Made by a program: the position numbers and the translations under genes | In this document: one piece after another, positions 1-64,000 of the stretch | Numbering within the stretch: position 1 is the stretch's first letter | Layout of the letters: each line of letters opens with the position of its first letter | The notes under the pieces: model-generated | What the model saw: only the letters and a program-made list of their open reading frames with translations | The model's database searches: none | What the model was told of the DNA's origin: nothing | NCBI GenBank assembly: GCA_963719635.1 | Contig: CAVRCS010000005.1 | Coordinates: 72,455-136,454, forward strand | Source: an uncultured Thermoplasmata archaeon | Lineage (GTDB): Archaea > Thermoplasmatota > Thermoplasmata > Lutacidiplasmatales > UBA184 | Length of the DNA: 64,000 bases | Direction: 5' to 3'

Positions 1-1521
1 ACCATTCCCGGACCGATTTCCCGGCCCCAAACCGTACCCACGAGACGCTCTCGAGGGCGCGGAGCGCCTCCGAGAGGTGGCGCTCGGGGTATTTCTCCTG
101 CAACCTCCGCTCCGCCCAGCTCCAGAGCAGATAGGCCACATAGACGACCGTGGCGTAGGCGTCCAACCGATCCTTTCGTCGGTAGCGCACCGGCCCCAAC
201 GAGAGATCCCCCTTGCTGGTGCGAAACGCCTTCTCCACGGCATCCTTCGCGAAGTAGGTGCGGTACATCTCCGGTCCATCGAGGGCGAGGTCGGTGCTGA
301 ACAGCAGGAACCTCCCGTCCAGCGTCCGCTCCCGCTCCACGGCCGTCGAATCCACTCGGAACCCGCAACGGCCGGGTGAGGAGACGATCACATCCCCCAG
401 TTCCCCCTTGATCTCCGCCAGCCTCGCTCTCGACACCGGCCCCTCGAGCTCTTGGAGCAGGAGGTCGCGCGCCTGCCGGTCCTCCGACTTCCGTGAGAGG
501 TTCTCCACCACCGCGATTCGCATTCGCGGAAGATCGAGCAGGGGCGCGGTAAAGGCCCGCGCGTACACCGCGCCCCCGTGGGAGGTCCCCACCACATGCT
601 CCGACCTCTCCATTCCTTCTCCTGGCCATCGAGACGCATAGGCCACCGCCTCCCGGCTCCACCCCTTGACCGAGCCCACCACCTGGTAGCCCGCCGCGAC
701 GGCTTGGGCCACGTTCGCCTTCGAGGTCATGCCCTTGTCCATCACCAGGGTGAGATGCTTCAGCCCCTGGGCCTGGAGCAGCTCCAAGGTGGGCGCTACG
801 CTGAGGACATCGTTCTGCGCTCCGGGGAGGGCACGGCAGAGGATCGGGTGGTGGTGCTCCTTCGAAACCACCATCCCGAACCCCACCACGACGGCGGTTC
901 CCCGCTCGTCATGGCCCAGTTGAGCGTACGGGCAGTGGCTCCCGTAGTACGACTGTTTGGTGATGTCGTAGTACGCCCCGCCGGTTCCCGGGAGGAACCG
1001 CGCCAGGCGTGGGTGAGCTCCTGCTGGAGGAGTTGGCCGCGGTCCTCCCAAGTCTTCTGGGACGTGAGGTGACAGAGGGCGGAGAGGACTTCCTCGAACG
1101 AGCGCGGGGTCAGCTTCTCCGCGTCCAGAGAGAGCCACGTCGGGAGCGGACTGGCCCTCACCCACGCGGAGAGGTGGTTGAGGGGGACCCGGGCGGTCGC
1201 CTGGTTGAGTCCCAGGGTGAGCAGGGTGGCGGCCCTTTCCTCATCCACGTCGAGCACCTCTTGGATTCGCTCCTGGACCCGGAGCTGCTGGGCCGCGGCG
1301 TGGAAGACCGCCAGCGGTCCCACGGGGAAGGCGGAGTGGATGCTCTCGAGGCGGGTCTTCGGTTCCGTGAGGATCCGTCCCTTCGAGTCGCAGGGCCCGA
1401 GATAGCGGACCATCCGCTGGTGGGAGCGCCGCCGCTTCGGGTCCCAATAGGACTCGTACTCGTAGGCGTAGCGGTGGCGTCCGACGACCTTGTACACCCG
1501 GTGGGTCATCGCATATGCCAT
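1..1521 (-). pseudogene. IS4-superfamily (IS1634-like) DDE transposase, frameshifted; 3' end runs off the window
   Basis: Minus-strand translation gives LKHLTLVMDKGMTSKANVAQAVAAGYQVVGSVKG and FSTDLALDGPEMYRTYFAKDAVEKAFRTSKGDLSLGPVRYRRKDRLDAY, typical of IS4/IS1634-type transposases. Listed ORF 796..1521 turns into R/S/T-rich nonsense near 1000-1030, while the protein-like reading continues in another frame to position 1. Confidence 0.75.
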
Positions 1522-1566
1522 TACGTATGCACCTACAAGAGGTTGCCGGTCGACCGGAGACGCGAT

Positions 1567-1899
1567 CTACGAGGGAGGAACGGGAATTGGGTAGGCACCT
1601 GCTACCCAAACTCCCGGGAGGTCAGGTCTGTCTTGGGTCTCCCGCCAATCCCACGGCGAGTCGGTAATGAAGTGCTGGATGGCTTCGTAGCGGGCCTCGG
1701 GCACGCGGAGCGTCGAGGGCTGCATGCTCTTGCGCTCGCCGGGGAGCAGGAGGCCGAGGGTGTACTCGAGGGCGTGGGCGCGCCGTTGGCGCTCGCGAGG
1801 GGTATCGCGAAAGGGCCCGCCGATGCCGATCTGCTGGATGTACAGCTGCAATCGGGAGAGGCTGGGAGCGTTCGTCGGCGGTGGCCGGACACGGCCCAT
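1567..1899 (-). pseudogene. IS701-family transposase, N-terminal fragment only
   Basis: LLLPGERKSMQPSTLRV...AIQHFITDSPWDW resembles the conserved N-terminus of IS701-type DDE transposases. It breaks off after ~95 aa directly beside the start of the IS1634-like gene, consistent with a nested insertion. Confidence 0.55.
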
Positions 1900-1973
1900 G
1901 CCAACAGTTCGGCGGGAGGCCGGCTTTAAGGCTCAAGGTCCAGCGGAACCGGACACCCAGTGGACGGAGTCAT

Positions 1974-2285
1974 TCACCCCGAGAGACCGGGAATCTCGCC
2001 AAAGTAGTGATGGTTACCATTCTGCTTGAGCCCGGCGGCTCGGGTGGCGGCGATCGCGTGCGCGGCCATCTCTCCGGCGACGTTCGGCGGTTCGTTCGTG
2101 ACAGAGGCGCCCCCCTTCGCGGCGCTCCGGTCGAGGGCCGGAGGCTCGCTGGTGATCTGGCGGTCGCTGACCGTGGGCGCGCGTTCCCCCGCGCCGGAGT
2201 GGGTCCCGGTGAGACCCTGGCCGCCCCAGGCGAACAACGCGACCGCAAGGACCGTGACGACGATGAATCGCCTCGTCCCTCTCAT
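1974..2285 (-). CDS. small hypothetical secreted/membrane-anchored protein
   Basis: 103-aa ORF with N-terminal MRGTRRFIVVTVLAVALFAWGG (positive n-region plus hydrophobic helix). No recognisable domain. Confidence 0.35.
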   Translation of the reverse strand: MRGTRRFIVVTVLAVALFAWGGQGLTGTHSGAGERAPTVSDRQITSEPPALDRSAAKGGASVTNEPPNVAGEMAAHAIAATRAAGLKQNGNHHYFGEIPGLSG

Positions 2286-2608
2286 GCGTAGGAACCCGAG
2301 GCACGGGCCTATGGTCTAGTGCCCTATCAAGCTATGTCGGACAATTTATCGACTTGGGACTGACCAACCCTGTTTCGTCACGGGCGAGGGGGCCGCAGAG
2401 TCCCCCCCACACCATCGACATCGCGGGTTCCCGTCAGTCCCGGCCTCCTGGCGTGAGCGACGGGCGCCTTCGCGTCGGCCAGGTTCGGGATTGGCGCCGC
2501 GCGCACGCCCCTCGCCGCTCGGGCCCCGTACGGCATTCCCCGGGGGAGGTAGGTGTGCGGCGGTCGTCGGTGCGGTGAGCTCTTGGGATGTGGGGGGGTC
2601 CGCGGACG

Positions 2609-3466
2609 ATGAGCTCGCTCGCCGAGCGCGCAGAGCGATTCCGCGCCCTGCACCGCAGCCGCCGGCTCTTCGTCCTCCCGAACGCCTGGGACGTGCCGAG
2701 CGCACGCATCTTCGAGGATGCCGGGTTCCCCGCGATCGCGACCTCGAGTGCGGGGATGATGGTCTCGCTGGGGTTCCCGGACGGCGAGGCGCTGCCGCGG
2801 CGAGAGCTCGTCGCGGGCGTCCGGAGGATCGCCGAGCGGCTCTCTGTTCCCCTGAGCGCGGACGTCGTCGCCGGGTACGGGCGGACCCCCGCGTCGGTGG
2901 TGTCGACCGTCCGAGCCGTGGTCCGTGCGGGGGCGGTGGGGATCAACCTCGAGGACGTCGACCCGGTCTCGGAGCGGCTCGTCCCGTTGCCGCTCCAGCT
3001 CGCGAAGCTGAGAGCCGTCCGGGCGCTCGACGACGAACTGGGCGTGCGCGTCCTCCTCAACGCGCGCACCGACGCGCTCTACGTCGGGGACGGGACGCCC
3101 CAGGAACGCTACCTCGAGACGGTCCGACGGGCGCGAGCGTTCCGCGAGGCCGGCGCCGACTGCGTGTATCCGATGCGCCTGCGCGCTCGCGGCGAGATCG
3201 CACGGTTCCTGCGCGACGTTCCGGGTCCGGTCAACGTCATGATCCGCCCCGGACTCCCCGGGCTGGACGCCCTCGAGGGTTTGGGCGTCCGACGGGTCAG
3301 TTTCGGCCCGGCGGCGTCGTACGCGGCGTTGGGGTTCCTGCGGAGGGTCGGGGAGGAGATTCGGCGACGGCGCTCGTTCCGCTCCCTCGTCCGGGGGGCG
3401 TTGACGTTCTCGGAGCTTAACCGGCTCGCGGGGCCCGCCGCCGGCCGCCGACGCGGGAACCGGTAG
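2609..3466 (+). CDS. isocitrate lyase/PEP mutase family protein (methylisocitrate lyase / carboxyvinyl-carboxyphosphonate phosphorylmutase-like)
   Basis: FRALHRSRRLFVLPNAWDVPSARIFEDAGFPAIATSSAG ... GAVGINLEDV are family hallmarks. ATG at 2609 chosen inside listed ORF 2588..3466. Confidence 0.8.
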   Translation: MSSLAERAERFRALHRSRRLFVLPNAWDVPSARIFEDAGFPAIATSSAGMMVSLGFPDGEALPRRELVAGVRRIAERLSVPLSADVVAGYGRTPASVVSTVRAVVRAGAVGINLEDVDPVSERLVPLPLQLAKLRAVRALDDELGVRVLLNARTDALYVGDGTPQERYLETVRRARAFREAGADCVYPMRLRARGEIARFLRDVPGPVNVMIRPGLPGLDALEGLGVRRVSFGPAASYAALGFLRRVGEEIRRRRSFRSLVRGALTFSELNRLAGPAAGRRRGNR

Positions 3467-4205
3467 CGGGCGGTCGATCCTCCTCGTCGCCCCCGAGGCG
3501 GGCGAGCAGCACCGGAGCGGAGGACGCAGCGGCCGCCCGGGCCTTCAGGAGAGTGTAGCTGTTCCGCAGCAATCGGCCCTGGGCTTTGCGCAGGTGCTCG
3601 CCGAAGGTCGAGCGGGAGACGCCGACCGCCCGCGCGACCGATTCCCAACTCGCCCGGGCCGGCACGTCCAGGAGGCCGGCGTCGTGCGCCGCGACCAGGG
3701 CCCGGAGCTGGGCCGGGCTCAACCCCTCGAAGAAGTGGACCGACGCGGTGGGATACTCCCGTACGCTCTCGAGGCCGGACCGTTCGGAGACGGAGAGGAT
3801 CTCGACGCTGCCGAGCTGACGGAGCCGCCGGATCAGACGGTTCAGCCGTGCCCGGGTCGAGGCGACCAATCGGTACGTCTCTCTCCCCTCCGCGTAGACC
3901 ACCGGTGGGAGCACCCAGACCCGGCCGCGGCGGGCGAGGCCGGTGACGGACGGCGGCTCTTTCCACTCGAAGTCCGGCAGCTCGAGGAGCGCCGTGGCGC
4001 CGTCGCGGAGCAGCTCCCGGGCGCGAAACTCCCGCCGGAGTATCCGGGTGATCCGGCGGAGCTCCAGCGCGTCGGGGGCGGAGACGAGGAACGTGTCGCG
4101 GCGATTGTCGCACCAGAGCAGAAGGACGCTCCGCGGGAACCGGTCCGAGAGCCCGCAGTACGGGCACGGGTGGTGGACCCGGATCCTCGCGTCGACGACG
4201 GTCAT
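3417..4205 (-). CDS. HTH_10 (bacterio-opsin activator-type) transcriptional regulator
   Basis: C-terminal LSPAQLRALVAAHDAGLLDVPARASWESVARAVGVSRSTFGEHLRKAQGRLL is the typical archaeal Bat-type HTH. N-terminal CPYCG motif. Confidence 0.75.
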   Translation of the reverse strand: MTVVDARIRVHHPCPYCGLSDRFPRSVLLLWCDNRRDTFLVSAPDALELRRITRILRREFRARELLRDGATALLELPDFEWKEPPSVTGLARRGRVWVLPPVVYAEGRETYRLVASTRARLNRLIRRLRQLGSVEILSVSERSGLESVREYPTASVHFFEGLSPAQLRALVAAHDAGLLDVPARASWESVARAVGVSRSTFGEHLRKAQGRLLRNSYTLLKARAAAASSAPVLLARLGGDEEDRPPATGSRVGGRRRAPRAG

Positions 4206-4293
4206 GCTCGCGGATAGCCACGGGGAGGCAGATAGACCTCACCGCCCCAGGGCGGCTCGAACCTCATCGGCAGGGACGGCGTTGCTCCTTCCG

Positions 4294-4737
4294 ATGACCG
4301 CGACCCAGAAAGCGTCGCCCGCCAAGGCGGCGCGGAGCGCGAAAGGACCTTCGGAGGTTGCCCCCGGCCTGTTCGTCGGCGGGTGGGGCGAAGCCGATGC
4401 GTTCGAAGGGACCCGATTCTGCGTGCTGGACGAACCGCCCGCCGAGCCGGTGAGGGGGACCCACATTCCGATCTACGACGAGAGGACCGGCGGCGCCCTT
4501 CGAGCGAACCTGGACCGACTCGCCCGCGAGGTAGGTGCCGCCCGGGCACGCGGAGAGCCCGTCGTCATCTTCTGCGGACACGGCATCCGGCGCTCTCCGC
4601 TCGGCGCGGCGTGGGTCCTCCACCGGAACGAGAAGCTCTCGCTCGACGAGGCGTTCGCCCGGATCCGGGTCGTTCGCCCGAAGGTAGAGCCACCGGCCCA
4701 GTGGATGGAGAACCCGTCGAGCCTCGACGAGAGGTAG
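4294..4737 (+). CDS. dual-specificity/tyrosine phosphatase-like protein (CX5R)
   Basis: VVIFCGHGIRRSPLGAAWVL contains the C-X5-R(S/T) P-loop. ATG at 4294 within listed ORF 3943..4737; the upstream part of that ORF is low-complexity. Confidence 0.6.
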   Translation: MTATQKASPAKAARSAKGPSEVAPGLFVGGWGEADAFEGTRFCVLDEPPAEPVRGTHIPIYDERTGGALRANLDRLAREVGAARARGEPVVIFCGHGIRRSPLGAAWVLHRNEKLSLDEAFARIRVVRPKVEPPAQWMENPSSLDER

Positions 4738-4748
4738 GCGGCGACGCG

Positions 4749-5540
4749 ATGCAGCCCGAAGAGGACCCGGACGCGGGCTGGGTCGCCGCCCTTTCAGGCC
4801 GGACCTTGCGGGCCAGCGAGGGTCGGCTTTCCGAAGCCGCCGGCGAGCGGCGGCTGTTCTCCCACCTCGACCGAGAGCACCGCCGGGAAGGGCGGTCGTC
4901 GTACGTCGAGATCGACGCCCCGTTGGAGCTGCACGCGCTCGTCCGTCTGCTCCGGCCCCGCGAGGTCGTCGAGGTCGGCGTCTCTTCGGGGGTCTCCTCC
5001 GCGTACCTGCTTCACGCCCTCGGCCAGAACGGGACCGGCACGCTCCACTCGGTCGACCGGCCGTCGCGCCCGAGCCCCGTGGCGGCCCGGTCGTCGGCGT
5101 CCTGGAGCCTCCCGCCGGGACGCGCATCGGGGTGGGCTGTCCCGTCGCGGCTACGGCGGCGCTGGGACCTGCGCCTCGGGGACAAGGCAGAGCTGATTCC
5201 GCAGCTTGCGGACGAGCTCGACCGGGTCGACCTCGTCGTGTACGACGTTCCGCACAACGAGGCAGACCTCGACATCGAGTTCGCGCGGCTGGACCCCCTC
5301 ATGGCAGCCGGAGCGGTCGCGATCGTCGACCACGGCCCTTCCGGCGACCTCTGCCGGGCACTACGCCGGTGGGCGACGCTCCGCGCTGCCAAGCCGGTGC
5401 GCCGTCAAGGCCTCGGCCTCTACGGGATCCGGTGCGGGAATCCCGGGGCCCGTCCTCCGGCCCGGCGGTCGTCGTCGCCCGGGCGCCGGTCCGCTCCGGC
5501 AAGGGCGCGCTCCCGGCGCGGCGATTCCCAGCGTAAATAG
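4749..5540 (+). CDS. class I SAM-dependent methyltransferase (O-methyltransferase family 3-like)
   Basis: EVVEVGVSSGVSSAYLL (motif I) and DLVVYDVPH within listed ORF 4383..5540, ATG at 4749. The R/S/P-rich C-terminal tail may be over-extended. Confidence 0.65.
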   Translation: MQPEEDPDAGWVAALSGRTLRASEGRLSEAAGERRLFSHLDREHRREGRSSYVEIDAPLELHALVRLLRPREVVEVGVSSGVSSAYLLHALGQNGTGTLHSVDRPSRPSPVAARSSASWSLPPGRASGWAVPSRLRRRWDLRLGDKAELIPQLADELDRVDLVVYDVPHNEADLDIEFARLDPLMAAGAVAIVDHGPSGDLCRALRRWATLRAAKPVRRQGLGLYGIRCGNPGARPPARRSSSPGRRSAPARARSRRGDSQRK

Positions 5541-5659
5541 CCCGGCGCGGTCGCGCCACGCATGGCGAGGACGCAGACCGGCCGATCTGCCCGGCCGAAG
5601 CGCACCGCCGCTCCCCGGGAGAGTCTCCGGGCGCCTCCGCGCCCCGTGCGCCCGGCGCC

Positions 5660-5857
5660 GGTCCAGGGGAGGACCCGCACGCGCACGTCGTCTGCCGGGC
5701 GTGCGGGCGCATCCAGCGGCTCGACCTTTCGGACCTCGACCGGCACCTGCTCACGGAGCTCAGCGCGCTCACCCCGGCCGGCTGGCATGTCGAACGGATC
5801 GCCTACTCCCTCGCGGGGACCTGCCGCCGGTGCCGCGAGGGCCCGACGGCGGTCTAG
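5660..5857 (+). pseudogene. Fur-family C-terminal (metal-binding/dimerisation) domain-like reading frame without start codon
   Basis: Frame-2 translation EDPHAHVVCRACGRIQRLDLSDLDRHLLTELSALTPAGWHVERIAYSLAGTCRRCREG shows the HxH..CxxC ... CxxC layout of Fur/Zur/PerR C-terminal domains. There is no ATG/GTG/TTG in frame and no recognisable wHTH upstream. Confidence 0.3.
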
Positions 5858-5867
5858 GCCCGGCCGG

Positions 5868-7039
5868 ATGGTCGGATTCGTCACCGCACCCACGATCGCG
5901 TGGGGGACCGGCGCGCTCGAGCAGCTCAGCGGGCTCGGGGCCCAGCGGCCGGTCCTTGTCGTGGATACGAACGTCGCCGCCCAGGAGGGCCCGCGACGCG
6001 CGGCCGAGGAACTCGAACGGGCCGGCGCCTCGGTCATCACCGTGCCGGCGCCCGCGGAGGCGAACCGGCTCTCCGCGGTCGCAACGCTGGCGGCCCAACT
6101 GCGGGCCCACGACGCGGACTGGGTCGTGGTCGTCGGCGGAGGCACCGCGATCGACGCCGCCAAGGCGGCCCGGCTGCTCCGCGAGCGGCCTGAGCTCTCG
6201 CTCGGGAGCCCTCCGGCCGATGCCGCGATCCCGGCGAACTCGCGCTCGCACCTGGTCGCCATCCCGACGACGAGCGGCAGCGGCGCCGAGGCGAGCTGGA
6301 CGGCGGACCTGGTCGGGGACGACGGGGCGCCGATCGAGATCGCCGACCGCTCCCTCGTCCCGGAGTGGGCGATCGTCGACCCGCTGTTCGCCCGTGAGCT
6401 CTCCGCCCCGGCACTGATCGCCGGCGCGCTGGAGACGGCCGCGCTGGCGACCGAGGCGTACGTCTCGGCGTGGGCGAACCCGTTCTCCGATGCGCTCGCG
6501 GTCGACGCGGTCCGGACGGTCGCCGCCCGGCTCCCGCGCGCGGTGCGCTGGAGCGACGACCCGGACGCGCGCGCCGCCCTCCACTACGCCGCGACGGCCG
6601 CCGGGATTGCCCAGTCGAACGCCCAGCGGGGCCTCGCCCACGCGCTCGGCCGCGCGCTGGTCCGTCCCCTGCGGCTCTCCTACGCGACGGTGCTCGGCGT
6701 CGTTCTTCCCGTAGTCCTCGACTTCGACCGACCCGGAGCCCGCGAACGGCTCGAGGCGCTCGCGACCGTGCTCCGGGTCCGGAGGAGACGACCACGGTCT
6801 CGGTCGCCGACCGCCTCCGCCGGCTCGGCACCGGGCTCGGCGCCCCGGCCACCCTCGCCGCGGCGGGAGGGGACCGGGGCGCGCTGCGGACGGACCGAGC
6901 GCGCATCGTCGCCGAGACGTTGCGGTCGCCCGCCGTGCTCGCGAACCCGCGGGTCCCGACCGCCGAGGACGTCGGCAAGCTCCTCGACGCGCTCGCCGGC
7001 GAGGCGCCCGGCGCCGGCGGCCCGCCTCCCCGCGGCTAG
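5868..7039 (+). CDS. iron-containing alcohol dehydrogenase family protein (apparent frameshift near 6775-6777)
   Basis: VVVGGGTAIDAAKAA, VAIPTTSGSGAEAS and ALHYAATAAGIAQSNAQRGLAHALG are Fe-ADH motifs. The reading goes to nonsense after EALATVL, and the expected C-terminus (VADRLRRLGTGLGAPATLAAAG...AEDVGKLLDAL) is in listed ORF 6470..7039. Confidence 0.85.
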
Positions 7040-8034
7040 CGGGAGGCGCTGACCGCCCCGGCCTCTCCGGCGACGGCCGCGGCTTCGTCGAACCGGGCGG
7101 GCGCCTCGACCGCCCGATTGATCGCGATCTCGGCGAGGTCGGTGGCGTACAGCGCCGACCGCTCGAGGCTCTCGAGTACGTAGGCGACCGCGACCGCGAG
7201 CCGTCCCTTCTTGGAGGCGACCTCGCGCAGGATGTGCTCGCGCTCGCGCGTCAGTTGCTCGGTCGCGTCGATCACCTCGTTCGCCTTCGCGATATCCTTG
7301 CGGTCGAGGCTGTCGAGGGCGTCCGTCAGGCAGCTCGCCGCCCGGGCCGCCATCCGCTCGAGCTCCTGGACGATCTTCTCGGGCGTCGCCTCGGAACCGA
7401 GCATCGCCACCGTCTCGGAGATGCGGACCGCGTGGTCCGCGATCCGCTCCAGGATGCGCGAAGCGAGCAGGTACGTCGAGCACTCCGGGAGGGTGAGGTC
7501 GATGCTGGCGAGGATCCGGGCGTCGCGGAGCGCGCTCGTCACCTGCTTTTCGAGGAACCAGTGGAGGCGGTCGACCTCCCAATCCCGCTCGACGACGTCC
7601 TTGGCGATCGACGCGTCGCGGTCACGGAACGCCGTCATCGCGTCGGCCTGCATCGCGCGGACCATCTGGTGCATGCGGCGCACGATGGAGGGGATCGGCA
7701 GCGGGTTCGCGCCGACGACGTCCTGCAGGACCACCGACTCGGCGGTCTCCTCCAGGATCTCCGGGCCGATCATCCGCTGCGCGAAGCTGCGGACGACCTC
7801 ACGGGTCTGCGCGCTCATCCGCGCCGGGGTCCGCACCTCTAGAAGCGGGTAGCCGGCGATGTACTCCGCGATCAGGCGCCGGAACAGGTGGTGCTCGTCG
7901 TCGTCGTTCGACACCTCCACGGTGCGGCGCTGGGCCTCGGCCGGGGTCGCGGACGCCGGATAAACGGTCAGCGAGCCGTCGGCGCGGGGCGTGAACAGCA
8001 GCACGTCGCCCGGCCCGAGCCCTCGGGCCGTCAC
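7036..8034 (-). CDS. phoU: PhoU-domain phosphate-uptake regulator with N-terminal AbrB/SpoVT domain
   Basis: Two PhoU repeats (DVVERDWEVDRLHWF, ASRILERIADHAVRI, SALYATDLAEIAINRA). The frame stays open upstream to 8136 and encodes RRIQKTGGSTYIVSLPKTWV (AbrB-like), but has no canonical start before the GTG at 8034. Confidence 0.85.
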   Translation of the reverse strand: MTARGLGPGDVLLFTPRADGSLTVYPASATPAEAQRRTVEVSNDDDEHHLFRRLIAEYIAGYPLLEVRTPARMSAQTREVVRSFAQRMIGPEILEETAESVVLQDVVGANPLPIPSIVRRMHQMVRAMQADAMTAFRDRDASIAKDVVERDWEVDRLHWFLEKQVTSALRDARILASIDLTLPECSTYLLASRILERIADHAVRISETVAMLGSEATPEKIVQELERMAARAASCLTDALDSLDRKDIAKANEVIDATEQLTREREHILREVASKKGRLAVAVAYVLESLERSALYATDLAEIAINRAVEAPARFDEAAAVAGEAGAVSASR

Positions 8035-8146
8035 CCACGTCTTCGGGAGGGAGACGATGTACGTCGAGCCGCCGGTCTTCTGGATCCGACGGCCGTGGAA
8101 TCCGCCACTCGTGCGCGCGGTCGTGAGCGTTCCGACCTACTGTCGT

Positions 8147-8154
8147 CTATATAG
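8147..8154 (-). promoter_or_regulatory. TATA-box-like element upstream of phoU-like gene
   Basis: Minus-strand CTATATAG lies just upstream of the open AbrB/PhoU frame (in-frame stop at 8137-8139). Confidence 0.35.
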
Positions 8155-8249
8155 CCGAGGACTCGGGGCCTGTGCCCGCTCCGGCCCACCGGTCGGGACC
8201 GCGGTCGAGGGGGTCGATAAATAGCCGCCGCGGGGCTCGGCGCCGCTCC

Positions 8250-9901
8250 ATGGACCCGGCCCGCCCGGTGCGCGTCCGCTTCGGCCGCGCCGAACTCGAA
8301 GGGCGCGGGGGAGAGCGGTGGCTGGCGACCCTCGCCCGGCGGGGGTGGCCGTCCCTCACCCGCTCGGTCCGCTACCACCGGCCGCGCGGGCCGTTCTGCG
8401 GGGTCGGCGACTGCACCGGCTGCCTGCTGCGGGTGAACGGCGTTCCGAACGTCCGCGCGTGCACCCGGCCGGTCCGGGAAGGCGACGTTGCGACGACCGA
8501 GAACGCATGGCCGTCGCCGCGCCACGACGTGCTCGGCGTCCTCGACGCGCTCTTCCCGCACGGCCTCGACACGGTCCACGGCCTCCGCCGGCCGGTGTGG
8601 CTCACCCGGTCGTACCAGCGCGTGGTCCGCCACCTCGCGGGGTACGGGGCGCCCCCCGACCGCGCGAACCGGTCGACACCCCCGCCTCCGCGGTCGTGGA
8701 CCGCCGAGGTCGCCGTGGTCGGCGCCGGACGATCCGGTCGCGCCGTGGCGGAAGCGCTCGCTCGCAGGGGGCGGCGGCCGCTGTTGCTGGAGCGCCGCGC
8801 GACGGACGGCGCCTCCCCGACACCGGGGCTGGAGCTCGTCGCCGGCACGACGATCACGGTCGTCTCGGCCGCGGAGGACGGCGCCGGCTACACCCTGCTC
8901 GGGTTCGCTGAAGACGGGGCCGGCGTGCTCGTCCGCGCCCCGTCGGTCGTCGTCGCAACAGGGGGTACGACGCCGGACTCCTCTTCGAAGGGTCGGACCG
9001 GCCCGGGGTCGTGACGGCCGACCTCGCGCTCTCCGGCCTTGGCCTGCCGCTCGGGCCGTGCGTCGTCGTGGGGAATGGGCCGCGGGCGCTCGAGGTCGTT
9101 GAGCGGCTCGCCGGCTCGGTCGAGGCGGTCGTTGCGTTCGGCGAGGTCGGCCCCGAGCTCGCGCGCGCGGCGGCCGAGGCCGGGGTCGCCCTCTACCCCC
9201 GGACCCGGGTCGTCCGCGCGGTCGGCCGTGGCCACCTCCGCGCGCTCGACCTGGGACGGAGGGACGGCGGAGGCCCCTTCCGGCTCGACTGCACGACGGT
9301 CGTCCTGGCGCACCGCCGGCTGCCCAGCGCGCAGCTGCTCTTCCAAGCCGGCGCGTCCCGGCGCTGGTGGGAGACCCCAGGAGCGTACTACCCGGAGACC
9401 GACCCGGGCGGTCGAACGTCGGTCCCGGGACTGTACGCCGTCGGCTTCGCCGCAGTGCCCCCGGGCGGAGCGCGCCCCGACCCGGCAGCGATCGCCGCCG
9501 CGCTCACGACGCCGGCCCCAGCGACGGCCGGCACGGCGTTCACGACCCCGGAGGCCGAGCGGCCGGGGGAGCTCGCCGGCTACTACCGCGAGCTGCTCCG
9601 CGAGCCGCGGCGGGGGAAGTGGGTCGTCTGCCCGTGCGAGGACGTCCTCCTGGAGGAGGTCGAGGCGACGGTCGGTCGGGGGTTCCGCGGGCTGGAGGTC
9701 GTCAAGCGGTACACGGGCGCGGGGACCGGGCTCTGCCAAGGACGGTACTGCCTACCGGACGTGATCGTCCTCCTCTCGCTGCTCGAGCAGCGCCCTCCGA
9801 GCGAGGTCGGCTACATCACGCAACGCCCGCCGCTCGTCCCGACGGCGCTCGGGACGCTCGCGACGCTCGACACTGGCGGCTCCGGAGGGCCGCGGCCGTG
9901 A
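8250..9901 (+). CDS. sarcosine oxidase alpha/HcnB-like FAD oxidoreductase with 2Fe-2S domains (apparent frameshift in G5 run 8961-8965)
   Basis: N-terminal RPRGPFCGVGDCTGCLLRVNGVPNVRACTRPV (2Fe-2S), VAVVGAGRSGRAVAEAL (FAD), C-terminal VVCPCEDV...GAGTGLCQGRYC (BFD-like). VVVATGG in ORF 8172..9014 continues as YDAGLLFEGSDRPGVVTAD in the frame of ORF 9011..9901. Confidence 0.75.
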
Positions 9902-11061
9902 TGCCCGTCCTTTCCGAGTACCGCACGGTCGTCGTCGGGGCCGGGATCGTCGGACTGTACACGGCGTACCACCTCGCGCGCGCGGGCGCCGGACCGATCC
10001 TCGTCGTCGACCGCGGGTTCCTCTCCTCCGGCGGTTCCGGTCGGAACGGCGGCGGGGTCCGCCAGCAGTGGGAGACCCGCGCGACGATCCGGCTCGCGCG
10101 CGAGTCGGTGGCGGCGTACCGACGATTCGGCCGGGAGTTCGGCCACAACGTCTGGTTCCGCCAGGGCGGGTACCTCTTTCTCGCCGAGACACCGGCCGAG
10201 CTCGAGCGCCTCGCCCGGGTGCACGCGGTCGTCCGGTCGGAGGGGCTGGCGTCGCGCCTCCTGGACCAGGACGGGGTCGCCCGGCTCGTCGACGGGATCG
10301 CCCCAGGGGCCGTGCTCGGCGGGTCATTCCTCCCGAGCGACGGGACCGTCTACCCATTCCCGGCGGTCTGGGGGCTCTACGAGGCCGTGCGCCGGCTCGG
10401 CGTCGAGGTCGCCCTCGGCGTCGATGCGATGCAGGTCCGGCGGAACGGGGACCGGGTCGACGGGCTGCTCACCAGCGCCGGCGCGGTGCGGGCCACGAAC
10501 GTCGTGAACGCGGCCGGCGGCTGGTCCGGCGAATTCTCCCGGCGGTGCGGCCTCGCGGTCCCGAACGTGGCGACCCGCCACGAGATCCTCGCGACCGAGC
10601 CGATGAAGCCGTTCCTCGACCCGATGGTCGTGCGCGCTTCGGACGGCCTGTACTTCAGCCAGACGATGCGCGGGGAGCTCGTCGGCGGCCTCACCGTCCC
10701 GCACCCGACGGGCACGCGCCGGGGCGTCCCGAGCTCGCCGCAGTTCCTCACGCGCATGGCGCGCGCCCTGGTCGGCCTCCTCCCGCGACTGCGCGGGTTG
10801 GGGGTCCTGCGGGCGTGGGCCGGCTTCTACGACGACACGCCGGACGGGTTCCCGGTGATCGGCGAGGACCCCCGGCTCCGCGGCTTCGTCCACGCCAACG
10901 GGTTCGGAGGCCACGGGTTCATGCTCGCGCCGGCGTCCGGGCTCCGCGTCGCCCGCGCGGTCCTCGGGGAGCGGCTCGACCTCGACCCGCGGGAGTTCTC
11001 GCCCGCCCGGTTCCTCGGCCGCGGGACCGCGCCCGCCGTCGAGGGCCTGCAGCTCGGCTGA
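9901..11061 (+). CDS. FAD-dependent oxidoreductase (DAO family, sarcosine oxidase beta/HcnC-like)
   Basis: VVVGAGIVGLYTAYHLA dinucleotide fold, GGYLFLA, ANGFGGHGFMLAP. ATG at 9901 overlaps the upstream TGA. Confidence 0.85.
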   Translation: MPVLSEYRTVVVGAGIVGLYTAYHLARAGAGPILVVDRGFLSSGGSGRNGGGVRQQWETRATIRLARESVAAYRRFGREFGHNVWFRQGGYLFLAETPAELERLARVHAVVRSEGLASRLLDQDGVARLVDGIAPGAVLGGSFLPSDGTVYPFPAVWGLYEAVRRLGVEVALGVDAMQVRRNGDRVDGLLTSAGAVRATNVVNAAGGWSGEFSRRCGLAVPNVATRHEILATEPMKPFLDPMVVRASDGLYFSQTMRGELVGGLTVPHPTGTRRGVPSSPQFLTRMARALVGLLPRLRGLGVLRAWAGFYDDTPDGFPVIGEDPRLRGFVHANGFGGHGFMLAPASGLRVARAVLGERLDLDPREFSPARFLGRGTAPAVEGLQLG

Positions 11062-11110
11062 CCGGAGCCCCCGCCGCCACCGTATTGAGCGGCGGCCCGG
11101 CTCGACCGGC

Positions 11111-12442
11111 GTGATCGGCCGGTTCCCGTGGGAGCCGTTCGGGCAGAGCGAGCCGGAGGCTGGCGGCACCGACCCGCTCCTCGCGACGATCTACCGCGGG
11201 GCGGTCCAAGGGGCGGACGCCTACCGCGCAGTCCGGGCGGCGGTCCGCCGCGACGGCGACGTCCTGCGTCTGGGCAACCGGTTCGTGCCCGACGGGCGGT
11301 ACCGCGAGGTCGCGTTCGTCGCCCTGGGGCACGCGGCGACGTCGATGGCGATGGCCGTCCTAGACGTCTTCGGCGAGCGGGTCACCCAGGGGTTCGTCGC
11401 CGGGCCCGAGCCGCCCCCCGCGTCGGTTCCGTTCGTCTCGGTGACCGTCGACGACGGCTGGGGCGGCTCGGCGCACGCCCTGCAGGCCCTCGAGGCGACG
11501 CGGGAGATCGCCTCCGGGCTCCGCCCGAACGACCTGCTCCTCCTGCTCGTCTCCCCCGGCGCGGTCCGCGCGCTACTCCTGCCGCCGTCCGGGGTCGACG
11601 CAGCAGCGTTCGCGACCGTCCTCGCCGAGCTCCACGCTTCGGGGGCCCGCGGGCGCGACGTCGACGCTGTGGCCCGGGTCTACGGAGCCGGCGGGGTCGG
11701 CGGCCGGCTGGTCCCGGCGGAGGTCGCCGCGGACGTACAATGCCTGCTCGTCGACCGGGGCGGCGGGGCCGCCTCCGTCGGCGGCGGTCCGACGTTCCCG
11801 GTCACCGAGTCGGAGCGCGCGTCGGCCCGCCTCGTCGTCGAGCGTGCCGGGTTCGCGGGGAGGCTCCCGGTCCCCGCAGCGGCCGCGCCGGCGGTGCCAG
11901 CGGCGTCGCGCCTCCTCGGGCGGCGGCCGGTCGTCGTCGCCGGGCCCGAGGACGCGCTGCGCGGCGCTGCGGACGCGGTCGTCGACAAGGGATGGTTCGC
12001 CCGGCTCGGTGCCCTCAACCTCGCGGAAGGGCCCGCCGGCACCGCCGACCGGCTCCTCGACCGGAGCGAGGAGGTCGTCGCTGCGGAGCGCCAAGGCGGC
12101 GACGGGCCATCGAAGGGAATCGCCGTCTTCGCGACGTCGACGCTCGACCTCCCCGAAGGGGTGGTGGAGCGGCCCGCGTGCGAAGCGTTCCTCGTGCGTG
12201 CGGTCGACGAGATCCGCCGGCGCGAGACGAGCGTCGGGATCCTCCGCACCGCGGGCCCGACCGGCCCATCGCCGGCGTTCGCAGGAGCCGTCGTCGGCGC
12301 GCCGGGGGACCCGTCGGTGAACGCCCCTCCTTCGCGGGCGCGGGCGCTCAAGATGCGGGCCGGCATCACCGACGTCGGCGCCGTCGCCGTCGCGCTCGTG
12401 CCGACGGCCGCGGGGCGGCCGGCTCGAGCGGGGCGCGGCTAG
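11111..12442 (+). CDS. MOFRL/DUF4147 family protein (glycerate 2-kinase/hydroxypyruvate reductase-like, degenerate motifs)
   Basis: FVALGHAATSMAMA (like GKAAxxMA), LLLLLVSPGA, GGGPTFPV and C-terminal MRAGITDVGAVAVALV match the family layout, but the SGGGS-type motifs are substituted. Confidence 0.55.
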   Translation: MIGRFPWEPFGQSEPEAGGTDPLLATIYRGAVQGADAYRAVRAAVRRDGDVLRLGNRFVPDGRYREVAFVALGHAATSMAMAVLDVFGERVTQGFVAGPEPPPASVPFVSVTVDDGWGGSAHALQALEATREIASGLRPNDLLLLLVSPGAVRALLLPPSGVDAAAFATVLAELHASGARGRDVDAVARVYGAGGVGGRLVPAEVAADVQCLLVDRGGGAASVGGGPTFPVTESERASARLVVERAGFAGRLPVPAAAAPAVPAASRLLGRRPVVVAGPEDALRGAADAVVDKGWFARLGALNLAEGPAGTADRLLDRSEEVVAAERQGGDGPSKGIAVFATSTLDLPEGVVERPACEAFLVRAVDEIRRRETSVGILRTAGPTGPSPAFAGAVVGAPGDPSVNAPPSRARALKMRAGITDVGAVAVALVPTAAGRPARAGRG

Positions 12443-13068
12443 CGCGCCGCGCCGCCGGAGTCCCTTGCTTCGGCCGCCTCGGCGCCCTCGAAGTGGCGCT
12501 TCAGGGCCATGTACTCTGCGAAGGAGATCTGGCGGCGGGCCCGGACCGCCCCCGCCTGCTTGAGCGAGGCGATCTGGAACATGCGCACCAGCTCCGGCAC
12601 CGACCGGGCCGGCGGGAGCTTCGGCTCCGCCGCGAGCGGGACGGCGGCGATCGGCATCTCTCCGACCGGGGTGAGGTCGAGTGACGGGGCCGGAGGACGG
12701 GAGACCGCCGGGACGCTTCCGCGCGAAGCCAGCGACCCGAGCAGCATCGCGTGCTCCCCCGGGGTGAGCTCGCCGTCGGCGAGCAGGACGTCGACCAGCT
12801 CGCGCTGTCGGGGACGGTACGTCTCGACGAGCTCGCGCAGCTCGCGGTCCGGCCGCTCCGCGGACCCGGCGCCGAGGGAGGCCCCGAGCACGCCGTCCAG
12901 CTCGCGCAGCAGCTCATCGAGCGCCTCCGAGAGCTCGGCGGAACTCGGGCCGTGTCCGTCGGCGCCGACGTCGAACGAGGCGCTCAGCCGCGCGACCGCG
13001 CCGGCGGGTCCACGCGTCCCGAGCGGACGCTCGACGGAGAGCTCGACCTGACGCCGGTGGGCGGCCAC
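12439..13068 (-). CDS. hypothetical protein
   Basis: 209-aa ORF with protein-like composition and helical segments (ELRELVETYRPRQRELVDVLLADGELTPGEHAMLL). Overlaps the convergent upstream gene end by 4 nt. Confidence 0.5.
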   Translation of the reverse strand: MAAHRRQVELSVERPLGTRGPAGAVARLSASFDVGADGHGPSSAELSEALDELLRELDGVLGASLGAGSAERPDRELRELVETYRPRQRELVDVLLADGELTPGEHAMLLGSLASRGSVPAVSRPPAPSLDLTPVGEMPIAAVPLAAEPKLPPARSVPELVRMFQIASLKQAGAVRARRQISFAEYMALKRHFEGAEAAEARDSGGAAR

Positions 13069-13218
13069 ACCGGTGAACGGGCCACCGCAAAGAAAACGTA
13101 CGCTGCGCGGGCGAGAGTCCCCGGACGGTCGAGGACCCGGGTCAGTTACAAATCGTTAGTTGCTGTAGGGCAGTAACTATAAATCCGAGCCCCGGTTCCC
13201 TCCGACCGAGGGTATACC

Positions 13219-13698
13219 ATGCACGCCGCCCGTGCCCGCGCCGCCGTCGGAGTCCCGAGCGACCGTGAGGAAGATTGCGAGGGGGAGCACGGCATCTGCC
13301 CCGTCCTCGCGGCGGTCGGCGTCATCGGCACCGAGTGGCGGCTCGCGATCGTGCACCGGCTCCTCGAGGGCCCGCAGCGGTTCAGCGAGATCCTGAAGTC
13401 GAATCCCCGGCTCAACGCCAAGACCCTTAGCGCGACGCTCAAGTTCCTCGAGGGGCAGGGCGTCGTGCAGCGGACCGTCGTCAGCACCCGGCCGTTCTCC
13501 GTCGTCTACTCGCTGACCGAGATGGGCTTGGGCCTGGCCCCCGCAGCGCGGGAGCTGAGGGCGTGGGGCACGCGCTGGCTGCTACCGCGCCGGCAGGCCG
13601 CGCTCCGCGCGGGCGTCGCGTCGCGACGTCCCCCGGTGATCGAGGGAGAGCTCCCGCGCGTCGTGGTCGCCGAGACCGAGGCCCGAAGCAAGCCGTAG
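13219..13698 (+). CDS. HxlR-family winged-helix transcriptional regulator
   Basis: CPVLAAVGVIGTEWRLAIVHRLLEGPQRFSEILKSNPRLNAKTLSATLKFLEGQGVVQR is the HxlR signature. TATAAAT-like box ~35 nt upstream. Confidence 0.8.
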   Translation: MHAARARAAVGVPSDREEDCEGEHGICPVLAAVGVIGTEWRLAIVHRLLEGPQRFSEILKSNPRLNAKTLSATLKFLEGQGVVQRTVVSTRPFSVVYSLTEMGLGLAPAARELRAWGTRWLLPRRQAALRAGVASRRPPVIEGELPRVVVAETEARSKP

Positions 13699-14435
13699 AC
13701 CGCGGCAGGGGCCGAAACCCCGCCTCGGCGGGAGCGTTTCACCCCCTCCCCTTCCGGGGTTCAAGTAGCCCGGAACCGTAGTTGGACTGCAACCACCCAG
13801 GGAAGGCTCCCTCACATCGCCGAAGAGGACGGTACCGCGTCCTGGCGTGCGGGGGGTCTTCCCACCCCCTCCTCCACCGTTCAGTTTCCAAGAGGCGTGC
13901 CGGGAGGGACCTCTCCACAAGGGTAGCCGGTCCACCGATGCCCCACCCGCCGTTCGTCCCTTGGTCCGCGCGCCCGCCCCACCGTACGGTGTTGCCGAGC
14001 GCCCCGACCGTCTCCGGACGACACGACTCCCGCCCCGCGACGCTTGCGTTCCGGCCGGTGAACGTGTCCGGAGCCGAGCGTCGCCGTAGCTCCGGCGCCC
14101 CCCGTTAGCGCTCGACGCCGCCGCGCGGAGGTTCTGCGCCTCCCGGCCGTCGGTCGCGAGCGGACGCGAGTACGTGGGCGGCCGCGCGGACCCCTCCGGA
14201 CGGAGCGCTCGACGCTCCCGAGTGGTGCCTCGGCTCTTCCCGACTCCGAACGGCGGACCACAGGAGGAGAGAAGGAAAACGTGGAAGCACGAAGAGAGCG
14301 AACGAGGTCGCCTACCCAACCCATTCCCGCCGAACGCGCCACGGCCGACCGACTGGCGGCTCCGAACGGGGTATCACACCCGAGCTGCCGGACGACCGAG
14401 GGGGCGAGGGATCCCGCGACTGCCGGAGCCGACGC
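13699..14435. other. ~740-bp ORF-free, strand-skewed, hairpin-rich intergenic region (candidate structured RNA, unidentified)
   Basis: Only R/G/P-rich artefact ORFs cross it. The minus strand is G-rich with many stable hairpins, e.g. GGGGGU-GGGAAG-ACCCCC, GGACG-CGGUAC-CGUCC, CCGGAGC-N14-GCUCCGG and CCCC-GGAA-GGGG. Confidence 0.3.
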
Positions 14436-16964
14436 ATGACCGACGACACGGAGACGACGGTCAGGTACCGTCTTACCGGTTTTCCCGAACTGCGAACCCG
14501 CTTCTACCGGGCGATCGCCCGGGAGCTCGCCGCCACTCCGTACCCTGCGGCGGTGCTCGTCGAGGCGTCGACCGCTCGGGCTACGATCGAAGTGACCCTG
14601 GCCCCCGCCGGAGTGTTCGGCTCGGTGTTGGCGGCGCCCGCCTTCTCGTCCATCCAGGCCGCGACCGCGTCGAGGGGGGCCGGGCCCACCGGGCGGGGGG
14701 CTACGTTCGCCTGGGCTCTTGGTCCGGCGACGAACCCTGCCGCGTCGTTCCCGGGCGGTCTCTGGGATGTGCCGGAGCATCGGGCGCTGCTCGGCGAGCA
14801 CGGAGTGCTCGAGAGCCGGACGTTCTGGCTCAGCGGGCGCCGGGACGGGCGGCTGTGGGCGAGCCGCCGGGTACGGTTCACGGCCGACGATGCCACCGAC
14901 CTCGACCGGCGCGCCGCCCCGGTCGGCGCCTACGCGGCGGTCGACTGGAGCCGCGCGACCGGGACCCTCTGTCAGCCGAAGCCGATCCGGCAGACGGACG
15001 GCTCCTTCGAGTCCGCCGACCCTCGTACGATCCCGAGGAGCGCCTGGCTCGCCCTACCTGTCGGGGTCGCGGGGCAGGCGGCGGAGCCGGTCGGTCCGGA
15101 GACCTCGGGCGCGCCGCCGACCGAGGACGGGCACTCCGTCATCCTGGGCTCCTCCGGCGCGGGGAAGACGACGTTCCTCGCCGAGTGCGCCGCTCGGACC
15201 GTCGCCGGCGGAGGGACGGTGCTGGCCGTCGACCTCCACGGCGACCTCGGTCCCGCCATCGTGGCCCGACTCGACCGGGACGGCCGGCGCCGGGTCGTCG
15301 CGGTCGACGCGAGCGAGCGGCCGGTCGTCGGTGTGGCGGCGCTGCGCAGGGCGGACCCCCGGGCGGCGGCGCACTTCGTCGCGGCCGTCAAGCGACTGAG
15401 CCCGGACGGCTCGGAGGTCTACTGGGGGTTCCGTCTCGAGCGCATCTTCGACGCGTTCGTCCGCCTGGTCCAGGAGACCGGCGGGTCGATCGACGACCTG
15501 TATGCCCTCCTCACTGACGGTGACCGCCGCGACGCGGCGCGGCTCGCGACCCGCGAGCCCGAACTCGCGCGCTTCCTGCGAGAGCTCGACCCGGTCGTCC
15601 GGCGTACCCCGGATTTCCTCTGGGGCGCCGCCTCCCGGCTCGCCAAGATCGTGCTCGTGCCGGAGCTGCGCGAGCTGCTCGCGCCGACCGGGGAGGAGGT
15701 GCCGCTCGAGGAGCTCTTCGACGCTCCCGGGGCGGTGATCGTCCGGGCGCCGTTCGCCTCGCTGGGGCCCGAGGCCGCGTCGTTCGCCGCGTCTCTGATA
15801 GTGGCCCGCGCCTACCTCGGGACGGCCGCGCGTCGTCGACCCGGAGGAGCGCATCGGCCGCTGACGTTCGTCCTGGACGAGGTGCAGGGGCTGTCGCCGC
15901 GGCTGGTCGCCGAGATGCTCTCCGAAGGACGGAAGTTCGGGGTCCGTCTCGTGATCGCGAGCCAGTACCCCGAGCGGCTCGCGCCGGAGCTCCGGCTCGC
16001 CGCCGCCGGCGTGGGCCGGGGGGTCGTCGTCTTCCGGACGCCGCGTGCGGGGGCGGCGAGCGCCGGAGGGTGGGTCGGCCTGCCGCCAGTGGAAGCCGAA
16101 CGGCTCCTCCCCGACCTTCCGACGGGCGTAGGCGTCGCGCGTTCCCCCGGGACCGGCGACCTTCGCACGGTCATCGCCGGCGCTCAGCCCGCCGAGCCGG
16201 ACTACGCCGGCTGGACGGAGCTCGTCGACCGGACGCGCGCGAATTTCCCCGCGGGAGTCCCGGCACCGGCAGACGACGAGGCCGGGGTGACGGAACGACT
16301 TCTCCTGGCGGTGCTGGCAGCGGAGGAGAGCGGCACCCCCGCTCGACCGGAAGCGTTGCTGGAGGCCGCGACGCGGCTCCCGGGGAGCCCGATCGATCCG
16401 GCCGCGTTGGAGTGCCGACGGCCGCACCTGACGCGGGCCGGCCTCGTCACCGAGGCGAACGGGACGCTCCACCTGACGCCCGCGGGGGAACGCCGGATCG
16501 GCCTGCACACGACCACCGGGGCGAGCCGAGAGAGCGCGGAGCACCGCGCCCTGCTCGTCCGCGCCTTCCGGATCTTCGCCCGCCACGGCTGCCGCATGGA
16601 GATCGTCCGGCAGGGACGGTACGACACCACGCTGCCGGACGGGCGATTCCTTCAGGTCGCCGACGCCGGACGTCCGCTTTCGCCCCGCGCGTTGGCGGCG
16701 GCGCTCGAGGAGGCGCAGCGGGGATGGGCCTGGCGCTGCTTCCAGGGGTTGGATGTCCACGTGGAAGCGGAGGTCTCCGGTGCGCTGCGGGCCGCCCGCG
16801 TGCGGCGCGGCTGGGAGAAGGCCCGGGGCCGCGGGGCGTTCGCCCTGTTCCTGGTCGGCGACGCCCGGCGCGCCGCCCGAGTGCGCACGGCGCTTCGGAC
16901 CCTGGGGGCGGGCCCGCAGTCGGCGCAGGTCTGGACCCTGCGGGGATGCGGCCTGCTCGAGTAG
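14436..16964 (+). CDS. HerA/FtsK/VirB4-type P-loop ATPase (DUF87-like) with C-terminal wHTH and nuclease-like domain
   Basis: Walker A VILGSSGAGKTTFLAE, Walker B LTFVLDEVQGL, RKFGVRLVIASQYPERL. The C-terminal ~250 aa contains a wHTH-like segment and ESAEHRALLVRAFRIFARHGCRMEIV...LPDGRF...LDVHVEAEVSG. Confidence 0.7.
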   Translation: MTDDTETTVRYRLTGFPELRTRFYRAIARELAATPYPAAVLVEASTARATIEVTLAPAGVFGSVLAAPAFSSIQAATASRGAGPTGRGATFAWALGPATNPAASFPGGLWDVPEHRALLGEHGVLESRTFWLSGRRDGRLWASRRVRFTADDATDLDRRAAPVGAYAAVDWSRATGTLCQPKPIRQTDGSFESADPRTIPRSAWLALPVGVAGQAAEPVGPETSGAPPTEDGHSVILGSSGAGKTTFLAECAARTVAGGGTVLAVDLHGDLGPAIVARLDRDGRRRVVAVDASERPVVGVAALRRADPRAAAHFVAAVKRLSPDGSEVYWGFRLERIFDAFVRLVQETGGSIDDLYALLTDGDRRDAARLATREPELARFLRELDPVVRRTPDFLWGAASRLAKIVLVPELRELLAPTGEEVPLEELFDAPGAVIVRAPFASLGPEAASFAASLIVARAYLGTAARRRPGGAHRPLTFVLDEVQGLSPRLVAEMLSEGRKFGVRLVIASQYPERLAPELRLAAAGVGRGVVVFRTPRAGAASAGGWVGLPPVEAERLLPDLPTGVGVARSPGTGDLRTVIAGAQPAEPDYAGWTELVDRTRANFPAGVPAPADDEAGVTERLLLAVLAAEESGTPARPEALLEAATRLPGSPIDPAALECRRPHLTRAGLVTEANGTLHLTPAGERRIGLHTTTGASRESAEHRALLVRAFRIFARHGCRMEIVRQGRYDTTLPDGRFLQVADAGRPLSPRALAAALEEAQRGWAWRCFQGLDVHVEAEVSGALRAARVRRGWEKARGRGAFALFLVGDARRAARVRTALRTLGAGPQSAQVWTLRGCGLLE

Positions 16965-16995
16965 ACGGTAAGCCCACGGGGCGGCTTTCGCCGGC

Positions 16996-17519
16996 GTGCG
17001 TGCGTTCGTCGCCGTGGACGTGGGGGGGAGCTACCCGGCCCCTCGCGAGCGGCGGAGCACCTGACGCTCCGCTTCCTCGGGGAGGTCGCGCCGGCGCGGC
17101 TCGAGGCAGCCGTCCCGTCGCTGCGCGAGGTCGCCCGCACGACGGCGCCCATCACCGTGCGGCTCGAGGGAGTGGGGGCGTTCCCTTCGGCTGCCCGCCC
17201 GCGGGTCCTCTGGCAGGGCGTGGGCGCCGGTCGCGACGAGATCGTCACCCTCGCCGGTCGGGTGCGCGACGCCCTCGAGCCGGCGTTCGGGGTCGACCGC
17301 GAGCGGTTCGTCCCGCATCTCACCCTCTTCCGGGTCCGGTCCGACGCGGACCGGTTGGCGGCCGAGGAGCTTCTGAGCGGGCGCCGTCCCCCTCCTGCTC
17401 CACGGGACGTCGTCGTTCCGGCGCTGCTCGTGAAAGAGAGCGTGCTTGGACCCGGAGGGGCGGTTCACCGGACCGTCGCGACCCTGCCGTTCGAGCGGGG
17501 CAGTTCGGCCCCCGACTGA
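16996..17519 (+). CDS. thpR: RNA 2',3'-cyclic phosphodiesterase (2'-5' RNA ligase family), apparent frameshift in G7 run 17022-17028
   Basis: VRAFVAVDVGG (frame 1) then EHLTLRFLGEV and PHLTLFRV (two HxTx motifs) in the frame of listed ORF 17157..17519. One extra G restores a single ORF. Confidence 0.8.
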
Positions 17520-17761
17520 GCCGGGCATCCCGGGGTATCCGGCGCCCGACGACGCCTCGGGGTGCGGGCGATGTACCTCCTCCCATCCAGGGGAGTTCCA
17601 GCCGGCCCACACGCCTACCCCGCGCGCAGGGAGTCCCACAGGGGTTCGCTCCTACCCGAGGCGACCGGGCACCGTTCAACGTCCGGTACGGGGAACCGCG
17701 GGGTTAAACCGTGCGCCGGCGGTGAGGGAGTTCGGCTCGCGGCCTCGGCCGGGGGCTGGGG

Positions 17762-20551
17762 GTGGCCGCGACGCACGTCCGCGACGCCGGGTCGATCGCT
17801 CTCGCGGTCGCGGTGACGATCGCCCTCCTGGGCGCCGGTTCGGTGCCCGGACACGCGACGAGCGGCGGACGGCCGGTCCTCGCCGAAGCCGCGACCCCTA
17901 CGTGCGACGGGACACTGCCCCCGCAGGGCGTCGCCGGCACGTTCTCGGTCGAAGGGGGTCCTGTTCCGCCGTCAGCGGCCGGCGGGGTCGTCCTCGAGTT
18001 CTCGTACACCGTCGCCTACCACGTCTTCGACCTCGGAAACTCCTCGCCGACGCCCCTCCTGTGCGCAGCCCTCTCCACGAACGTGACGACCGCCACGGGC
18101 GGCAGCTTCGGATTTGTCCCCGCGATCCCCGCCCCGCAGTGCGTCCGGGTGTCGGGGCTCGTCGTCTGCACCGAGTACGCCACCGTGGCCGCGGGTCCCC
18201 TTACGGTGCGGATCCCGGCCGGGGTTCCACCGGGCTACGACTTGGAGACGTCGGGCAGTCCTCGCTCGCTCTCGGTCGCGCTCGTCTACCCGTGGGAGGC
18301 GGTCTCGGTCGCCCCGGGGGGCCCGGTCGTCACGATGTCCGTCGGGCTGCCGACCGCCCTCGCGGCGACTGTCCTCGCCGGGAACGGCAGCGCCACCGGC
18401 CTTCCGACCGCGTTCCTCTGGTCGGTGAACGGCACCGGCTGGGCGGTCGACGGGCCGCTGAACGCCGCGACGATCCAGGTAGAGGCTCTCGCCGGCGCCG
18501 GGACCGCGAGCGCCCGGGTCGTCGCGAGCACCACGGTGAACGCCAGCACGTTCCTGCCGCTCACGGCGATGGTCCAGCTCGTCGGCGTGGCGACCGAGAT
18601 CGAGACCGCCGCGCTGAACCGGACCGCGGTCGACGCGGGAGAGACGGTGGCAGCCGACCTCTCCGCGACGGGGGCGGCGGGAGTGTCGTACGTCGCCCAG
18701 GTCCAGCCCGGACTCGGCCTGGCGCCCGTTCCGGCGACGTGTTCCTCCGCCCCGCCCGCGGCCGGGACGGTCGCGCTGTCGTGCTCGGCGAACATCGCGT
18801 ATCCCGCCGCCGGCACCGCGCAGCCGACGGCGACGATCTCCAACGGATACTCGACCGCCTCCTGGCGCTTCCCCGACGTGACGGTGACGCCGGCCCCGCA
18901 GCTCGAGCTCGTCGGGGCGGCCCCTGTCGGCTACGTCGGCGTCCCGATCTCGGTCGCGGTGATGACCGCCAACGGCTCCGGCGCCCTCCCGTTCTCCGAG
19001 GCGTGTCTCGCCGGAGGGGCCGGACCGGCCGACTGCTTCGACTCCGGTGGCCCGAGCTGGACGTTCGAGCCGACGTACCCGCTGCCCGGCAACTTCACCG
19101 CTGTCGTGTGGGCCCACGACGCCGGGGGGACGAACGCTTCGCTCGCGTTCACTGTCCGGGTCGTCCCTTCTCTCGCCGTGGGCACGATCGCGCTCGTCAG
19201 CGGGAACGCGACCGTGGGCGCGGCCGCCCAGCTCCGCGCCGAGGTCGACGGCGGCGTCCTGCCGGCGCGGTACTGGTGGAACGCCTCCGCTGCCTCGTCC
19301 CCGGTCGGCCACGGGGAGCTCTCGGCGGACGGGACGCTCGGGGCGACGTTCGTGCCGACCGCCGCCGGGCCGGTAGTGGTGACCCTGACCGTCGTCGACA
19401 CGCTCGGCACCGTCGCGGTCCGGCAGCTCGTCGTCGTCGTCGGGCCGGCATCTGCGGTGCGGGTCGCAGCGGTCACGGTCCCCGGACCGGCCGCCGCGGT
19501 CGCCGGAACGCCCGTGGCGCTCTCGTGGGGGGCGTTCCTCTCCACCGGCTCGCTGGACCGCACCTTCTCGGCGACGGCCGAGCTGAACGTCACGACGCCC
19601 GACGGGCCCCCGACCCTGTGGGTGAACGCCTCCGGCGCCGGCTCGCTCGTGGCAGACGGCCCGGACGAGTTCGAGGTGCCAGCGTCGGCGTGGGTCGGAG
19701 GGGTACTGAACCTGACCGTCGCGGTCGCCACCGCGGCGGAGGTCACGATCGCGCTCTCCGGCGCCGGCCTCCCGTCCGTCGTCGCCCCGGTCGGTTTGGA
19801 GGTCGTCGCCGACCGCGAGCACGTCCGGCTCTTCGACCCGGTGATCGAGCGGGCGGGCGGCCGGACCAACGCGACCCTGTGGCGCGTCGAGGACCCCTAC
19901 GGCAACCCGGCGCCCGGAGCGTTGCTCTCGATCGCCCTCGCGTTCGGCGGCAGTCGCTCGACCTCGGTCGTCGCCGCGCTGGCGCTCGCGCCGAACCGCA
20001 GCGGTGTCTGGGTGAACTACTCGGCACCGACCGCGGCGGCGGGGGTCGTGACCGTCGAGGATGCCGCCGGGGCGGTCGTCCTCGGGCCCCTCCCGGTCCC
20101 CGCCGCGGCGGCGGCGCCGACGCTCCAGCCTGCGGTGACGACGACCGCGACGGTCGTCCCCGTCGGCGCCGCCGGCCTGCTCGCGGTCGTGCTCGCCCGC
20201 CGGCGTCGTCGCCGCCTGGACGGCGAGGCAGCGGACGGGGAGCTGCGCGCGCTCGCGCAGGGCCGTACCCGGACCGTCACCCTGGTCGGCGAGGCGGGCG
20301 CGATCGACCTCGCGGGGCTGGAAGCGGCGTGGCGGCCGCCCCCGGCCCCGCCGGCGCTCGTCGACTGGCTCGCCTCGCTGGTCGCCGACGGTACCCTGCG
20401 CGCGACGCTCGGGAACGACGGGCGGGCCCGGTTCTGCCTGGCGGACGGCCCGGCGTCCCACCCACGGGTGACGGTCGACCCGGCAACGCTGGAAGCGAGC
20501 CTCCGACGGAGGGAGGACGAGCTCGGTCCGCCGGACGGACCGGAGGACTAG
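17762..20551 (+). CDS. large cell-surface glycoprotein (S-layer/adhesin-like) with C-terminal TM anchor and cytoplasmic tail
   Basis: Signal-like N-terminus (IALAVAVTIALLGAGSVPGHA). A/T/V/G/S-rich beta-type repeats. About 17 N-x-S/T sequons. TM VVPVGAAGLLAVVLA followed by RRRRRR and a ~130-aa tail. Confidence 0.7.
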   Translation: MAATHVRDAGSIALAVAVTIALLGAGSVPGHATSGGRPVLAEAATPTCDGTLPPQGVAGTFSVEGGPVPPSAAGGVVLEFSYTVAYHVFDLGNSSPTPLLCAALSTNVTTATGGSFGFVPAIPAPQCVRVSGLVVCTEYATVAAGPLTVRIPAGVPPGYDLETSGSPRSLSVALVYPWEAVSVAPGGPVVTMSVGLPTALAATVLAGNGSATGLPTAFLWSVNGTGWAVDGPLNAATIQVEALAGAGTASARVVASTTVNASTFLPLTAMVQLVGVATEIETAALNRTAVDAGETVAADLSATGAAGVSYVAQVQPGLGLAPVPATCSSAPPAAGTVALSCSANIAYPAAGTAQPTATISNGYSTASWRFPDVTVTPAPQLELVGAAPVGYVGVPISVAVMTANGSGALPFSEACLAGGAGPADCFDSGGPSWTFEPTYPLPGNFTAVVWAHDAGGTNASLAFTVRVVPSLAVGTIALVSGNATVGAAAQLRAEVDGGVLPARYWWNASAASSPVGHGELSADGTLGATFVPTAAGPVVVTLTVVDTLGTVAVRQLVVVVGPASAVRVAAVTVPGPAAAVAGTPVALSWGAFLSTGSLDRTFSATAELNVTTPDGPPTLWVNASGAGSLVADGPDEFEVPASAWVGGVLNLTVAVATAAEVTIALSGAGLPSVVAPVGLEVVADREHVRLFDPVIERAGGRTNATLWRVEDPYGNPAPGALLSIALAFGGSRSTSVVAALALAPNRSGVWVNYSAPTAAAGVVTVEDAAGAVVLGPLPVPAAAAAPTLQPAVTTTATVVPVGAAGLLAVVLARRRRRRLDGEAADGELRALAQGRTRTVTLVGEAGAIDLAGLEAAWRPPPAPPALVDWLASLVADGTLRATLGNDGRARFCLADGPASHPRVTVDPATLEASLRRREDELGPPDGPED

Positions 20552-21921
20552 CGCGCGCCGGGCTCCCGCCCTACGAGGTCGTAGTAGCGGTACGCCGCCT
20601 CGCCTTCCCCGAAGCAGAACCGCAGCGTCGAGAACCCGCGCTTCAGCTCGGCGGCGGCGGCGCGGACCTCCTCGGCCGGCCGGCCCTTGTGGAGCAGGTC
20701 GTCGAACAGCTCGGCGATCCGGCCCATCTCCCGTTCCCCCATCCCGAGCCGGGTCACCTCCGGCGTCCCGAGCCGGAGCCCGCCGGGGTGCTTCGGACTC
20801 TTGTCGCCGGGGAGCAGGTTCTTGTTCGTGATGATCCCGGCGTCGGCGAGCCGGCGCGCCACCCCGGCCCCCCCGCCCTCGCGGACGACGCGGACCGCCG
20901 TCGTGTGCGAGCGGGTGAAGCCGAGCTCGGAGGCGAGGACGTCAAACCCGCGGTCGTGCAGGCCCTGCGCGAGGGCGCGGGCATTCGCCACCGTCCGGCG
21001 GGCGTACTCCCGGCCGAATTCCAGGTGCTCGGCGAGGCTCACCGCGAGGGCGGCCATCGCGTGGAGGTGGTGGTTGCTCGTCACACCGGGGAACGCGGCG
21101 GAGCGCAGCCGCTGGTGGACCGCCTCGTCGGACCCTTCCCCGAGCAGGATCCCGTGCTGCGGGCCGGGGAGCGTCTTGTGGGTCGAGGCGCTGAGAACCG
21201 TGCACCCCTCGTGGAGCGGGTCCTGGAACTCGCCGCCGCCGATTAGGCCGAGGACGTGCGCGCCGTCGTACCAGCCGAGCGCGCCGACCTCCTCCAAGGT
21301 CGCGCGCAGCTCGTCGATCGGGAGCGGGAAGAGGAACAGCGAGAGGCCGAACAGGCAGAGCTTGGGCCGCTGCTCCCGCAGGATCGCCCGCGTCTTCGGC
21401 ACGTCGATCGTCATCCGTGCCTCGTCCCAGGCGTAGTACACCGGCTTCACGCCGCGGAGGCCGAACGCCCCGAACGCGGCGCTCGAGATGTGCGCCCCAT
21501 CCGCGAGCCGGCTTGTGCCAACGTGGTCGCCCGGTTCGGCGAGCGCCTTCAGCACGGCGAGGTTCGCGACCGTCCCCGATATCGGCCGGACGTCGGCGAA
21601 CGAGCAGCGGAAGAGCCGGCGGGCGAGGTCGAGGGTGAGGTTCTCGATCTCGTCGACCTGCTCGTTCCCTTCGTAGTAGCGGTCCCCGGGGAGTCCCTCG
21701 GCGTACCGGGAGTGCAGGTCGGAGATCATCAGCTCCTTGGCATACGGCGACAACAGGTTCTCGCTCGCGATCAGGGGGATCGCCCGCTCGAACCGGGCGG
21801 AGTGCTCGCGGGTCAGCTGGCGGACCCGGCGGACCACCCCGGCCATCTCACCCCGGGCCGGCGGCATGCCCCCCACCCCTGTGTTTCCACTGGAGGAGGG
21901 AGACATGGACGCGGGCGTCAC
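20548..21921 (-). CDS. glyA: serine hydroxymethyltransferase
   Basis: LIASENLLSPYAKELMISDLHSRYAEG, SGTVANLAV, STHKTLPGPQHG (PLP-lysine motif). Start choice among several N-terminal Met is uncertain. Confidence 0.93.
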   Translation of the reverse strand: MTPASMSPSSSGNTGVGGMPPARGEMAGVVRRVRQLTREHSARFERAIPLIASENLLSPYAKELMISDLHSRYAEGLPGDRYYEGNEQVDEIENLTLDLARRLFRCSFADVRPISGTVANLAVLKALAEPGDHVGTSRLADGAHISSAAFGAFGLRGVKPVYYAWDEARMTIDVPKTRAILREQRPKLCLFGLSLFLFPLPIDELRATLEEVGALGWYDGAHVLGLIGGGEFQDPLHEGCTVLSASTHKTLPGPQHGILLGEGSDEAVHQRLRSAAFPGVTSNHHLHAMAALAVSLAEHLEFGREYARRTVANARALAQGLHDRGFDVLASELGFTRSHTTAVRVVREGGGAGVARRLADAGIITNKNLLPGDKSPKHPGGLRLGTPEVTRLGMGEREMGRIAELFDDLLHKGRPAEEVRAAAAELKRGFSTLRFCFGEGEAAYRYYDLVGREPGAR

Positions 21922-21986
21922 GGCAGCGCCGGGACGAACGGCGCAGCGATTCGCAGGGATATAGGGGACGGGGAGGTCCCGGGCCG

Positions 21987-22487
21987 ATGGAGAGCACGAC
22001 CCCGGTGGCGACGCGATGGCCGATCTCCCGACGGTTCTCCGTCACCTACCACGACATCGATGTCCTCCGGCATCTCAACCACGCCGCCTACCTGCCGATG
22101 ATGGAGACGCTGCGCTGTGCCTACTACCTCGACGTCCTCGGCACCGACGACCCCGCCCAGCTCGACATCATCGTCGCCGAGGCCTCTTGCCGGTACCTCG
22201 CCCCGGTCGCGTACGGGACGGAACTCTTCGGCGAGGTTGCACCCGTCCGTCCTCTCGGCCGGTCGAGCTTCACGCTCGCCTACCGCTTCCGTGACACCAC
22301 CCATGACCGACCCTGCGCGCTCGGCCGGACGGTGATCGTCACCTACGACTACGCCCAGAACGTGAAGAAGGAGATACCGGCCGCGCGCCGACGGCGGTTC
22401 GAGGCGGACGCGGTCGACCCGGTCAGCACGGGTTGGACGCGGGACGGGTCTAGCTCCAGTGGAAACGGGAGGGTGGGAGGGCGCTAG
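21987..22487 (+). CDS. acyl-CoA thioesterase (4HBT/YbgC-like hotdog fold)
   Basis: VTYHDIDVLRHLNHAAYLPMMETLRCAYY and AEASCRYLAPVAYGTEL match the 4HBT family pattern. Confidence 0.75.
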   Translation: MESTTPVATRWPISRRFSVTYHDIDVLRHLNHAAYLPMMETLRCAYYLDVLGTDDPAQLDIIVAEASCRYLAPVAYGTELFGEVAPVRPLGRSSFTLAYRFRDTTHDRPCALGRTVIVTYDYAQNVKKEIPAARRRRFEADAVDPVSTGWTRDGSSSSGNGRVGGR

Positions 22488-22792
22488 TACCGCCGGTCGT
22501 AGGCGGGATGGTGCGCGGGACCGCCCTCGTGGATCGGCGGAGGCCACGGCACCGGCTCGACGAACGTCGGCTCGTCCCGGACCGTCTCGACCCGGTAGAG
22601 TACGCCGCTGCCAGCCAGGGCGGCGTGCACCTTGCCGAGCGTCGACCGGAACTCCTCGACCGTCCTCCACTCGAAGATGAGGTCGTGCGGGCCGATCACG
22701 AACTCCAGGCCGGCCTCCTCGCGCACGCGGGCGGCCAGGTCGAGCGGCGAGGCGTGCGCGGGCGAGAAGTACAGGTCGACGAACGTGTGCAT
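22484..22792 (-). CDS. hypothetical protein
   Basis: 102-aa ORF with normal composition; last high-GC gene before the lower-GC island. Confidence 0.5.
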   Translation of the reverse strand: MHTFVDLYFSPAHASPLDLAARVREEAGLEFVIGPHDLIFEWRTVEEFRSTLGKVHAALAGSGVLYRVETVRDEPTFVEPVPWPPPIHEGGPAHHPAYDRRY

Positions 22793-22834
22793 GGTCCCCG
22801 CGCCTTTGAGCCGGGGTTACCTACATAAGACCGG

Positions 22835-22845
22835 GGTCGGAACGG
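22835..22845 (+). repeat. 11-bp direct repeat GGTCGGAACGG, left island boundary copy
   Basis: Exact copy at 35997..36007. Both copies are preceded by ATAA(A)GACC, and CTGTCACT (left) / AGTGACAG (right) occur in inverted orientation. Confidence 0.4.
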
Positions 22846-22917
22846 TTCTGTCACTATTCGGGACCTGCTGTATAGGGATTTTCGGCTGTAACACTACGGG
22901 ACCTACGAGGGCTGGGT

Positions 22918-23382
22918 CTACAGCCGCCTTCGGGAGAAATTGAGCCACGCCCAAAGCAGCATCCAGATGCCAGCCAGGATAGTATCAACCGTCAGCAAGC
23001 CGATGATGACCCAGGCGAGTTGGCCGTTAGCGATCTGCGCCCCGTGGAACAGTGCGATGGGGATCGCGGCGGCAAGGGTCAGGACGGCTATGACTATCGT
23101 GACGGTCTGAAAATTGAACTCGGCCAACTGGGCCCTGACCTTTTCCACATCGGTTACGCGTTCGGAGAGGCGCTGGATTTCCTTGGCCATCTCCTCGTAC
23201 TTGGAGAGCCCCGAAGATGCAGGCTGAACCTGCTCAGGGAGTAGGACTGGCGGGGTCGAAGTCGTAGGAGCCGGGGACGTGGATGGGGCGACGGGGGGTG
23301 TCGTTGGATTCGCGGCCGGCGCGGACGACTCCGAAGGGAATATCGGCTCTTGACCGGGCTGGGGACTAGAGGGTTGGGCCAT
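22918..23382 (-). CDS. membrane protein with Pro/Thr/Ser-rich N-terminus, coiled-coil segment and two TM helices
   Basis: PTTPPVAPSTSPAPTTSTPP linker, EEMAKEIQRLSERVTDVEKVRAQLAE, then TVTIVIAVLTLAAAIPIALF and AWVIIGLLTVDTILAGIWMLLWAW. Confidence 0.55.
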   Translation of the reverse strand: MAQPSSPQPGQEPIFPSESSAPAANPTTPPVAPSTSPAPTTSTPPVLLPEQVQPASSGLSKYEEMAKEIQRLSERVTDVEKVRAQLAEFNFQTVTIVIAVLTLAAAIPIALFHGAQIANGQLAWVIIGLLTVDTILAGIWMLLWAWLNFSRRRL

Positions 23383-23391
23383 ACGAACACC

Positions 23392-23709
23392 CTAATCTGG
23401 CGGCGGGGTCCCCCCCATCACTGGGTACTGCTCGACAAGGTGAGGGTAGAGAAGAGCCCATGTCGCCTTCCCGGAATCGGTGAGACCGATGAACGCCCGC
23501 CAGGTCAGCAGAATGAGGCGGAATTGATCGATGTAGAGGTACCCCTCGTTAATCGAATCCCGAAGCAACTCGGAAATGGGTGCCCCGAGAACTTGCCGGT
23601 TCGTCCGTTGGGCCAACGTCTTGATGATGAAATCGGCATCGTAGACAAGGGTCGGGTTGTTCGCCCAGAGGTCAACGAACGGACGTAGCTGGTACATGCG
23701 GATCGGCAT
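23392..23709 (-). CDS. hypothetical protein (island)
   Basis: 105-aa ORF, 9 nt upstream of the membrane-protein gene on the same strand. Protein-like composition, no recognised domain. Confidence 0.5.
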   Translation of the reverse strand: MPIRMYQLRPFVDLWANNPTLVYDADFIIKTLAQRTNRQVLGAPISELLRDSINEGYLYIDQFRLILLTWRAFIGLTDSGKATWALLYPHLVEQYPVMGGTPPPD

Positions 23710-23837
23710 CTCACCGGCACCCCGGGCAGCATGTCGCGAACACAGCAGGAACCCGGGAAGCGGACCCGACTAAAAGGGGGTCGGTTCCGTGAGAACTATA
23801 TCGGGCGTCGCCTTGGGCCCTTCAAGGGAGGTGCCCC

Positions 23838-23945
23838 GTGAACCCAGACCACAAAGACGGCGACCCGGATAAGACGAAGGAAGAATACGACAAGGACAAC
23901 CACTCGGATCAGGAAAACCAGAACAACGACGAATACGACAAGTAA
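23838..23945 (+). CDS. possible 35-aa highly charged D/E/K/N-rich peptide
   Basis: GTG start preceded by GGGAGGTG (SD-like). Product VNPDHKDGDPDKTKEEYDKDNHSDQENQNNDEYDK. Followed by a very stable hairpin. Too short for the ORF track. Confidence 0.25.
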   Translation: MNPDHKDGDPDKTKEEYDKDNHSDQENQNNDEYDK

Positions 23946-23974
23946 GCTCTCTCGCTAAGAACTAAATCACCAAC

Positions 23975-24008
23975 GGCGCGGGGTCCCTCTTCGGAGGGGT
24001 CTCGCGCC
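23975..24008 (+). terminator. 15-bp stem / UUCG tetraloop hairpin
   Basis: GGCGCGGGGUCCCUC-UUCG-GAGGGGUCUCGCGCC pairs at all 15 positions (3 G-U wobbles), 30 nt after the small ORF stop. Confidence 0.4.
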
Positions 24009-24121
24009 AAATCTACTCCGCTTCGTCGCTGGACGATTCGAGGCAAACCCAGATACCCAAGAAGAGGTTCGGCTGTCGCTTCCCGATCCCCGCCTGGCTG
24101 CGAACCCATGGTTATCAATCG

Positions 24122-24700
24122 GTGCTGTTACCGGGGCGCGTGACGATTCTCGAAGTCCTCCTCAACGACTACCTCTCTAAGGAGGATGTCCAACAGCTAG
24201 CGCGCGATCGAGGCTTACCCACCGGGAGAACAAAAGCGGACCTGATTGAGCTTCTGATAAGTCGCCATCTCGAACCCGCCGAACCCCTTGCGTTTCTGAA
24301 CGTGACGGCGCTTCGTGACCTCTGCCGCGAGTTCGGTCTCGACCGGAGCGGAGATCGGGATACTCTCATCGCACGCATACGCGGGGCAATCCGGGCAGAA
24401 ACTCCGCTTTGGGGGCTCATTCCGCCGCTACTTCCTTCGTCGCCCGCTAAGGGAGACGACGAACGCGTGAGCGAAGGTCGGCCTCTCCATTTCGAGTCTG
24501 CGGGACCGTGGACGGTCGTCGGCATTGTCGCGACGGCGATCGTTGCGGGGGTGCTTGTTCTCGGCGTTAGCCAGCTCGGGACAACCTGGGGGACCGCGAT
24601 CTCCGTGGTTGTCGCAGTCGCGCTCGCCGTTCTCTTACTCCGAACCTGGCACAGATGGCACCCCCGGGTTGCCGCCTTGATGCGTCGGCCCAATCCGTAG
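24122..24700 (+). CDS. tandem SAP/Rho_N-like domain protein with two C-terminal TM helices
   Basis: LSKEDVQQLARDRGLPTGRTKADLIELLISR and LNVTALRDLCREFGLDRSGDRDTLIARIRGA fit the SAP helix-extended-helix motif. TMs VVGIVATAIVAGVLVLGV and AISVVVAVALAVLLL. Confidence 0.6.
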   Translation: MLLPGRVTILEVLLNDYLSKEDVQQLARDRGLPTGRTKADLIELLISRHLEPAEPLAFLNVTALRDLCREFGLDRSGDRDTLIARIRGAIRAETPLWGLIPPLLPSSPAKGDDERVSEGRPLHFESAGPWTVVGIVATAIVAGVLVLGVSQLGTTWGTAISVVVAVALAVLLLRTWHRWHPRVAALMRRPNP

Positions 24701-24771
24701 CACGGCTGCGGCGCCCGACGCTGACTTCCTCGACCGAAGAGTTACCGCCTTGTCGACATCGCTTCGAACTA

Positions 24772-24797
24772 CTGACCCCGGAGTAAATGGGTTAACA
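24772..24797 (+). repeat. IS630 terminal inverted repeat (left)
   Basis: CTGACCCCGGAGTAAATGGGTTAACA versus the reverse complement of the right end, CTGACCATTCAGTAAGTGGGTTAATA. Confidence 0.7.
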
Positions 24798-24848
24798 CTC
24801 TCCGAGAGAGAATCGAGCTTCTCCGTCCGGCTGTCTTGAGTCAGTGCA

Positions 24849-25364
24849 TCAATCATAGAGGTGAGTGGCCGCAACGAAGGAGCGGATCAGCTCCGGACGC
24901 ACGCGCATCCGGACCACCGCCCTCCGGAGTTCTCGGCTCAACTCCTTCTCGTCGTGTGGAGCGTAGCTCGCCAGCTCGTGGATCTTGAGATGGCGCCAGA
25001 CCCACTCGTCCGGATTTAATTCGGGACTGTAGCCCGGGAATCGATGGACCTCGAGCCGCGGGTGCTCCCTCACGAAGGCCATGGTCTCATCGGACCAGTG
25101 GGGTCGTCCACCGTCCCAGAAGATCATGATCGGCCGCCGTCGGATATGGCGCAGCAGGTGGTGGAGGAACTCCACCACCTGCTCGGTGGCTACCGTGTCC
25201 TTGTGAACCTGAATGTACAGCTTTCCCTTTGGCGTCACGCCGCTGATCGCCGAGAACTTGGGCCACCTACCCTGATGGATCAGCACCGGGGTCTGGCCGA
25301 CGGGCGCCCAGGTCTTCGCGACGTACGGAATGAGGGAGAACCCACTCTCGTCAACGAAGACCAC
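24849..25364 (-). CDS. IS630 transposase, DDE catalytic part (orfB)
   Basis: VFVDESGF, IMIFWDGGRPHWS and GYSPELNPDEWVW are the IS630/Tc1-mariner DD(E/D) motifs. Confidence 0.9.
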   Translation of the reverse strand: MVFVDESGFSLIPYVAKTWAPVGQTPVLIHQGRWPKFSAISGVTPKGKLYIQVHKDTVATEQVVEFLHHLLRHIRRRPIMIFWDGGRPHWSDETMAFVREHPRLEVHRFPGYSPELNPDEWVWRHLKIHELASYAPHDEKELSRELRRAVVRMRVRPELIRSFVAATHLYD

Positions 25365-25864
25365 TACGGCTCGGCGGCGTCGGGCTTTTTTTTATACCGT
25401 GGCCAGGACCGACGCTTCCAACTCTCCACCCTCTGAAGGTTCTTCTCCCTGGCCTGACGGCGAGGGCGCTGCCACGAGAACCCATGGCCCTTGAGGATTA
25501 GCCACGTGGCGCTCTGGGAGTACCGCACCCCCCACTCCCGCTGAAGCGTCTCGACCACCCGAGGAATGGTCCAGAGATCCGTCGAATAGCCATATGACAA
25601 CGCCCCCCGAGAGAGGATCTCGGGGAGGGTGGCCATCGTGGCCGCCGGAACGAAGGGGGGCCTCCCCGAGCGAGGGACCGCTCGGAGGGCCTGAGGCCCT
25701 CCGTCCTCGGCGGCCCTCCGCCACTTGCACACCGCCACCGGACTCACCGCGAGCCGGCGGGCGACCTCCGCCTGGGAGAGCCCCTTCTGGAGAAGCAAGA
25801 GCGCCTGGAGGCGACGTTCCTCGAGAGTAGCCGTGTCACGATGGCGTTGAGCCCACCGTCCCAT
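25364..25864 (-). CDS. IS630 transposase, HTH DNA-binding part (orfA)
   Basis: LLLLQKGLSQAEVARRLAVSPVAVCKWRR (HTH) and LWTIPRVVETLQREWGVRYSQSATWLILK (second HTH). Ends ...RYKKKPDAAEP just after the A8 run. Confidence 0.9.
   Translation of the reverse strand: MGRWAQRHRDTATLEERRLQALLLLQKGLSQAEVARRLAVSPVAVCKWRRAAEDGGPQALRAVPRSGRPPFVPAATMATLPEILSRGALSYGYSTDLWTIPRVVETLQREWGVRYSQSATWLILKGHGFSWQRPRRQAREKNLQRVESWKRRSWPRYKKKPDAAEP
25386..25393 (-). promoter_or_regulatory. A8 slippery sequence for -1 frameshift/transcriptional slippage fusing orfA-orfB
   Basis: Minus-strand UAU AAA AAA AAG. A -1 shift reads ...YKKKKARRRRAVVVFVDESGF, giving a continuous transposase. Confidence 0.7.
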
Positions 25865-25889
25865 GACAGGGCGGTAGCACCTACGTCGA

Positions 25890-25915
25890 TATTAACCCAC
25901 TTACTGAATGGTCAG
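25890..25915 (-). repeat. IS630 terminal inverted repeat (right)
   Basis: See left TIR; 19/26 matches including the terminal CTGACC. Confidence 0.7.
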
Positions 25916-26102
25916 TAACGAGTTGAGGCCGAACCCGGACGAGGACGTTGGAGTGCAAGAAGACGGAACGAGCGAAGATGGGAGCCCTCTGGACAACTGT
26001 AACCTGAGATCCGACCGGTCGCACTTCATCGCCCAAGAGTCGCTCGCGAAGATGCCCACCAATTGGTCAATCGCATAGCCAGTATCAAGAACGCATTAGG
26101 CA

Positions 26103-26432
26103 ATGCAAATAGGGATTCTAATGTCCGATACGAGAAAGGTTTTATGTATCTCCTTGTCCAGTTCGATTAGCGTGGAGAGTAATCCATCAAAGGAAGCCAT
26201 CTTCGAGGTCTTCCTCTCCTCAGAATCCGATCTTTCCGTCGGTGAAATCGTTCAGCTCGCGAAGGTTTCGAACCCAACCGCCTCAAAGTACGTAGCTGTT
26301 CTTGCCGCGGAAGGGAAGATTGTCTTTACGAGAAAAGTCGGCCGCTCCATCTTCTATGCACCCCCTCGCGACGGGAGTAAAACTGGTCAAGGAATCGGAA
26401 CGAAGCGCAGACGAGCCCCGCAGTCGCCATGA
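26103..26432 (+). CDS. small winged-helix (ArsR/MarR-like) DNA-binding protein, first gene of helicase module
   Basis: AIFEVFLSSESDLSVGEIVQLAKVSNPTASKYVAVLAAEGKIVFTRKVGRSIFY is a wHTH pattern. Its stop overlaps the next ATG (ATGA at 26429-26432). Confidence 0.6.
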   Translation: MQIGILMSDTRKVLCISLSSSISVESNPSKEAIFEVFLSSESDLSVGEIVQLAKVSNPTASKYVAVLAAEGKIVFTRKVGRSIFYAPPRDGSKTGQGIGTKRRRAPQSP

Positions 26433-27355
26433 AGGGCAGTGGCAATGCGAACGGGGGAACGCCTCCCAAGGGAGGCGGCCATCATGAGAGATTCTCGGTG
26501 GTGGAGGTCAACGTAGCCCGCCCTCCACACAGATTCCGGGCTTACTCATTTGAACCGAAGCATCTAGCATGTTGTCGCCAAGTCTCGGAAGGCTGCCTCA
26601 GGGCGTGGCAGCTGACTGCCGAGGCCTACGTTCAGCGGATCCCCGAAACCGGGTTCAGAAGTGGCTCGCTCTCAGCATACTTGAACGCTTTCGGCCGCTC
26701 GAAAGTCCCGCCAATGCCCACCCCTGGTAACATCACCAAGTATCCGCCCTTCACGGATCTGTCTGAAGTTCTGGGTATCGAGCTTCTAACCGAGGTAGAA
26801 CCAGACATAGTGATTCCAGTTCCGCGAGTAGCACACAAGGAATCGCCCCCGCTCCAACATCACGGCATTGACGTCATCGGGTTCCGGCAAATCTCGGCTC
26901 AAGACTATGCGCTTTACGTGATAGAAGTGATGGCCTCGGAAGAGGATATCCATCCCCCCTCGACCGTCCGTGATCATAAGAAACAGCTCTACGAAGAGAC
27001 GCTCAACCAGGGCTCACTCGAGCGACTTCGCCAGGATCTTGGCTTTGTCCATGCCGAATGCGAGGAGAAGTTCAAGCCGGTGCTGAACGGCTTTATTGCA
27101 CTCCTAATCCGGGACCGTAGCCAGCTCTCCCAAGGTGCGGTCGCAACCGCCGTATTGGTTCGCCCGTCGGGAATGTTCGATCGCAAGGATTGGAGTCCCT
27201 TCCTTGATTCCGCGGAGGATTTCGAGTCAGCAGTCGTTAATTCTCATATTCTGTTTCTGGCACTTCGATGCGAAACAGACTTCACCGAACTGTTTCGGCT
27301 AGTTCGAGCTAGCCTTGACGGAAGTCCTCCCACTGCAGCCGCAGGGACGCCATGA
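26429..27355 (+). CDS. hypothetical protein with restriction-endonuclease-like core (possible HamA/DUF1837-like effector)
   Basis: 308 aa. Central FTDLSEVLGIELLTE ... HGIDVIGFRQ ... ALYVIEVMASEE resembles an E / hD / ExK PD-(D/E)xK arrangement, but with Met where Lys is expected. Sits directly upstream of a Ski2-like helicase as in Hachiman. Confidence 0.6.
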   Translation: MKGSGNANGGTPPKGGGHHERFSVVEVNVARPPHRFRAYSFEPKHLACCRQVSEGCLRAWQLTAEAYVQRIPETGFRSGSLSAYLNAFGRSKVPPMPTPGNITKYPPFTDLSEVLGIELLTEVEPDIVIPVPRVAHKESPPLQHHGIDVIGFRQISAQDYALYVIEVMASEEDIHPPSTVRDHKKQLYEETLNQGSLERLRQDLGFVHAECEEKFKPVLNGFIALLIRDRSQLSQGAVATAVLVRPSGMFDRKDWSPFLDSAEDFESAVVNSHILFLALRCETDFTELFRLVRASLDGSPPTAAAGTP

Positions 27356-27669
27356 AGATCTCCCTTGATGCGGGGGAGCAGGTACGGTCTCTCAGAGATT
27401 CTACTGAGGAACAGGTCGGGTACGCTAAGGAGGTCACGTTTAGGCGCTACTTTGCGGAGCTCTTCCATACGCAAGAGCCCGATGTTACGAACTTGAGAGC
27501 ACGGAGTCAAGAACTACTGTTTGGTTTGGAGACCGTCGGATTCGATCTGAACAAGCGACTGGCTCTGGGTGAAACCACTCTCGTAGAGGCTCTTCCATGG
27601 CAGCTCCTGTTGTGGCCCGCCTTCCGGGTTCGGCGTGCCCTGCTGAGGAACGGAGCGAGTACCTCTTGA
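27352..27669 (+). CDS. small hypothetical protein (or frameshifted N-terminal part of the helicase)
   Basis: ATG overlaps the upstream TGA (ATGA 27352-27355). The first ~80 aa are protein-like; the W/R-rich tail looks out of frame. The helicase frame is already open from 27647. Confidence 0.4.
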   Translation: MKISLDAGEQVRSLRDSTEEQVGYAKEVTFRRYFAELFHTQEPDVTNLRARSQELLFGLETVGFDLNKRLALGETTLVEALPWQLLLWPAFRVRRALLRNGASTS

Positions 27670-27733
27670 GGACCGTCTCGAAGAGCTCTACCTCGAGGCC
27701 CTCGATGGTATCGTAGCCCATCGACTTCCAGAA

Positions 27734-30568
27734 TTGAAGTTTCAACTGGAATCGCTGCCGCTCGAAAGACCCTTGAATGATCAGAGGTGGGGTCAAACAC
27801 TCCAACTGGAAGCGCGTCGCGCCCTCCTGCTCCTCGTCCGAAGGAGGAGAAAGGGTGGACTAACCGACATCGAGGCGGTGGGAACCCTCCTTAAGGGGCT
27901 GCGCGAGGCACAACTGGATGGAGAAAGCAAGATCGCTCTAATCGAAGACCCTTGGAAGAGGAGGGCGGAAGCGGGAAAGGCCCTCGGCTTCTACTACGTA
28001 GTGCGAGCGATAGAGCTCACGGGCCAATTCCTAAGCGGCGAGACGGTAAAAGCAGAGAATCGCCCCCTCTCCACTCTTGGAACCAAGACAGAGATCGACC
28101 GTCTGATCTCGGCCGCGAGGGAATTGCTCAGGGGGGCGGATACTAAGTCTCTTCTCGAGATGCCCCGACTGAATCAAGCCCTGAATTCCCTGATTGATGC
28201 CAGCGTCTATGCGCCAGCTCTTCCGCGACCAGTTCGAGACTTTGTAGGTAGCCTCGCCTCGCGTCCAGATAATCCAGTGAGTGAGTTCTGGTACGCACAA
28301 AAGAAAGCCATCGATTCCCAGCTCCTTGACCTAACCCGCACTGCGGTTGTCGTAAGCTTGCCAACAAGTGCGGGGAAGACTCTGCTTGCAGAACTGGCGA
28401 TCATACAAGCTCACACCGACGAGCCTGCGAAGAAGATCGTCTACATTGCTCCCACTCGGGCATTGGTTACCCAGATAGCCCTTAGACTCCGGGCCGATCT
28501 CGGGCCGCGCCAGCTCATTATTCAGAGCACAACGTCCGGATTTGAACTAGATCCAGTGGAGAATGCGATCTTGACATCGCCTTACCACGTACTCGTCACC
28601 ACTCCTGAGAAGCTCGACCTCCTCGTTCGAACCGGGCACTCGGCAGTGGCTGAACTGTCGCTCGTGGTAGTCGATGAGGCACATAATATCGGTGACCGAG
28701 AGAGGGGAGCCAGGTTGGAACTCCTCCTCTCGACTCTCCGACGGGAGAAGGCGCGATGCCGCTTTCTTTTGCTCACTCCCTTTGCCAATAATGCTCCCGA
28801 CCTCGCTCGTTGGCTGGGAGGAGCTGAAGGGGTTCCCATCCTCTTGGACTGGAAACCTAACGATCGAGTCGTCGGCACAATCCGAGCAGGCAGGATGCTG
28901 AGACACTCAAGGGAACTCCTCTACACAACCCTTGAGTCTGCCCACAGTGACTGCCCTGGCGGCATCTCGATTCCGATAGGACAAACGTCAGATTTGGGCG
29001 TGATTTCCAAGAAGGCCATTTCATCGGTGGCAGCTCGATCGCTCGCGGCAGCCCTACAGGGGGGAGTGTTGGTTCTCGTATCAAGTCGAGATGACGCAGA
29101 ACAGCGCGCCAAGGAAATCGCGTCCAAGCTCGGTAGGGAAGTCAATGACCCTGACGTAGACTTAGTGTCTCGCTTTATCCTGACTGAGACTGGGGGAGAC
29201 CACCCGCTACCTCCGCTCCTTCGAAAGGGGGTCGCTTTTCACCACGCAGGACTCTCCCCTGAATGTCGATACCTTCTCGAACGCCTCATCGAGAATGATC
29301 GAGTCTCAGTTGTCTGTGCCACGACAACCTTGGCGCAAGGGGTCCACTTTCCTCTGTCCGCCGCGGTCATTGAGTCGCTGACTCGCCGGAGCTTTTCGCG
29401 CGCAGGGTGGATTAGCGAGGAGATTGATCCTCAAGAATTCTGGAATGTGGTTGGTCGAGTGGGCAGGGCACTCGAGTACAGTTTGGGTTCCGTCCTGTTT
29501 GTTGCTCGTAATGAAGAGGATTCGGAGAAGGCTCAGAAGTTTCTCCGAAGGGATGCGACGACCGTCGCAAGTTCTGTTGCTCAAATGATGGAGGCCATCT
29601 CTTCTCGCCCACCCTCGTTCAGCATCGGAATGCTCGAACGACACCGCCCTATGTCGGCCTTTTTGCAATACATCCTTCACGCTATTGCCGTTGGAAATGA
29701 AGGTGATATCAAGCCCGATTCGCTTGAGAGCTTGATTCGAAACAGCTTCGCGTTTCTTCAGGCAGAGCAAAGCGGGCAGGACGCAACCGACCGTTTGCTT
29801 GCTTGGGCCAGAGCCTATGTGGATGTCATTAAGCATCAGAAGGGGGACTCGCTGCAGGGCTACGCTGAGGTGGCGGATGGGACAGGCTTCTCGAGCCCTT
29901 CAGTAGATCAATTACTTCAGGAATGGACCCATGAGGCAAGAGTTGAGGATTGGACGGCGGAAAAGTTCTATCCGACCGTTGGAACTGAGAGCTCTACGCT
30001 GACTCGGGCAATAGATAGCCTGGGTCGGATTCCCGAGATTCATCTTGGATCCTACGAGGAGGGGAAGTTCGATCCTGCGCGTATCGCGAGAATCACGACG
30101 GGTTGGGTGAACGGTGTGTCCATTTGGGAATTGGCAAGACAAGAGTACAAAGGCGACGTGCTGGATTGCTACCGGCATATCTATTCCGCAGTAACAAGTC
30201 TCCTCCCATGGGGTCTTAGAGCGATCGAGCGGGTGGGTTTCTCCGGCAATCCAAAGGCGGACTGGGATAAACTTTCGATGCTACAGGCCATGGCACTTCA
30301 TGGAGTCCGCTCGCCGCACGCCGTCGGGCTTCGCCTGATTGGAGTGCCGCGATTCGTGGCCGAAAGACTCGGGGAGGCCGCGGCCACCTCGGGAATTGAG
30401 ACCTCCGATCTACGATCCTGGCTCGAGAGTTCGGATTCAAGTATCTGGGAACGCGCCCTCCCGAGCGACGCAAGAATCACGGCGGCCGAGTGCCGCCAGC
30501 TTTGGAAGCTGATGGACGGTACCATTGGGTGGGATGACTTGTTCGGCCGCCCGCGAGGCCAAATTTAG
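27734..30568 (+). CDS. Ski2/Hel308-like DEAH-box SF2 helicase (HamB-like)
   Basis: Motif I VSLPTSAGKTLLAE, motif II VVVDEAHNIG, VVCATTTLAQGVHFP, with ~210-aa N-terminal and ~330-aa C-terminal extensions. The listed start is a TTG with no clear RBS. Confidence 0.85.
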   Translation: MKFQLESLPLERPLNDQRWGQTLQLEARRALLLLVRRRRKGGLTDIEAVGTLLKGLREAQLDGESKIALIEDPWKRRAEAGKALGFYYVVRAIELTGQFLSGETVKAENRPLSTLGTKTEIDRLISAARELLRGADTKSLLEMPRLNQALNSLIDASVYAPALPRPVRDFVGSLASRPDNPVSEFWYAQKKAIDSQLLDLTRTAVVVSLPTSAGKTLLAELAIIQAHTDEPAKKIVYIAPTRALVTQIALRLRADLGPRQLIIQSTTSGFELDPVENAILTSPYHVLVTTPEKLDLLVRTGHSAVAELSLVVVDEAHNIGDRERGARLELLLSTLRREKARCRFLLLTPFANNAPDLARWLGGAEGVPILLDWKPNDRVVGTIRAGRMLRHSRELLYTTLESAHSDCPGGISIPIGQTSDLGVISKKAISSVAARSLAAALQGGVLVLVSSRDDAEQRAKEIASKLGREVNDPDVDLVSRFILTETGGDHPLPPLLRKGVAFHHAGLSPECRYLLERLIENDRVSVVCATTTLAQGVHFPLSAAVIESLTRRSFSRAGWISEEIDPQEFWNVVGRVGRALEYSLGSVLFVARNEEDSEKAQKFLRRDATTVASSVAQMMEAISSRPPSFSIGMLERHRPMSAFLQYILHAIAVGNEGDIKPDSLESLIRNSFAFLQAEQSGQDATDRLLAWARAYVDVIKHQKGDSLQGYAEVADGTGFSSPSVDQLLQEWTHEARVEDWTAEKFYPTVGTESSTLTRAIDSLGRIPEIHLGSYEEGKFDPARIARITTGWVNGVSIWELARQEYKGDVLDCYRHIYSAVTSLLPWGLRAIERVGFSGNPKADWDKLSMLQAMALHGVRSPHAVGLRLIGVPRFVAERLGEAAATSGIETSDLRSWLESSDSSIWERALPSDARITAAECRQLWKLMDGTIGWDDLFGRPRGQI

Positions 30569-30623
30569 GTTCGTCTCAAGGATGCACCCCGGCAATCTTC
30601 CCTAATCGATTCAGTCCCCGCAC

Positions 30624-30645
30624 CCGAGTCGAATAACTGACTCGG
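30624..30645. terminator. hairpin between convergent helicase and restriction genes
   Basis: CCGAGUC-GAAUAACU-GACUCGG (7-bp stem) lies midway in the 84-nt convergent gap. Confidence 0.35.
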
Positions 30646-30652
30646 TGTCCGC

Positions 30653-31387
30653 CTACTCTGCGGCATGGGGTGGAAGTCCCTTGTATCGCGCCGAGTACGC
30701 CGAGAACACCTGCTCGTGGAACCGCTCGATCCTCAGCGGGGAGTCGGGGGCCGGAATCTGAGGGCTGATCTGACCGTTGGCCGGATCCCAGATCACGAGC
30801 GAGATGGCTTCGGCCATGTATGCGAAGTTGTGAACGTTGACGCGACGGCCGAGTCGCTCTAAGGTCTCGATGGTCGCCTTGAGCTGACCCTCCTCGACGG
30901 TTGGGCTGGGGAACAGGATCATGAATCCTACCACGGCGTGAGGGAACCTCGAATGAACTGTGGTCGCCTCGGTTGAGATGTCGTTGACCATATTCTGCCA
31001 GTTCTTCCCGACACTCTCCTTGTCGTTCAACGACTTGCTGTCGAAGGCAAATCGAAGGCCGTCGGGCCGGTACCCGACGTCAAAGTTTTGGGGACGCACT
31101 CCACCGATCACGCGAACCGGACCTTGCTCGACAACATCCGGCTTCGCTGGGCTTAGGTGACTCGCCTTCGGCCTCACGATCTCCAAGCCCCCAAGCATCT
31201 CTGCGAGCGCGACCGCGACGGCCTTGTCGAAGAACTCGCAGAGGTTCATTGATGAGAACGGAGGCGACCGGCTCAATGAGCCGCCGTTCTCGGTCCACTT
31301 CGCGCCGAACTTGGCAAGCTCCGTCGGGTCAATTCGAACGGGGGGCATGGGGCGAAGCGGTGGCATATCCGTCGTCACCCTTCCCAA
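30653..31387 (-). CDS. type II restriction endonuclease candidate (PD-(D/E)xK)
   Basis: 244 aa, 15 nt downstream of the methyltransferase on the same strand. NFDVGYRPDGLRFAFDSKSLND fits D...(D/E)xK. Confidence 0.6.
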   Translation of the reverse strand: MGRVTTDMPPLRPMPPVRIDPTELAKFGAKWTENGGSLSRSPPFSSMNLCEFFDKAVAVALAEMLGGLEIVRPKASHLSPAKPDVVEQGPVRVIGGVRPQNFDVGYRPDGLRFAFDSKSLNDKESVGKNWQNMVNDISTEATTVHSRFPHAVVGFMILFPSPTVEEGQLKATIETLERLGRRVNVHNFAYMAEAISLVIWDPANGQISPQIPAPDSPLRIERFHEQVFSAYSARYKGLPPHAAE

Positions 31388-31402
31388 AGGGAAGACGCAA
31401 GA

Positions 31403-33043
31403 TCAATGACGAGAGTTTCTTCGGTCCCGGAGCTTGGCCCAGATCCCTCGAAGAGCTCGGGTATCCTCACGAGTGAGGCCCATGCCTTGACGGAGGAGGA
31501 CTTCATCGGTGGCATCGAGCACATCTTCGATTGAGCCGGCGATTATCTGCCTGTTCAAGGTCTTTGCGTCGAGTGAGGACGCCAGGGGAGGCAGAGGCAG
31601 ACTGGCCGCCTCGCGGGGTTCAAGTTCGAGAACGCCTCCGCCATAGCTGCGCCCCATCACCTCGGAGAATGCGAAAGTGAGGGAGTTGAGGAACACGGAG
31701 GCGAAATCCCGCCTGTTGGTGCCGTTGTGGAATCTGACCCGGTGAATGGTGTCCGTGCAGGTCGCCTCCGTGTCATTGACGACTACCTTGGGATAACGGC
31801 CGATTTGCCGGAGCATGAACGCGTCAGGGGTCCACACCGAGGGAACCACGTACCAAGGGTCCCGAATGCTGCACTTGTACCCCTTGTGCCACCCTTGTTT
31901 TTCAGCGTAAGCGATGTAGTCTTGGACCTCCCGGGGCAGCTTGTCGGTCGGGACGTCCGGGATGTCGAGTAGGTGAGATGGCCGGTTCTCCCTACGATTC
32001 GTCTCCCACTCCGTTTCCGAGAAGACGATCCCCCCGAGGTGAGGGGACCGCGAGACGACCGGAATTGTGAACCCATCGAGGGAACGCTCTCTCACTTCCT
32101 CCGCGTCCAGGATGAAGAAGTCGTTGAACCCCGTGACGATTCCAACCTCAACATCAGCGAAATCCTTGACCCGACGTAGCTCGGGATGATCCTTGACTCG
32201 TCGCAGTACCGCAACCTCCTCGGATGTGAGGAAGTATTGGGTCCACTTCTCCGTCGAGTGGTCCATCGGTTTCAAGTCGTCGTTGGAAAACTTCGGTTGT
32301 CGATACGATTGAAGTTGCTCGATCCCGTCGAGTTCCACGACCCGGATTCCGCTTCGTTCCTTCCCGTTCTTCTCGCCCAGAAGAAGGACGACCTCCTGTT
32401 GGACCGGAAAGACGAGATGCCGGAAGGTGACCAGGGTTAGGCGGCTGAATCGGCCGACGAGGAATCGACGCAGCTCGGCGGCATAACCTACTTGCAGAAG
32501 TTCGGCGGGGATGACCATGCCGAGTCGGCCTCCATCCCCCACTAGGAGGCTAGACCCTACGAGGAACGGAACCCATGCGTTAGTCAGCCGCGTTGGGTGA
32601 AGGCCGGCCGACTCCATGATTCCAAAGGCAACGGCTCGTTGGCGCTCTGGAAAATCTTGGTATCGGATGAATGGCGGATTACCGATCACGGAGTCGAAAG
32701 AGCCATGCTGGTTGAGCTGCTCGCGACAGAAATCAAAGAAATCTCCGACAATCACCTCGACGGCTGAGGTGTCGAATCCGGTTGACTGGATTCGGAGAGA
32801 AGCTGATTTCGCCTCCCCCTCATTCAACTCCACACCCACCACGCGCGTGGTGGCGGCCAACCCATGGCCGCCAAGTTCAATCAGAGTCCCTACGGCGCGG
32901 CCGAGAACTACGCCGTCTCCGCAGCTCGGTTCCAATACTCGCGCAGCCTTGTCCTGGATCGCCCATGTGGCGAGGAAATCCGCGATTGGTTCGGGAGTGT
33001 AGTACCCCCCGCGGAGCTTCTGCGGGCTTGTAGCGGGCTTCAC
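31403..33043 (-). CDS. N6-adenine DNA methyltransferase (Eco57I/TaqI-like gamma class) with C-terminal target-recognition domain
   Basis: GGYYTPEPIADFL, motif I VLEPSCGDGVVL, motif IV VIGNPPFIRYQD. Long C-terminal TRD. Confidence 0.85.
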   Translation of the reverse strand: MKPATSPQKLRGGYYTPEPIADFLATWAIQDKAARVLEPSCGDGVVLGRAVGTLIELGGHGLAATTRVVGVELNEGEAKSASLRIQSTGFDTSAVEVIVGDFFDFCREQLNQHGSFDSVIGNPPFIRYQDFPERQRAVAFGIMESAGLHPTRLTNAWVPFLVGSSLLVGDGGRLGMVIPAELLQVGYAAELRRFLVGRFSRLTLVTFRHLVFPVQQEVVLLLGEKNGKERSGIRVVELDGIEQLQSYRQPKFSNDDLKPMDHSTEKWTQYFLTSEEVAVLRRVKDHPELRRVKDFADVEVGIVTGFNDFFILDAEEVRERSLDGFTIPVVSRSPHLGGIVFSETEWETNRRENRPSHLLDIPDVPTDKLPREVQDYIAYAEKQGWHKGYKCSIRDPWYVVPSVWTPDAFMLRQIGRYPKVVVNDTEATCTDTIHRVRFHNGTNRRDFASVFLNSLTFAFSEVMGRSYGGGVLELEPREAASLPLPPLASSLDAKTLNRQIIAGSIEDVLDATDEVLLRQGMGLTREDTRALRGIWAKLRDRRNSRH

Positions 33044-33076
33044 GCTGTCGACCAGTAGGAGTTCAGAGAGTTGGCG

Positions 33077-33094
33077 GTTCGCGCGTGCGCGAAC
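33077..33094. promoter_or_regulatory. 8-bp-arm inverted repeat upstream of methyltransferase gene
   Basis: GTTCGCGC-GT-GCGCGAAC, 34-51 nt upstream of the M gene start. Confidence 0.3.
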
Positions 33095-33121
33095 GATGAA
33101 GGTTGGGCGTTTGGGGTAGGT

Positions 33122-33134
33122 GTCAACTGTTGAC
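33122..33134. promoter_or_regulatory. palindrome GTCAAC-T-GTTGAC between wHTH gene and methyltransferase gene
   Basis: Perfect 6-bp arms. The half-site resembles the GTCAAAC direct repeats upstream of the wHTH gene. Confidence 0.35.
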
Positions 33135-33169
33135 CCCCACCCCTACGTTTCCGTTGGAGGCCGAGCGCA

Positions 33170-33424
33170 TTAGGCGCCCTTTGTTCTCTTTCCGTTCCCG
33201 TTGTCGCCCTTCTTCACTCGGGGTATCCAGGAGTTTCCTACAAGTCGCTCGACAGTGATCTTCTCCTGAACTTCCAGGGCGATGAAAGCCCGGTCGATCT
33301 TGGCCCGGGAGCAGCCTATCTCCTTCGCCAACGTCGCGACGTTCCAGATCTTCTCGGCGTCCTTATTCAGGATCTCGAAGACCCGCTCTTCAACCTGGGT
33401 GTCCCGCACGGATTCTTGCATCAT
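33170..33424 (-). CDS. small wHTH protein (controller-protein-like position upstream of M and R genes)
   Basis: 84 aa. WNVATLAKEIGCSRAKIDRAFIALEVQEKITVERL is an HTH/wHTH pattern. Same strand and immediately upstream of the R-M genes. Confidence 0.55.
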   Translation of the reverse strand: MMQESVRDTQVEERVFEILNKDAEKIWNVATLAKEIGCSRAKIDRAFIALEVQEKITVERLVGNSWIPRVKKGDNGNGKRTKGA

Positions 33425-33460
33425 GGTTGCGTCACATCATTAACGATGCGATTGGCAAGA

Positions 33461-33484
33461 TGTCAAACAAATAGATAAGTCAAA
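33461..33484. promoter_or_regulatory. direct repeats GTCAAAC-N10-GTCAAAC upstream of wHTH gene
   Basis: Two exact 7-mers flank an AT-rich AAATAGATAA segment, 37-60 nt upstream of the wHTH start. Confidence 0.3.
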
Positions 33485-33581
33485 CGATGGATTAATCGAG
33501 TGAGCATGCCGTTAGAACACAACGCTAAAGACGCTTCGAAAGACGATTATCGAATACGACGCGACAGACTAGGTTCGAGGA

Positions 33582-33779
33582 CTACAGCGATGGAGCTGGC
33601 TCGGCGGTAACGACGACGCGCCCGCCCTTGAGGTCAAAGGACCAGATCAATGTCCCGCCGGCCTCGGCGTCAAGTATCTTGGCAACCGCCTCGGGGATGG
33701 TCGTTCGCAAGGAGCCCCGGCCGGCTACGGCTCGCTGGATCGCGGACTCGAAGGTTCCGGGCATGGACTCTCCGATCAC
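33582..33779 (-). CDS. AbrB/SpoVT-fold small protein (antitoxin-like)
   Basis: 65 aa. GSLRTTIPEAVAKILDAEAGGTLIWSFDLKGGRVVV matches the swapped-hairpin AbrB pattern. No toxin partner detected. Confidence 0.5.
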   Translation of the reverse strand: MIGESMPGTFESAIQRAVAGRGSLRTTIPEAVAKILDAEAGGTLIWSFDLKGGRVVVTAEPAPSL

Positions 33780-33897
33780 CTTGACCTCCGGGACCTTACA
33801 TAACTATGCCCTCTCGGTAGGTCCTTCGGGAGCCAACCGCTTTAAATATGTCCGAGAGTGTAGGCTTACTGTAGCCAACCGAAGGAGGAAGGCGCGG

Positions 33898-35145
33898 ATG
33901 ACCGAAGCTCTCGAACAGATGTCCGACTCCGACCGCTGGAGGTTCCTCGCGTGGACCGACCAGCGAACCCCGGCCCTCGCCATCGTCGCCCGGGGAGATC
34001 AGATCCGCCAGACCGGACCGGGCGCTTGGACTGTCGCCTCCCAGAGCCAACCGGGAACCTTCCACCATGTAGCACAGGTCGGGCCGAGGTGGAACTGCGA
34101 CTGCCCCTTCTTCCTCGCCACCTCGATGAACTGTATCCACGTCCTCTCCGTCCGGTTCCGCGAGGGGTTCCAGGAGTCGGCTCCGGCTCCGGTCCTTCCG
34201 AAAGTCGCCTGCGACAAGTGCCAGTCCGCCGACGTATTCTCCAAGGGCGTCCGCCACAACAAGAGCGGGGACCTCCAACGGTACTCCTGCCGAGCCTGCG
34301 GCCGGCGGTTCGTCGGGCGCGACGGGTTCCTCAAGCGCCGGGCCGACCCAAACAACATCGCCCGATCCCTCGAACTCTACTACCGGGGCATGTCGGTCCG
34401 CGACGTACAGGAGTACCTCGAACAGGTTGAGCGGCTCAAGGTCTCCCACATGACGGTCTACCGCTGGATCGTGACCTACTCCAAGCTCGCGGCCGAATGG
34501 ATGGACCGGCAGGGCGCCCGGACCTCCGGCGCCTGGCACATCGACGAGACTATCGTCAACATAGACGGCAAGAACGAGTACCTCTGGAACGTCCTCGACC
34601 ACGAGACCCGGTTCGCCCTCTCGACCCACATCTCCCACGACCGGAGCCTGCGGAACACCCGTATCCCCATCGCACGGGCCAAGGAGGCGACGCCGGACCG
34701 GCCCTCGGATGTTTTCACCGACGGGATGAACACGTACCCCGAGGCGATCTCCAAGGAACTCGGTCGGCGCTCGACTCCGTTCGATGATCCCAAGCAGCTC
34801 AAGGGACACGCCTCGTGGTTTACGCCGCACCGGCGTGTCCCCTCGATCCGAGCGAAGGTCTCGAACAACCGCATCGAGAGGTTCCACGGAACGGAGAAGC
34901 AGCGGTTCAAGGTCATGCGGGCTTTCGACGGCAAGCCCGGAGCCGAGGCCCTATCCGAGGGCCACCGGGTCCACTACAACCTCGTGCGGGAACACGAGGC
35001 CATCGGCATGACCCCCGGCGAGGCCGCCGGGATCCCAATGCCCGATGGGATGCGGTGGAGAACCATCATCAAGCGGGCCAGCAGGGCCCGCGCCCAAAAG
35101 GAGGGTGCTGACTCTGACGGCGCAGACTCCAATCCGGTTTCGTAG
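33898..35145 (+). CDS. IS6/IS240-like DDE transposase with N-terminal SWIM zinc finger and zinc ribbons
   Basis: WNCDCPFFLATSMNCIHV (SWIM CxCxnCxH), CDKC...CRAC, catalytic regions WHIDETIVNIDGKNEYLWNVLD, VFTDGMNTYPEAI and NNRIERFHGTEKQR. RBS GAAGGAGGAAGG before the ATG at 33898. Confidence 0.8.
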   Translation: MTEALEQMSDSDRWRFLAWTDQRTPALAIVARGDQIRQTGPGAWTVASQSQPGTFHHVAQVGPRWNCDCPFFLATSMNCIHVLSVRFREGFQESAPAPVLPKVACDKCQSADVFSKGVRHNKSGDLQRYSCRACGRRFVGRDGFLKRRADPNNIARSLELYYRGMSVRDVQEYLEQVERLKVSHMTVYRWIVTYSKLAAEWMDRQGARTSGAWHIDETIVNIDGKNEYLWNVLDHETRFALSTHISHDRSLRNTRIPIARAKEATPDRPSDVFTDGMNTYPEAISKELGRRSTPFDDPKQLKGHASWFTPHRRVPSIRAKVSNNRIERFHGTEKQRFKVMRAFDGKPGAEALSEGHRVHYNLVREHEAIGMTPGEAAGIPMPDGMRWRTIIKRASRARAQKEGADSDGADSNPVS

Positions 35146-35162
35146 TCGGCGACTCTTCGGTC

Positions 35163-35528
35163 TCAGTTCAACCTTGGGTGGACCCAAGCTACCGTCACGC
35201 CGAGCGATATCATCGTCCGCTTGAACGACCTTCGGATCTTGTCGACGTTGTCGAAATCTAACCAGCCGAAAATCCCTTTGTAGGTCGAGACGATTTCGAC
35301 CACGGTCGTTCCGCCTTCGTCGGGGTGGAGACGGATTACCAGGCGGTCGCCCCACATGGAAAGCAGGCGGGGAGCGGCTTCCGCCTCGATGCCATCGTCC
35401 GTCCAGCGGACGGTACTGTCCGCTACCTCGATCCCCGCTCCCGCGAGAATCGAGGGGAGGGCCGGCAGCAGACGCTCCGGGCTCCGGAACACGAGAAGAC
35501 TGTCGCGAATCATATCCAAGAGCCCCAA
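35163..35528 (-). CDS. hypothetical protein (island)
   Basis: 121-aa ORF with ordinary composition and no recognised domain. Confidence 0.5.
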   Translation of the reverse strand: MGLLDMIRDSLLVFRSPERLLPALPSILAGAGIEVADSTVRWTDDGIEAEAAPRLLSMWGDRLVIRLHPDEGGTTVVEIVSTYKGIFGWLDFDNVDKIRRSFKRTMISLGVTVAWVHPRLN

Positions 35529-35830
35529 GGGTCCGGCTGTGGCTGGGGTGGGGGATGACGGACGGCATCGTACAGGCGCTCCAGTTCATCGACGGCTTCG
35601 ACCGGATGACTTGCGGCCCAGGCGAGCCAGTCGGCGGCGGCCTCCGTGGAATCGCGTTCAAGCCCGGGGCACATGCGCTTCGCTTTCCGCCGAAGTTTCC
35701 TGGACTCGTTCCGCGCCTTCCAGACGAGGAGAAGCCCGGCAGCCAGTCGTGGGAGCGACCGATGATCGGTCGAAGGCGGGGATGGATTCGCAGCGATGAG
35801 CCAAGGGCCGGGTTGTGGATTATTCCACAT
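35510..35830 (-). CDS. hypothetical protein (island)
   Basis: ATG at 35830 within listed ORF 35510..36112. Helical C-terminal part (EAAADWLAWAASHPVEAVDELERLYDAVRH). Overlaps the downstream gene by 19 nt. Confidence 0.35.
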   Translation of the reverse strand: MWNNPQPGPWLIAANPSPPSTDHRSLPRLAAGLLLVWKARNESRKLRRKAKRMCPGLERDSTEAAADWLAWAASHPVEAVDELERLYDAVRHPPPQPQPDPWGSWI

Positions 35831-35996
35831 TTGTCCGGGGATAGCGCTCGGCCTACTTCTACCGTTCCTCGGGGAGGAAACGCCTATTCGGAACCCGTTT
35901 CGAACTTGAACACCGTGAGGTTCAGGTCCCGAGTTGTTACGGGAGGGGTTTCGGCGGAGGAGGGGGGTCATAAAGACCCGATAAAGTGACAGAGCC

Positions 35997-36007
35997 GGTC
36001 GGAACGG
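35997..36007 (+). repeat. 11-bp direct repeat GGTCGGAACGG, right island boundary copy
   Basis: Exact copy of 22835..22845; lies 16 nt beyond the SRP RNA 3' end. Confidence 0.4.
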
Positions 36008-36022
36008 CGGCCGCCCCGGTGT

Positions 36023-36333
36023 GCTAGGCCAGCAGGATTGCCGTCCGGACGGACCGCACGGAGACCCCGCGCGCCCCTCGGCCCCGTCACCCCGCCAGCG
36101 TCGACGGGTCACGGTAAGGCTGCTCCCGTCAGGACCTGACCCGGTGCCCGTGATGGTTACCCGCTAGAGCGCTCCTCCGAGCGCCCGTCGCGGGACCCGC
36201 GGCCCGACGGAACAGAGCGTCTACGGAGCCACGCGGGACGCGCGACCCCTCCGAACGTCGCTCCTGCCTGTCACCCCCGCTAAGGACGGTTTCGGTGTGT
36301 AAGGGGACGCCCAACCCCCCGGTCAAGCCTAGC
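36023..36333 (-). ncRNA. archaeal signal recognition particle RNA (7S/SRP RNA), ~311 nt
   Basis: Minus strand has the helix-8 core GGGUCAGGUCC-UGAC-GGGAGCAGCC (36117-36141). It has an Alu-domain stretch, CUAGGCUUGACCGGGGGGUUGGGCGUCCCCUUACACACCGAAACCG, resembling archaeal SRP RNAs, and a helix-6-like hairpin GCGCUC-GGAG-GAGCGC. The 5' GCUAGGC pairs with the 3' GCCUAGC. A TAAGTA box sits ~25 nt upstream. Confidence 0.85.
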
Positions 36334-36424
36334 GGAAGAAAGCACGGGGGGCCCCTACTTAGGCCTTCGCCCGGGCGGGGGACGGGCGCCGACCGTCCCC
36401 CGGCCCCCCAGGGCCCGCCCGGGA

Positions 36425-36502
36425 CTAGCAGCCGTCGGGGCAGCAGTCCGGGCAACAGGTCGTCGGGTCGCAGCAGCCCTGCGCGCAACACGCGTCGGTC
36501 AT
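36425..36502 (-). CDS. 25-aa cysteine-rich peptide (9 Cys; metallothionein-like)
   Basis: ATG preceded by GGTGGAGGGATC (strong SD). Product MTDACCAQGCCDPTTCCPDCCPDGC. Divergent from the HxlR gene 60 nt away. Confidence 0.45.
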   Translation of the reverse strand: MTDACCAQGCCDPTTCCPDCCPDGC

Positions 36503-36540
36503 GATCCCTCCACCGCTACAATATCTGAAGGAGTCATAAG

Positions 36541-36559
36541 CCGCCGCTACGTACGGCGG
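36541..36559. promoter_or_regulatory. inverted repeat CCGCCG-N7-CGGCGG immediately upstream of HxlR start
   Basis: 6-bp arms around a CTACGTA core, in the 59-nt divergent intergenic region, which also has a TACAATATC AT-rich box. Confidence 0.3.
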
Positions 36560-36561
36560 TA

Positions 36562-36888
36562 GTGCCGAGCGGCTGCCCGGACGAACTCGAATGTCCCTGC
36601 CCGCCTGTCGGGCTGATCGATATCGTCGGGAAGAAGTGGGCCGTCTGCGTCGTCTCGCTGCTCGGGCGGTACGGCACGGTCCGCTTCGGACCGATCCAGC
36701 GGTGCCTCTCCGGGGTCAGCCCGGCGACGCTCACCGCCACCCTCCGCGCGCTGGAGCGGGCCCGCCTCGTGCGCCGACCGGCGGCCGACGGTCCCCGCGG
36801 TCCGGTCCGGGCGTACGCGCTGACCCCCGCCGGCCTCACCCTCTACGAGCGGATCCGTCCTCTCGCCGCGTGGCTCCGTCAGGCGTAG
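36562..36888 (+). CDS. HxlR-family transcriptional regulator with Cys-rich N-terminus
   Basis: CPDELECPCPPVGLIDIVGKKWAVCVVSLLGRYGTVRFGPIQRCLSGVSPATLTATLRALERARLV. Confidence 0.8.
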   Translation: MPSGCPDELECPCPPVGLIDIVGKKWAVCVVSLLGRYGTVRFGPIQRCLSGVSPATLTATLRALERARLVRRPAADGPRGPVRAYALTPAGLTLYERIRPLAAWLRQA

Positions 36889-37000
36889 GCCGGTCGCCCT
36901 CCCGCGGACCCGTCCCCCGCCCGCGGAAGCTACCGGAGCCGAACGGGCGCAGCGGGCCCGGCGGAGAGTACGGCTCGGAGACGTGCCGGCGGAGGCGGGC

Positions 37001-39280
37001 CTAGCGGATGTGCTCGAGGCTGAACGAGCCGAGGTTGAACGCCCGCTTCGTGAACGTGTAGCCGATCCAACTGCGCGCCTGCGCCTCGCCAAGGCCGCGG
37101 ACCGCGAGGAACGTCTTCATCTGCTCGAGCTTGAGGTTCACCGAGCCGTCGACCATGTGCTCGAGCGTCTCCAGGTCCGCCTCCGAGTGCATCCCGCTCT
37201 CGAGCTCGTAGTAGCCGACCGCGCCGTCCAGCTTGCGCCGGCCGATGAACGGCTGGAGGAACCGGAACGTCGCCGCGGTGTCGAGGTAGGCGGTCATCGT
37301 CGAGACGGACTCGAAGATCAGGCGGTACGTCGGCGCCTTCTCCTTCAGCTGCTCGGCGTAGCTGTCGATCGCCCGGGAGAGCTGGTCGAGCACCCCGCGG
37401 TCGTTGGACGAGAGGAAGCGGACCCCCGGCACCGACGCCGAGGCGCCGACCGCGAGCGAGTACAGGTCGACGAACCGCAGCAGGCCCTTCTGCTCGGCGT
37501 CCGGGAGGCCGGGGTACAGCTGGGCGAGGTCGTCGCGGACCTGGCTGTACGTCTTGTCGGTGACGACCCAGATCGACGGGATCCCCTGGCGCAGCCCGTC
37601 GACCGAGAAGAGCCGCGCCAGCACGTCCTTGCCGGAGTGCGCCGGGCCGTTGACGAGGAGCTGCATGCCGGCGACGTAGCCGCCGTAGAGGAGGTCGTCC
37701 AACCGGCGGACGCCGCTGTGGACCCGCGCGACGGCCGAGTCCGCGACGCTGTTGGCGTGCATCCGGTCCGCTTCGGCGGTGGCGGCGGTGCCGGCCAGCC
37801 GCTCGACCTCGCGGGCCCGCTCGGCCAGCAGGCTTTCGCGGTTGCGCAGTTCGTCCTCCTTCTTCGCGAGCTCCTGCCGCAGCTGCTCCAGCCGCTCGTC
37901 CTTGCTCGCCTTCCCGACGGAGCCGACGCCAAGCTCGCGGCGGGTCTGCTCGAGCCGCTGCGCCTCGAGGTCGAGCGCGGCGCGCCGGCTCTCGAGCTGC
38001 TGGTCGTAGGACGCGAGCTCCCGCTCCTTGAACTCGAGCGGGGCGCGCTTGCGCTCGTTCTCCTCGGAGACGATGCGGATCTCCTCGAACTTCGTGCGGA
38101 GCTCGTTCTCGCGGGCGACCAGGTCGCGCTCCCGCTGGCTCGCCGTGGCGAGTCGGCGGTTCGCTTCGGCGTCGACGGTCGCCGCCGGGTGGCTCGTCGC
38201 CCGGTCGTGGGAGCGGGACTGCTCGAGCTCGGAGGAGAGCCGGCGGCTCTCCCCCTCGAGGTGGACGACGCGCCGTCGCAGCTCGGTCTCGCGCTCGATG
38301 AACTGCTGCTCCCGGACGGCGAACTCCTCCCGCTGCCGGGGGTCGGCCCCAACGGCGTCCGCGGGGTCGCTGCGCGGCTCCGGTCCCGCGGCGGGAGCGC
38401 CAGGCTCCGGGCGCGGTCCTTCGCCGCCGCCGTCAACGGAGGCGAGGCGTTCGCGCAGGCGCGCGATCTCCTCCTCGTGCGTCTTGAGGGCGGTCTCGCG
38501 CTCCTTCGCTTCCCGGGAGCGGACGTACTTGATCACGGCGATCGAGCCCCGCTTGACGTGCTCGACCTGGTCCTCGAGCTGCTTGCGCTTCGCCCGCTCG
38601 TCGAACAGCTGGCGCTGGAGGTCCTGGACCTCCTGGATCATCGACGCCGGGTCGAACTGCTCGCTCTTGACGCGGTCGAGCAGGCCGGTGAGCCAACGGA
38701 CGACCGTCTCCTCCCGCTGGTAGACGGTCGGCGAGACGGCCGCCTCGGTGGACGCGGCCCCCGACGGCGCTTCACGCACGGGGGCGGGCGCGGGGGCCGG
38801 CGGCGCGCCGGACGGCGCGGTCTCCGACGAGCGGATCCAATCCTCCATCGCCCGGTCGTCCCCTTCGACCCAGCGACGCAGGACGTCCGCGGACGCCTTG
38901 CCGCTGGGGGCGAGCTTCGGGCGGCGGCTCCGCTCCGCCTTTGAGACCGAGCCGACCCAGCGCTCGACGATCTGGTCGGCGTTCGCCGCGGCGGCGCCGC
39001 CCGCGGACTGGGCGATCGCGTCGCGGTCGGACGAGCCGAGGCCGAGCCGGCGAAGCTCTTCGGCGGAGAGCGACCGCGCCGAGTCGGGGCTGTCGTGGCC
39101 GGCCTCGATCAGCCGGCGCGCCCCGTCGGCGCTTACGCCCAGGGCGTGGGCAAGGTCACTGGCGCGCGACCCCGTCGACTCCGCGACGGGCGCCGCCCCC
39201 TCGGCGGTACCGTCCATAGGACCGGGAACGTAACTAGCGGGACGGGGGTCATAATACGTCCCCCGGAGGCCGGGCGCCAC
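37001..39280 (-). CDS. coiled-coil protein with C-terminal KaiC/RecA-superfamily (COG0467-like) ATPase domain
   Basis: ~350 aa of heptad-like E/R/L-rich sequence. The C-terminal SGVRRLDDLLYGGYVAGMQLLVNGPAHSGKDVLARLF has a Walker A with Asp after the GK, then IWVVTD, YRLIFESVS. Confidence 0.7.
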   Translation of the reverse strand: MAPGLRGTYYDPRPASYVPGPMDGTAEGAAPVAESTGSRASDLAHALGVSADGARRLIEAGHDSPDSARSLSAEELRRLGLGSSDRDAIAQSAGGAAAANADQIVERWVGSVSKAERSRRPKLAPSGKASADVLRRWVEGDDRAMEDWIRSSETAPSGAPPAPAPAPVREAPSGAASTEAAVSPTVYQREETVVRWLTGLLDRVKSEQFDPASMIQEVQDLQRQLFDERAKRKQLEDQVEHVKRGSIAVIKYVRSREAKERETALKTHEEEIARLRERLASVDGGGEGPRPEPGAPAAGPEPRSDPADAVGADPRQREEFAVREQQFIERETELRRRVVHLEGESRRLSSELEQSRSHDRATSHPAATVDAEANRRLATASQRERDLVARENELRTKFEEIRIVSEENERKRAPLEFKERELASYDQQLESRRAALDLEAQRLEQTRRELGVGSVGKASKDERLEQLRQELAKKEDELRNRESLLAERAREVERLAGTAATAEADRMHANSVADSAVARVHSGVRRLDDLLYGGYVAGMQLLVNGPAHSGKDVLARLFSVDGLRQGIPSIWVVTDKTYSQVRDDLAQLYPGLPDAEQKGLLRFVDLYSLAVGASASVPGVRFLSSNDRGVLDQLSRAIDSYAEQLKEKAPTYRLIFESVSTMTAYLDTAATFRFLQPFIGRRKLDGAVGYYELESGMHSEADLETLEHMVDGSVNLKLEQMKTFLAVRGLGEAQARSWIGYTFTKRAFNLGSFSLEHIR

Positions 39281-39339
39281 CGAGAGGGCGGCCGGCGTGG
39301 ACCGGACCGTCCCTTTATACCGGCGACCCTCGGACCGGT

Positions 39340-40413
39340 GTGGACACGGAGGCGCGCGTCGCGCGGATCGCGCGGGAGACCGTCGAGGTGCTCACCCCCG
39401 ACGAGCTCCGGGCGCTCGTCGCGCGCAGCGACAGCCCACGGGCGTACATCGGCTTCGAGCCGAGCGGCTCGCTCACGATCGCGCACCTGATCACGGCCCG
39501 CAAGATCATCGACCTCGCCGAAGCGGGGTGTGACGTCACCGTCTTCCTCGCCGACTGGCACGCGTGGATCAACGACAAGCTCGGCGGCGACCTCGACAGG
39601 ATCCGCGCCGCCGGCCGCACGATGGAGGCGACGTTCCGGGCGCTCGGCGCCGACCGCCCGAACGTTCGGTTCCGCTGGGCCCAGGAGCTGACCGCGCGCT
39701 CGGAGTACTGGGCGCGGGTCGTGCGGGTCGCAAAGGCGACCTCGCTCGCCCGGACCCGGCGCGCGATGTCGATCATGGGGCGGGCGGAGGACGAGCCGAA
39801 CCTCGACACCGCGAAGCTGTTCTACCCTTCGATGCAGGCGGCGGACATCTTCGAGTTGCCGGTCGAGCTCGCTTACGGCGGGATGGACCAGCGGCGGGCG
39901 CACGTCCTCGCACGCGAGGTCGCGCACCACCACGGCTGGCCGGTCCCGGCGGCGATCCACACCCCGCTCCTCTCCTCCCTGCGCGGAGGGGCCCGCATGG
40001 ACCCGGTCGAAGGGATCGTCGAGGGGAAGATGTCGAAATCCGACCCGGGGTCGTCGATCCGCCTGCCGTCCTCCCGCGAGGAGATCGCCGCCAAGCTCGG
40101 CTCCGCGTTCTGCCCGGCCCGCGAGGTCGACGGCAACCCGGTCGTCGAGGCGGTGCGGTACCTCGTCTTCCCGTGGGAGGGCCAGCTCGCGGTCGAGCGG
40201 GCCCCCCAGCACGGAGGCCCGGTGGCGTTCGAGGCGTACGACGCGTTCGAGGCCGCCTGGAAGGACGGGCGGCTACACCCGCAGGACCTGAAGGGGGCGG
40301 TCGCCGCGTCGATCGACCGGCTTACCGAGCCCGTGCGGCGCCGCTTCGCCGCGCAGCCGGAGCTCGCGCCGCCCGCGCCCGACCCCGCCGGGCGGAGCGG
40401 CGCGCCCGCGTAG
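39340..40413 (+). CDS. tyrS: tyrosine--tRNA ligase (archaeal type)
   Basis: AYIGFEPSGSLTIAHL, FLADWHAW, YPSMQAADI, GGMDQRRAHVLAREV, KMSKS, AFCPAREVDGNPV. Colinear with M. jannaschii TyrRS from memory. Confidence 0.9.
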   Translation: MDTEARVARIARETVEVLTPDELRALVARSDSPRAYIGFEPSGSLTIAHLITARKIIDLAEAGCDVTVFLADWHAWINDKLGGDLDRIRAAGRTMEATFRALGADRPNVRFRWAQELTARSEYWARVVRVAKATSLARTRRAMSIMGRAEDEPNLDTAKLFYPSMQAADIFELPVELAYGGMDQRRAHVLAREVAHHHGWPVPAAIHTPLLSSLRGGARMDPVEGIVEGKMSKSDPGSSIRLPSSREEIAAKLGSAFCPAREVDGNPVVEAVRYLVFPWEGQLAVERAPQHGGPVAFEAYDAFEAAWKDGRLHPQDLKGAVAASIDRLTEPVRRRFAAQPELAPPAPDPAGRSGAPA

Positions 40414-40476
40414 ACGTCCGGCGCCGGCCGTCCGCCGGCAGCGTTAAGTACACCGTCTCCTCCGAGGGAGCCCACC

Positions 40477-40510
40477 CGTGAGCCGAGGACCCTTCGGGGT
40501 TCCGCTGACG
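40477..40510 (+). promoter_or_regulatory. possible K-turn/K-loop-like hairpin in the L7Ae 5' leader
   Basis: CGUGAGCCGA-[GGACCC-UUCG-GGGUUC]-CGCUGACG: a 6-bp UUCG hairpin flanked by GUGA and CUGA, ending 9 nt before the rpl7ae ATG. Confidence 0.25.
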
Positions 40511-40519
40511 CGAGGAATC

Positions 40520-40891
40520 ATGGCGCGACCGATCTACGTGCGATTCGAGACCCCCGACGACCTCTCCGAGAAGGCCCTTCAGCTCGTCCAGGTGGCGAGC
40601 GAGACGGGCAAGATCCGGGTCGGCACGAACGAGGTTACGAAATCGAGCGAGCGCGCCGAGGCGAAGCTCGTCGTCATGGCCGAGGACGTCGACCCGGTCG
40701 AGATCCTCGTCCACGTGCCGATGCTCTGCGAGGAGAAGCGGATCCCGTACGTTTACGTCCCGAAGAAGCAGCGGTTGGGTCAGTCGGCCGGCCTCTCCAA
40801 GTCGGCGGCGAGCGTCGCGATCGTCGAGCCCGGCGAAGGGAAGGGGCTCTTGGACGAGCTCGCCGGCGCGTTCGCGAACCTGAAGAAGTAA
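40520..40891 (+). CDS. rpl7ae: 50S ribosomal protein L7Ae
   Basis: [56 protein letters not shown]. Confidence 0.93.
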
Positions 40892-40913
40892 GCCGCATCC
40901 CAGGAGCGCGTCG

Positions 40914-41126
40914 ATGCCCGAGGAGCGAGGGTCGCCGGCCGAGGTCGTCGAGCTCGTCGGCCGCACCGGCATGGCCGGGGAGGCGACCCAGGTGAAGGTC
41001 CGCGTACTCGCCGGGCGCGACCGCGGGAAGATCATCACGCGGAACGTCGCGGGCCCGATCCGGCTCGGGGATGTGCTCATCCTGCGCGAGACGGCCCGCG
41101 AGGCGCGCAAGCTCTCCGTCCGGTAG
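40914..41126 (+). CDS. rps28e: 30S ribosomal protein S28e
   Basis: [59 protein letters not shown]. Confidence 0.93.
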
Positions 41127-41135
41127 CGAGGACCG

Positions 41136-41600
41136 ATGGTCGCGAAGCGCCAGTGCTCGTTCTGCGCCGAGGAGATCGAGCCCGGCACCGGTACGATGTT
41201 CGTCAAGCGCGACGGGACCGTCTTCCAGTTCTGCTCGTCTTCGTGCCGCAAGCAGCAGCTCCGCCTCGGGCGCCTCGGCCACCGGCTGAAGTGGACCCGC
41301 GCGTACTCGCTCAAGAAGGCCGCCGAACGGTCGAGCGCCGGGCGCCTCGCGGCCGCGCGGCCCGCACCGGCAGCCGTCCGCGCGTCCCCCAAGCCGCCGG
41401 CGGCGCCGTCGGAACCGCCCGCCACTGCGGCCGCCGCGGTGCCGGCAGCCCCTCCGAAGGCTCCGGCGAAGTCCGGGGCGAAGGGTCCCGCAAGGGCCCC
41501 GACGAAGCCCGCCGCGAAGTCCGCTCCAAAAGCAGCCGCCAAGCCGGCCACCAAGGCGGAGCCGAAGCCGGACGCCGACGCCGCCGAACCCGACGCCTAG
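41136..41600 (+). CDS. rpl24e: 50S ribosomal protein L24e with ~85-aa Ala/Pro/Lys-rich C-terminal extension
   Basis: CSFCAEEIEPGTGTMFVKRDGTVFQFCSSSCRKQ is the L24e zinc-ribbon core, followed by AAPSEPPATAAAAVPAAPPKAPAKSGAKGPARAPTKPAAKSAPKAAAKPATKAEPKP. Confidence 0.85.
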   Translation: MVAKRQCSFCAEEIEPGTGTMFVKRDGTVFQFCSSSCRKQQLRLGRLGHRLKWTRAYSLKKAAERSSAGRLAAARPAPAAVRASPKPPAAPSEPPATAAAAVPAAPPKAPAKSGAKGPARAPTKPAAKSAPKAAAKPATKAEPKPDADAAEPDA

Positions 41601-41655
41601 TCCAACCCCGCGCGTCGAACGGAAGCTGTAAGGGCCGGCTCTCCGGCCCACCTTC

Positions 41656-42455
41656 GTGCCCGACCGCGACGGCTGGACCTCCCCGAGCGAGCTCGCCGAG
41701 TACGCGTTCTGCCCCCGCGCCCTCCACTATCGGCAGACACGCGGTCCCGCTCCGCCGTCCCGCTCGGCGGACGCGGGGACGGCGTACCACGGTGACCGGC
41801 TTTCGGCCGAGCGGTGGCGCGCGGAGCACCCGGGCCTGCCGTGGGCGGTCGTGCTGGTCGGCGGGCTGCTCGTCGTCGTCGCGCTTCTGGCGGCGTTCGG
41901 GGTCCGGTGACCGACCTCCTCCCGTGGGTGCTCTTCGGTGTCGGTGTCGCCGCGGTCGCCGCGGGGGCCGTCTCGATAGGGCGGAGCCGCCCCGAACGGC
42001 GGCTCGGCGCCCTCGTCTCGGTCGACGTCGGACCGTCCCGCGCGTTGCGCTCGGAGCGGTACCGCCTTGTCGGGCGACCGGACGCCGTGCGGCGCCGCGC
42101 GGACGGCGCCTCCGTGCCGGTCGAGCTGAAGCATCGCGCGTGCCCGCCGGCGGGACCGTTCCCGTCCCACACCGTCCAGCTCGCCGCCTACCTTCTGCTG
42201 CTCGAGGAGACGACCGGCGTGCCGCCCCCGTTCGGCGTCCTGCGGTACACGGACCGCGAGGTGATCGTCCGATGGGACGCGCCCCTGCGTCGCCGCCTCT
42301 TCCGCCTCCTTGCGGAGGTCCGGGCGGAGTACGACGGACGCGCCGACCCGTCGCCGGCGAAGTGCGCCGGCTGCGCCTGGTCCCCCGGATGCGACGCGTC
42401 CCTCGCCGGCCGGGGCTACGGCGTGCGTCGCGCAACGTACACGTCGGTGCGGTAG
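41656..42455 (+). CDS. Cas4/DUF83-like PD-(D/E)xK nuclease with inserted TM hairpin (split at GTGA 41907-41910, or frameshift in G4 run 41899-41902)
   Basis: N-terminal SELAEYAFCPRALHY, two TM helices (LPWAVVLVGGLLVVVALLAAFG; LLPWVLFGVGVAAVAAGAVSI), GRPDAV...VPVELK, QLAAY, C-terminal KCAGCAWSPGC (CX2CX5C). Confidence 0.7.
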
Positions 42456-43198
42456 GGGAAGTCGACCGTCACCCGCCCCGCGGTGTCGGGGTCGTCGTTG
42501 AGCATCCGGCGCACCGCGCGGGCGACCTCCCTCTGCCGCGCCGGACGGAGCACCGCGACCCCGCTGACCGAGAGGACCCGGTCGACGACCGTCTCCCGTC
42601 GCAGGCGCGCCGAGTGGCGGAACCGGCGATACCGCAGCGGGCCGAACCCGGCACGGTCCCGGTCGAACCGTGCCTGCCAGCCGGTCTCCTTGGCGTGGGC
42701 GATCGACGCCCCCGACGCGTCCAGGATCTCGGTGATCTTCCGGGAGAACGGCACGCGGTCGTCGCGCACGTTCCACAGGAGCCCGAGCCCCCCGCCGGGC
42801 CGGACGACCCGGGCGATCTCGCGCAGGGCAGGGCGGCTCCGGAACCAGTGGAACGCCTGACCGACGACGACCGCGTCGGCGAACCGGTCTGGCAACGGGA
42901 TCGCCTCCGCGGTGCCGGGGATCACCGGGATGTCGGGGAGCGTCCGCTGGAACACCCGCCGCATCCCGTCCGTCGGCTCGACCGCGACGATGGCGGCGCC
43001 GAACGGGCGGATCCCGCGGGTCAGCTTACCGGTGCCGCTGGCGAGGTCGACGACCGTCCGGCCCGGACCGAGGCCGAGCTGCCGGGCGACGAACCGCAGC
43101 GCCGTCACCGGGTAGGCGGGCCGGCTCCGCTCGTACCGCTCCGCGGACCGGTCGAAGCCGTGGACGGCCGGGTGGAGCCGGAACCGCCTCCGCGTCAC
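42416..43198 (-). CDS. class I SAM-dependent methyltransferase (Methyltransf_11-like)
   Basis: TVVDLASGTGKLT and AVVVGQAFHWF. The GTG at 43198 overlaps the upstream TGA (GTGA). Confidence 0.7.
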   Translation of the reverse strand: MTRRRFRLHPAVHGFDRSAERYERSRPAYPVTALRFVARQLGLGPGRTVVDLASGTGKLTRGIRPFGAAIVAVEPTDGMRRVFQRTLPDIPVIPGTAEAIPLPDRFADAVVVGQAFHWFRSRPALREIARVVRPGGGLGLLWNVRDDRVPFSRKITEILDASGASIAHAKETGWQARFDRDRAGFGPLRYRRFRHSARLRRETVVDRVLSVSGVAVLRPARQREVARAVRRMLNDDPDTAGRVTVDFPYRTDVYVARRTP

Positions 43199-43872
43199 GG
43201 TCGCGCCCGTCCTCCTCTCCGCGTCGCCGATACCCAGCGGGGTCGTGGAAGGACGAGTTCCGCCTCGGTCGGGTCCCCGAGGACCAGCGACCGGCCGGCG
43301 AGGTGCTCGCGTCCGGTGTAGGCGCACGCTATGGCGTCCAGCTCGTCGTGCGAGAGCCGCCGTTCGACGACATCCCCTCGGAATCCGAACCGCACGAGGG
43401 CAGACCGGAGCGCCGCCTCCCCGTCGCCCTTGCGCGGCAACCCAAGGAGATCCTGCGCCCCGCCCGGGTACGCCTCGATCACCTCGTAGCCGAGGGTGCG
43501 CAACGACCGGGCCAGGGCGATCCCGCGCGCGGTCAGCATCCGCATCGGTCCGAGGGTGAGCGGAAAGAACCGGATCCCGCGCGCCTGCAGCTCCCGGTCG
43601 CAGGCGCGCAGGTGCGGCGGACCCGGCCGCTCGAGCGAGAACCGCCCCCGCGGCAGGGCGAGCGGCGCGTCGATCGCAACGACCGCCGGCCGGCTCTCCT
43701 CGACCGCGGCGACGATCGCCTCGTCCGGGCCGAGGACCGACGTCCGGGTCCGCAGTCCCGGCCCGAGGCGACAGAACCCGGTGAGCCGGCCCGGGCTCCC
43801 GGCCAGATCGACCCCGACCGCGCCGTGGCGTCCCTCCGGGACCGGCCGGTGCGCCGCGCCTCTCCGCACCAC
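43195..43872 (-). CDS. DUF429-like predicted RNase H-fold nuclease
   Basis: AVGVDLAGSPGRLTGFC, PAVVAIDAPLALP and SHDELDAIACAYTG match the DUF429 layout. The GTG at 43872 is chosen inside the long artefactual ORF 43195..44673. Confidence 0.55.
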   Translation of the reverse strand: MVRRGAAHRPVPEGRHGAVGVDLAGSPGRLTGFCRLGPGLRTRTSVLGPDEAIVAAVEESRPAVVAIDAPLALPRGRFSLERPGPPHLRACDRELQARGIRFFPLTLGPMRMLTARGIALARSLRTLGYEVIEAYPGGAQDLLGLPRKGDGEAALRSALVRFGFRGDVVERRLSHDELDAIACAYTGREHLAGRSLVLGDPTEAELVLPRPRWVSATRRGGRARP

Positions 43873-43953
43873 GCCGGGGCGAGCCCGGTGTGCGCTAAGC
43901 GATTCTCCTCCCGGCCGGGAAAGCTTTACCCAAGCACCCGACTCGCCCCCGCG

Positions 43954-44412
43954 ATGGCCGAGGGGAACGTCGAGCGCACCCTGGTCCTCGTCAAACCGGA
44001 CGGGGTCCGCCGCGGGCTGCTGGGGGAGATCGTCGGGCGGTTCGAGGGCAAGGGCCTCAAGGTCGTCGCGGCGAAGATGCTGCGGATCGCCCCGGAGCTC
44101 GCCCAGCGCCACTACGCCGAGCACCAGGGTAAGCCGTTCTATCCGGCGCTGATCCAGCACATCACCTCGGGCCCATCGCTCGCCCTCGCCATCGAGGGCC
44201 GATCGGCGATCGGGGTCGCGCGCCTCTTGACCGGAGCGACGAACCCCCAGACGGCAGCCCCCGGGACGATCCGCGGCGACCTCGCGCTCGGAATCACCCC
44301 GAACCTCGTGCACGCCTCCGACTCTCCGGAGTCGGCGGCCCGCGAGCTCGCGCTCTACTTCGCCCACGACGAGTACCTTGCCTACTCCCGCGTCGGCGAG
44401 GAGTACGTCTAG
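43954..44412 (+). CDS. ndk: nucleoside diphosphate kinase
   Basis: ERTLVLVKPDGVRRGLLGEIVGRFEGKGLKVVAAKM, GATNPQTAAPGTIRGD, NLVHASDS. Confidence 0.93.
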   Translation: MAEGNVERTLVLVKPDGVRRGLLGEIVGRFEGKGLKVVAAKMLRIAPELAQRHYAEHQGKPFYPALIQHITSGPSLALAIEGRSAIGVARLLTGATNPQTAAPGTIRGDLALGITPNLVHASDSPESAARELALYFAHDEYLAYSRVGEEYV

Positions 44413-44416
44413 GGTG

Positions 44417-44981
44417 ATGGGGCGGCCGACCGCCGCCGCCGCGCGGGCGCTCCTCGCCGGCGGGCTGGTCGTGCACCCGACCGACACGCTGTACGCCCTG
44501 GCGGCGCGCGCACTCGACCACCGGGCGGTGGCGCGCCTCTCGGAGGTGAAGGGACGGGGGCCGGGCCGGCCGTACTCCGTCGCGGTCAGCTCCGTCCCGG
44601 AGCTCGAACGGTGGGGCCGGTTCAACGCCGCCGCCCGCCGGTTCGTCCGCGACGCGCTGCCGGGCCCGTTCACGGTCCTCGTGCGCCCGACCCCCGAGGC
44701 GCGCCGGAGCCTGGCGCCGGAGGTCGGACGCAGCGGCCGGATTGGGCTCCGGGTGCCGGCGCACCCGCTCGCCCTCGAGCTCGCCCGCCGGGCCGGGCCG
44801 CTGGTCGCGACGTCCGCGAACCGGAGCGGCGACCCACCGGTCCGCTCCGTCGGGGTCGGCCCGCCGGCTCTTCGGCAGCCGCGTCGCCGCCTACGTCTCC
44901 GCCCTGCCTCGGCCGACCGGGACCCCCTCGACCATCGTCGACCTTACGGGAGACCTTCCCCGGGAGGTGCCGCGCCGGTGA
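44417..44981 (+). CDS. tsaC: L-threonylcarbamoyladenylate synthase (YrdC/Sua5 domain), apparent frameshift near G4 run 44852-44855
   Basis: VVHPTDTLYALAA, KGRGPGRPYSVAV, LPGPFTVLV, VATSANRSGDPP. The C-terminus ARRLFGSRVAAYV...PSTIVDL is in listed ORF 44742..44981. Confidence 0.8.
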
Positions 44982-45882
44982 CCCCGGTCGACGACCTCGG
45001 CCTAGACCGCTGGCGCGAGGCAGCGCGGATCGCTGCGGAGGCCCGGGAACTTGGCGTTTGCCTTCTCCAGCCCGGGCGCGACGCAAGGACGTCGCCGAGG
45101 CGGTCGAGGCGCTCATCCGCGCGCAGGGGGCGGAGCCGGCGTTTCCGGCGAACCTGTCGCGGAACAACGAGGCGGCGCACTACACGCCGGACGACGCGGA
45201 CGAGGCGACGTTCGTCGAGGGCGACCTCGTGAAGGTCGACGTCGGCGCGCACCTGGACGGCGCCGTCGCCGACACCGCGGACACGGTCGAGGTCGGCGGG
45301 GGACACCAGCACGCCCACTTGATCGCCGCCGTCCACGAGGCGCTCGCCGCCGGGGTCCGCGCGGTGCGGCCGGACGGCGAGGTCGATGCGGTCGGCCGGG
45401 CCGTCGCCGAGGCGATCCATGCGCGCGGCCTCAAACCGGTCCGCGACCTCACCGGCCACACGATCGAGCGGTACGTCCTCCACGCCGGCAAGTCGATCCC
45501 GAACGTCCCCGGCATGAGCGCGGAGCGGTTCGTGGAAGGGGAGTTCGTCGCGATCGAGCCGTTCGCGACGAACGGGGAGGGGCGGATCGCCAACGGCCCG
45601 TTCGGCCACATCATCCGATTTCGTCGACCGCCTCCGACCGCCGACGCCGAGTTGAGCCGGCTGTTCGGCCGGTTCCGGACCCTCCCCTTCACCGACCGGT
45701 GGGCCCGGGCCCCCTCCGAGCGGGCCGCGCTCGAGCGGGGCCGGCGGCTGCTGCAGACGTACCCGGTCTTCCTCGAGCGGGGCGGAGGGCTCGTGGCGCA
45801 GGCGGAGCATACCGTCCGCGTCGGCCGTTCCGGCGCCGAGGTGCTCACCGTCGCCGGCGGTTCCCGGCCCACCGGCGCCTAG
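44978..45882 (+). CDS. map: methionine aminopeptidase, type 2 (archaeal), apparent frameshift at G3 run 45074-45076
   Basis: GTG overlaps the tsaC TGA. WREAARIAAEARELG, then (other frame) KDVAEAVEALIRAQGAEPAFPANLSRNNEAAHYTP, DVGAHLDGAVADTA, GHTIERYVLHAGKSIPN, AIEPFAT, AQAEHTV. Confidence 0.85.
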
Positions 45883-47009
45883 GCCGCGGCGGCCCGGGCG
45901 AGCCGCGCCCCTTCGACCATGGCGCGGAGCTTCGCGTCCGCGACGTCGAGGCTGCGGGTCCGCAGCCCGCAATCCGGATCGACCCACAGCCGGGACGCGT
46001 CGCCCAGGTGCTTCGCCGCCCGGCCGATCCGCTCGGCGACCTGCTCCGGCGTCTCGACCGTGTCCGAGTGGACGTCCACCACCCCGAGGCCGACCGCGCG
46101 CCGGTCGCCGTACTCGTTGAGCGCGTCGAGTATCGCGTAGGCGTCGTGCGCCTCGTCGTCCCGGTTCGCGAACTCCCACGCCCACTGCCGGCACCGCTTC
46201 GCCTCCAAAAGGCCCGGCAGCATCCGGCGGTAGTCGGAGAAGCAGATGTGCATCGAAACCTCCGCGTCGACCCCCTCGGTCGCCTCGTTGAACCCCTCGA
46301 CGATCAGGTCGACCTCCTCCGGGTGGGTGCCGGCGGCCGGCTCGTCGACCTGGATCACCCGGCAGCCGCCGCGGACGAGCGCCTGGAGCGTCGGCCGCAC
46401 GGCCTCGCGTGCGAGGGCGACGACCAGCTCGCGCTGGGCCGCGCGCCGGGCCGTCGGCCCCTTCCATCCGGTCTGCCGGCCGAGGTAGTGCTCGTTGTAC
46501 GACCAGTCTGCGAGCGTGTACGGTCCGGTCACCGGCACTTTCGGCTCGGCGTGGGCGTGCTGGCGGACGAACGCGAACTCGTCCAGGTCGTACGGGCGCT
46601 CCAGGGTCACCGGCCCGACGACCGCCGCCTTGCGGTAGTACTTCGAGTCGAACGAGCGGACGTGCCCGACGAAGCGGAAGCCGCCGAAGTGCCGGACCGG
46701 GTGTTCGTACATCTCCACCCGGCGCGCTTCGCCGTCGTAGACGCGGTCGAGGCCGGCGGCCTCCAGGTACCGTAGCGCGAAGAGGGAGGCGAGCTCCCCC
46801 GCGGCAGCCCCGGCCGCGTTCCCCGGCGGCCCCTCGAGCAACGCCGCGCGGGCCCCCGGGAGTTCCCGGCCGAAGCCGAGCTGTGCGTCCCAGCGGGCGA
46901 ACTCGGTCCGGGCCGCGTCGTCGAGCGGCTCGCCGCGTTGGGCCCGCAACTGCCAGCGGGGACGGGCGAGGCTGCCGATCTCCTGGCAAGGGAAGAGCCG
47001 ATCCGTCAC
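45879..47009 (-). CDS. metE: cobalamin-independent methionine synthase, catalytic (MetE C-terminal-type) protein
   Basis: VPVTGPYTL, IQVDEPA, MHICFSDY and WVDPDCGLRTRS (zinc ligand motifs). The GTG at 47009 overlaps the upstream TGA. Confidence 0.85.
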   Translation of the reverse strand: MTDRLFPCQEIGSLARPRWQLRAQRGEPLDDAARTEFARWDAQLGFGRELPGARAALLEGPPGNAAGAAAGELASLFALRYLEAAGLDRVYDGEARRVEMYEHPVRHFGGFRFVGHVRSFDSKYYRKAAVVGPVTLERPYDLDEFAFVRQHAHAEPKVPVTGPYTLADWSYNEHYLGRQTGWKGPTARRAAQRELVVALAREAVRPTLQALVRGGCRVIQVDEPAAGTHPEEVDLIVEGFNEATEGVDAEVSMHICFSDYRRMLPGLLEAKRCRQWAWEFANRDDEAHDAYAILDALNEYGDRRAVGLGVVDVHSDTVETPEQVAERIGRAAKHLGDASRLWVDPDCGLRTRSLDVADAKLRAMVEGARLARAAAA

Positions 47010-47977
47010 GGGCTCGCTCCGGCCTGGAGGAGCGTGCGCGCCTGGGCCAGCGCGCCCAGCTTCGCCTCCGCCGCCGACGCCGGCAGCAGGTCGAGCGGCT
47101 GACCCGGACCGAGCCAGACCTCGCTCGCGCTCCGGCGTTCCGCCGCCTCCCGCACGATCCGGGCGACCTCCTCCGGTTCCTCGACGAGCGTTGTCCTCGG
47201 GTCGAGGACGCCGAGCGCGATGGGCCGGGGTCGATCGCCGGCCGGGAGCTTGTCGACCTCCGTCTCGGTGAGGTCGACCCCGACGGCGGTGACGGGGAGG
47301 CGGTCGAGCACCGGCCAGACCGAGCTTGGGTCGCCGGCGTACGTCCAGACGATGACCGCTGCGTCCGGGGCCGCCGCCGCGATCGACCGATACGCTTCCT
47401 CGAGCGACGCGGCCGACGGCCCCTCCGGCGGCCGGACGACCACGAGAGGCTCGGCGAAGACGAACGTGCGGAACCCGCTTCCGCGCAGCTCCCGGACCTC
47501 GTCGGCGAACAGGCGGCCGAGACGGTGGACAAGTGCCGGACCGGTCTCGCCCGAGCGGTTGTCGAGGAGCTCGGCGAACGTGTACGGACCCGGGAGCAGA
47601 ACGCGCGAGCGAGTCGGGTCCGCCAGGAGCGGCGCCGGGAGGCTCGCCCGGAACGCCCCCGGACGCCGCGCAGGTGGGTGGAGGAGGATTGGGCGTCGGT
47701 AGAACGTGTTCGACTCCAGCCACCGGGTGAGCGGGCCGACGCTGAAGCCGTCCCATCCGCGGGCGAACGCCCGGAACGGGTCCTCCGCCCGGAGATAGCC
47801 GGCCGTCACCGAGTGGAAGTCGAACCGGCGCTCCAGTTCGGCGACCGACGACTCGCCGGCACGGAACAGCTGCTCGACCGCCTCCGGGGTCGTACGTCCC
47901 CGGTCGAGGTCACGGGTCGCACGAACGAGCGGCTCGGTACGCGGGAACGGGCTAGCGAGGCCGGCGTGGACGATCAC
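47006..47977 (-). CDS. MetE N-terminal-domain-like protein (Meth_synt_1-like)
   Basis: LLPGPYTFAEL, VFAEPLVV, GLGVLDPRT-like segment (ALGVLDPRTT), WLGPGQPLDLLP. Translationally coupled to the catalytic half. Confidence 0.7.
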   Translation of the reverse strand: MIVHAGLASPFPRTEPLVRATRDLDRGRTTPEAVEQLFRAGESSVAELERRFDFHSVTAGYLRAEDPFRAFARGWDGFSVGPLTRWLESNTFYRRPILLHPPARRPGAFRASLPAPLLADPTRSRVLLPGPYTFAELLDNRSGETGPALVHRLGRLFADEVRELRGSGFRTFVFAEPLVVVRPPEGPSAASLEEAYRSIAAAAPDAAVIVWTYAGDPSSVWPVLDRLPVTAVGVDLTETEVDKLPAGDRPRPIALGVLDPRTTLVEEPEEVARIVREAAERRSASEVWLGPGQPLDLLPASAAEAKLGALAQARTLLQAGASP

Positions 47978-48125
47978 GGGGTCGTCGGGCCGGTCGCGCG
48001 GATAATCTCCACGCCCCGGCGGCGAAGGCAACGGCGTTGCACCGCGGACAAGCCGCGCCCGTCCGGCGTCCGCCGGAGGCCCCCGACGGCCGCGTCCGCC
48101 GTCGCGCCCCTCGCCGCAAAGGATA

Positions 48126-49595
48126 ATGAGGGCGCCTCCCGGTCGCGCAGGGCGGATGGCCGAGAGCGCTGCCGCCCCGCCTCCCGCCTCGCGCGTGGCG
48201 CGCAAGCGGGCGCCGACGCCGGAGGAGGTCTCCGACCGCCTCCACGAGGACCAGACCGAGGCGCTGGGCCAGCGCGCCCTCGAGCTCTCCCGCTTCTACG
48301 GCGGCAAGGTCGAGACAGTCCCCCGCGTGCCGGTCCGCTCGCTGCGCGACTTCGCCCTCTGGTACACCCCCGGCGTCGCGGCGGTGTCGCGGGCGATCCA
48401 ACGCTCCCCGGACCTCTCCTTCGAGCTGACGGGGCGCTGGAACACGGTGGCGATCGTCACGGACGGCTCGCGCGTGCTCGGCCTCGGGGACATCGGCCCG
48501 CGCGCGGCGCTCCCGGTGATGGAGGGGAAGGCGCTGCTGTTCAAGTTCCTCGGCGGGGTCGACGCCGTCCCGCTCCCGATCCAGGTGTCGAGCCCGGACG
48601 AGTTCCTGTCGGCGGCGGAGGCGATCGCCCCGGCGTTCGGCGGGATCAACCTCGAGGACATCGCCTCGCCGAAGTGCTTCGGGATCCTGGAGGAGTTGGC
48701 GAAGCGGGTCGAGATCCCGGTCTGGCACGACGACCAGCTCGGGACGGCGGCGGCGACGGTCGCCGGACTCCTCAACGCCCTCACCGTCACCGGCCGCTCG
48801 GTGAAGGAGATCCGCACGGTACTCCTCGGCGCCGGCGCGGCGAACCTCGTCACCGCCCGGCTCCTGTTCGCCCTCGGCCACGCGCCGGAGCGGATGTCGC
48901 TCGTCGACCAGAAGGGAATTCTCCACGCCGAGCGCGACGACGTCGACGAACTGTCGGTCCGTCACCCGTGGAAGTACCGCCTCGCGCTCCGCACGAACGG
49001 CGGGGGGCGGACCGGGGGCCTCGCCGAGGGGGTCGCCGGGGCGGACGTCGTCCTCGCCGCGTCGACGCCGGTCCCCGGGACGCTGCGGCCGGAGCACATC
49101 CGCGCGATGGCGCCGCATCCGGTCGTCTTCGCCCTCGCGAACCCGGTCCCGGAGATCTGGCCGGACGCCGCCCGGAGCGCCGGGGCGGCGGTCGTCGCGA
49201 CGGGGCGGAGCGATTTTCCGAACCAGGTGAACAACTCGCTCGTCTTCCCGGCGGTGTTCCGCGGCGTGCTGGACGCCCGCGCCCGCTCGGTGCCGGACGA
49301 GATCGTGCTCGCCGCCGCCAAGGAGCTCGCGCGGGGGGCGGAGCGCAAGGGCGTCACCGCACAGCACATCCTGCCGACGATGGAGGAGACCGAGGTGTTC
49401 CCGGCGGTCGCGGCGGCGGTCGCCGACATGGCCGTCGCGCTCGGCATCGCCCGCCGGCGCCTCTCGCACGACGAGTTCCTCGAGCGGGCCCGGCAGCTGA
49501 TGGCCCGGCCGGCGAGGCTCGTCCGCTCGCTTGCCCGCTCGCACCTCACCGCCCCGATGCCGCGCGGGCCGGTCGGCTCGAGGAGGGCGCCGTGA
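48126..49595 (+). CDS. NAD(P)-dependent malic enzyme
   Basis: LWYTPGVAAVS, VAIVTDGSRVLGLGDIGPRAALPVMEGKALLFK, GGINLEDIASPKCF, PVWHDDQLGTAAA, LLGAGAAN, FALANPVPEI, NNSLVFP. The start may be the second Met at 48156. Confidence 0.9.
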   Translation: MRAPPGRAGRMAESAAAPPPASRVARKRAPTPEEVSDRLHEDQTEALGQRALELSRFYGGKVETVPRVPVRSLRDFALWYTPGVAAVSRAIQRSPDLSFELTGRWNTVAIVTDGSRVLGLGDIGPRAALPVMEGKALLFKFLGGVDAVPLPIQVSSPDEFLSAAEAIAPAFGGINLEDIASPKCFGILEELAKRVEIPVWHDDQLGTAAATVAGLLNALTVTGRSVKEIRTVLLGAGAANLVTARLLFALGHAPERMSLVDQKGILHAERDDVDELSVRHPWKYRLALRTNGGGRTGGLAEGVAGADVVLAASTPVPGTLRPEHIRAMAPHPVVFALANPVPEIWPDAARSAGAAVVATGRSDFPNQVNNSLVFPAVFRGVLDARARSVPDEIVLAAAKELARGAERKGVTAQHILPTMEETEVFPAVAAAVADMAVALGIARRRLSHDEFLERARQLMARPARLVRSLARSHLTAPMPRGPVGSRRAP

Positions 49596-50170
49596 GCGCC
49601 CCGCCGTCGGCCGCCCCTGCGCCGGCGTCGCCGACCCCGCCGGTCCATGTCCGCCCGGCGCGCGAGGGGGACGTCCCGGCGCTGGTGCCGTTGCTCCTGC
49701 GCCTCAAGCGGCTGAACGAGGAGTTCGACCCGCTTCTGAAGGTCCGCGAGGACGCCGAGACGCGCGCCGGGGAGATCCTGCGCGCGCACCTCTCCGACGC
49801 GAAGTCGGTCGTCCTCGTCGCCGAGGGGACCGGCGGCGACCGGGAGAAGGTCGTCGGCTTCGTCCGGTCCGTCGTCCGCGAGCGGCCGTTCTACGTCCCG
49901 CAGTCCGAGGGCGTCATCGTCGACATCTACCTGCTACCGCTGTACCGGCGCCGCGGCGCCGGCGAGTACCTCTTGCACGAGGTCTCGGCCGCGCTGAAGG
50001 CGAAGGGGGCCGGTGTCGTCACCGCCGAGTTCCCGGCGCAGAACGAGATCGCGGTCCGGTTCTACGCGAAGCGCGGCTTCCGTCCGGTGACGTCGATCCA
50101 CGCCCGGCCCCTCGACGCGCGTCGCGCGGGGGCGAACGTTAAGCCGCAGGGCTGTCGTCGTCCGGCATGA
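49592..50170 (+). CDS. GNAT-family N-acetyltransferase
   Basis: VIVDIYLLPLYRRRGAGEYLLHEV and NEIAVRFYAKRGF (acetyl-CoA binding motif A). GTG overlaps the malic enzyme TGA. Only the last ~190 aa of listed ORF 46409..50170. Confidence 0.75.
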   Translation: MSAPPSAAPAPASPTPPVHVRPAREGDVPALVPLLLRLKRLNEEFDPLLKVREDAETRAGEILRAHLSDAKSVVLVAEGTGGDREKVVGFVRSVVRERPFYVPQSEGVIVDIYLLPLYRRRGAGEYLLHEVSAALKAKGAGVVTAEFPAQNEIAVRFYAKRGFRPVTSIHARPLDARRAGANVKPQGCRRPA

Positions 50171-51126
50171 CGAAGCCGGCCGCGCCGTCCGCAGCTCCCG
50201 CTCCCCGGTTCGTGCGGCGGGGGAAGGTGAAGGAGGTCTACGAAATCTCGCCGACCGAGCTCGAGTTCCACTTCACGAACGACATCTCCGTCTTCGACAA
50301 GCACGTCCCGAGCGAGATCCCGTACAAGGGCGAGACGCTCTGCCGGACCGCCGCCCACTGGTTCGGGCGGTGCGGCCGCCTCGGCGTGAAGCACCACTTC
50401 CTCCGGCTCGCCGGCCCGACGGCGATGCGCGTGCGGCGCGTCCGCGTCGAACCGAAGCCGCGCACCCTCGGCCCGTCCCCGAAGGGCTACCTCGTGCCGC
50501 TCGAGCTGATCGTCCGCTACTACCTCGCCGGTTCCCTCTGGGACCGCGTCCGCGCCGGGCAGGCGACCTCGGCCGACCTGGGCTTCGGCGCCGGCAAGAC
50601 GCTCGTCTACGGTCAGCAGCTGCCGCAGCCGCTGTTCGAGGTCACGACGAAGCTCGAGCCGGTCGACCGGCTGTTGACGATCCCCGAGGCGCTCGAGCTC
50701 TCCTGTCTGGACCGCCGACAGCTGGACGAGGTCCGCGAGACGATCCTCACGATCGACCGGGCGATGCAGGAGGAGATCGGCCCGCGCGGGCTGCTCCACG
50801 TCGACGGGAAGAAGGAGTTCGGCGTCGCGGACGACGGCGCCCTCATGGTCGTCGACACGTTCGGCACCGCCGACGAGGACCGGTTCTGGGACCAGGACGC
50901 CTACTCGCGCGGCCGCCAGGTCGACTTCTCCAAGGAGTTCGTACGGCAGCACTACCGGCAGAGCGGCTACCACGATCAGCTCTCCAAGGCGCGCGAGGCG
51001 CACCGCGAGGAGCCGCCGATCCCGCCGCTTCCGCCGCTGCTGGTCGACGAGGTGAGCCGGCTCTACACGACCGTCTACGAGCGGCTCACCGGCGAGCCGT
51101 TCGCCCCGGTCGCGCCGTCGCGCTGA
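50167..51126 (+). CDS. purC: phosphoribosylaminoimidazole-succinocarboxamide (SAICAR) synthase
   Basis: [43 protein letters not shown] overlap with the GNAT gene. Confidence 0.88.
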
Positions 51127-51190
51127 CGGCGCCAGCGGGCCGGCCCCGCGGGCCAGCGTCCACCGTTCCACGCCCTCTCCCCGCACGCTT

Positions 51191-52222
51191 ATGACACGGT
51201 CCGCCGCTCGCACCGGCGTGCCCGCCAAGAACGCCCCGCGTCCGTCGTCGTCCGCGACCCCGACCGAGCCCGAAGAGCGTGTAGAGGCCGCGCTGGAAGA
51301 CCTCCCCGGGGTCGGCGCGACGACCGCCGACAAGCTCCGCGAGAGCGGCTACACCGACCTCATGGAGCTCGCGGTCGCCTCTCCGGGCGACGTGGCAGAG
51401 GCCGCGGAGATCGGCGTCGCCATCGCCCAGAAGATCATCGGCGAGGCGCGCCGGCGCGCGGACGTCGGGGGCTTCGAGACCGGTACCGTCGTGCTGGAGC
51501 GACGCAAGCACCTCGGCCGGATCACCACGAACGCGAAGGCGCTCGACGAGCTGCTCGGCGGCGGCGTCGAGACGCAGGCAATCAGCGAGTTCAGCGGCGA
51601 GTTCGGCACCGGCAAGACGCAGATCGGCCACCAGGTCGCCGTCGACTCGCAGATGCCGGCCGCCCAGGGCGGGCTCAGCGGCGAGGTCGTCTACATCGAC
51701 ACCGAGTCGACGTTCCGCCCGGAGCGGATCGTCGACATGGCGAAGGGCCTCGGGCTGGAGCCGGAGACGGTCCTCGGGAAGATCCACGTCGCCCGGGCGT
51801 TCAACTCGAACCACCAGATGCTCCTGGTCGGCAAGGCGCAGGAGCTCGCGCGCGAGAAGCCGATCCGGCTCCTCGTTGTCGACTCGCTCACGTCCCACTT
51901 CCGCGCGGAGTACGTCGGCCGCGCCGAGCTCGCGCCCCGCCAGCAGATGCTCAACCGGCATCTCCACGAGCTCCTCCGCTTCGCCGACATGTACAACGCC
52001 GCGATCGTCGTCACGAACCAGGTCTCCTCGCGGCCGGACGTCCTCTTCGGCGACCCGACCCGGCCGATCGGCGGGAACATCGTCGCCCACGCGGCGACGT
52101 ACCGGGTCTACCTCCGCAAGTCGAAGCCACCGCGGCGGATCGCTCGGCTGATCGACTCGCCGAACCTCCCCGAAGGGGAGGCGGTCTTCTCCCTCTCGAC
52201 CGAAGGGGTCCGCGACGCCTAG
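51191..52222 (+). CDS. radA: DNA repair and recombination protein RadA
   Basis: [20 protein letters not shown] (HhH), [12 protein letters not shown] (Walker A), LLVVDSL (Walker B), [23 protein letters not shown]. Confidence 0.93.
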
Positions 52223-52225
52223 GGC

Positions 52226-52846
52226 CTACGCCGAGCGCCGCACGGCGGTCGCCTTCACGTACAGGTAGGCGGACCGGCCGGCTTTGAGCCCCAGCCGCGC
52301 GACCGACGCGCCCGTGAGCGCCGCCCGGACGGGGCGACCGGCCCAGCGCAGGAGCACCGTCGCCGTCCCATCCGCCCGCGGCCGGACACCGGCGACCGTC
52401 GCCCGCAGGGCGTTGCGCGCGGAGAGCGTGACCCGGCTCCGCCCGACGACGACCGCCTCGGGGTCGATCGCCACCTCGACCGCCTCGCCGTCCCGGGCAC
52501 GGAACGCGACCGCGACCTCCCCGCCCCCGTCGAGCCGAACGCGGCGCGGGGGACCGGCGACGTACGTTCCCCGCCATCGGTTGGCGGAGGGGCCGACGCC
52601 CCCCGCGGCGGCGAGGAGCCTCCGGCCCAGGGCGGTCAGCACGGTCTCCCCCGGCGTCGTTCCGCCCCGGCGGCCGCGGGCGGCGGGTCCGCCGTACAGC
52701 CGTTCCAGGCGCTGCAACCGGTAGACCGCCCGGTCCCGGCCGATGCGGACCGAACGCGCGGCGCGGACCACGCTCCGCTCCCGCACGACGGCCTCCAGCA
52801 GGGACCGGTCGACCGGCGTCAGCCACCGCTCCGCCGGGCGCGTCAC
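52226..52846 (-). CDS. ModE-like molybdate-responsive regulator (HTH plus Mop/TOBE domain)
   Basis: LLEAVVRERSVVRAARSVRIGRDRAVYRLQRLE (ModE-type HTH). C-terminal SARNALRATVAGVRPRADGTATVLL (Mop/TOBE). The GTG at 52846 overlaps the upstream TGA. Confidence 0.7.
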   Translation of the reverse strand: MTRPAERWLTPVDRSLLEAVVRERSVVRAARSVRIGRDRAVYRLQRLERLYGGPAARGRRGGTTPGETVLTALGRRLLAAAGGVGPSANRWRGTYVAGPPRRVRLDGGGEVAVAFRARDGEAVEVAIDPEAVVVGRSRVTLSARNALRATVAGVRPRADGTATVLLRWAGRPVRAALTGASVARLGLKAGRSAYLYVKATAVRRSA

Positions 52847-53874
52847 GGGCGACCCCCTCCGGACGGGAGTTCGAGGGGCCGGACGCGTTCGAGGTCGACC
52901 TCGAGCCGGACGCCATCGCCGGGCCGACCCGCGGGTCGCTCCGGGGTCGGGGCGGCCCGGACCAGGAGCGTGCCCACGCGCGCCTCGGCGACCCACCCCG
53001 CGCTCGTCCACCGGAGGGAGGCGAGCCGGGCGCCGCTGCGCTCGTCTGCATGAGGTACGACGTGCACCGCCGAGGCCGACACCGCGACCCCCTCCGCGCC
53101 GGCCGCGCCGAGCAGACGGGAGACGAACGGCCGGTCGCGCTCCCGTTCGAGCTCGACGCGCGCGTAGACGTTCTCGTAGCCGACGAACCGGGCCGTGAAC
53201 CGGTCGAGCGGGGCGCGCTCCAGCTCGGCCGCCTCTCCCTCGAACCGGGAGCTCCCCGCCTCCAGGACAACGAGGCGGCGGGCGACCGCGAACGCCGTGG
53301 GCGGGTCGTGCGTCACGAGGACGAGCGGTGGCCCTTCGTGCTCGAGCAGGTCTGTGACGAGCGCCAGCAGCTCGTCGCGGCTCGCTACGTCGAGGGCGCC
53401 GAGCGGCTCGTCCCAGAGGAGGAGGTGGGGCTCGGCGGCGAGGGCGCGCGCGATCGCGACCCGCTGGCGTTCGCCGGAGCTGAGCTGGCGCGGGTACCGC
53501 TCCGCGAACGCCGTCAGGCCGAACCGCTCGAGCCAGCCGGCCGCCGACCGGCGCGCGTCGGCTGCGCCGCGGAGGTCGAGCGGGTAGCGGACGTTGCGGC
53601 CGACCGTCAGGTGAGGGAAGAGGCCGAGGTCGGGGGGGATGAAGCCGAGCCGCCTTTTTTCGGGAGGGAGGCGGTCGACGCTCTCCCCGTCCACCCGGAC
53701 CGACCCGCGCGCGAGCGGCAGGAAGCCGGCGATCGAGCGAAGCAGGGTCGTCTTCCCGGCGCCGGACGGGCCGACCACGACGGTGGCTGTTCCGCGGGAG
53801 GCGGTGAACCGGACCGGCCCGAGGGTAAACGACCCGTTGCGGACGACGGCGTCGGCGACCTCGAGCTCGGTCAC
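52843..53874 (-). CDS. molybdate/tungstate ABC transporter ATP-binding protein with C-terminal TOBE domain
   Basis: GPSGAGKTT, LSSGERQRVAIARAL, LLLWDEPLGALD. GTGA overlap with the permease gene. Confidence 0.88.
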   Translation of the reverse strand: MTELEVADAVVRNGSFTLGPVRFTASRGTATVVVGPSGAGKTTLLRSIAGFLPLARGSVRVDGESVDRLPPEKRRLGFIPPDLGLFPHLTVGRNVRYPLDLRGAADARRSAAGWLERFGLTAFAERYPRQLSSGERQRVAIARALAAEPHLLLWDEPLGALDVASRDELLALVTDLLEHEGPPLVLVTHDPPTAFAVARRLVVLEAGSSRFEGEAAELERAPLDRFTARFVGYENVYARVELERERDRPFVSRLLGAAGAEGVAVSASAVHVVPHADERSGARLASLRWTSAGWVAEARVGTLLVRAAPTPERPAGRPGDGVRLEVDLERVRPLELPSGGGRP

Positions 53875-54719
53875 GACATCCACCCTCCCGGCAGGCTTGA
53901 CAGCCCGCTGCGGTCGAGCAGCCGCACCCCGAGGAAGATCGCGAGCGCCACGAGGACGAGCAGGGCGGCGGCGCCCGTCGACCCCGGGAGGCCTTCGATC
54001 TGGTAGAGGTTGTAGACGTACACCGCCCCGGTGTTCGTCACCGGACCCGGCCAGATCCCGCCCGGCGAGACGGCGTAGGCGATGATCAGGAACGCCCCGA
54101 CCTCGCTGACGCCGCGGGCCCACATCAGCAGCGCCCCGGTCGCGATGCCGCGCGCCGCGAGCGGCAGCGTCACCGTCGCGAACGCCTCCGAGGGGGAGGC
54201 GCCGAGCGCCCGGGCGCTCTCCAGCATCCCCGGCTCGACCGCCCGGAAGGCGATCTCGCTCGTGAGGACGACGTACGCCCCGCCGACGTAGAGCATCACC
54301 AGGATCACGCCGCCGATCCCGTCGAACAGCGGCACGCCCAGCGCGGTCCCGAGCAGCCCGAGCGGGGCGGACGGCTCGAGCAGCAGCAACAGCGCGATCC
54401 CGACGATCAGGTGGGGCACGACGACCGGCACGAGGACCAGCGACTCCACTATCGACCGCCCGGGGAAGCGGTGGCGGGCGAGCAGGTAGCCGAGCGGGAC
54501 GCCGGTCAGCACGCCGAGTCCCACCGCGATCCCGGAGGCGAGGAGCGTGAACTCCAGCGAGGTCCGGAAGCCGCCGTCCTCCGCGGCCCGGGCGATACCG
54601 GCAGGTCCGGCGTACTCGAACAGCGCGACAAGAGGAAGGAGGAACAGCCCGAGCAGCGAGGCCGCGAGGACCGCCCCGATGGCGCGCGCGGCGAGCGTGG
54701 GGCCGGACGCTCGGCTCAC
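53871..54719 (-). CDS. molybdate/tungstate ABC transporter permease
   Basis: Multiple TM helices and the EAA-type loop ESARALGASPSEAFATVTLPLAARG. Confidence 0.88.
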   Translation of the reverse strand: MSRASGPTLAARAIGAVLAASLLGLFLLPLVALFEYAGPAGIARAAEDGGFRTSLEFTLLASGIAVGLGVLTGVPLGYLLARHRFPGRSIVESLVLVPVVVPHLIVGIALLLLLEPSAPLGLLGTALGVPLFDGIGGVILVMLYVGGAYVVLTSEIAFRAVEPGMLESARALGASPSEAFATVTLPLAARGIATGALLMWARGVSEVGAFLIIAYAVSPGGIWPGPVTNTGAVYVYNLYQIEGLPGSTGAAALLVLVALAIFLGVRLLDRSGLSSLPGGWMS

Positions 54720-54741
54720 GCCGCTTCCGGTCCCCGTCGGC

Positions 54742-55825
54742 CTAGGTGATCAGCGTGGTGAGGTACGACGGCATCGGTGCGAGACCGTCCGGCGGCGAGC
54801 CGGCAAGGGCGCCGGGGAGGGCGCCGGGATGGTCGACGAACGCGGGGGCGATCGGGGCGAACCCGTCCGCGGCCCACAGCGCCGACGTGCTGTTGGAGAG
54901 GAGGAACGCGGCGAAGGCGATCCCGAGCGCGGGGTCGGGGGCGGTCGACGGGACGGTCAGGGCAAAGACGATCGGGGCCCCGTGGACGACCGACGTCGCC
55001 GACCCCTTACCGGTGAGCACCGTGGTCGAGACCCCGCCGTAGGCGCTGATGTCGGTGGAGTTGGTCCCGCCCAGGTTGACCGCCGAGAAGAGTGTGGTGT
55101 AGGTGAGCCCCTCGGCATGGGCGTACGAGCGCGTAGACGAAGTACGCCTGCACCTCGCTCGCGTTCAGCGCCGTCGCCGCGTCGTTCTCGGTGACCGCCT
55201 TGGCCGCTGATGTGAGTCCGGCGAGGGCCCCCTCCGCGCCGGTGAAGAAGTGGCTGTAGAGGGCGCCGCTCTGGTTCTCGAGGGCGTCCTCGAGCTCGAG
55301 GGCAAGGATCGCGTCGGCGCCGAGCGGGTCGCCGCTGGCGTTCGGCGCCCCGAGGGTGACGCCGGTCTTCGTGATGTCGGTGTACCAGTTCCCCGCGGTG
55401 ACCGTCCCGGAGAAGGCGGTGGCAGCCGAGTCGTAGGCGAGCACCAGCGGGTCCCCCGCGAAGGCGACCTCCCAGCTTGCGACGGTCGAGGCGGGCGACT
55501 CCAGCTGCTCAGGGATGACCCGGAAGTCGGCCGAGACGAAGAGGTCGTACGGCTGGTGTCCGCCGGCGAGCTGGGTCGCGTCCGCCGTGCTCCCTTGGTA
55601 GAGCTGCGCCGCCAGCGGCGCCTGGACATCCGGGGTCTCGGCGACAAAGTCCGACACGAGCTTCGGCATCAGCCCTGTCGGCGACAGGCTCCCGGCGGCG
55701 ATGACCTCCAGGGTGACAGGACCGGCCTTGGCCGGTCCGTGCACGTACCACCCGGCGACTCCCCCAGAGACGCCGGCCACCACGGCGATCGCGACGACGA
55801 CCAGCTTCAGGACCAACGGGCGCAT
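54742..55825 (-). CDS. molybdate/tungstate ABC transporter substrate-binding protein (apparent frameshift near 55129-55132)
   Basis: N-terminal TM/signal, LEVIAAGSL, DLFVSAD. The reading EVQAYFVY switches frame to RSYAHAEGLTYTTLFSAVNLGG...VLTGKGS..., joining listed ORFs 55007..55825 and 54742..55020. Confidence 0.8.
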
Positions 55826-55849
55826 CGATGTGTGATTCTACCACATCAC

Positions 55850-56257
55850 TTAAGGTCCGTCCCCGTCGAGCGGCCCTCGCCGGTCCTGGGGAAGGTACCG
55901 GAACCACGGGCGACCGACCACAGTGTCGGGGGAGACGGGACCGAAGGTGCGGCTGTCGCGGCTCGCGGCCGGGTTGTCGCCCAGAAGGAACACGGTCCGC
56001 TCCGGGCCCGTCCGCCCACCGACCCGCTTCACAAGCCAGCGCCCGGCCGCTTCCGGGTCCTGGACGACGATCAGGTTGCCGACCCGCGGCGGGTCGCGGC
56101 GGAACGCGGCCGGGTCGACCAGCAACCGGTCGCCGGGCTGCAGCGTCGGGCGCATCGACTCGTCCTGCACGAGCACCCGCCGGCTCCGCGCCCACCGGCG
56201 GAACCGGGCCCACCGTCCCAGCCTGGGCCGATGCCCCGATGCTCCGGCGTCCGGCAC
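55850..56257 (-). CDS. sodX: S26-family signal-peptidase-like protease, Ni-SOD maturation protease candidate
   Basis: VLVQDESMRPTLQPGDRLLV (catalytic Ser) and WLVKRVGG (catalytic Lys), GDNPAASRDSR. Divergent and 30 nt from sodN. GTG at 56257 inside listed ORF 55850..57100. Confidence 0.75.
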   Translation of the reverse strand: MPDAGASGHRPRLGRWARFRRWARSRRVLVQDESMRPTLQPGDRLLVDPAAFRRDPPRVGNLIVVQDPEAAGRWLVKRVGGRTGPERTVFLLGDNPAASRDSRTFGPVSPDTVVGRPWFRYLPQDRRGPLDGDGP

Positions 56258-56265
56258 CTTTATCG
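56258..56265 (+). promoter_or_regulatory. TATA-like box CTTTATCG ~25 nt upstream of sodN ATG (possible leaderless transcript)
   Basis: The only AT-rich element in the 30-nt divergent sodX-sodN spacer. Confidence 0.3.
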
Positions 56266-56287
56266 TCCTTGTCCGGGTGGCCGGCCC

Positions 56288-56821
56288 ATGCACGCCGTTA
56301 CGACGGTCCGCTCGATGGCGGCCCGCTTCCGCAACGCGGTCCTCCCGCCCCGGCCGGTATACGCCCACTGCGACATCCCGTGCGGTATTTACGACCCCCA
56401 CGAGGCCCAGATCGCGGCGCTCACCGTCCTGCGGATGGACCAGCTGATCGGGGAGGCGGTGATGCCTCCCGCCGACGCCAAGGCGGAGGACCGCGCGGCG
56501 TACGTCTCCAAGCTCTCCCGCTACACGGCCGTCAAGGAGACTCACGCCGAGCGCGTGAAGCACGAGGTGCGCGTGATCTGGGGCGACTACATCACCGCGG
56601 ACCACCTCAAGCAGTACCCGGCGCTCGGCGAGCTCGTCATGAAGATCATGAAGCAGGCCTCCAAGGCCCGCCAGTCGGCCGCCGTCGCGGAGGCGCAGGA
56701 ACTCGTCAAGCTCGTCCAGGAGTTCGCCGAGCTGTTCTGGGCGACCAAGAGCGCCAAGACGCGGCGCCAGCCGTCGTTGCAGAGGTCCGGCGGCGAGCTC
56801 GTGCTCCCGGTCCCGGCGTAG
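56288..56821 (+). CDS. sodN: nickel-containing superoxide dismutase precursor
   Basis: The pro-peptide ends ...PRPVYA and is followed by HCDIPCGIYDPHEAQIAA, the Ni-hook (HCDLPCGVYDP) of Ni-SOD, then a four-helix-bundle-like remainder. An alternative start is ATG 56315. Confidence 0.88.
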   Translation: MHAVTTVRSMAARFRNAVLPPRPVYAHCDIPCGIYDPHEAQIAALTVLRMDQLIGEAVMPPADAKAEDRAAYVSKLSRYTAVKETHAERVKHEVRVIWGDYITADHLKQYPALGELVMKIMKQASKARQSAAVAEAQELVKLVQEFAELFWATKSAKTRRQPSLQRSGGELVLPVPA

Positions 56822-56846
56822 GCCGGAGCGGCGCGGGACGAGCGGG

Positions 56847-58372
56847 ATGAGCGACGCCGTCCGGCTGGACGGCCGCTCCCTCTCGCTCGACCGGTTCGTC
56901 GCCGTCGCCCGGGGGGCCGCCCGGTCGCCGTCCCCCCGGAGGCGCTCGACCGCATCCGGGCGAGCCGTGCCGCGGTCGAGCGGGCGGTGAGCGCCGGCCG
57001 GGCCGTCTACGGCGTCACGACCGGCTTCGGCGCCCTCTCCGAGGTGACGATTCCCCCCGCGCGCGTGCGGGACCTGCAGACGGCCCTCGTGCGCAGCCAC
57101 GCGGCGGGGACCGGGCCGGCCCTCCCGGCCGAGGTCGTGCGGGGCATGATGGTCCTACGCCTCAACTCCCTCGCCGCCGGGGTCTCCGGAGTCCGGGCGG
57201 TCGTCGTGCTGACCCTCGCGGAGATGCTGAACCGCGGGCTCGTCCCGTGGATCCCGGAGCAGGGGTCGGTCGGCGCGTCGGGCGACCTGGCCCCGCTCGC
57301 GCACCTGGCCCTTGCCCTGACCGGAGAGGGGACGTTCGTCGCACCGGGCACCAGTGCGCGGCTCCCCGCCGGGGAGGTCCTTGCCCGCGAGGGGATCGCC
57401 CCCCTCCAGTTGGAGGCCAAGGAGGGGGTCGGCCTGCTGAACGGGACGGCGCTGATGGCGACGTACCTGGCGCTCGGGGTCGCGGATGCCCGCGCCCTGT
57501 TGGACGCCGCGACGATCGCCGCCGCCGTCTCCGTCGACGCGCTCCTCGGCACGCCGCAGTCGTTCGACGACCGGCTCGGGGAGGCGCGCAACGCGCCGGA
57601 CGAGCGGGCGGTCGCGGCGGCCCTCCGCGCCCTCCTCGCGGGGAGCGAGCTCGCCGTCCCGCGGGCGGAGTGGGGCGGTCAGGACCCGTACACCCTGCGC
57701 TGCCTGCCCCAGGTGCTGGGGGCCGTCCGCGGCGGGCTCGCCTTCGCCGAGGCGACGATCGGCCGCGAACTGAACGCCGTCACCGACAACCCGCTTGTCT
57801 TCGGGGACGAGTTCGTCAGCGGTGGGAACTTCCACGGCCAGTCGCTCGCCTTCGCGCTCGACACGCTCGCGCTGGCGGTCCAGTACCTCGCCGGCTTCTC
57901 CGAGCGCCGGATCTCCCGGCTCGTGCACCCGGCCCTCAACCGAGGGTTGCCGGCGTTCCTTGCGCCGGAGCCGGGGGTGACGAGCGGGTTCATGGTCCCG
58001 CAGTACGTTGCGGCGGCGCTCGTCAACGAGAACGCGACGTTGGTCCACCCGGCGAGCGCGACGAGCGTCCCGACCTCCGCCGACCAGGAGGATTACGTCA
58101 GCATGGGCGCCTGGGCCGGGGCGAAGCTCGCCCGCGTCGTGGCGAACACGTGCAAGGTCATCGCGATCGAATGGATGGTCGCCGGCGCGGCGCTCGAGCA
58201 TCGACGGCCTCGCCGGGGGGGCCTCGGGAGCGAAGTGGCGCTCGCCGCGCTCCGCGACCGGGTGCGTCCGTGGGACGCCGACCGCAGCGCCGCCGACGAC
58301 ATCGAGCGGCTGGCGGGCGCCGTCGGGGCCGGCGAGCTTGGACGGAGCGTTCGGGCCCGCGTGCCGTTCTAG
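56847..58372 (+). CDS. hutH: histidine ammonia-lyase (aromatic amino acid lyase family), apparent frameshift at 56923-56924
   Basis: MSDAVRLDGRSLSLDRFVAVARGAAR, then (other frame) VAVPPEALDRIRASRAAVERAV...YGVTTGFG, GSVGASGDLAPLAH (MIO-forming ASG), NFHGQ. Confidence 0.88.
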
Positions 58373-58397
58373 GCGGGAACGGACCCCCGCGACGCGC

Positions 58398-59099
58398 TCA
58401 CGCCGCAGGATGACTGGCGGCCGCCGTCGGGTGCCCGATGGCGACGGGGATCCCCGAGGCGCCGAACCGGACGCTCTCGCCGCAGCTGGGACAGGAGTAC
58501 TCGCTGACGGCCCGGTGGCGCATGTGGGTGTGGCAGCGCGGGCAGGGGATCGGGCTCGAGGTGACGTAGGCGGCGAGCAGCTCCTGCGAGCGCCGGTCGC
58601 TGTAACTGGGGCCGGCCGGTCGGCTCGAGGCCGAGGCGCTCGGACCGGGGGCGCCCTCGTCGGCCGAGCTCGCGGTCCGGGACGAGAAGAGCCGTCCGCA
58701 CTGCGGGCAGACGTTCAGGCTCGGGGACGCCGCGCCCGTGAGGGCGACGTGGCAGGAAGGACACTGCGCCTTCAGGCCGCCCGACCGGACGACCGGGGGC
58801 GGGGCGGCGAGGGTTGGGCCGAGGTCGACGCGCGAACGCGGCGTCGGAGCGGTCGCTGTCGGGGGTGGGTCGGACCAGACGATTGAGACCGGGGGCGCCC
58901 AGCGGACGACGCGGCGCGCCGGGTCATACGCCATGGAGGTGCCGACTCGGGTCAGCTCGTCGACGAGCAGGCGCTCGACCTTGCGGGTCCGCCATGAGAG
59001 GGCGGCCGCGAGCGCCGGCACCGTCGCCTCGGTCAGCGAGCGGACCGTCGCCTGGAGCGCCTGGCGGTCCCGCTCGGAGGGCCGGAACAGCAGGGACAT
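58398..59099 (-). CDS. hypothetical wHTH protein with two zinc-ribbon motifs
   Basis: N-terminal wHTH-like segment. CPSCHV...CPQCG and CPRCHTHM...CPSCG pairs. Confidence 0.55.
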   Translation of the reverse strand: MSLLFRPSERDRQALQATVRSLTEATVPALAAALSWRTRKVERLLVDELTRVGTSMAYDPARRVVRWAPPVSIVWSDPPPTATAPTPRSRVDLGPTLAAPPPVVRSGGLKAQCPSCHVALTGAASPSLNVCPQCGRLFSSRTASSADEGAPGPSASASSRPAGPSYSDRRSQELLAAYVTSSPIPCPRCHTHMRHRAVSEYSCPSCGESVRFGASGIPVAIGHPTAAASHPAA

Positions 59100-59393
59100 C
59101 GGCGGAACGTCGGCCGACGCTCAAAAGAAGCTATCGTTCGACCGGCACCGCAGGGGGTCCGCGGGGAATCCGGAAGGCACCGACAGGCCGCCCCCGGTCT
59201 CGTGGACGATGCCACCGGAGGGGCGTCCCGTCGATGCCCGAGGCCACTATGGTGATACCGCCACCGACTATATAGTTGACTCCGCCGCCGGAAGGTGGGC
59301 GACGGGGCTCCTGGCCGTCGGACCTGACCGAGAGTTCATCTACCCTGCTGCGCAACATTCAGTACCCGGGACCTCGCCTTCGGGGGGCGGGGA

Positions 59394-59849
59394 GTGAGCC
59401 AGATGACCGCCGTCGGGGGAAGCGCATCGCACAGTTCCATCGCCGGCGGCCTAGGCTCGGCGCGGGGCCCGGCGGCCGTCCCGGCGTTGCTGTGGGTGCC
59501 GGACGATGACGTCCGCCTGCTCCTCCGCGGGATCCTGACGCTGCAGCGACACCCGGTCGTCCTCGAGTTCAGCTCGGCGGAGGCGCTCCGGCACTGGGAG
59601 CCCGCGCCGATCGCTCTGCTGGTCCTGGACGCCGTATCGGGAGCGAGCCGGTGGCGGGAAGAGCTCGCCGCGTCCCTGGCGACCCGTCCGGAGCTGCGCG
59701 CGGTCGTGCTGTTGCCGCGCGACAGTGGGCCGCTCCGGCGCGAGGCGGAGGCCCTGGGCGCACGGGCTACCGTCGTGCGCCCGTTCGCCGTTCGCGACCT
59801 CGTGGCCGCGATTCGGGAAGCTCTGCGCGAGCCCGGCGCGGTCCCCTAG
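59394..59849 (+). CDS. stand-alone response-regulator receiver-like (CheY-like) domain protein, partly degenerate
   Basis: LLWVPDDDVRLLL (acidic pocket), ALLVLD (phospho-Asp position), AVVLLP, VVRPF (Arg in place of the conserved Lys). Confidence 0.55.
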   Translation: MSQMTAVGGSASHSSIAGGLGSARGPAAVPALLWVPDDDVRLLLRGILTLQRHPVVLEFSSAEALRHWEPAPIALLVLDAVSGASRWREELAASLATRPELRAVVLLPRDSGPLRREAEALGARATVVRPFAVRDLVAAIREALREPGAVP

Positions 59850-60966
59850 AGCTGACGGCTCGGCTACCGGCCGCCGGGCCCCCGCGCGGCAGGAGCGCGA
59901 CGATCTTCTCCGTCGCCCGAGGCAGCGGCAGCCGCCCGATCTCCGCGGTGGTCGCCCAGCGTCGTCGCACGGAGAGCCGGGGGGTGCGCCGCGGCGACCC
60001 GGCGAAGACATGCAGCTCGACCGCGAAGTGGCTGTAGCCATGCCGCACGATCCCTACGGGGATCAGGGGGCCCACGGTGGCGCCGGTCTCCTCGGTGAGT
60101 TCGCGTCGCGCCGCGGCCGGCGGGGTCTCGCCGGGCTCTATCTTTCCCCCGGGGAACTCCCAGAGCCCGCCCAGCAGCCCGGCCTCAGACCGGCGCTGGA
60201 CGAGCCAGCGCTCCCCATCGTGCAGGGCGACGACAGCCCCCCGCACGAGGGGCCGCGGGGCCCTCCGGCGGCGGGTGGGTAGCGCTCCCGGGTCGACCAG
60301 TTCGCTTCGAGCGCGGCAATCCTGGGCGACGGGACACACCCCGCAGCGAGGTCGGTTCGGCAGACAGACCGTCTCCCCCAGCTCCATCACCGCTTCCACG
60401 AACTCCCCGGGCTCCCGCAGGGGAAGCAAGCGTTCCAGCCGGCCCTGCAGCGACGCGCGGACCGTCGCCTCCCCCACCGGCCTCCGCTCGAGGAACCATC
60501 GTGCCCCGACGCGGCAGAGGTTCGCGTCCATCGGCACCGCCCGGGCGCCGAAGGCGAGCGCCGCCACGGCGCGCGCGGTGTACGCTCCGACCCCGGGGAG
60601 CCGCTCCAGCTCCCCGACCGTCCGCGGGAACGAGCCGCCGTGGTCCCGCACGAGCCGCCGCGCCGCCTCGTGGAGGTGGCGGGCGCGCGCGTAGTAGCCG
60701 GCCCCCTGCCACGCCTTCAACACCGAGGCGCGCGGTGCCCGGGCGAGGGTGTCGAGGTCCGGGAAGCGGGCGAGGAACCGCTCGAAGTACGGCACCGCCT
60801 GCTCGACCCGGGTCTGCTGCAGCAGGACCTCGGCGACCCAGATCCGGTACGGGTCCCGGGAGGCCCGCCACGGGAGCGGCCGGCGGGCGTGGCGGAACCA
60901 ACGGACGAGCGCGCGGACCGTGGACGGGGTCGGGCCGCCGCGCACCGGAAGGGGACGGTTCGGCAC
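59767..60966 (-). CDS. mutY: A/G-specific adenine DNA glycosylase with C-terminal NUDIX domain
   Basis: PYRIWVAEVLLQQTRV, LPGVGAYTARAVAALAF (HhH-GPD), CLPNRPRCGVCPVAQDC (4Fe-4S loop), GLWEFPGGKIEPGETPPAAARRELTEETG (NUDIX box). The GTG at 60966 is chosen as start. The 3' tail overlaps the convergent REC gene by 83 nt and may be over-extended. Confidence 0.85.
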   Translation of the reverse strand: MPNRPLPVRGGPTPSTVRALVRWFRHARRPLPWRASRDPYRIWVAEVLLQQTRVEQAVPYFERFLARFPDLDTLARAPRASVLKAWQGAGYYARARHLHEAARRLVRDHGGSFPRTVGELERLPGVGAYTARAVAALAFGARAVPMDANLCRVGARWFLERRPVGEATVRASLQGRLERLLPLREPGEFVEAVMELGETVCLPNRPRCGVCPVAQDCRARSELVDPGALPTRRRRAPRPLVRGAVVALHDGERWLVQRRSEAGLLGGLWEFPGGKIEPGETPPAAARRELTEETGATVGPLIPVGIVRHGYSHFAVELHVFAGSPRRTPRLSVRRRWATTAEIGRLPLPRATEKIVALLPRGGPAAGSRAVSSRGPRRARAELPESRPRGRERRTGARR

Positions 60967-61046
60967 GCGACGCCGCCGAACGAAACGTATCCTTAAAACG
61001 GACGAGGAGTTCGAACGCCGGGGGATGAGCCACGGATCGCACACCG

Positions 61047-61403
61047 ATGGTCCGCGTCGACGACGCGACGTTCGAGGTCGAGGTGATCCGCTCGCCGCTG
61101 CCCGTGGTCGTCGATTTCTACGCCGATTGGTGCGCGCCGTGCAAGATCATCCAGCCGACGCTCCGCGAACTCGCGAGCCGGCTCTCCGGTCGCGTGAAGT
61201 TCGCCCAGGTGAACGTCGACGAGGCGGAGGTCGTCACCCGGTCGTTCGGGATCCACGCGATCCCGACGTACCTGTTCGTCGAATCCGGCACGGAGAAGGG
61301 CCGCGAGGTCGGCCCGGTCGACCCCGTCGCGTTCCGGGCGATCCTGAAGCGGTACTTCACGAAGGGCGCCGGCGCTAGTGGCGGAACACCCGCCAGCCGG
61401 TGA
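61047..61403 (+). CDS. trxA: thioredoxin
   Basis: VVVDFYADWCAPCKIIQP (WCxPC) and GIHAIPTYLF. Confidence 0.9.
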   Translation: MVRVDDATFEVEVIRSPLPVVVDFYADWCAPCKIIQPTLRELASRLSGRVKFAQVNVDEAEVVTRSFGIHAIPTYLFVESGTEKGREVGPVDPVAFRAILKRYFTKGAGASGGTPASR

Positions 61404-62958
61404 AGTACATCGACATCCCAGCCCGCTCCGCCGCGGCGATCACCTCGGGGTCGCGCAGGCTCCCGCCGGGCTGGAGGATCGCCCGCACGCCGTGGCGGGC
61501 GGCCGCCTCAACGCCGTCCGCGAACGGGAAGAACGCGTCGGAGGCGAGGAACGAGCCGCGCGCACGCGCTCCGGCGACATCGCAGGCGAGCTCTACCGCC
61601 TTCACCCGGGTCGGCTGACCGGAGCCGACGCCGACCGTGGCGCGGCCGTGCGCCAGCACGATCGCGTTCGACTTCGCGTGCCGGACGACGCTCCAGCCGA
61701 ACGCCAGCGTCCGCACCTCCGCGGGGCCGAGCGGCGGCCCGGCGACGTGGCGGAGCTCGGCGAGGTCGAGGCTCCGCTGGTCCGCCTGCTGCACCAGCAG
61801 CCGCCCGAGCGCGGTCCGAGCGTCCCACCGAGGCGGAGCGGGATGCGCGGTCGGCAGCCGGACGACCTTCAGCTTCGGGCGCCGGCGGAGCGCCTCGAGC
61901 GCCTCCGGGGCGAGCCCGGGCGCGCCCAGCAGGTCGACGAAGACACCGTGGAGCGCGAGCGGGTCCCCCGCTTCGAACGGGCGGTTGACGGCGACCGCGC
62001 AGCCGTACCGTGCGACCGGGTCGGTCTCCACGGCGTCCCGGAGCGCCTGGCCTAGGGTCTCTGCGGTCGCGACACCGCACGGCGTCGCGTGCTTGACGAC
62101 CGCCGCGGCCGGAGTATCGAACTCCTCGACCAGGCCGACCGCGCAGTCGAGGTCGAGCAGGTTCGTGTACGACAGGGCATCCCCCTTCACGAACTCTAGG
62201 GGCGCGGGCGGCTGGTCGAGCGGCGCCGGGCCGGCGAAGTCGAAGACGCCGGCCGCCTGATGGGGGTTCTCCCCGTACCGGAGCGAGATCGGGTCGGCCC
62301 GGAACGAGACCGCCGGCGGGAGCCCGCGGGCGGCCCCGGCTTCCGGACCAAGCCCGCGCGCGATCGCCGCGTCGTAGCGGGCGCACCGCTCAAAGGCGGC
62401 GACGGCGAGGCGCCGGCGCGTCTCGTCGGAGAGTCGGCCGTCGTGCCGACGCAGCTCGTCGAGGATCACGGGGTATTCGGACGGGTCGCTGGCGACCGCC
62501 ACGACGGCATGGTTCTTCCCCGCCGCGCGGGCGAGCGAGACGCCGCCGATGTCGACGAACTCCTCCCGGTCGTCCGCCTCCGGCTGCTCGGTGAGGTGCT
62601 GCTCGAACGGGTAGAAGTTCACCACGACGAGATCGAAGCGTCGCAGCTGGCGTCGGGCGAGCTCTGCCTCGCCGGCCGGAGTCCCGGGTGCGAGGATCCC
62701 GCCGAAGACCGCCGGGTGGAGGGTCTTGACGCGCCCGCCAAACCAGGAGTCGACCCCGGTCAGCTCTTCGACCGCGTGGCCGGCGATCCCCTCGGCGGCG
62801 AGCGCGGTGCGGCTGCCCGCGGTCGCCCACAGCTCGACGCGGAGGTCGGCGAGGCCGCGCGCGAGCTCCGCGAGCCCGCGCTTCTCCTGCACGGAGAGGA
62901 GGGCCCGCTCGACCCGCCTTGCCGTTCCGGCGTCGGCCGCCACTCCCTTACCCCGCAC
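61375..62958 (-). CDS. purH: bifunctional AICAR transformylase / IMP cyclohydrolase
   Basis: RALLSVQEKRGL, GGRVKTLHP, DLVVVNFYPF, VVKHATPCG, GSGQPTRV, GVRAILQPGGSLRD. Confidence 0.92.
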   Translation of the reverse strand: MRGKGVAADAGTARRVERALLSVQEKRGLAELARGLADLRVELWATAGSRTALAAEGIAGHAVEELTGVDSWFGGRVKTLHPAVFGGILAPGTPAGEAELARRQLRRFDLVVVNFYPFEQHLTEQPEADDREEFVDIGGVSLARAAGKNHAVVAVASDPSEYPVILDELRRHDGRLSDETRRRLAVAAFERCARYDAAIARGLGPEAGAARGLPPAVSFRADPISLRYGENPHQAAGVFDFAGPAPLDQPPAPLEFVKGDALSYTNLLDLDCAVGLVEEFDTPAAAVVKHATPCGVATAETLGQALRDAVETDPVARYGCAVAVNRPFEAGDPLALHGVFVDLLGAPGLAPEALEALRRRPKLKVVRLPTAHPAPPRWDARTALGRLLVQQADQRSLDLAELRHVAGPPLGPAEVRTLAFGWSVVRHAKSNAIVLAHGRATVGVGSGQPTRVKAVELACDVAGARARGSFLASDAFFPFADGVEAAARHGVRAILQPGGSLRDPEVIAAAERAGMSMYFTGWRVFRH

Positions 62959-63064
62959 GGCGAGGGAGGCAGGACGATAACGTTCGCGCCGGGGCCCGAC
63001 CGGCCGCCGGGTGCGTGACGAAAGGCCTATGTAGGCGGTCCCGGGCTAGTATGCTTTCTCCGAG

Positions 63065-63979
63065 ATGACCGCCGCTGCACGTCCGGGGCGCGCGACCCGG
63101 CGAAGCTGGCGCCGGCGCGGTCGCCGGGGCCAGGTCGCGGCCGTCGCGACGATCTTGGGCCTGATGCTGCTCGTGACGATGATCGGCAACTATCTCGCGA
63201 CGCAGCTCCCCGCCCAGATGCGGGTGAACGACGCGAACCACGCGCTCCTGGTCGAGGACCAGGTCATGAACCTGGACGCCGCGCTGCGCGCGGCGACCAA
63301 CCACGCCGACCTTGGGGGCGTCTTCAGCGAGCCGATCACGCTCGGCTCCGGCTCCACGCCGCCGTTCGGCCCTCCCGACAGCGCGGTCATCGGCCCGGGG
63401 CGAACGGGGACCGGCGTCAACGACTGGTACAAGGTCACGGAAGGGACGCAGACCGTCCCGATCTCGAACTCCGGCGGCGCCGGCGCGTCGTTCGTCATCT
63501 TCCTGCGGAACTCCTACACGCCGACCGCCGACATCGCCATCGACCAGGGGGCGGTCGTCTACGCCCAGTCGCACGGTCTGCCTCTCCTGCTGGTCGGGCC
63601 CGCGATCAACTACACCGGCGGGACGCTCAGCCTGTGGATTCCGGAGTTCGACGGGACGATCGGCTCCGAGGCCGGCGTCGGCGTCGCCGAGCTCGCGGTG
63701 CGCTACACCTCCGTCCAGAGGGTGAGCCTGCCGTACGACGGGGCGACCCTGGCCGCCTCCAGCTCGGTGACCGTCACCGTCGTGACGCAGTTCGCGTCGG
63801 CGTGGCTGAGCTACCTCGACAACCAGGGGTTCTCGGGGATGGTCAGCTGCGCGCCAGCGACCTCGAGCGTCTGCGTCGGACCGTTCTCGTTCAACGGCGG
63901 GCTGGGGAAGATCACCCTCACCGTCCCGGCGACGGCGCTCGACCTCGTGATCGCGACGTACTCTATCGGGCTGTCGTAG
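63065..63979 (+). CDS. archaeal type IV pilin-like protein (class III signal peptide)
   Basis: RRRGRRGQVAAVATILGLMLLVTMIGNYL fits the [KR]G[QA]-hydrophobic prepilin peptidase motif. The remainder is beta-rich and extracellular-like. Confidence 0.6.
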   Translation: MTAAARPGRATRRSWRRRGRRGQVAAVATILGLMLLVTMIGNYLATQLPAQMRVNDANHALLVEDQVMNLDAALRAATNHADLGGVFSEPITLGSGSTPPFGPPDSAVIGPGRTGTGVNDWYKVTEGTQTVPISNSGGAGASFVIFLRNSYTPTADIAIDQGAVVYAQSHGLPLLLVGPAINYTGGTLSLWIPEFDGTIGSEAGVGVAELAVRYTSVQRVSLPYDGATLAASSSVTVTVVTQFASAWLSYLDNQGFSGMVSCAPATSSVCVGPFSFNGGLGKITLTVPATALDLVIATYSIGLS

Positions 63980-64000
63980 CGCGGCGGCGCTACCGGCTCG

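Follow-up and report, generated by a model that had tools for sequence, protein, structure and literature searches.

A probable Hachiman-type nuclease–helicase operon, with methionine at the HamA ExK lysine position, in a low-GC island of a Thermoplasmata archaeon

The window analysed here, 64,000 nucleotides of DNA from a Thermoplasmata archaeon, carries an operon made of a winged-helix (wHTH) gene, a hamA-like gene and a hamB-like gene, which is probably a horizontally acquired Hachiman-type nuclease–helicase defence system belonging to the PDC-M23 branch; according to this reading the system would cut DNA when licensed by DNA damage, its HamA site would have been remodelled and the one-nucleotide insertion found in its helicase gene would likely be an assembly error. 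A defence activity of the operon is what we infer. The original prediction had presented the locus as a four-gene helicase module, either divergent Hachiman-like or undescribed, whose variant features were an extra wHTH, a small ORF and an altered nuclease motif. The Hachiman-like half of this alternative is borne out by the HamA fold and the full HamB architecture predicted for the two main proteins and by the overlap of their genes, whereas “undescribed” does not survive the match of the helicase to the PDC-M23B model; as to the variant features, the wHTH and the methionine (Met168) are genuine but the small ORF is an artefact of the insertion.

The operon and its genomic setting

All four predicted ORFs were recovered with their coordinates and sizes (Table 1; the 944-aa ORF, 27734–30568, begins with TTG), and so were both ATGA start–stop overlaps, one (26429–26432) between the wHTH stop and the hamA-like start and the other (27352–27355) between the hamA-like stop and the helicase ATG. 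The gene count, on the other hand, has to be revised: the 105-aa ORF is the 5′ end of the helicase gene, since homologues align across it and the gene is intact in two other contigs, and sequence comparison thus reduces the module to three genes (wHTH regulator, HamA-like nuclease and HamB-like helicase).

Table 1. Features of the operon and of its neighbors (window coordinates)
Feature	Position	Strand	Basis or remark
IS630-family transposase, split in two ORFs	25364–25864 and 24849–25364	−	NCBIfam transpos_IS630
DNA-binding protein of 109 aa with a winged helix (ArsR/MarR/IclR-like), putative regulator of operon transcription	26103–26432	+	HTH profile matches
HamA-like (DUF1837-fold, PD-(D/E)xK-type) protein, 308 aa, presumed effector	26429–27355	+	AF2/Foldseek, profiles
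HamB-like Ski2/Hel308-type SF2 helicase gene, 1071 aa without the extra C	27352–30568	+	PADLOC, AF2/Foldseek
“105-aa ORF”, 5′ helicase fragment, not an independent gene	27352–27669	+	tblastn of homologous helicases
Single extra C, shifting the helicase frame	27661–27662	+	GTACCTCTTG vs GTA-CTCTTG
Type II restriction-modification (R-M) module	30653–33424	−	downstream of operon
244-aa protein, candidate endonuclease	30653–31387	−	no family match
N6-adenine methyltransferase, M.Eco57I-type C-terminal domain	31403–33043	−	Pfam, PADLOC
84-aa HTH protein, possible controller of the R-M module	33170–33424	−	

The operon lies in an island (~22.8–36.0 kb) having a GC content of about 55–60% vs 70–78% (about 75%) in the flanks, and the lower GC, the upstream IS630 and the downstream R-M system, all noticed beforehand, find confirmation in the GC profile and in the profile searches. 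The IS630 transposase (24849–25864), located immediately upstream of the operon, matches transpos_IS630 with E-values of 2e-27 (profile positions 1–144) and 2.9e-30 (positions 147–295), and of the two IS elements that the island contains, one has its transposase split. The methyltransferase is recognised by Pfam M_Eco57I_C (8.1e-43) and N6_Mtase (3.2e-12) and by PADLOC MTase_II (4.6e-191), while the family search with Pfam and PADLOC gave no match for the 244-aa protein. The type II R-M system and the IS elements give the window the setting of a defence island.

Residues 27–86 of the wHTH protein yield weak but concordant matches to NCBIfam ArsR/SmtB (3.8e-6), PADLOC Csa3 wHTH (3.1e-5) and Pfam HTH_IclR (8.7e-4). 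Its start is uncertain, the candidates being ATG 26103, ATG 26121 (103 aa, called in a Logan contig and present as P0379 in the protein collection) and GTG 26172 (86 aa). The last of these fits the 82-aa homologue found in L010, the nearest relative bearing a wHTH, where the corresponding gene abuts the HamA-like gene and its product is 57% identical to that of the window over 60 aa (E 1.9e-21). The wHTH is therefore a real addition, conserved at least in this relative. Other members of the clade described below have at the same upstream position CI-HTH+S24 (LexA/CI-type) or XRE+M78 (XRE-ImmA-type) repressors; the wHTH is missing from most of them and is therefore not a core component, and a conserved third gene, sought among the clade members, was not found.

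The HamA-like protein, its helicase partner and the ExM clade

The 308-aa protein had been credited with a restriction-endonuclease-like core, and structure prediction specifies this core as the HamA (DUF1837) fold. Indeed, when its AF2 model (pLDDT 80.5, pTM 0.81) was compared by Foldseek with the PDB, the only significant matches were HamA structures, namely 8vxy_A (1.5e-7), 8vx9_A (2.6e-7) and 8zue_A (8.8e-5), the first two with probability 1.00 and TMt 0.61. In the model, E113 is located in helix 106–123, GID148 at the start of strand 149–156 and YVIEVM in strand 159–169, as anticipated from the sequence. Profile A1 matches PDB HamA with E 3.7e-4, and hhalign aligns the protein with a Pfam-HamA protein of Streptomyces rimosus at 97.6% probability. 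PADLOC returned HamA (4.3e-3) and the PDC-M23A model PDLC04529 (E 1.4e-4, 19 bits), the latter match being weak and partial (positions 100–173 of 265); clade members match PDC-M23A at 1e-5 to 1e-6 or not at all. When searched at E ≤ 0.1, neither the 308-aa protein nor three clade members matched the Pfam HamA model PF08878, the sole PF08878 record for the former being a precomputed “weak” match, and more distant relatives having an ExK motif score 14–23 bits against a cut-off of 25.

The helicase possesses intact Walker A (PTSAGKT), motif II (DEAH) and motif VI (GRVGR) sequences. The intact 1071-aa protein matches the PDC-M23B model PDLC04531 over profile positions 76–1059 of 1060 (E 6.2e-194; 2.6e-192 for the 944-aa ORF) and the PADLOC HamB models with E-values up to 7e-71. 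Its AF2 model (pLDDT 90.5, pTM 0.91), in which ~300 N-terminal and ~330 C-terminal residues are all-helical, has as its top three Foldseek matches the HamB structures 8vxa_A, 8vx9_B and 8vxy_B (E 1e-28 to 1e-31, TMq 0.71–0.73, about 1150–1200 columns), which points to a full-length HamB architecture. Since the helicase is matched nearly end to end by PDC-M23B and its wider family pairs with a Pfam-recognised HamA, as in S. rimosus, where the two genes overlap by 4 nt, the system would be a divergent branch of Hachiman and not a different one.

The premise that a nuclease-like gene directly precedes the Ski2-like helicase holds well beyond the window: a hamA-like gene followed by an adjoining, uninterrupted helicase gene occurs in every one of the 16 related loci whose sequence extends far enough. 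Related loci originate from MAGs of Desulfobacterales, Planctomycetota, Pseudomonadota and Eubacteriales and from metagenomes; L010 has in its neighborhood a Pycsar cyclase and a Cas4-like/DEDDh pair, and L009 a type IIG R-M system.

The conserved site of the 308-aa protein consists of T109-D110-x-x-E113, Q143-H144-x-G146-I-D148, E166-V-M168-A-S170 and H183, so that the canonical HamA motif GD-x-x-E...D...E-x-K is incomplete, TD110-x-x-E113, D148 and E166 being kept and the lysine being replaced by Met168. The assignment of Met168 to the lysine column, by column analysis and hhalign, upholds the substitution originally proposed: this column contains M in 24/25 and K in none of the 25 members of the clade, as opposed to K in 91/91 more distant relatives. 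By these alignments, Met-for-Lys defines a clade, a rare branch whose ~25 clusters span bacteria and archaea. The four acidic positions (D110, E113, D148 and E166) are invariant in the clade, and T109, Q143 and H144 (25/25) and H183 (24/25) are specific to it, being seen in 1, 5, 0 and 0 of the 91 distant relatives, respectively. The alignments suggest that the active site has been remodelled, with its acidic residues retained, its lysine changed to Met and Q143, H144 and H183 newly invariant.

Competing explanations for the gene structure and for the altered site

Six homologous helicases (~1065 aa), used in tblastn, align through residues 1–98/103 with the 105-aa ORF (residues 1–98 with positions 27352–27645) and through the remainder, from residue 99, with the next frame from 27659; the 105-aa ORF is genuine helicase from residue 1 to ~103 and only its final few codons are out of frame, which by homology places the true helicase gene at 27352–30568. 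Two Logan contigs lack the extra C, namely L001 (5,065 bp) and L002 (4,250 bp), independent short-read assemblies having no mismatches to the window over 4–5 kb and differing from it, over their respective lengths, in this nucleotide only; in both, the 308-aa gene is followed, with its stop codon overlapping the next ATG, by an uninterrupted gene for the 1071-aa helicase (P0134). Could the 105-aa ORF nevertheless encode a separate small subunit of a four-gene system, perhaps with programmed frameshifting linking it to the helicase? It is an open frame that begins in an ATGA overlap, and 65 nt separate its end from TTG 27734, the first in-frame start codon of the 944-aa ORF; yet the 105-aa sequence is homologous to residues 1–98 of full-length helicases, a single intact ORF is present in the otherwise identical DNA and in 16/16 relatives, a direct reading of GAGTACCTCTTGA reveals no slippery motif and the product has no record in a collection of 15 billion proteins. 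A fourth component of this kind, highly improbable, was ruled out. The extra C probably arose as an error of assembly or consensus, the alternative being a very recent inactivating mutation; if it is real, the operon copy of this genome is a pseudogene. In the latter case the module could be a decaying remnant, with a truncated helicase, carried as non-functional cargo of an IS-rich island. This possibility, compatible with the extra C of the deposited assembly, in whose annotation the helicase is called only as 802 aa (P0014), and with the two IS elements and the split transposase, is nonetheless quite unlikely, because the two matching contigs do not have the insertion and the locus shows no further damage, with both the wHTH and the hamA-like ORF intact. 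Finally, the helicase might be the housekeeping Hel308/Hjm repair helicase of an archaeal host, unrelated to its neighbors, inasmuch as Hel308 and Hjm are significant matches to it in both sequence and fold. A vertically inherited Hel308 orthologue was, however, ruled out and its probability is practically negligible: the protein scores 149.6 bits with the NCBIfam Hel308 equivalog against a cut-off of 1200, Hel308 covers about 750–800 of the 1071 positions (TMq about 0.48) and leaves out the additional N- and C-terminal domains that HamB accounts for over its full length, the gene lies in the low-GC island and its closest relatives are found in bacterial MAGs, always with a HamA-like partner.

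The altered site raises a question of a different kind. The GD..E, D and ExK residues of HamA are essential (PMC13064477, PMC11914072) and, because the lysine was required in every HamA assayed, K149A alone having abolished defence in S. thermophilus (PMC13064477), the ExM protein may be inactive as a nuclease. The HamA-like subunit of the clade would then be a catalytically dead scaffold or regulatory partner, and any defence output would have to be supplied by the helicase (e.g., through stripping viral DNA or stalling on it) or by an effector not linked to the locus. Both the loss of this lysine (see also PMC12278908) and the existence of DUF1837 domains already described as inactive (PMC11914072) speak for such a subunit, which we consider unlikely. 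Indeed, the documented inactive domains are also devoid of the acidic residues and are fused to an effector (Cap4 or peptidase; PMC11914072), whereas here the acidic residues are constant at all four positions, three new polar/His positions are fixed across ~25 clusters from bacteria and archaea and neither an extra domain in either protein, the terminal regions of the helicase being all-helical, nor a conserved third gene is seen. The retained acidic residues, the newly fixed ones and the lack of an additional effector therefore indicate selection on a working site, and the reading preferred here is that a histidine would take over the role of the lysine, the HamA-like protein still being an enzyme and not a dead scaffold.

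Proposed mode of action and relation to known systems

HamAB is a nuclease–helicase complex activated by DNA damage (PMC12278908). By analogy with HamAB complexes, the helicase of the window would use the helical domain at its own N-terminus to hold the HamA-like subunit, would survey DNA until it meets the aberrant or damaged ends made in virus infection and would spend ATP to license DNA degradation by this subunit; through this degradation the infection would be aborted. The most likely role of the wHTH, whose translation is coupled to that of hamA, would be to repress or tune the operon, thereby limiting self-toxicity.

With canonical Hachiman (HamA DUF1837 + HamB; E. coli ECOR31, 8VX9/8VXA/8VXY, PMC12278908) the operon shares the order hamA–hamB with overlapping coding sequences, a first protein of predicted HamA fold, a second one in which two RecA domains are preceded by a helical N-terminal domain and followed by a helical C-terminal region, the strand positions GD/TD-x-x-E, G-x-D and E(-x-K), and the defence-island setting. 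It departs from it in that the proteins are only 13–15% (HamA) and about 20% (HamB) identical, the Pfam HamA model misses the 308-aa protein, Met occupies the place of the ExK lysine alongside the new invariant Q143, H144 and H183, a wHTH gene is added upstream and the host is archaeal. PDC-M23, one of 145 phage defence candidates obtained by “guilt-by-embedding” (bioRxiv 10.1101/2024.01.29.577857), has the same two-gene A–B order, A proteins that are members of the HamA superfamily and a B model that the window helicase matches strongly and almost throughout; however, the lysine is kept in all 91 sampled ExK relatives, including a bona fide PDC-M23A member (P0374, E 6.5e-56), and the clade of the window would be a separate ExM sub-branch.

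Hachiman types I-B/C/D with an inactive DUF1837 (AbpAB of E. coli K-12, 8ZUE, PMC11914072) likewise combine a non-canonical subunit of HamA fold with a HamB helicase but, unlike the window, they lack the active-site residues altogether and bear a fused N-terminal effector (Cap4 nuclease or peptidase), whereas here the acidic residues are kept, the lysine alone is changed and no effector domain is fused. Archaeal Hel308/Hjm has in common with the window helicase the Ski2-like SF2 core, with superimposable RecA1, RecA2 and winged-helix plus ratchet regions, but not the 300-aa N-terminal helical domain, the extended C-terminal region or the gene context, its architecture being of ~700 aa as opposed to 1071 aa, and the window protein falls far below the equivalog threshold. 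As in Pez-Ham, the PezAT-regulated type III-B Hachiman of Streptococcus, a DNA-binding regulator precedes the Hachiman genes in the same operon; there the upstream regulator, PezA, tunes Hachiman expression, balancing toxicity and defence (PMC13064477). Unlike the toxin–antitoxin pair PezAT, the regulator of the window is a single small wHTH, and bacterial members of its clade carry instead a repressor of the LexA/CI or XRE-ImmA type.

Gene content of the helicase module and of its island

Four open reading frames had been predicted to form a four-gene helicase module; all of them lie at the predicted coordinates (see the table) and both ATGA overlaps (26429-26432 and 27352-27355) are present. 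The gene count, on the other hand, does not stand, the 105-aa ORF being the 5′ part of the helicase gene. Homologous helicases are ~1065-1080 aa long, i.e., roughly 120 aa beyond the 944-aa ORF, and six of them, aligned by tblastn, match 27352-27645 with residues 1-98 in the reading frame that gives the 105-aa ORF and, from residue ~99, match 27659 onward in the one that gives the 944-aa ORF. Two Logan contigs assembled from separate runs, L001 (ERR10755941; 5,065 bp) and L002 (SRR28042134; 4,250 bp), carry the gene for P0134, a 1071-aa member of the 90%-identity cluster of the helicase, with its ATG overlapping the stop codon of the 308-aa gene. Both contigs are identical to the window but for one base, an extra C at 27661/27662 of the window (GTACCTCTTG vs GTA-CTCTTG in L001 and L002). 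Since, furthermore, each of the 16 related loci that are sequenced far enough has a single, uninterrupted helicase ORF and no source records the 105-aa product, the helicase gene is 27352-30568, carrying a 1-nt insertion, and the module has three genes. The insertion is either an error of the assembly or a lesion of very recent origin; programmed frameshifting is not credible, as the site lacks a slippery sequence. Thus, a single-base indel in a MAG had generated both a spurious 105-aa “gene”, which has no match in Pfam, NCBIfam or PADLOC and was explained only by the all-frame alignment of the homologous helicases, and a truncated helicase annotation. Indeed, for the source contig (271,414 bp) the public annotation lists no more of the helicase than an 802-aa product (P0014), and the wHTH sequences tried turned up in a Logan contig alone, not in the NCBI or ENA sources. 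Both genes are thus annotated wrongly or incompletely in the source record.

Features of the helicase module, of its island and of the regulators upstream of related HamA-like genes
Feature	Position	Strand	Remarks
wHTH gene	26103-26432	+	109 aa
HamA-like gene	26429-27355	+	308 aa
105-aa ORF	27352-27669	+	5′ part of the helicase gene
944-aa helicase ORF	27734-30568	+	TTG start
SAP-motif protein	24122-24700	+	192 aa; two SAP DNA-binding motifs (Pfam SAP 1.3e-12), then predicted transmembrane helices
IS630-family transposase	24849-25864 (25364-25864 and 24849-25364)	-	two abutting ORFs; profile positions 1-144 and 147-295
Candidate new endonuclease	30653-31387	-	244 aa; beside the methyltransferase
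N6-adenine methyltransferase	31403-33043	-	M.Eco57I-type C-terminal domain; type II R-M-like module
HTH protein	33170-33424	-	84 aa; R-M-like module spans 30653-33424
IS6-family transposase	33628-35145	+	505 aa; profile match at residues 236-454; beyond the methyltransferase
CI-type HTH + peptidase S24 (LexA-like) repressor	L018:135-863; L020:484-1146	that of the HamA-like gene	directly upstream of the HamA-like gene
S24 part only (contig ends)	L004:32-421; L015:14-262	that of the HamA-like gene	directly upstream of the HamA-like gene
XRE-HTH + M78 (IrrE/ImmA-like) protein	L017:4733-5812	that of the HamA-like gene	directly upstream of the HamA-like gene

The module resides, as originally predicted, between the IS630-family transposase and the type II methyltransferase, within an island of lower GC content (55-60%, ~22.8-36.0 kb) flanked by DNA of 70-78% GC. 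The split IS630 ORFs could represent a frameshifted pseudogene, a programmed frameshift or a further assembly indel error. In the R-M-like module the 244-aa protein has no match in any library, the 84-aa HTH protein could be the controller protein, and the deposited annotation of the methyltransferase (P0136) comprises only 371 aa vs the 546 aa of the ORF. The IS6-family transposase is unusually long for its family, owing to an N-terminal extension of ~230 aa that includes a zinc-ribbon of the IS1/IS1595 type (residues 195-230), and the pairing of SAP motifs with transmembrane helices in the 192-aa island protein is unusual for a prokaryote. A G/C-rich motif of ~27-30 nt, CCCCCCACCCCTGTGTTTCCACTGGAG, occurs as an inverted pair (21867-21896 and 22454-22480) around a 166-aa ORF (21987-22487) and, in a third copy of 83% identity, within the island between the methyltransferase and HTH genes (33131-33160); the copies may act in regulation or as terminators, or may belong to a small repeat family. 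The island also lies between the copies, 14.7 kb apart, of an exact 17-nt direct repeat, AGTACAGGTCGACGAAC (22768-22784 and 37459-37475); these were considered as att sites and rejected, as the right copy lies 1.5 kb past the GC edge of the island and each copy, in an ORF unrelated to the other, encodes FVDLY, so that the repeat is probably due to chance. No tRNA gene was found in the island, and scans for sigma-70 promoters and terminators were uninformative, with hits at background level and the host being an archaeon.

The archaeal nature of the host is confirmed by the serine hydroxymethyltransferase encoded just outside the island (20548-21921), whose relatives at 80-87% identity come, wherever a source is named, from Thermoplasmata archaeon MAGs only. 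An archaeal flanking gene and relatives of the system in bacteria indicate that the archaeon gained the system by horizontal transfer.

Fold and gene linkage of the nuclease-like and helicase subunits

The 308-aa protein yields nothing above threshold in Pfam, NCBIfam or PADLOC, its only matches being weak ones to PDC-M23A (E 1.4e-4), one half of a PADLOC phage defence candidate, and to HamA (E 4.3e-3). A word-indexed search returned 13 homologues, whose profile matches HamA of the PDB with an E of 3.7e-4. The AlphaFold2 model (pLDDT 80.5, pTM 0.81) has only three significant PDB neighbours, 8vxy_A (E 1.5e-7), 8vx9_A and 8zue_A, and since all of them are HamA the modeled structure assigns the protein to the HamA (DUF1837) fold, in agreement with the nuclease-type fold anticipated. 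No match to the protein was obtained by tblastn in plasmid and phage collections.

The intact helicase matches the PADLOC model of PDC-M23B (PDLC04531) nearly end to end (E 6.2e-194) and the HamB models more weakly (up to 7e-71), the sequence similarity to HamB of solved structure being confined to the core (residues 294-746). The likeness of the N- and C-terminal regions to HamB is visible only by fold comparison: the three best PDB matches of the full-length AlphaFold2 model (pLDDT 90.5, pTM 0.91) are HamB chains (E 1e-28 to 1e-31, TMq 0.71-0.73, ~1150-1200 columns). In the model the N-terminal 300 and C-terminal 330 residues are all-helical, so that neither contains a hidden nuclease domain. 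That the gene might be the vertically inherited Hel308 repair helicase of the host is ruled out by a score of 149.6 bits against the Hel308 equivalog, whose cut-off is 1200, and Hel308/Hjm can be superimposed on the model over only ~750-800 columns (TMq ~0.48).

The linkage of the two genes recurs. In a set comprising four bacterial MAGs (Desulfobacterales, Planctomycetota, Pseudomonadota and Eubacteriales), eleven metagenome loci and three contigs of the closest relatives, the helicase gene directly follows the HamA-like gene wherever there is enough sequence (16/16 loci). More distant helicase relatives (~36% identity, many from Streptomyces) are likewise paired with HamA; the S. rimosus helicase gene, for instance, overlaps by 4 nt a gene for a 314-aa HamA recognised by Pfam. 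Defence genes surround the relatives: L009 has a type IIG R-M fragment, and L010 a Cas4-like/DEDDh pair together with a Pycsar cyclase (PycC, E 1.6e-89). The regions beside the closest relatives (L010:853-3257 and L008:5176-6769) share this pair, in which a 236-aa DEDDh exonuclease accompanies a Cas4-like nuclease of ~311 aa that has a Cys cluster at its C-terminus, and the cyclase occurs in L010 only; the pair may be a separate two-gene defence module.

Active site and upstream regulators of the ExM clade

Searched exhaustively with the profile, 1.84 billion representatives yielded 126 HamA-like proteins in two tiers, namely the clade of the window (the ExM clade), with ~24 clusters at E≤1e-28, and a second tier of ~100 clusters at 1e-19 to 1e-3, consisting of PDC-M23A-type proteins (P0374 scores 6.5e-56) that all lie just under the Pfam HamA threshold. 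In the joint alignment of both tiers E113, G146, D148 and E166 are invariant. The column of the ExK lysine holds K in 91/91 second-tier proteins vs M in 24, G in one and K in none of the 25 of the window's clade, so that the predicted Met-for-Lys replacement is not only real but clade-defining. In the same clade T109, Q143 and H144 are found in 25/25 and H183 in 24/25 proteins, whereas these residues occur in 1, 5, 0 and 0, respectively, of the 91 second-tier proteins. An hhalign comparison with the Pfam-recognised HamA of S. rimosus (97.6% probability) likewise places IEVMAS on SEVKAS. A register shifted by 2, with M168 opposite E138 and S170 opposite K140, was suggested by a single HMM against ECOR31 HamA and is ruled out by the 91 ExK-bearing relatives and by the S. 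rimosus alignment, which put E166/M168 on E/K.

The conservation pattern marks the replacement as a conserved remodelling rather than a decay of the site. Its functional meaning can be read in two ways. The invariance of the acidic residues and the fixation of new His and Gln residues lead us to favor an active nuclease in which a histidine takes the place of the lysine. The main rival is that the HamA-like subunit is a dead scaffold, as would be expected from the lysine being essential wherever tested; yet the known inactive DUF1837 domains lack the acidic residues and bear fused effectors (PMC11914072), neither of which applies here. Beyond this, the clade, which spans ~25 sequence clusters from bacteria and at least one archaeon, might constitute a mechanistically distinct HamA, for instance a His-assisted nuclease of altered chemistry or substrate choice (e.g., nicking, or ssDNA- or structure-specific cleavage), and its expression would be wired to host DNA-damage/stress repressors (LexA/CI-S24 or XRE-ImmA in bacteria, wHTH in archaea), which would make it a damage-induced rather than a constitutively surveilling Hachiman; we regard this reading as speculative and rather unlikely.

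The wHTH protein has weak but concordant HTH matches at residues 27-86 (ArsR/SmtB 3.8e-6, Csa3 wHTH 3.1e-5, HTH_IclR 8.7e-4). Gene calling on a Logan contig gave a 103-aa version, and translation may in truth begin at ATG 26121 or GTG 26172. Abutting the HamA-like gene of L010 (53% identity between the HamA-like proteins) is an 82-aa gene whose product is 57% identical to the wHTH (E 1.9e-21); the extra wHTH gene is therefore conserved there but not universal in the clade, L008 and L009 having unrelated small upstream ORFs without family match. Nothing convincing was conserved between the window and L010 as an archaeal TATA-like element upstream of the wHTH gene. As wHTH, CI/S24 and XRE/M78 proteins occupy one and the same upstream position, a dedicated but interchangeable repressor appears to be a recurrent accessory of the ExM clade, several being of DNA-damage-responsive types, and the types found in the bacterial members suggest SOS-type induction of Hachiman-like operons.

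Proposed function and relation to Hachiman

Hachiman is among the most widespread helicase-nuclease defence systems, and the build and control of its nuclease are under active study. By analogy with characterised HamAB (PMC12278908, PMC11914072, PMC13064477), the N-terminal helical domain of the helicase would bind the HamA-like subunit while the helicase surveys DNA; upon sensing aberrant DNA the helicase would spend ATP and license DNA degradation, thereby aborting the infection, and the wHTH protein would act as a repressor or tuner of the operon. What the data show is the folds, architecture, linkage, conservation pattern and context; a Hachiman-type nuclease-helicase operon with a wHTH regulator is, overall, the reading that we consider probable.

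The system is Hachiman by fold and gene organisation and, as judged from the sequence models, falls under PDC-M23, one of 145 untested guilt-by-embedding candidates (bioRxiv 10.1101/2024.01.29.577857), for which no paper was found by name in a literature search. The structural models indicate that this candidate is a Hachiman in structure. Of the two possibilities originally envisaged, a Hachiman-like or an undescribed system, the former holds. The architecture was already known; of note are the conserved ExM/QH/H variant of the active site, the recurrent association with repressors and the archaeal instance, which documents the cross-domain transfer of a Hachiman-type system into a Thermoplasmata archaeon. 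A sub-branch in which the HamA site has been rebuilt without the lysine needed by every tested HamA offers a natural experiment, both for PD-(D/E)xK catalysis and for the meaning of “inactive DUF1837”, and the repeated recruitment of dedicated repressors, several of DNA-damage-responsive types, fits the proposed role of Hachiman as a genome-integrity sensor.

Compared with canonical Hachiman, the HamA-like protein lies below the Pfam threshold and lacks the ExK lysine; these two departures, combined with a shared fold and organisation, indicate a Hachiman variant and not a new system. The repressors of the ExM clade, finally, echo the upstream regulator of the PezAT-controlled Hachiman of Streptococcus (PMC13064477).
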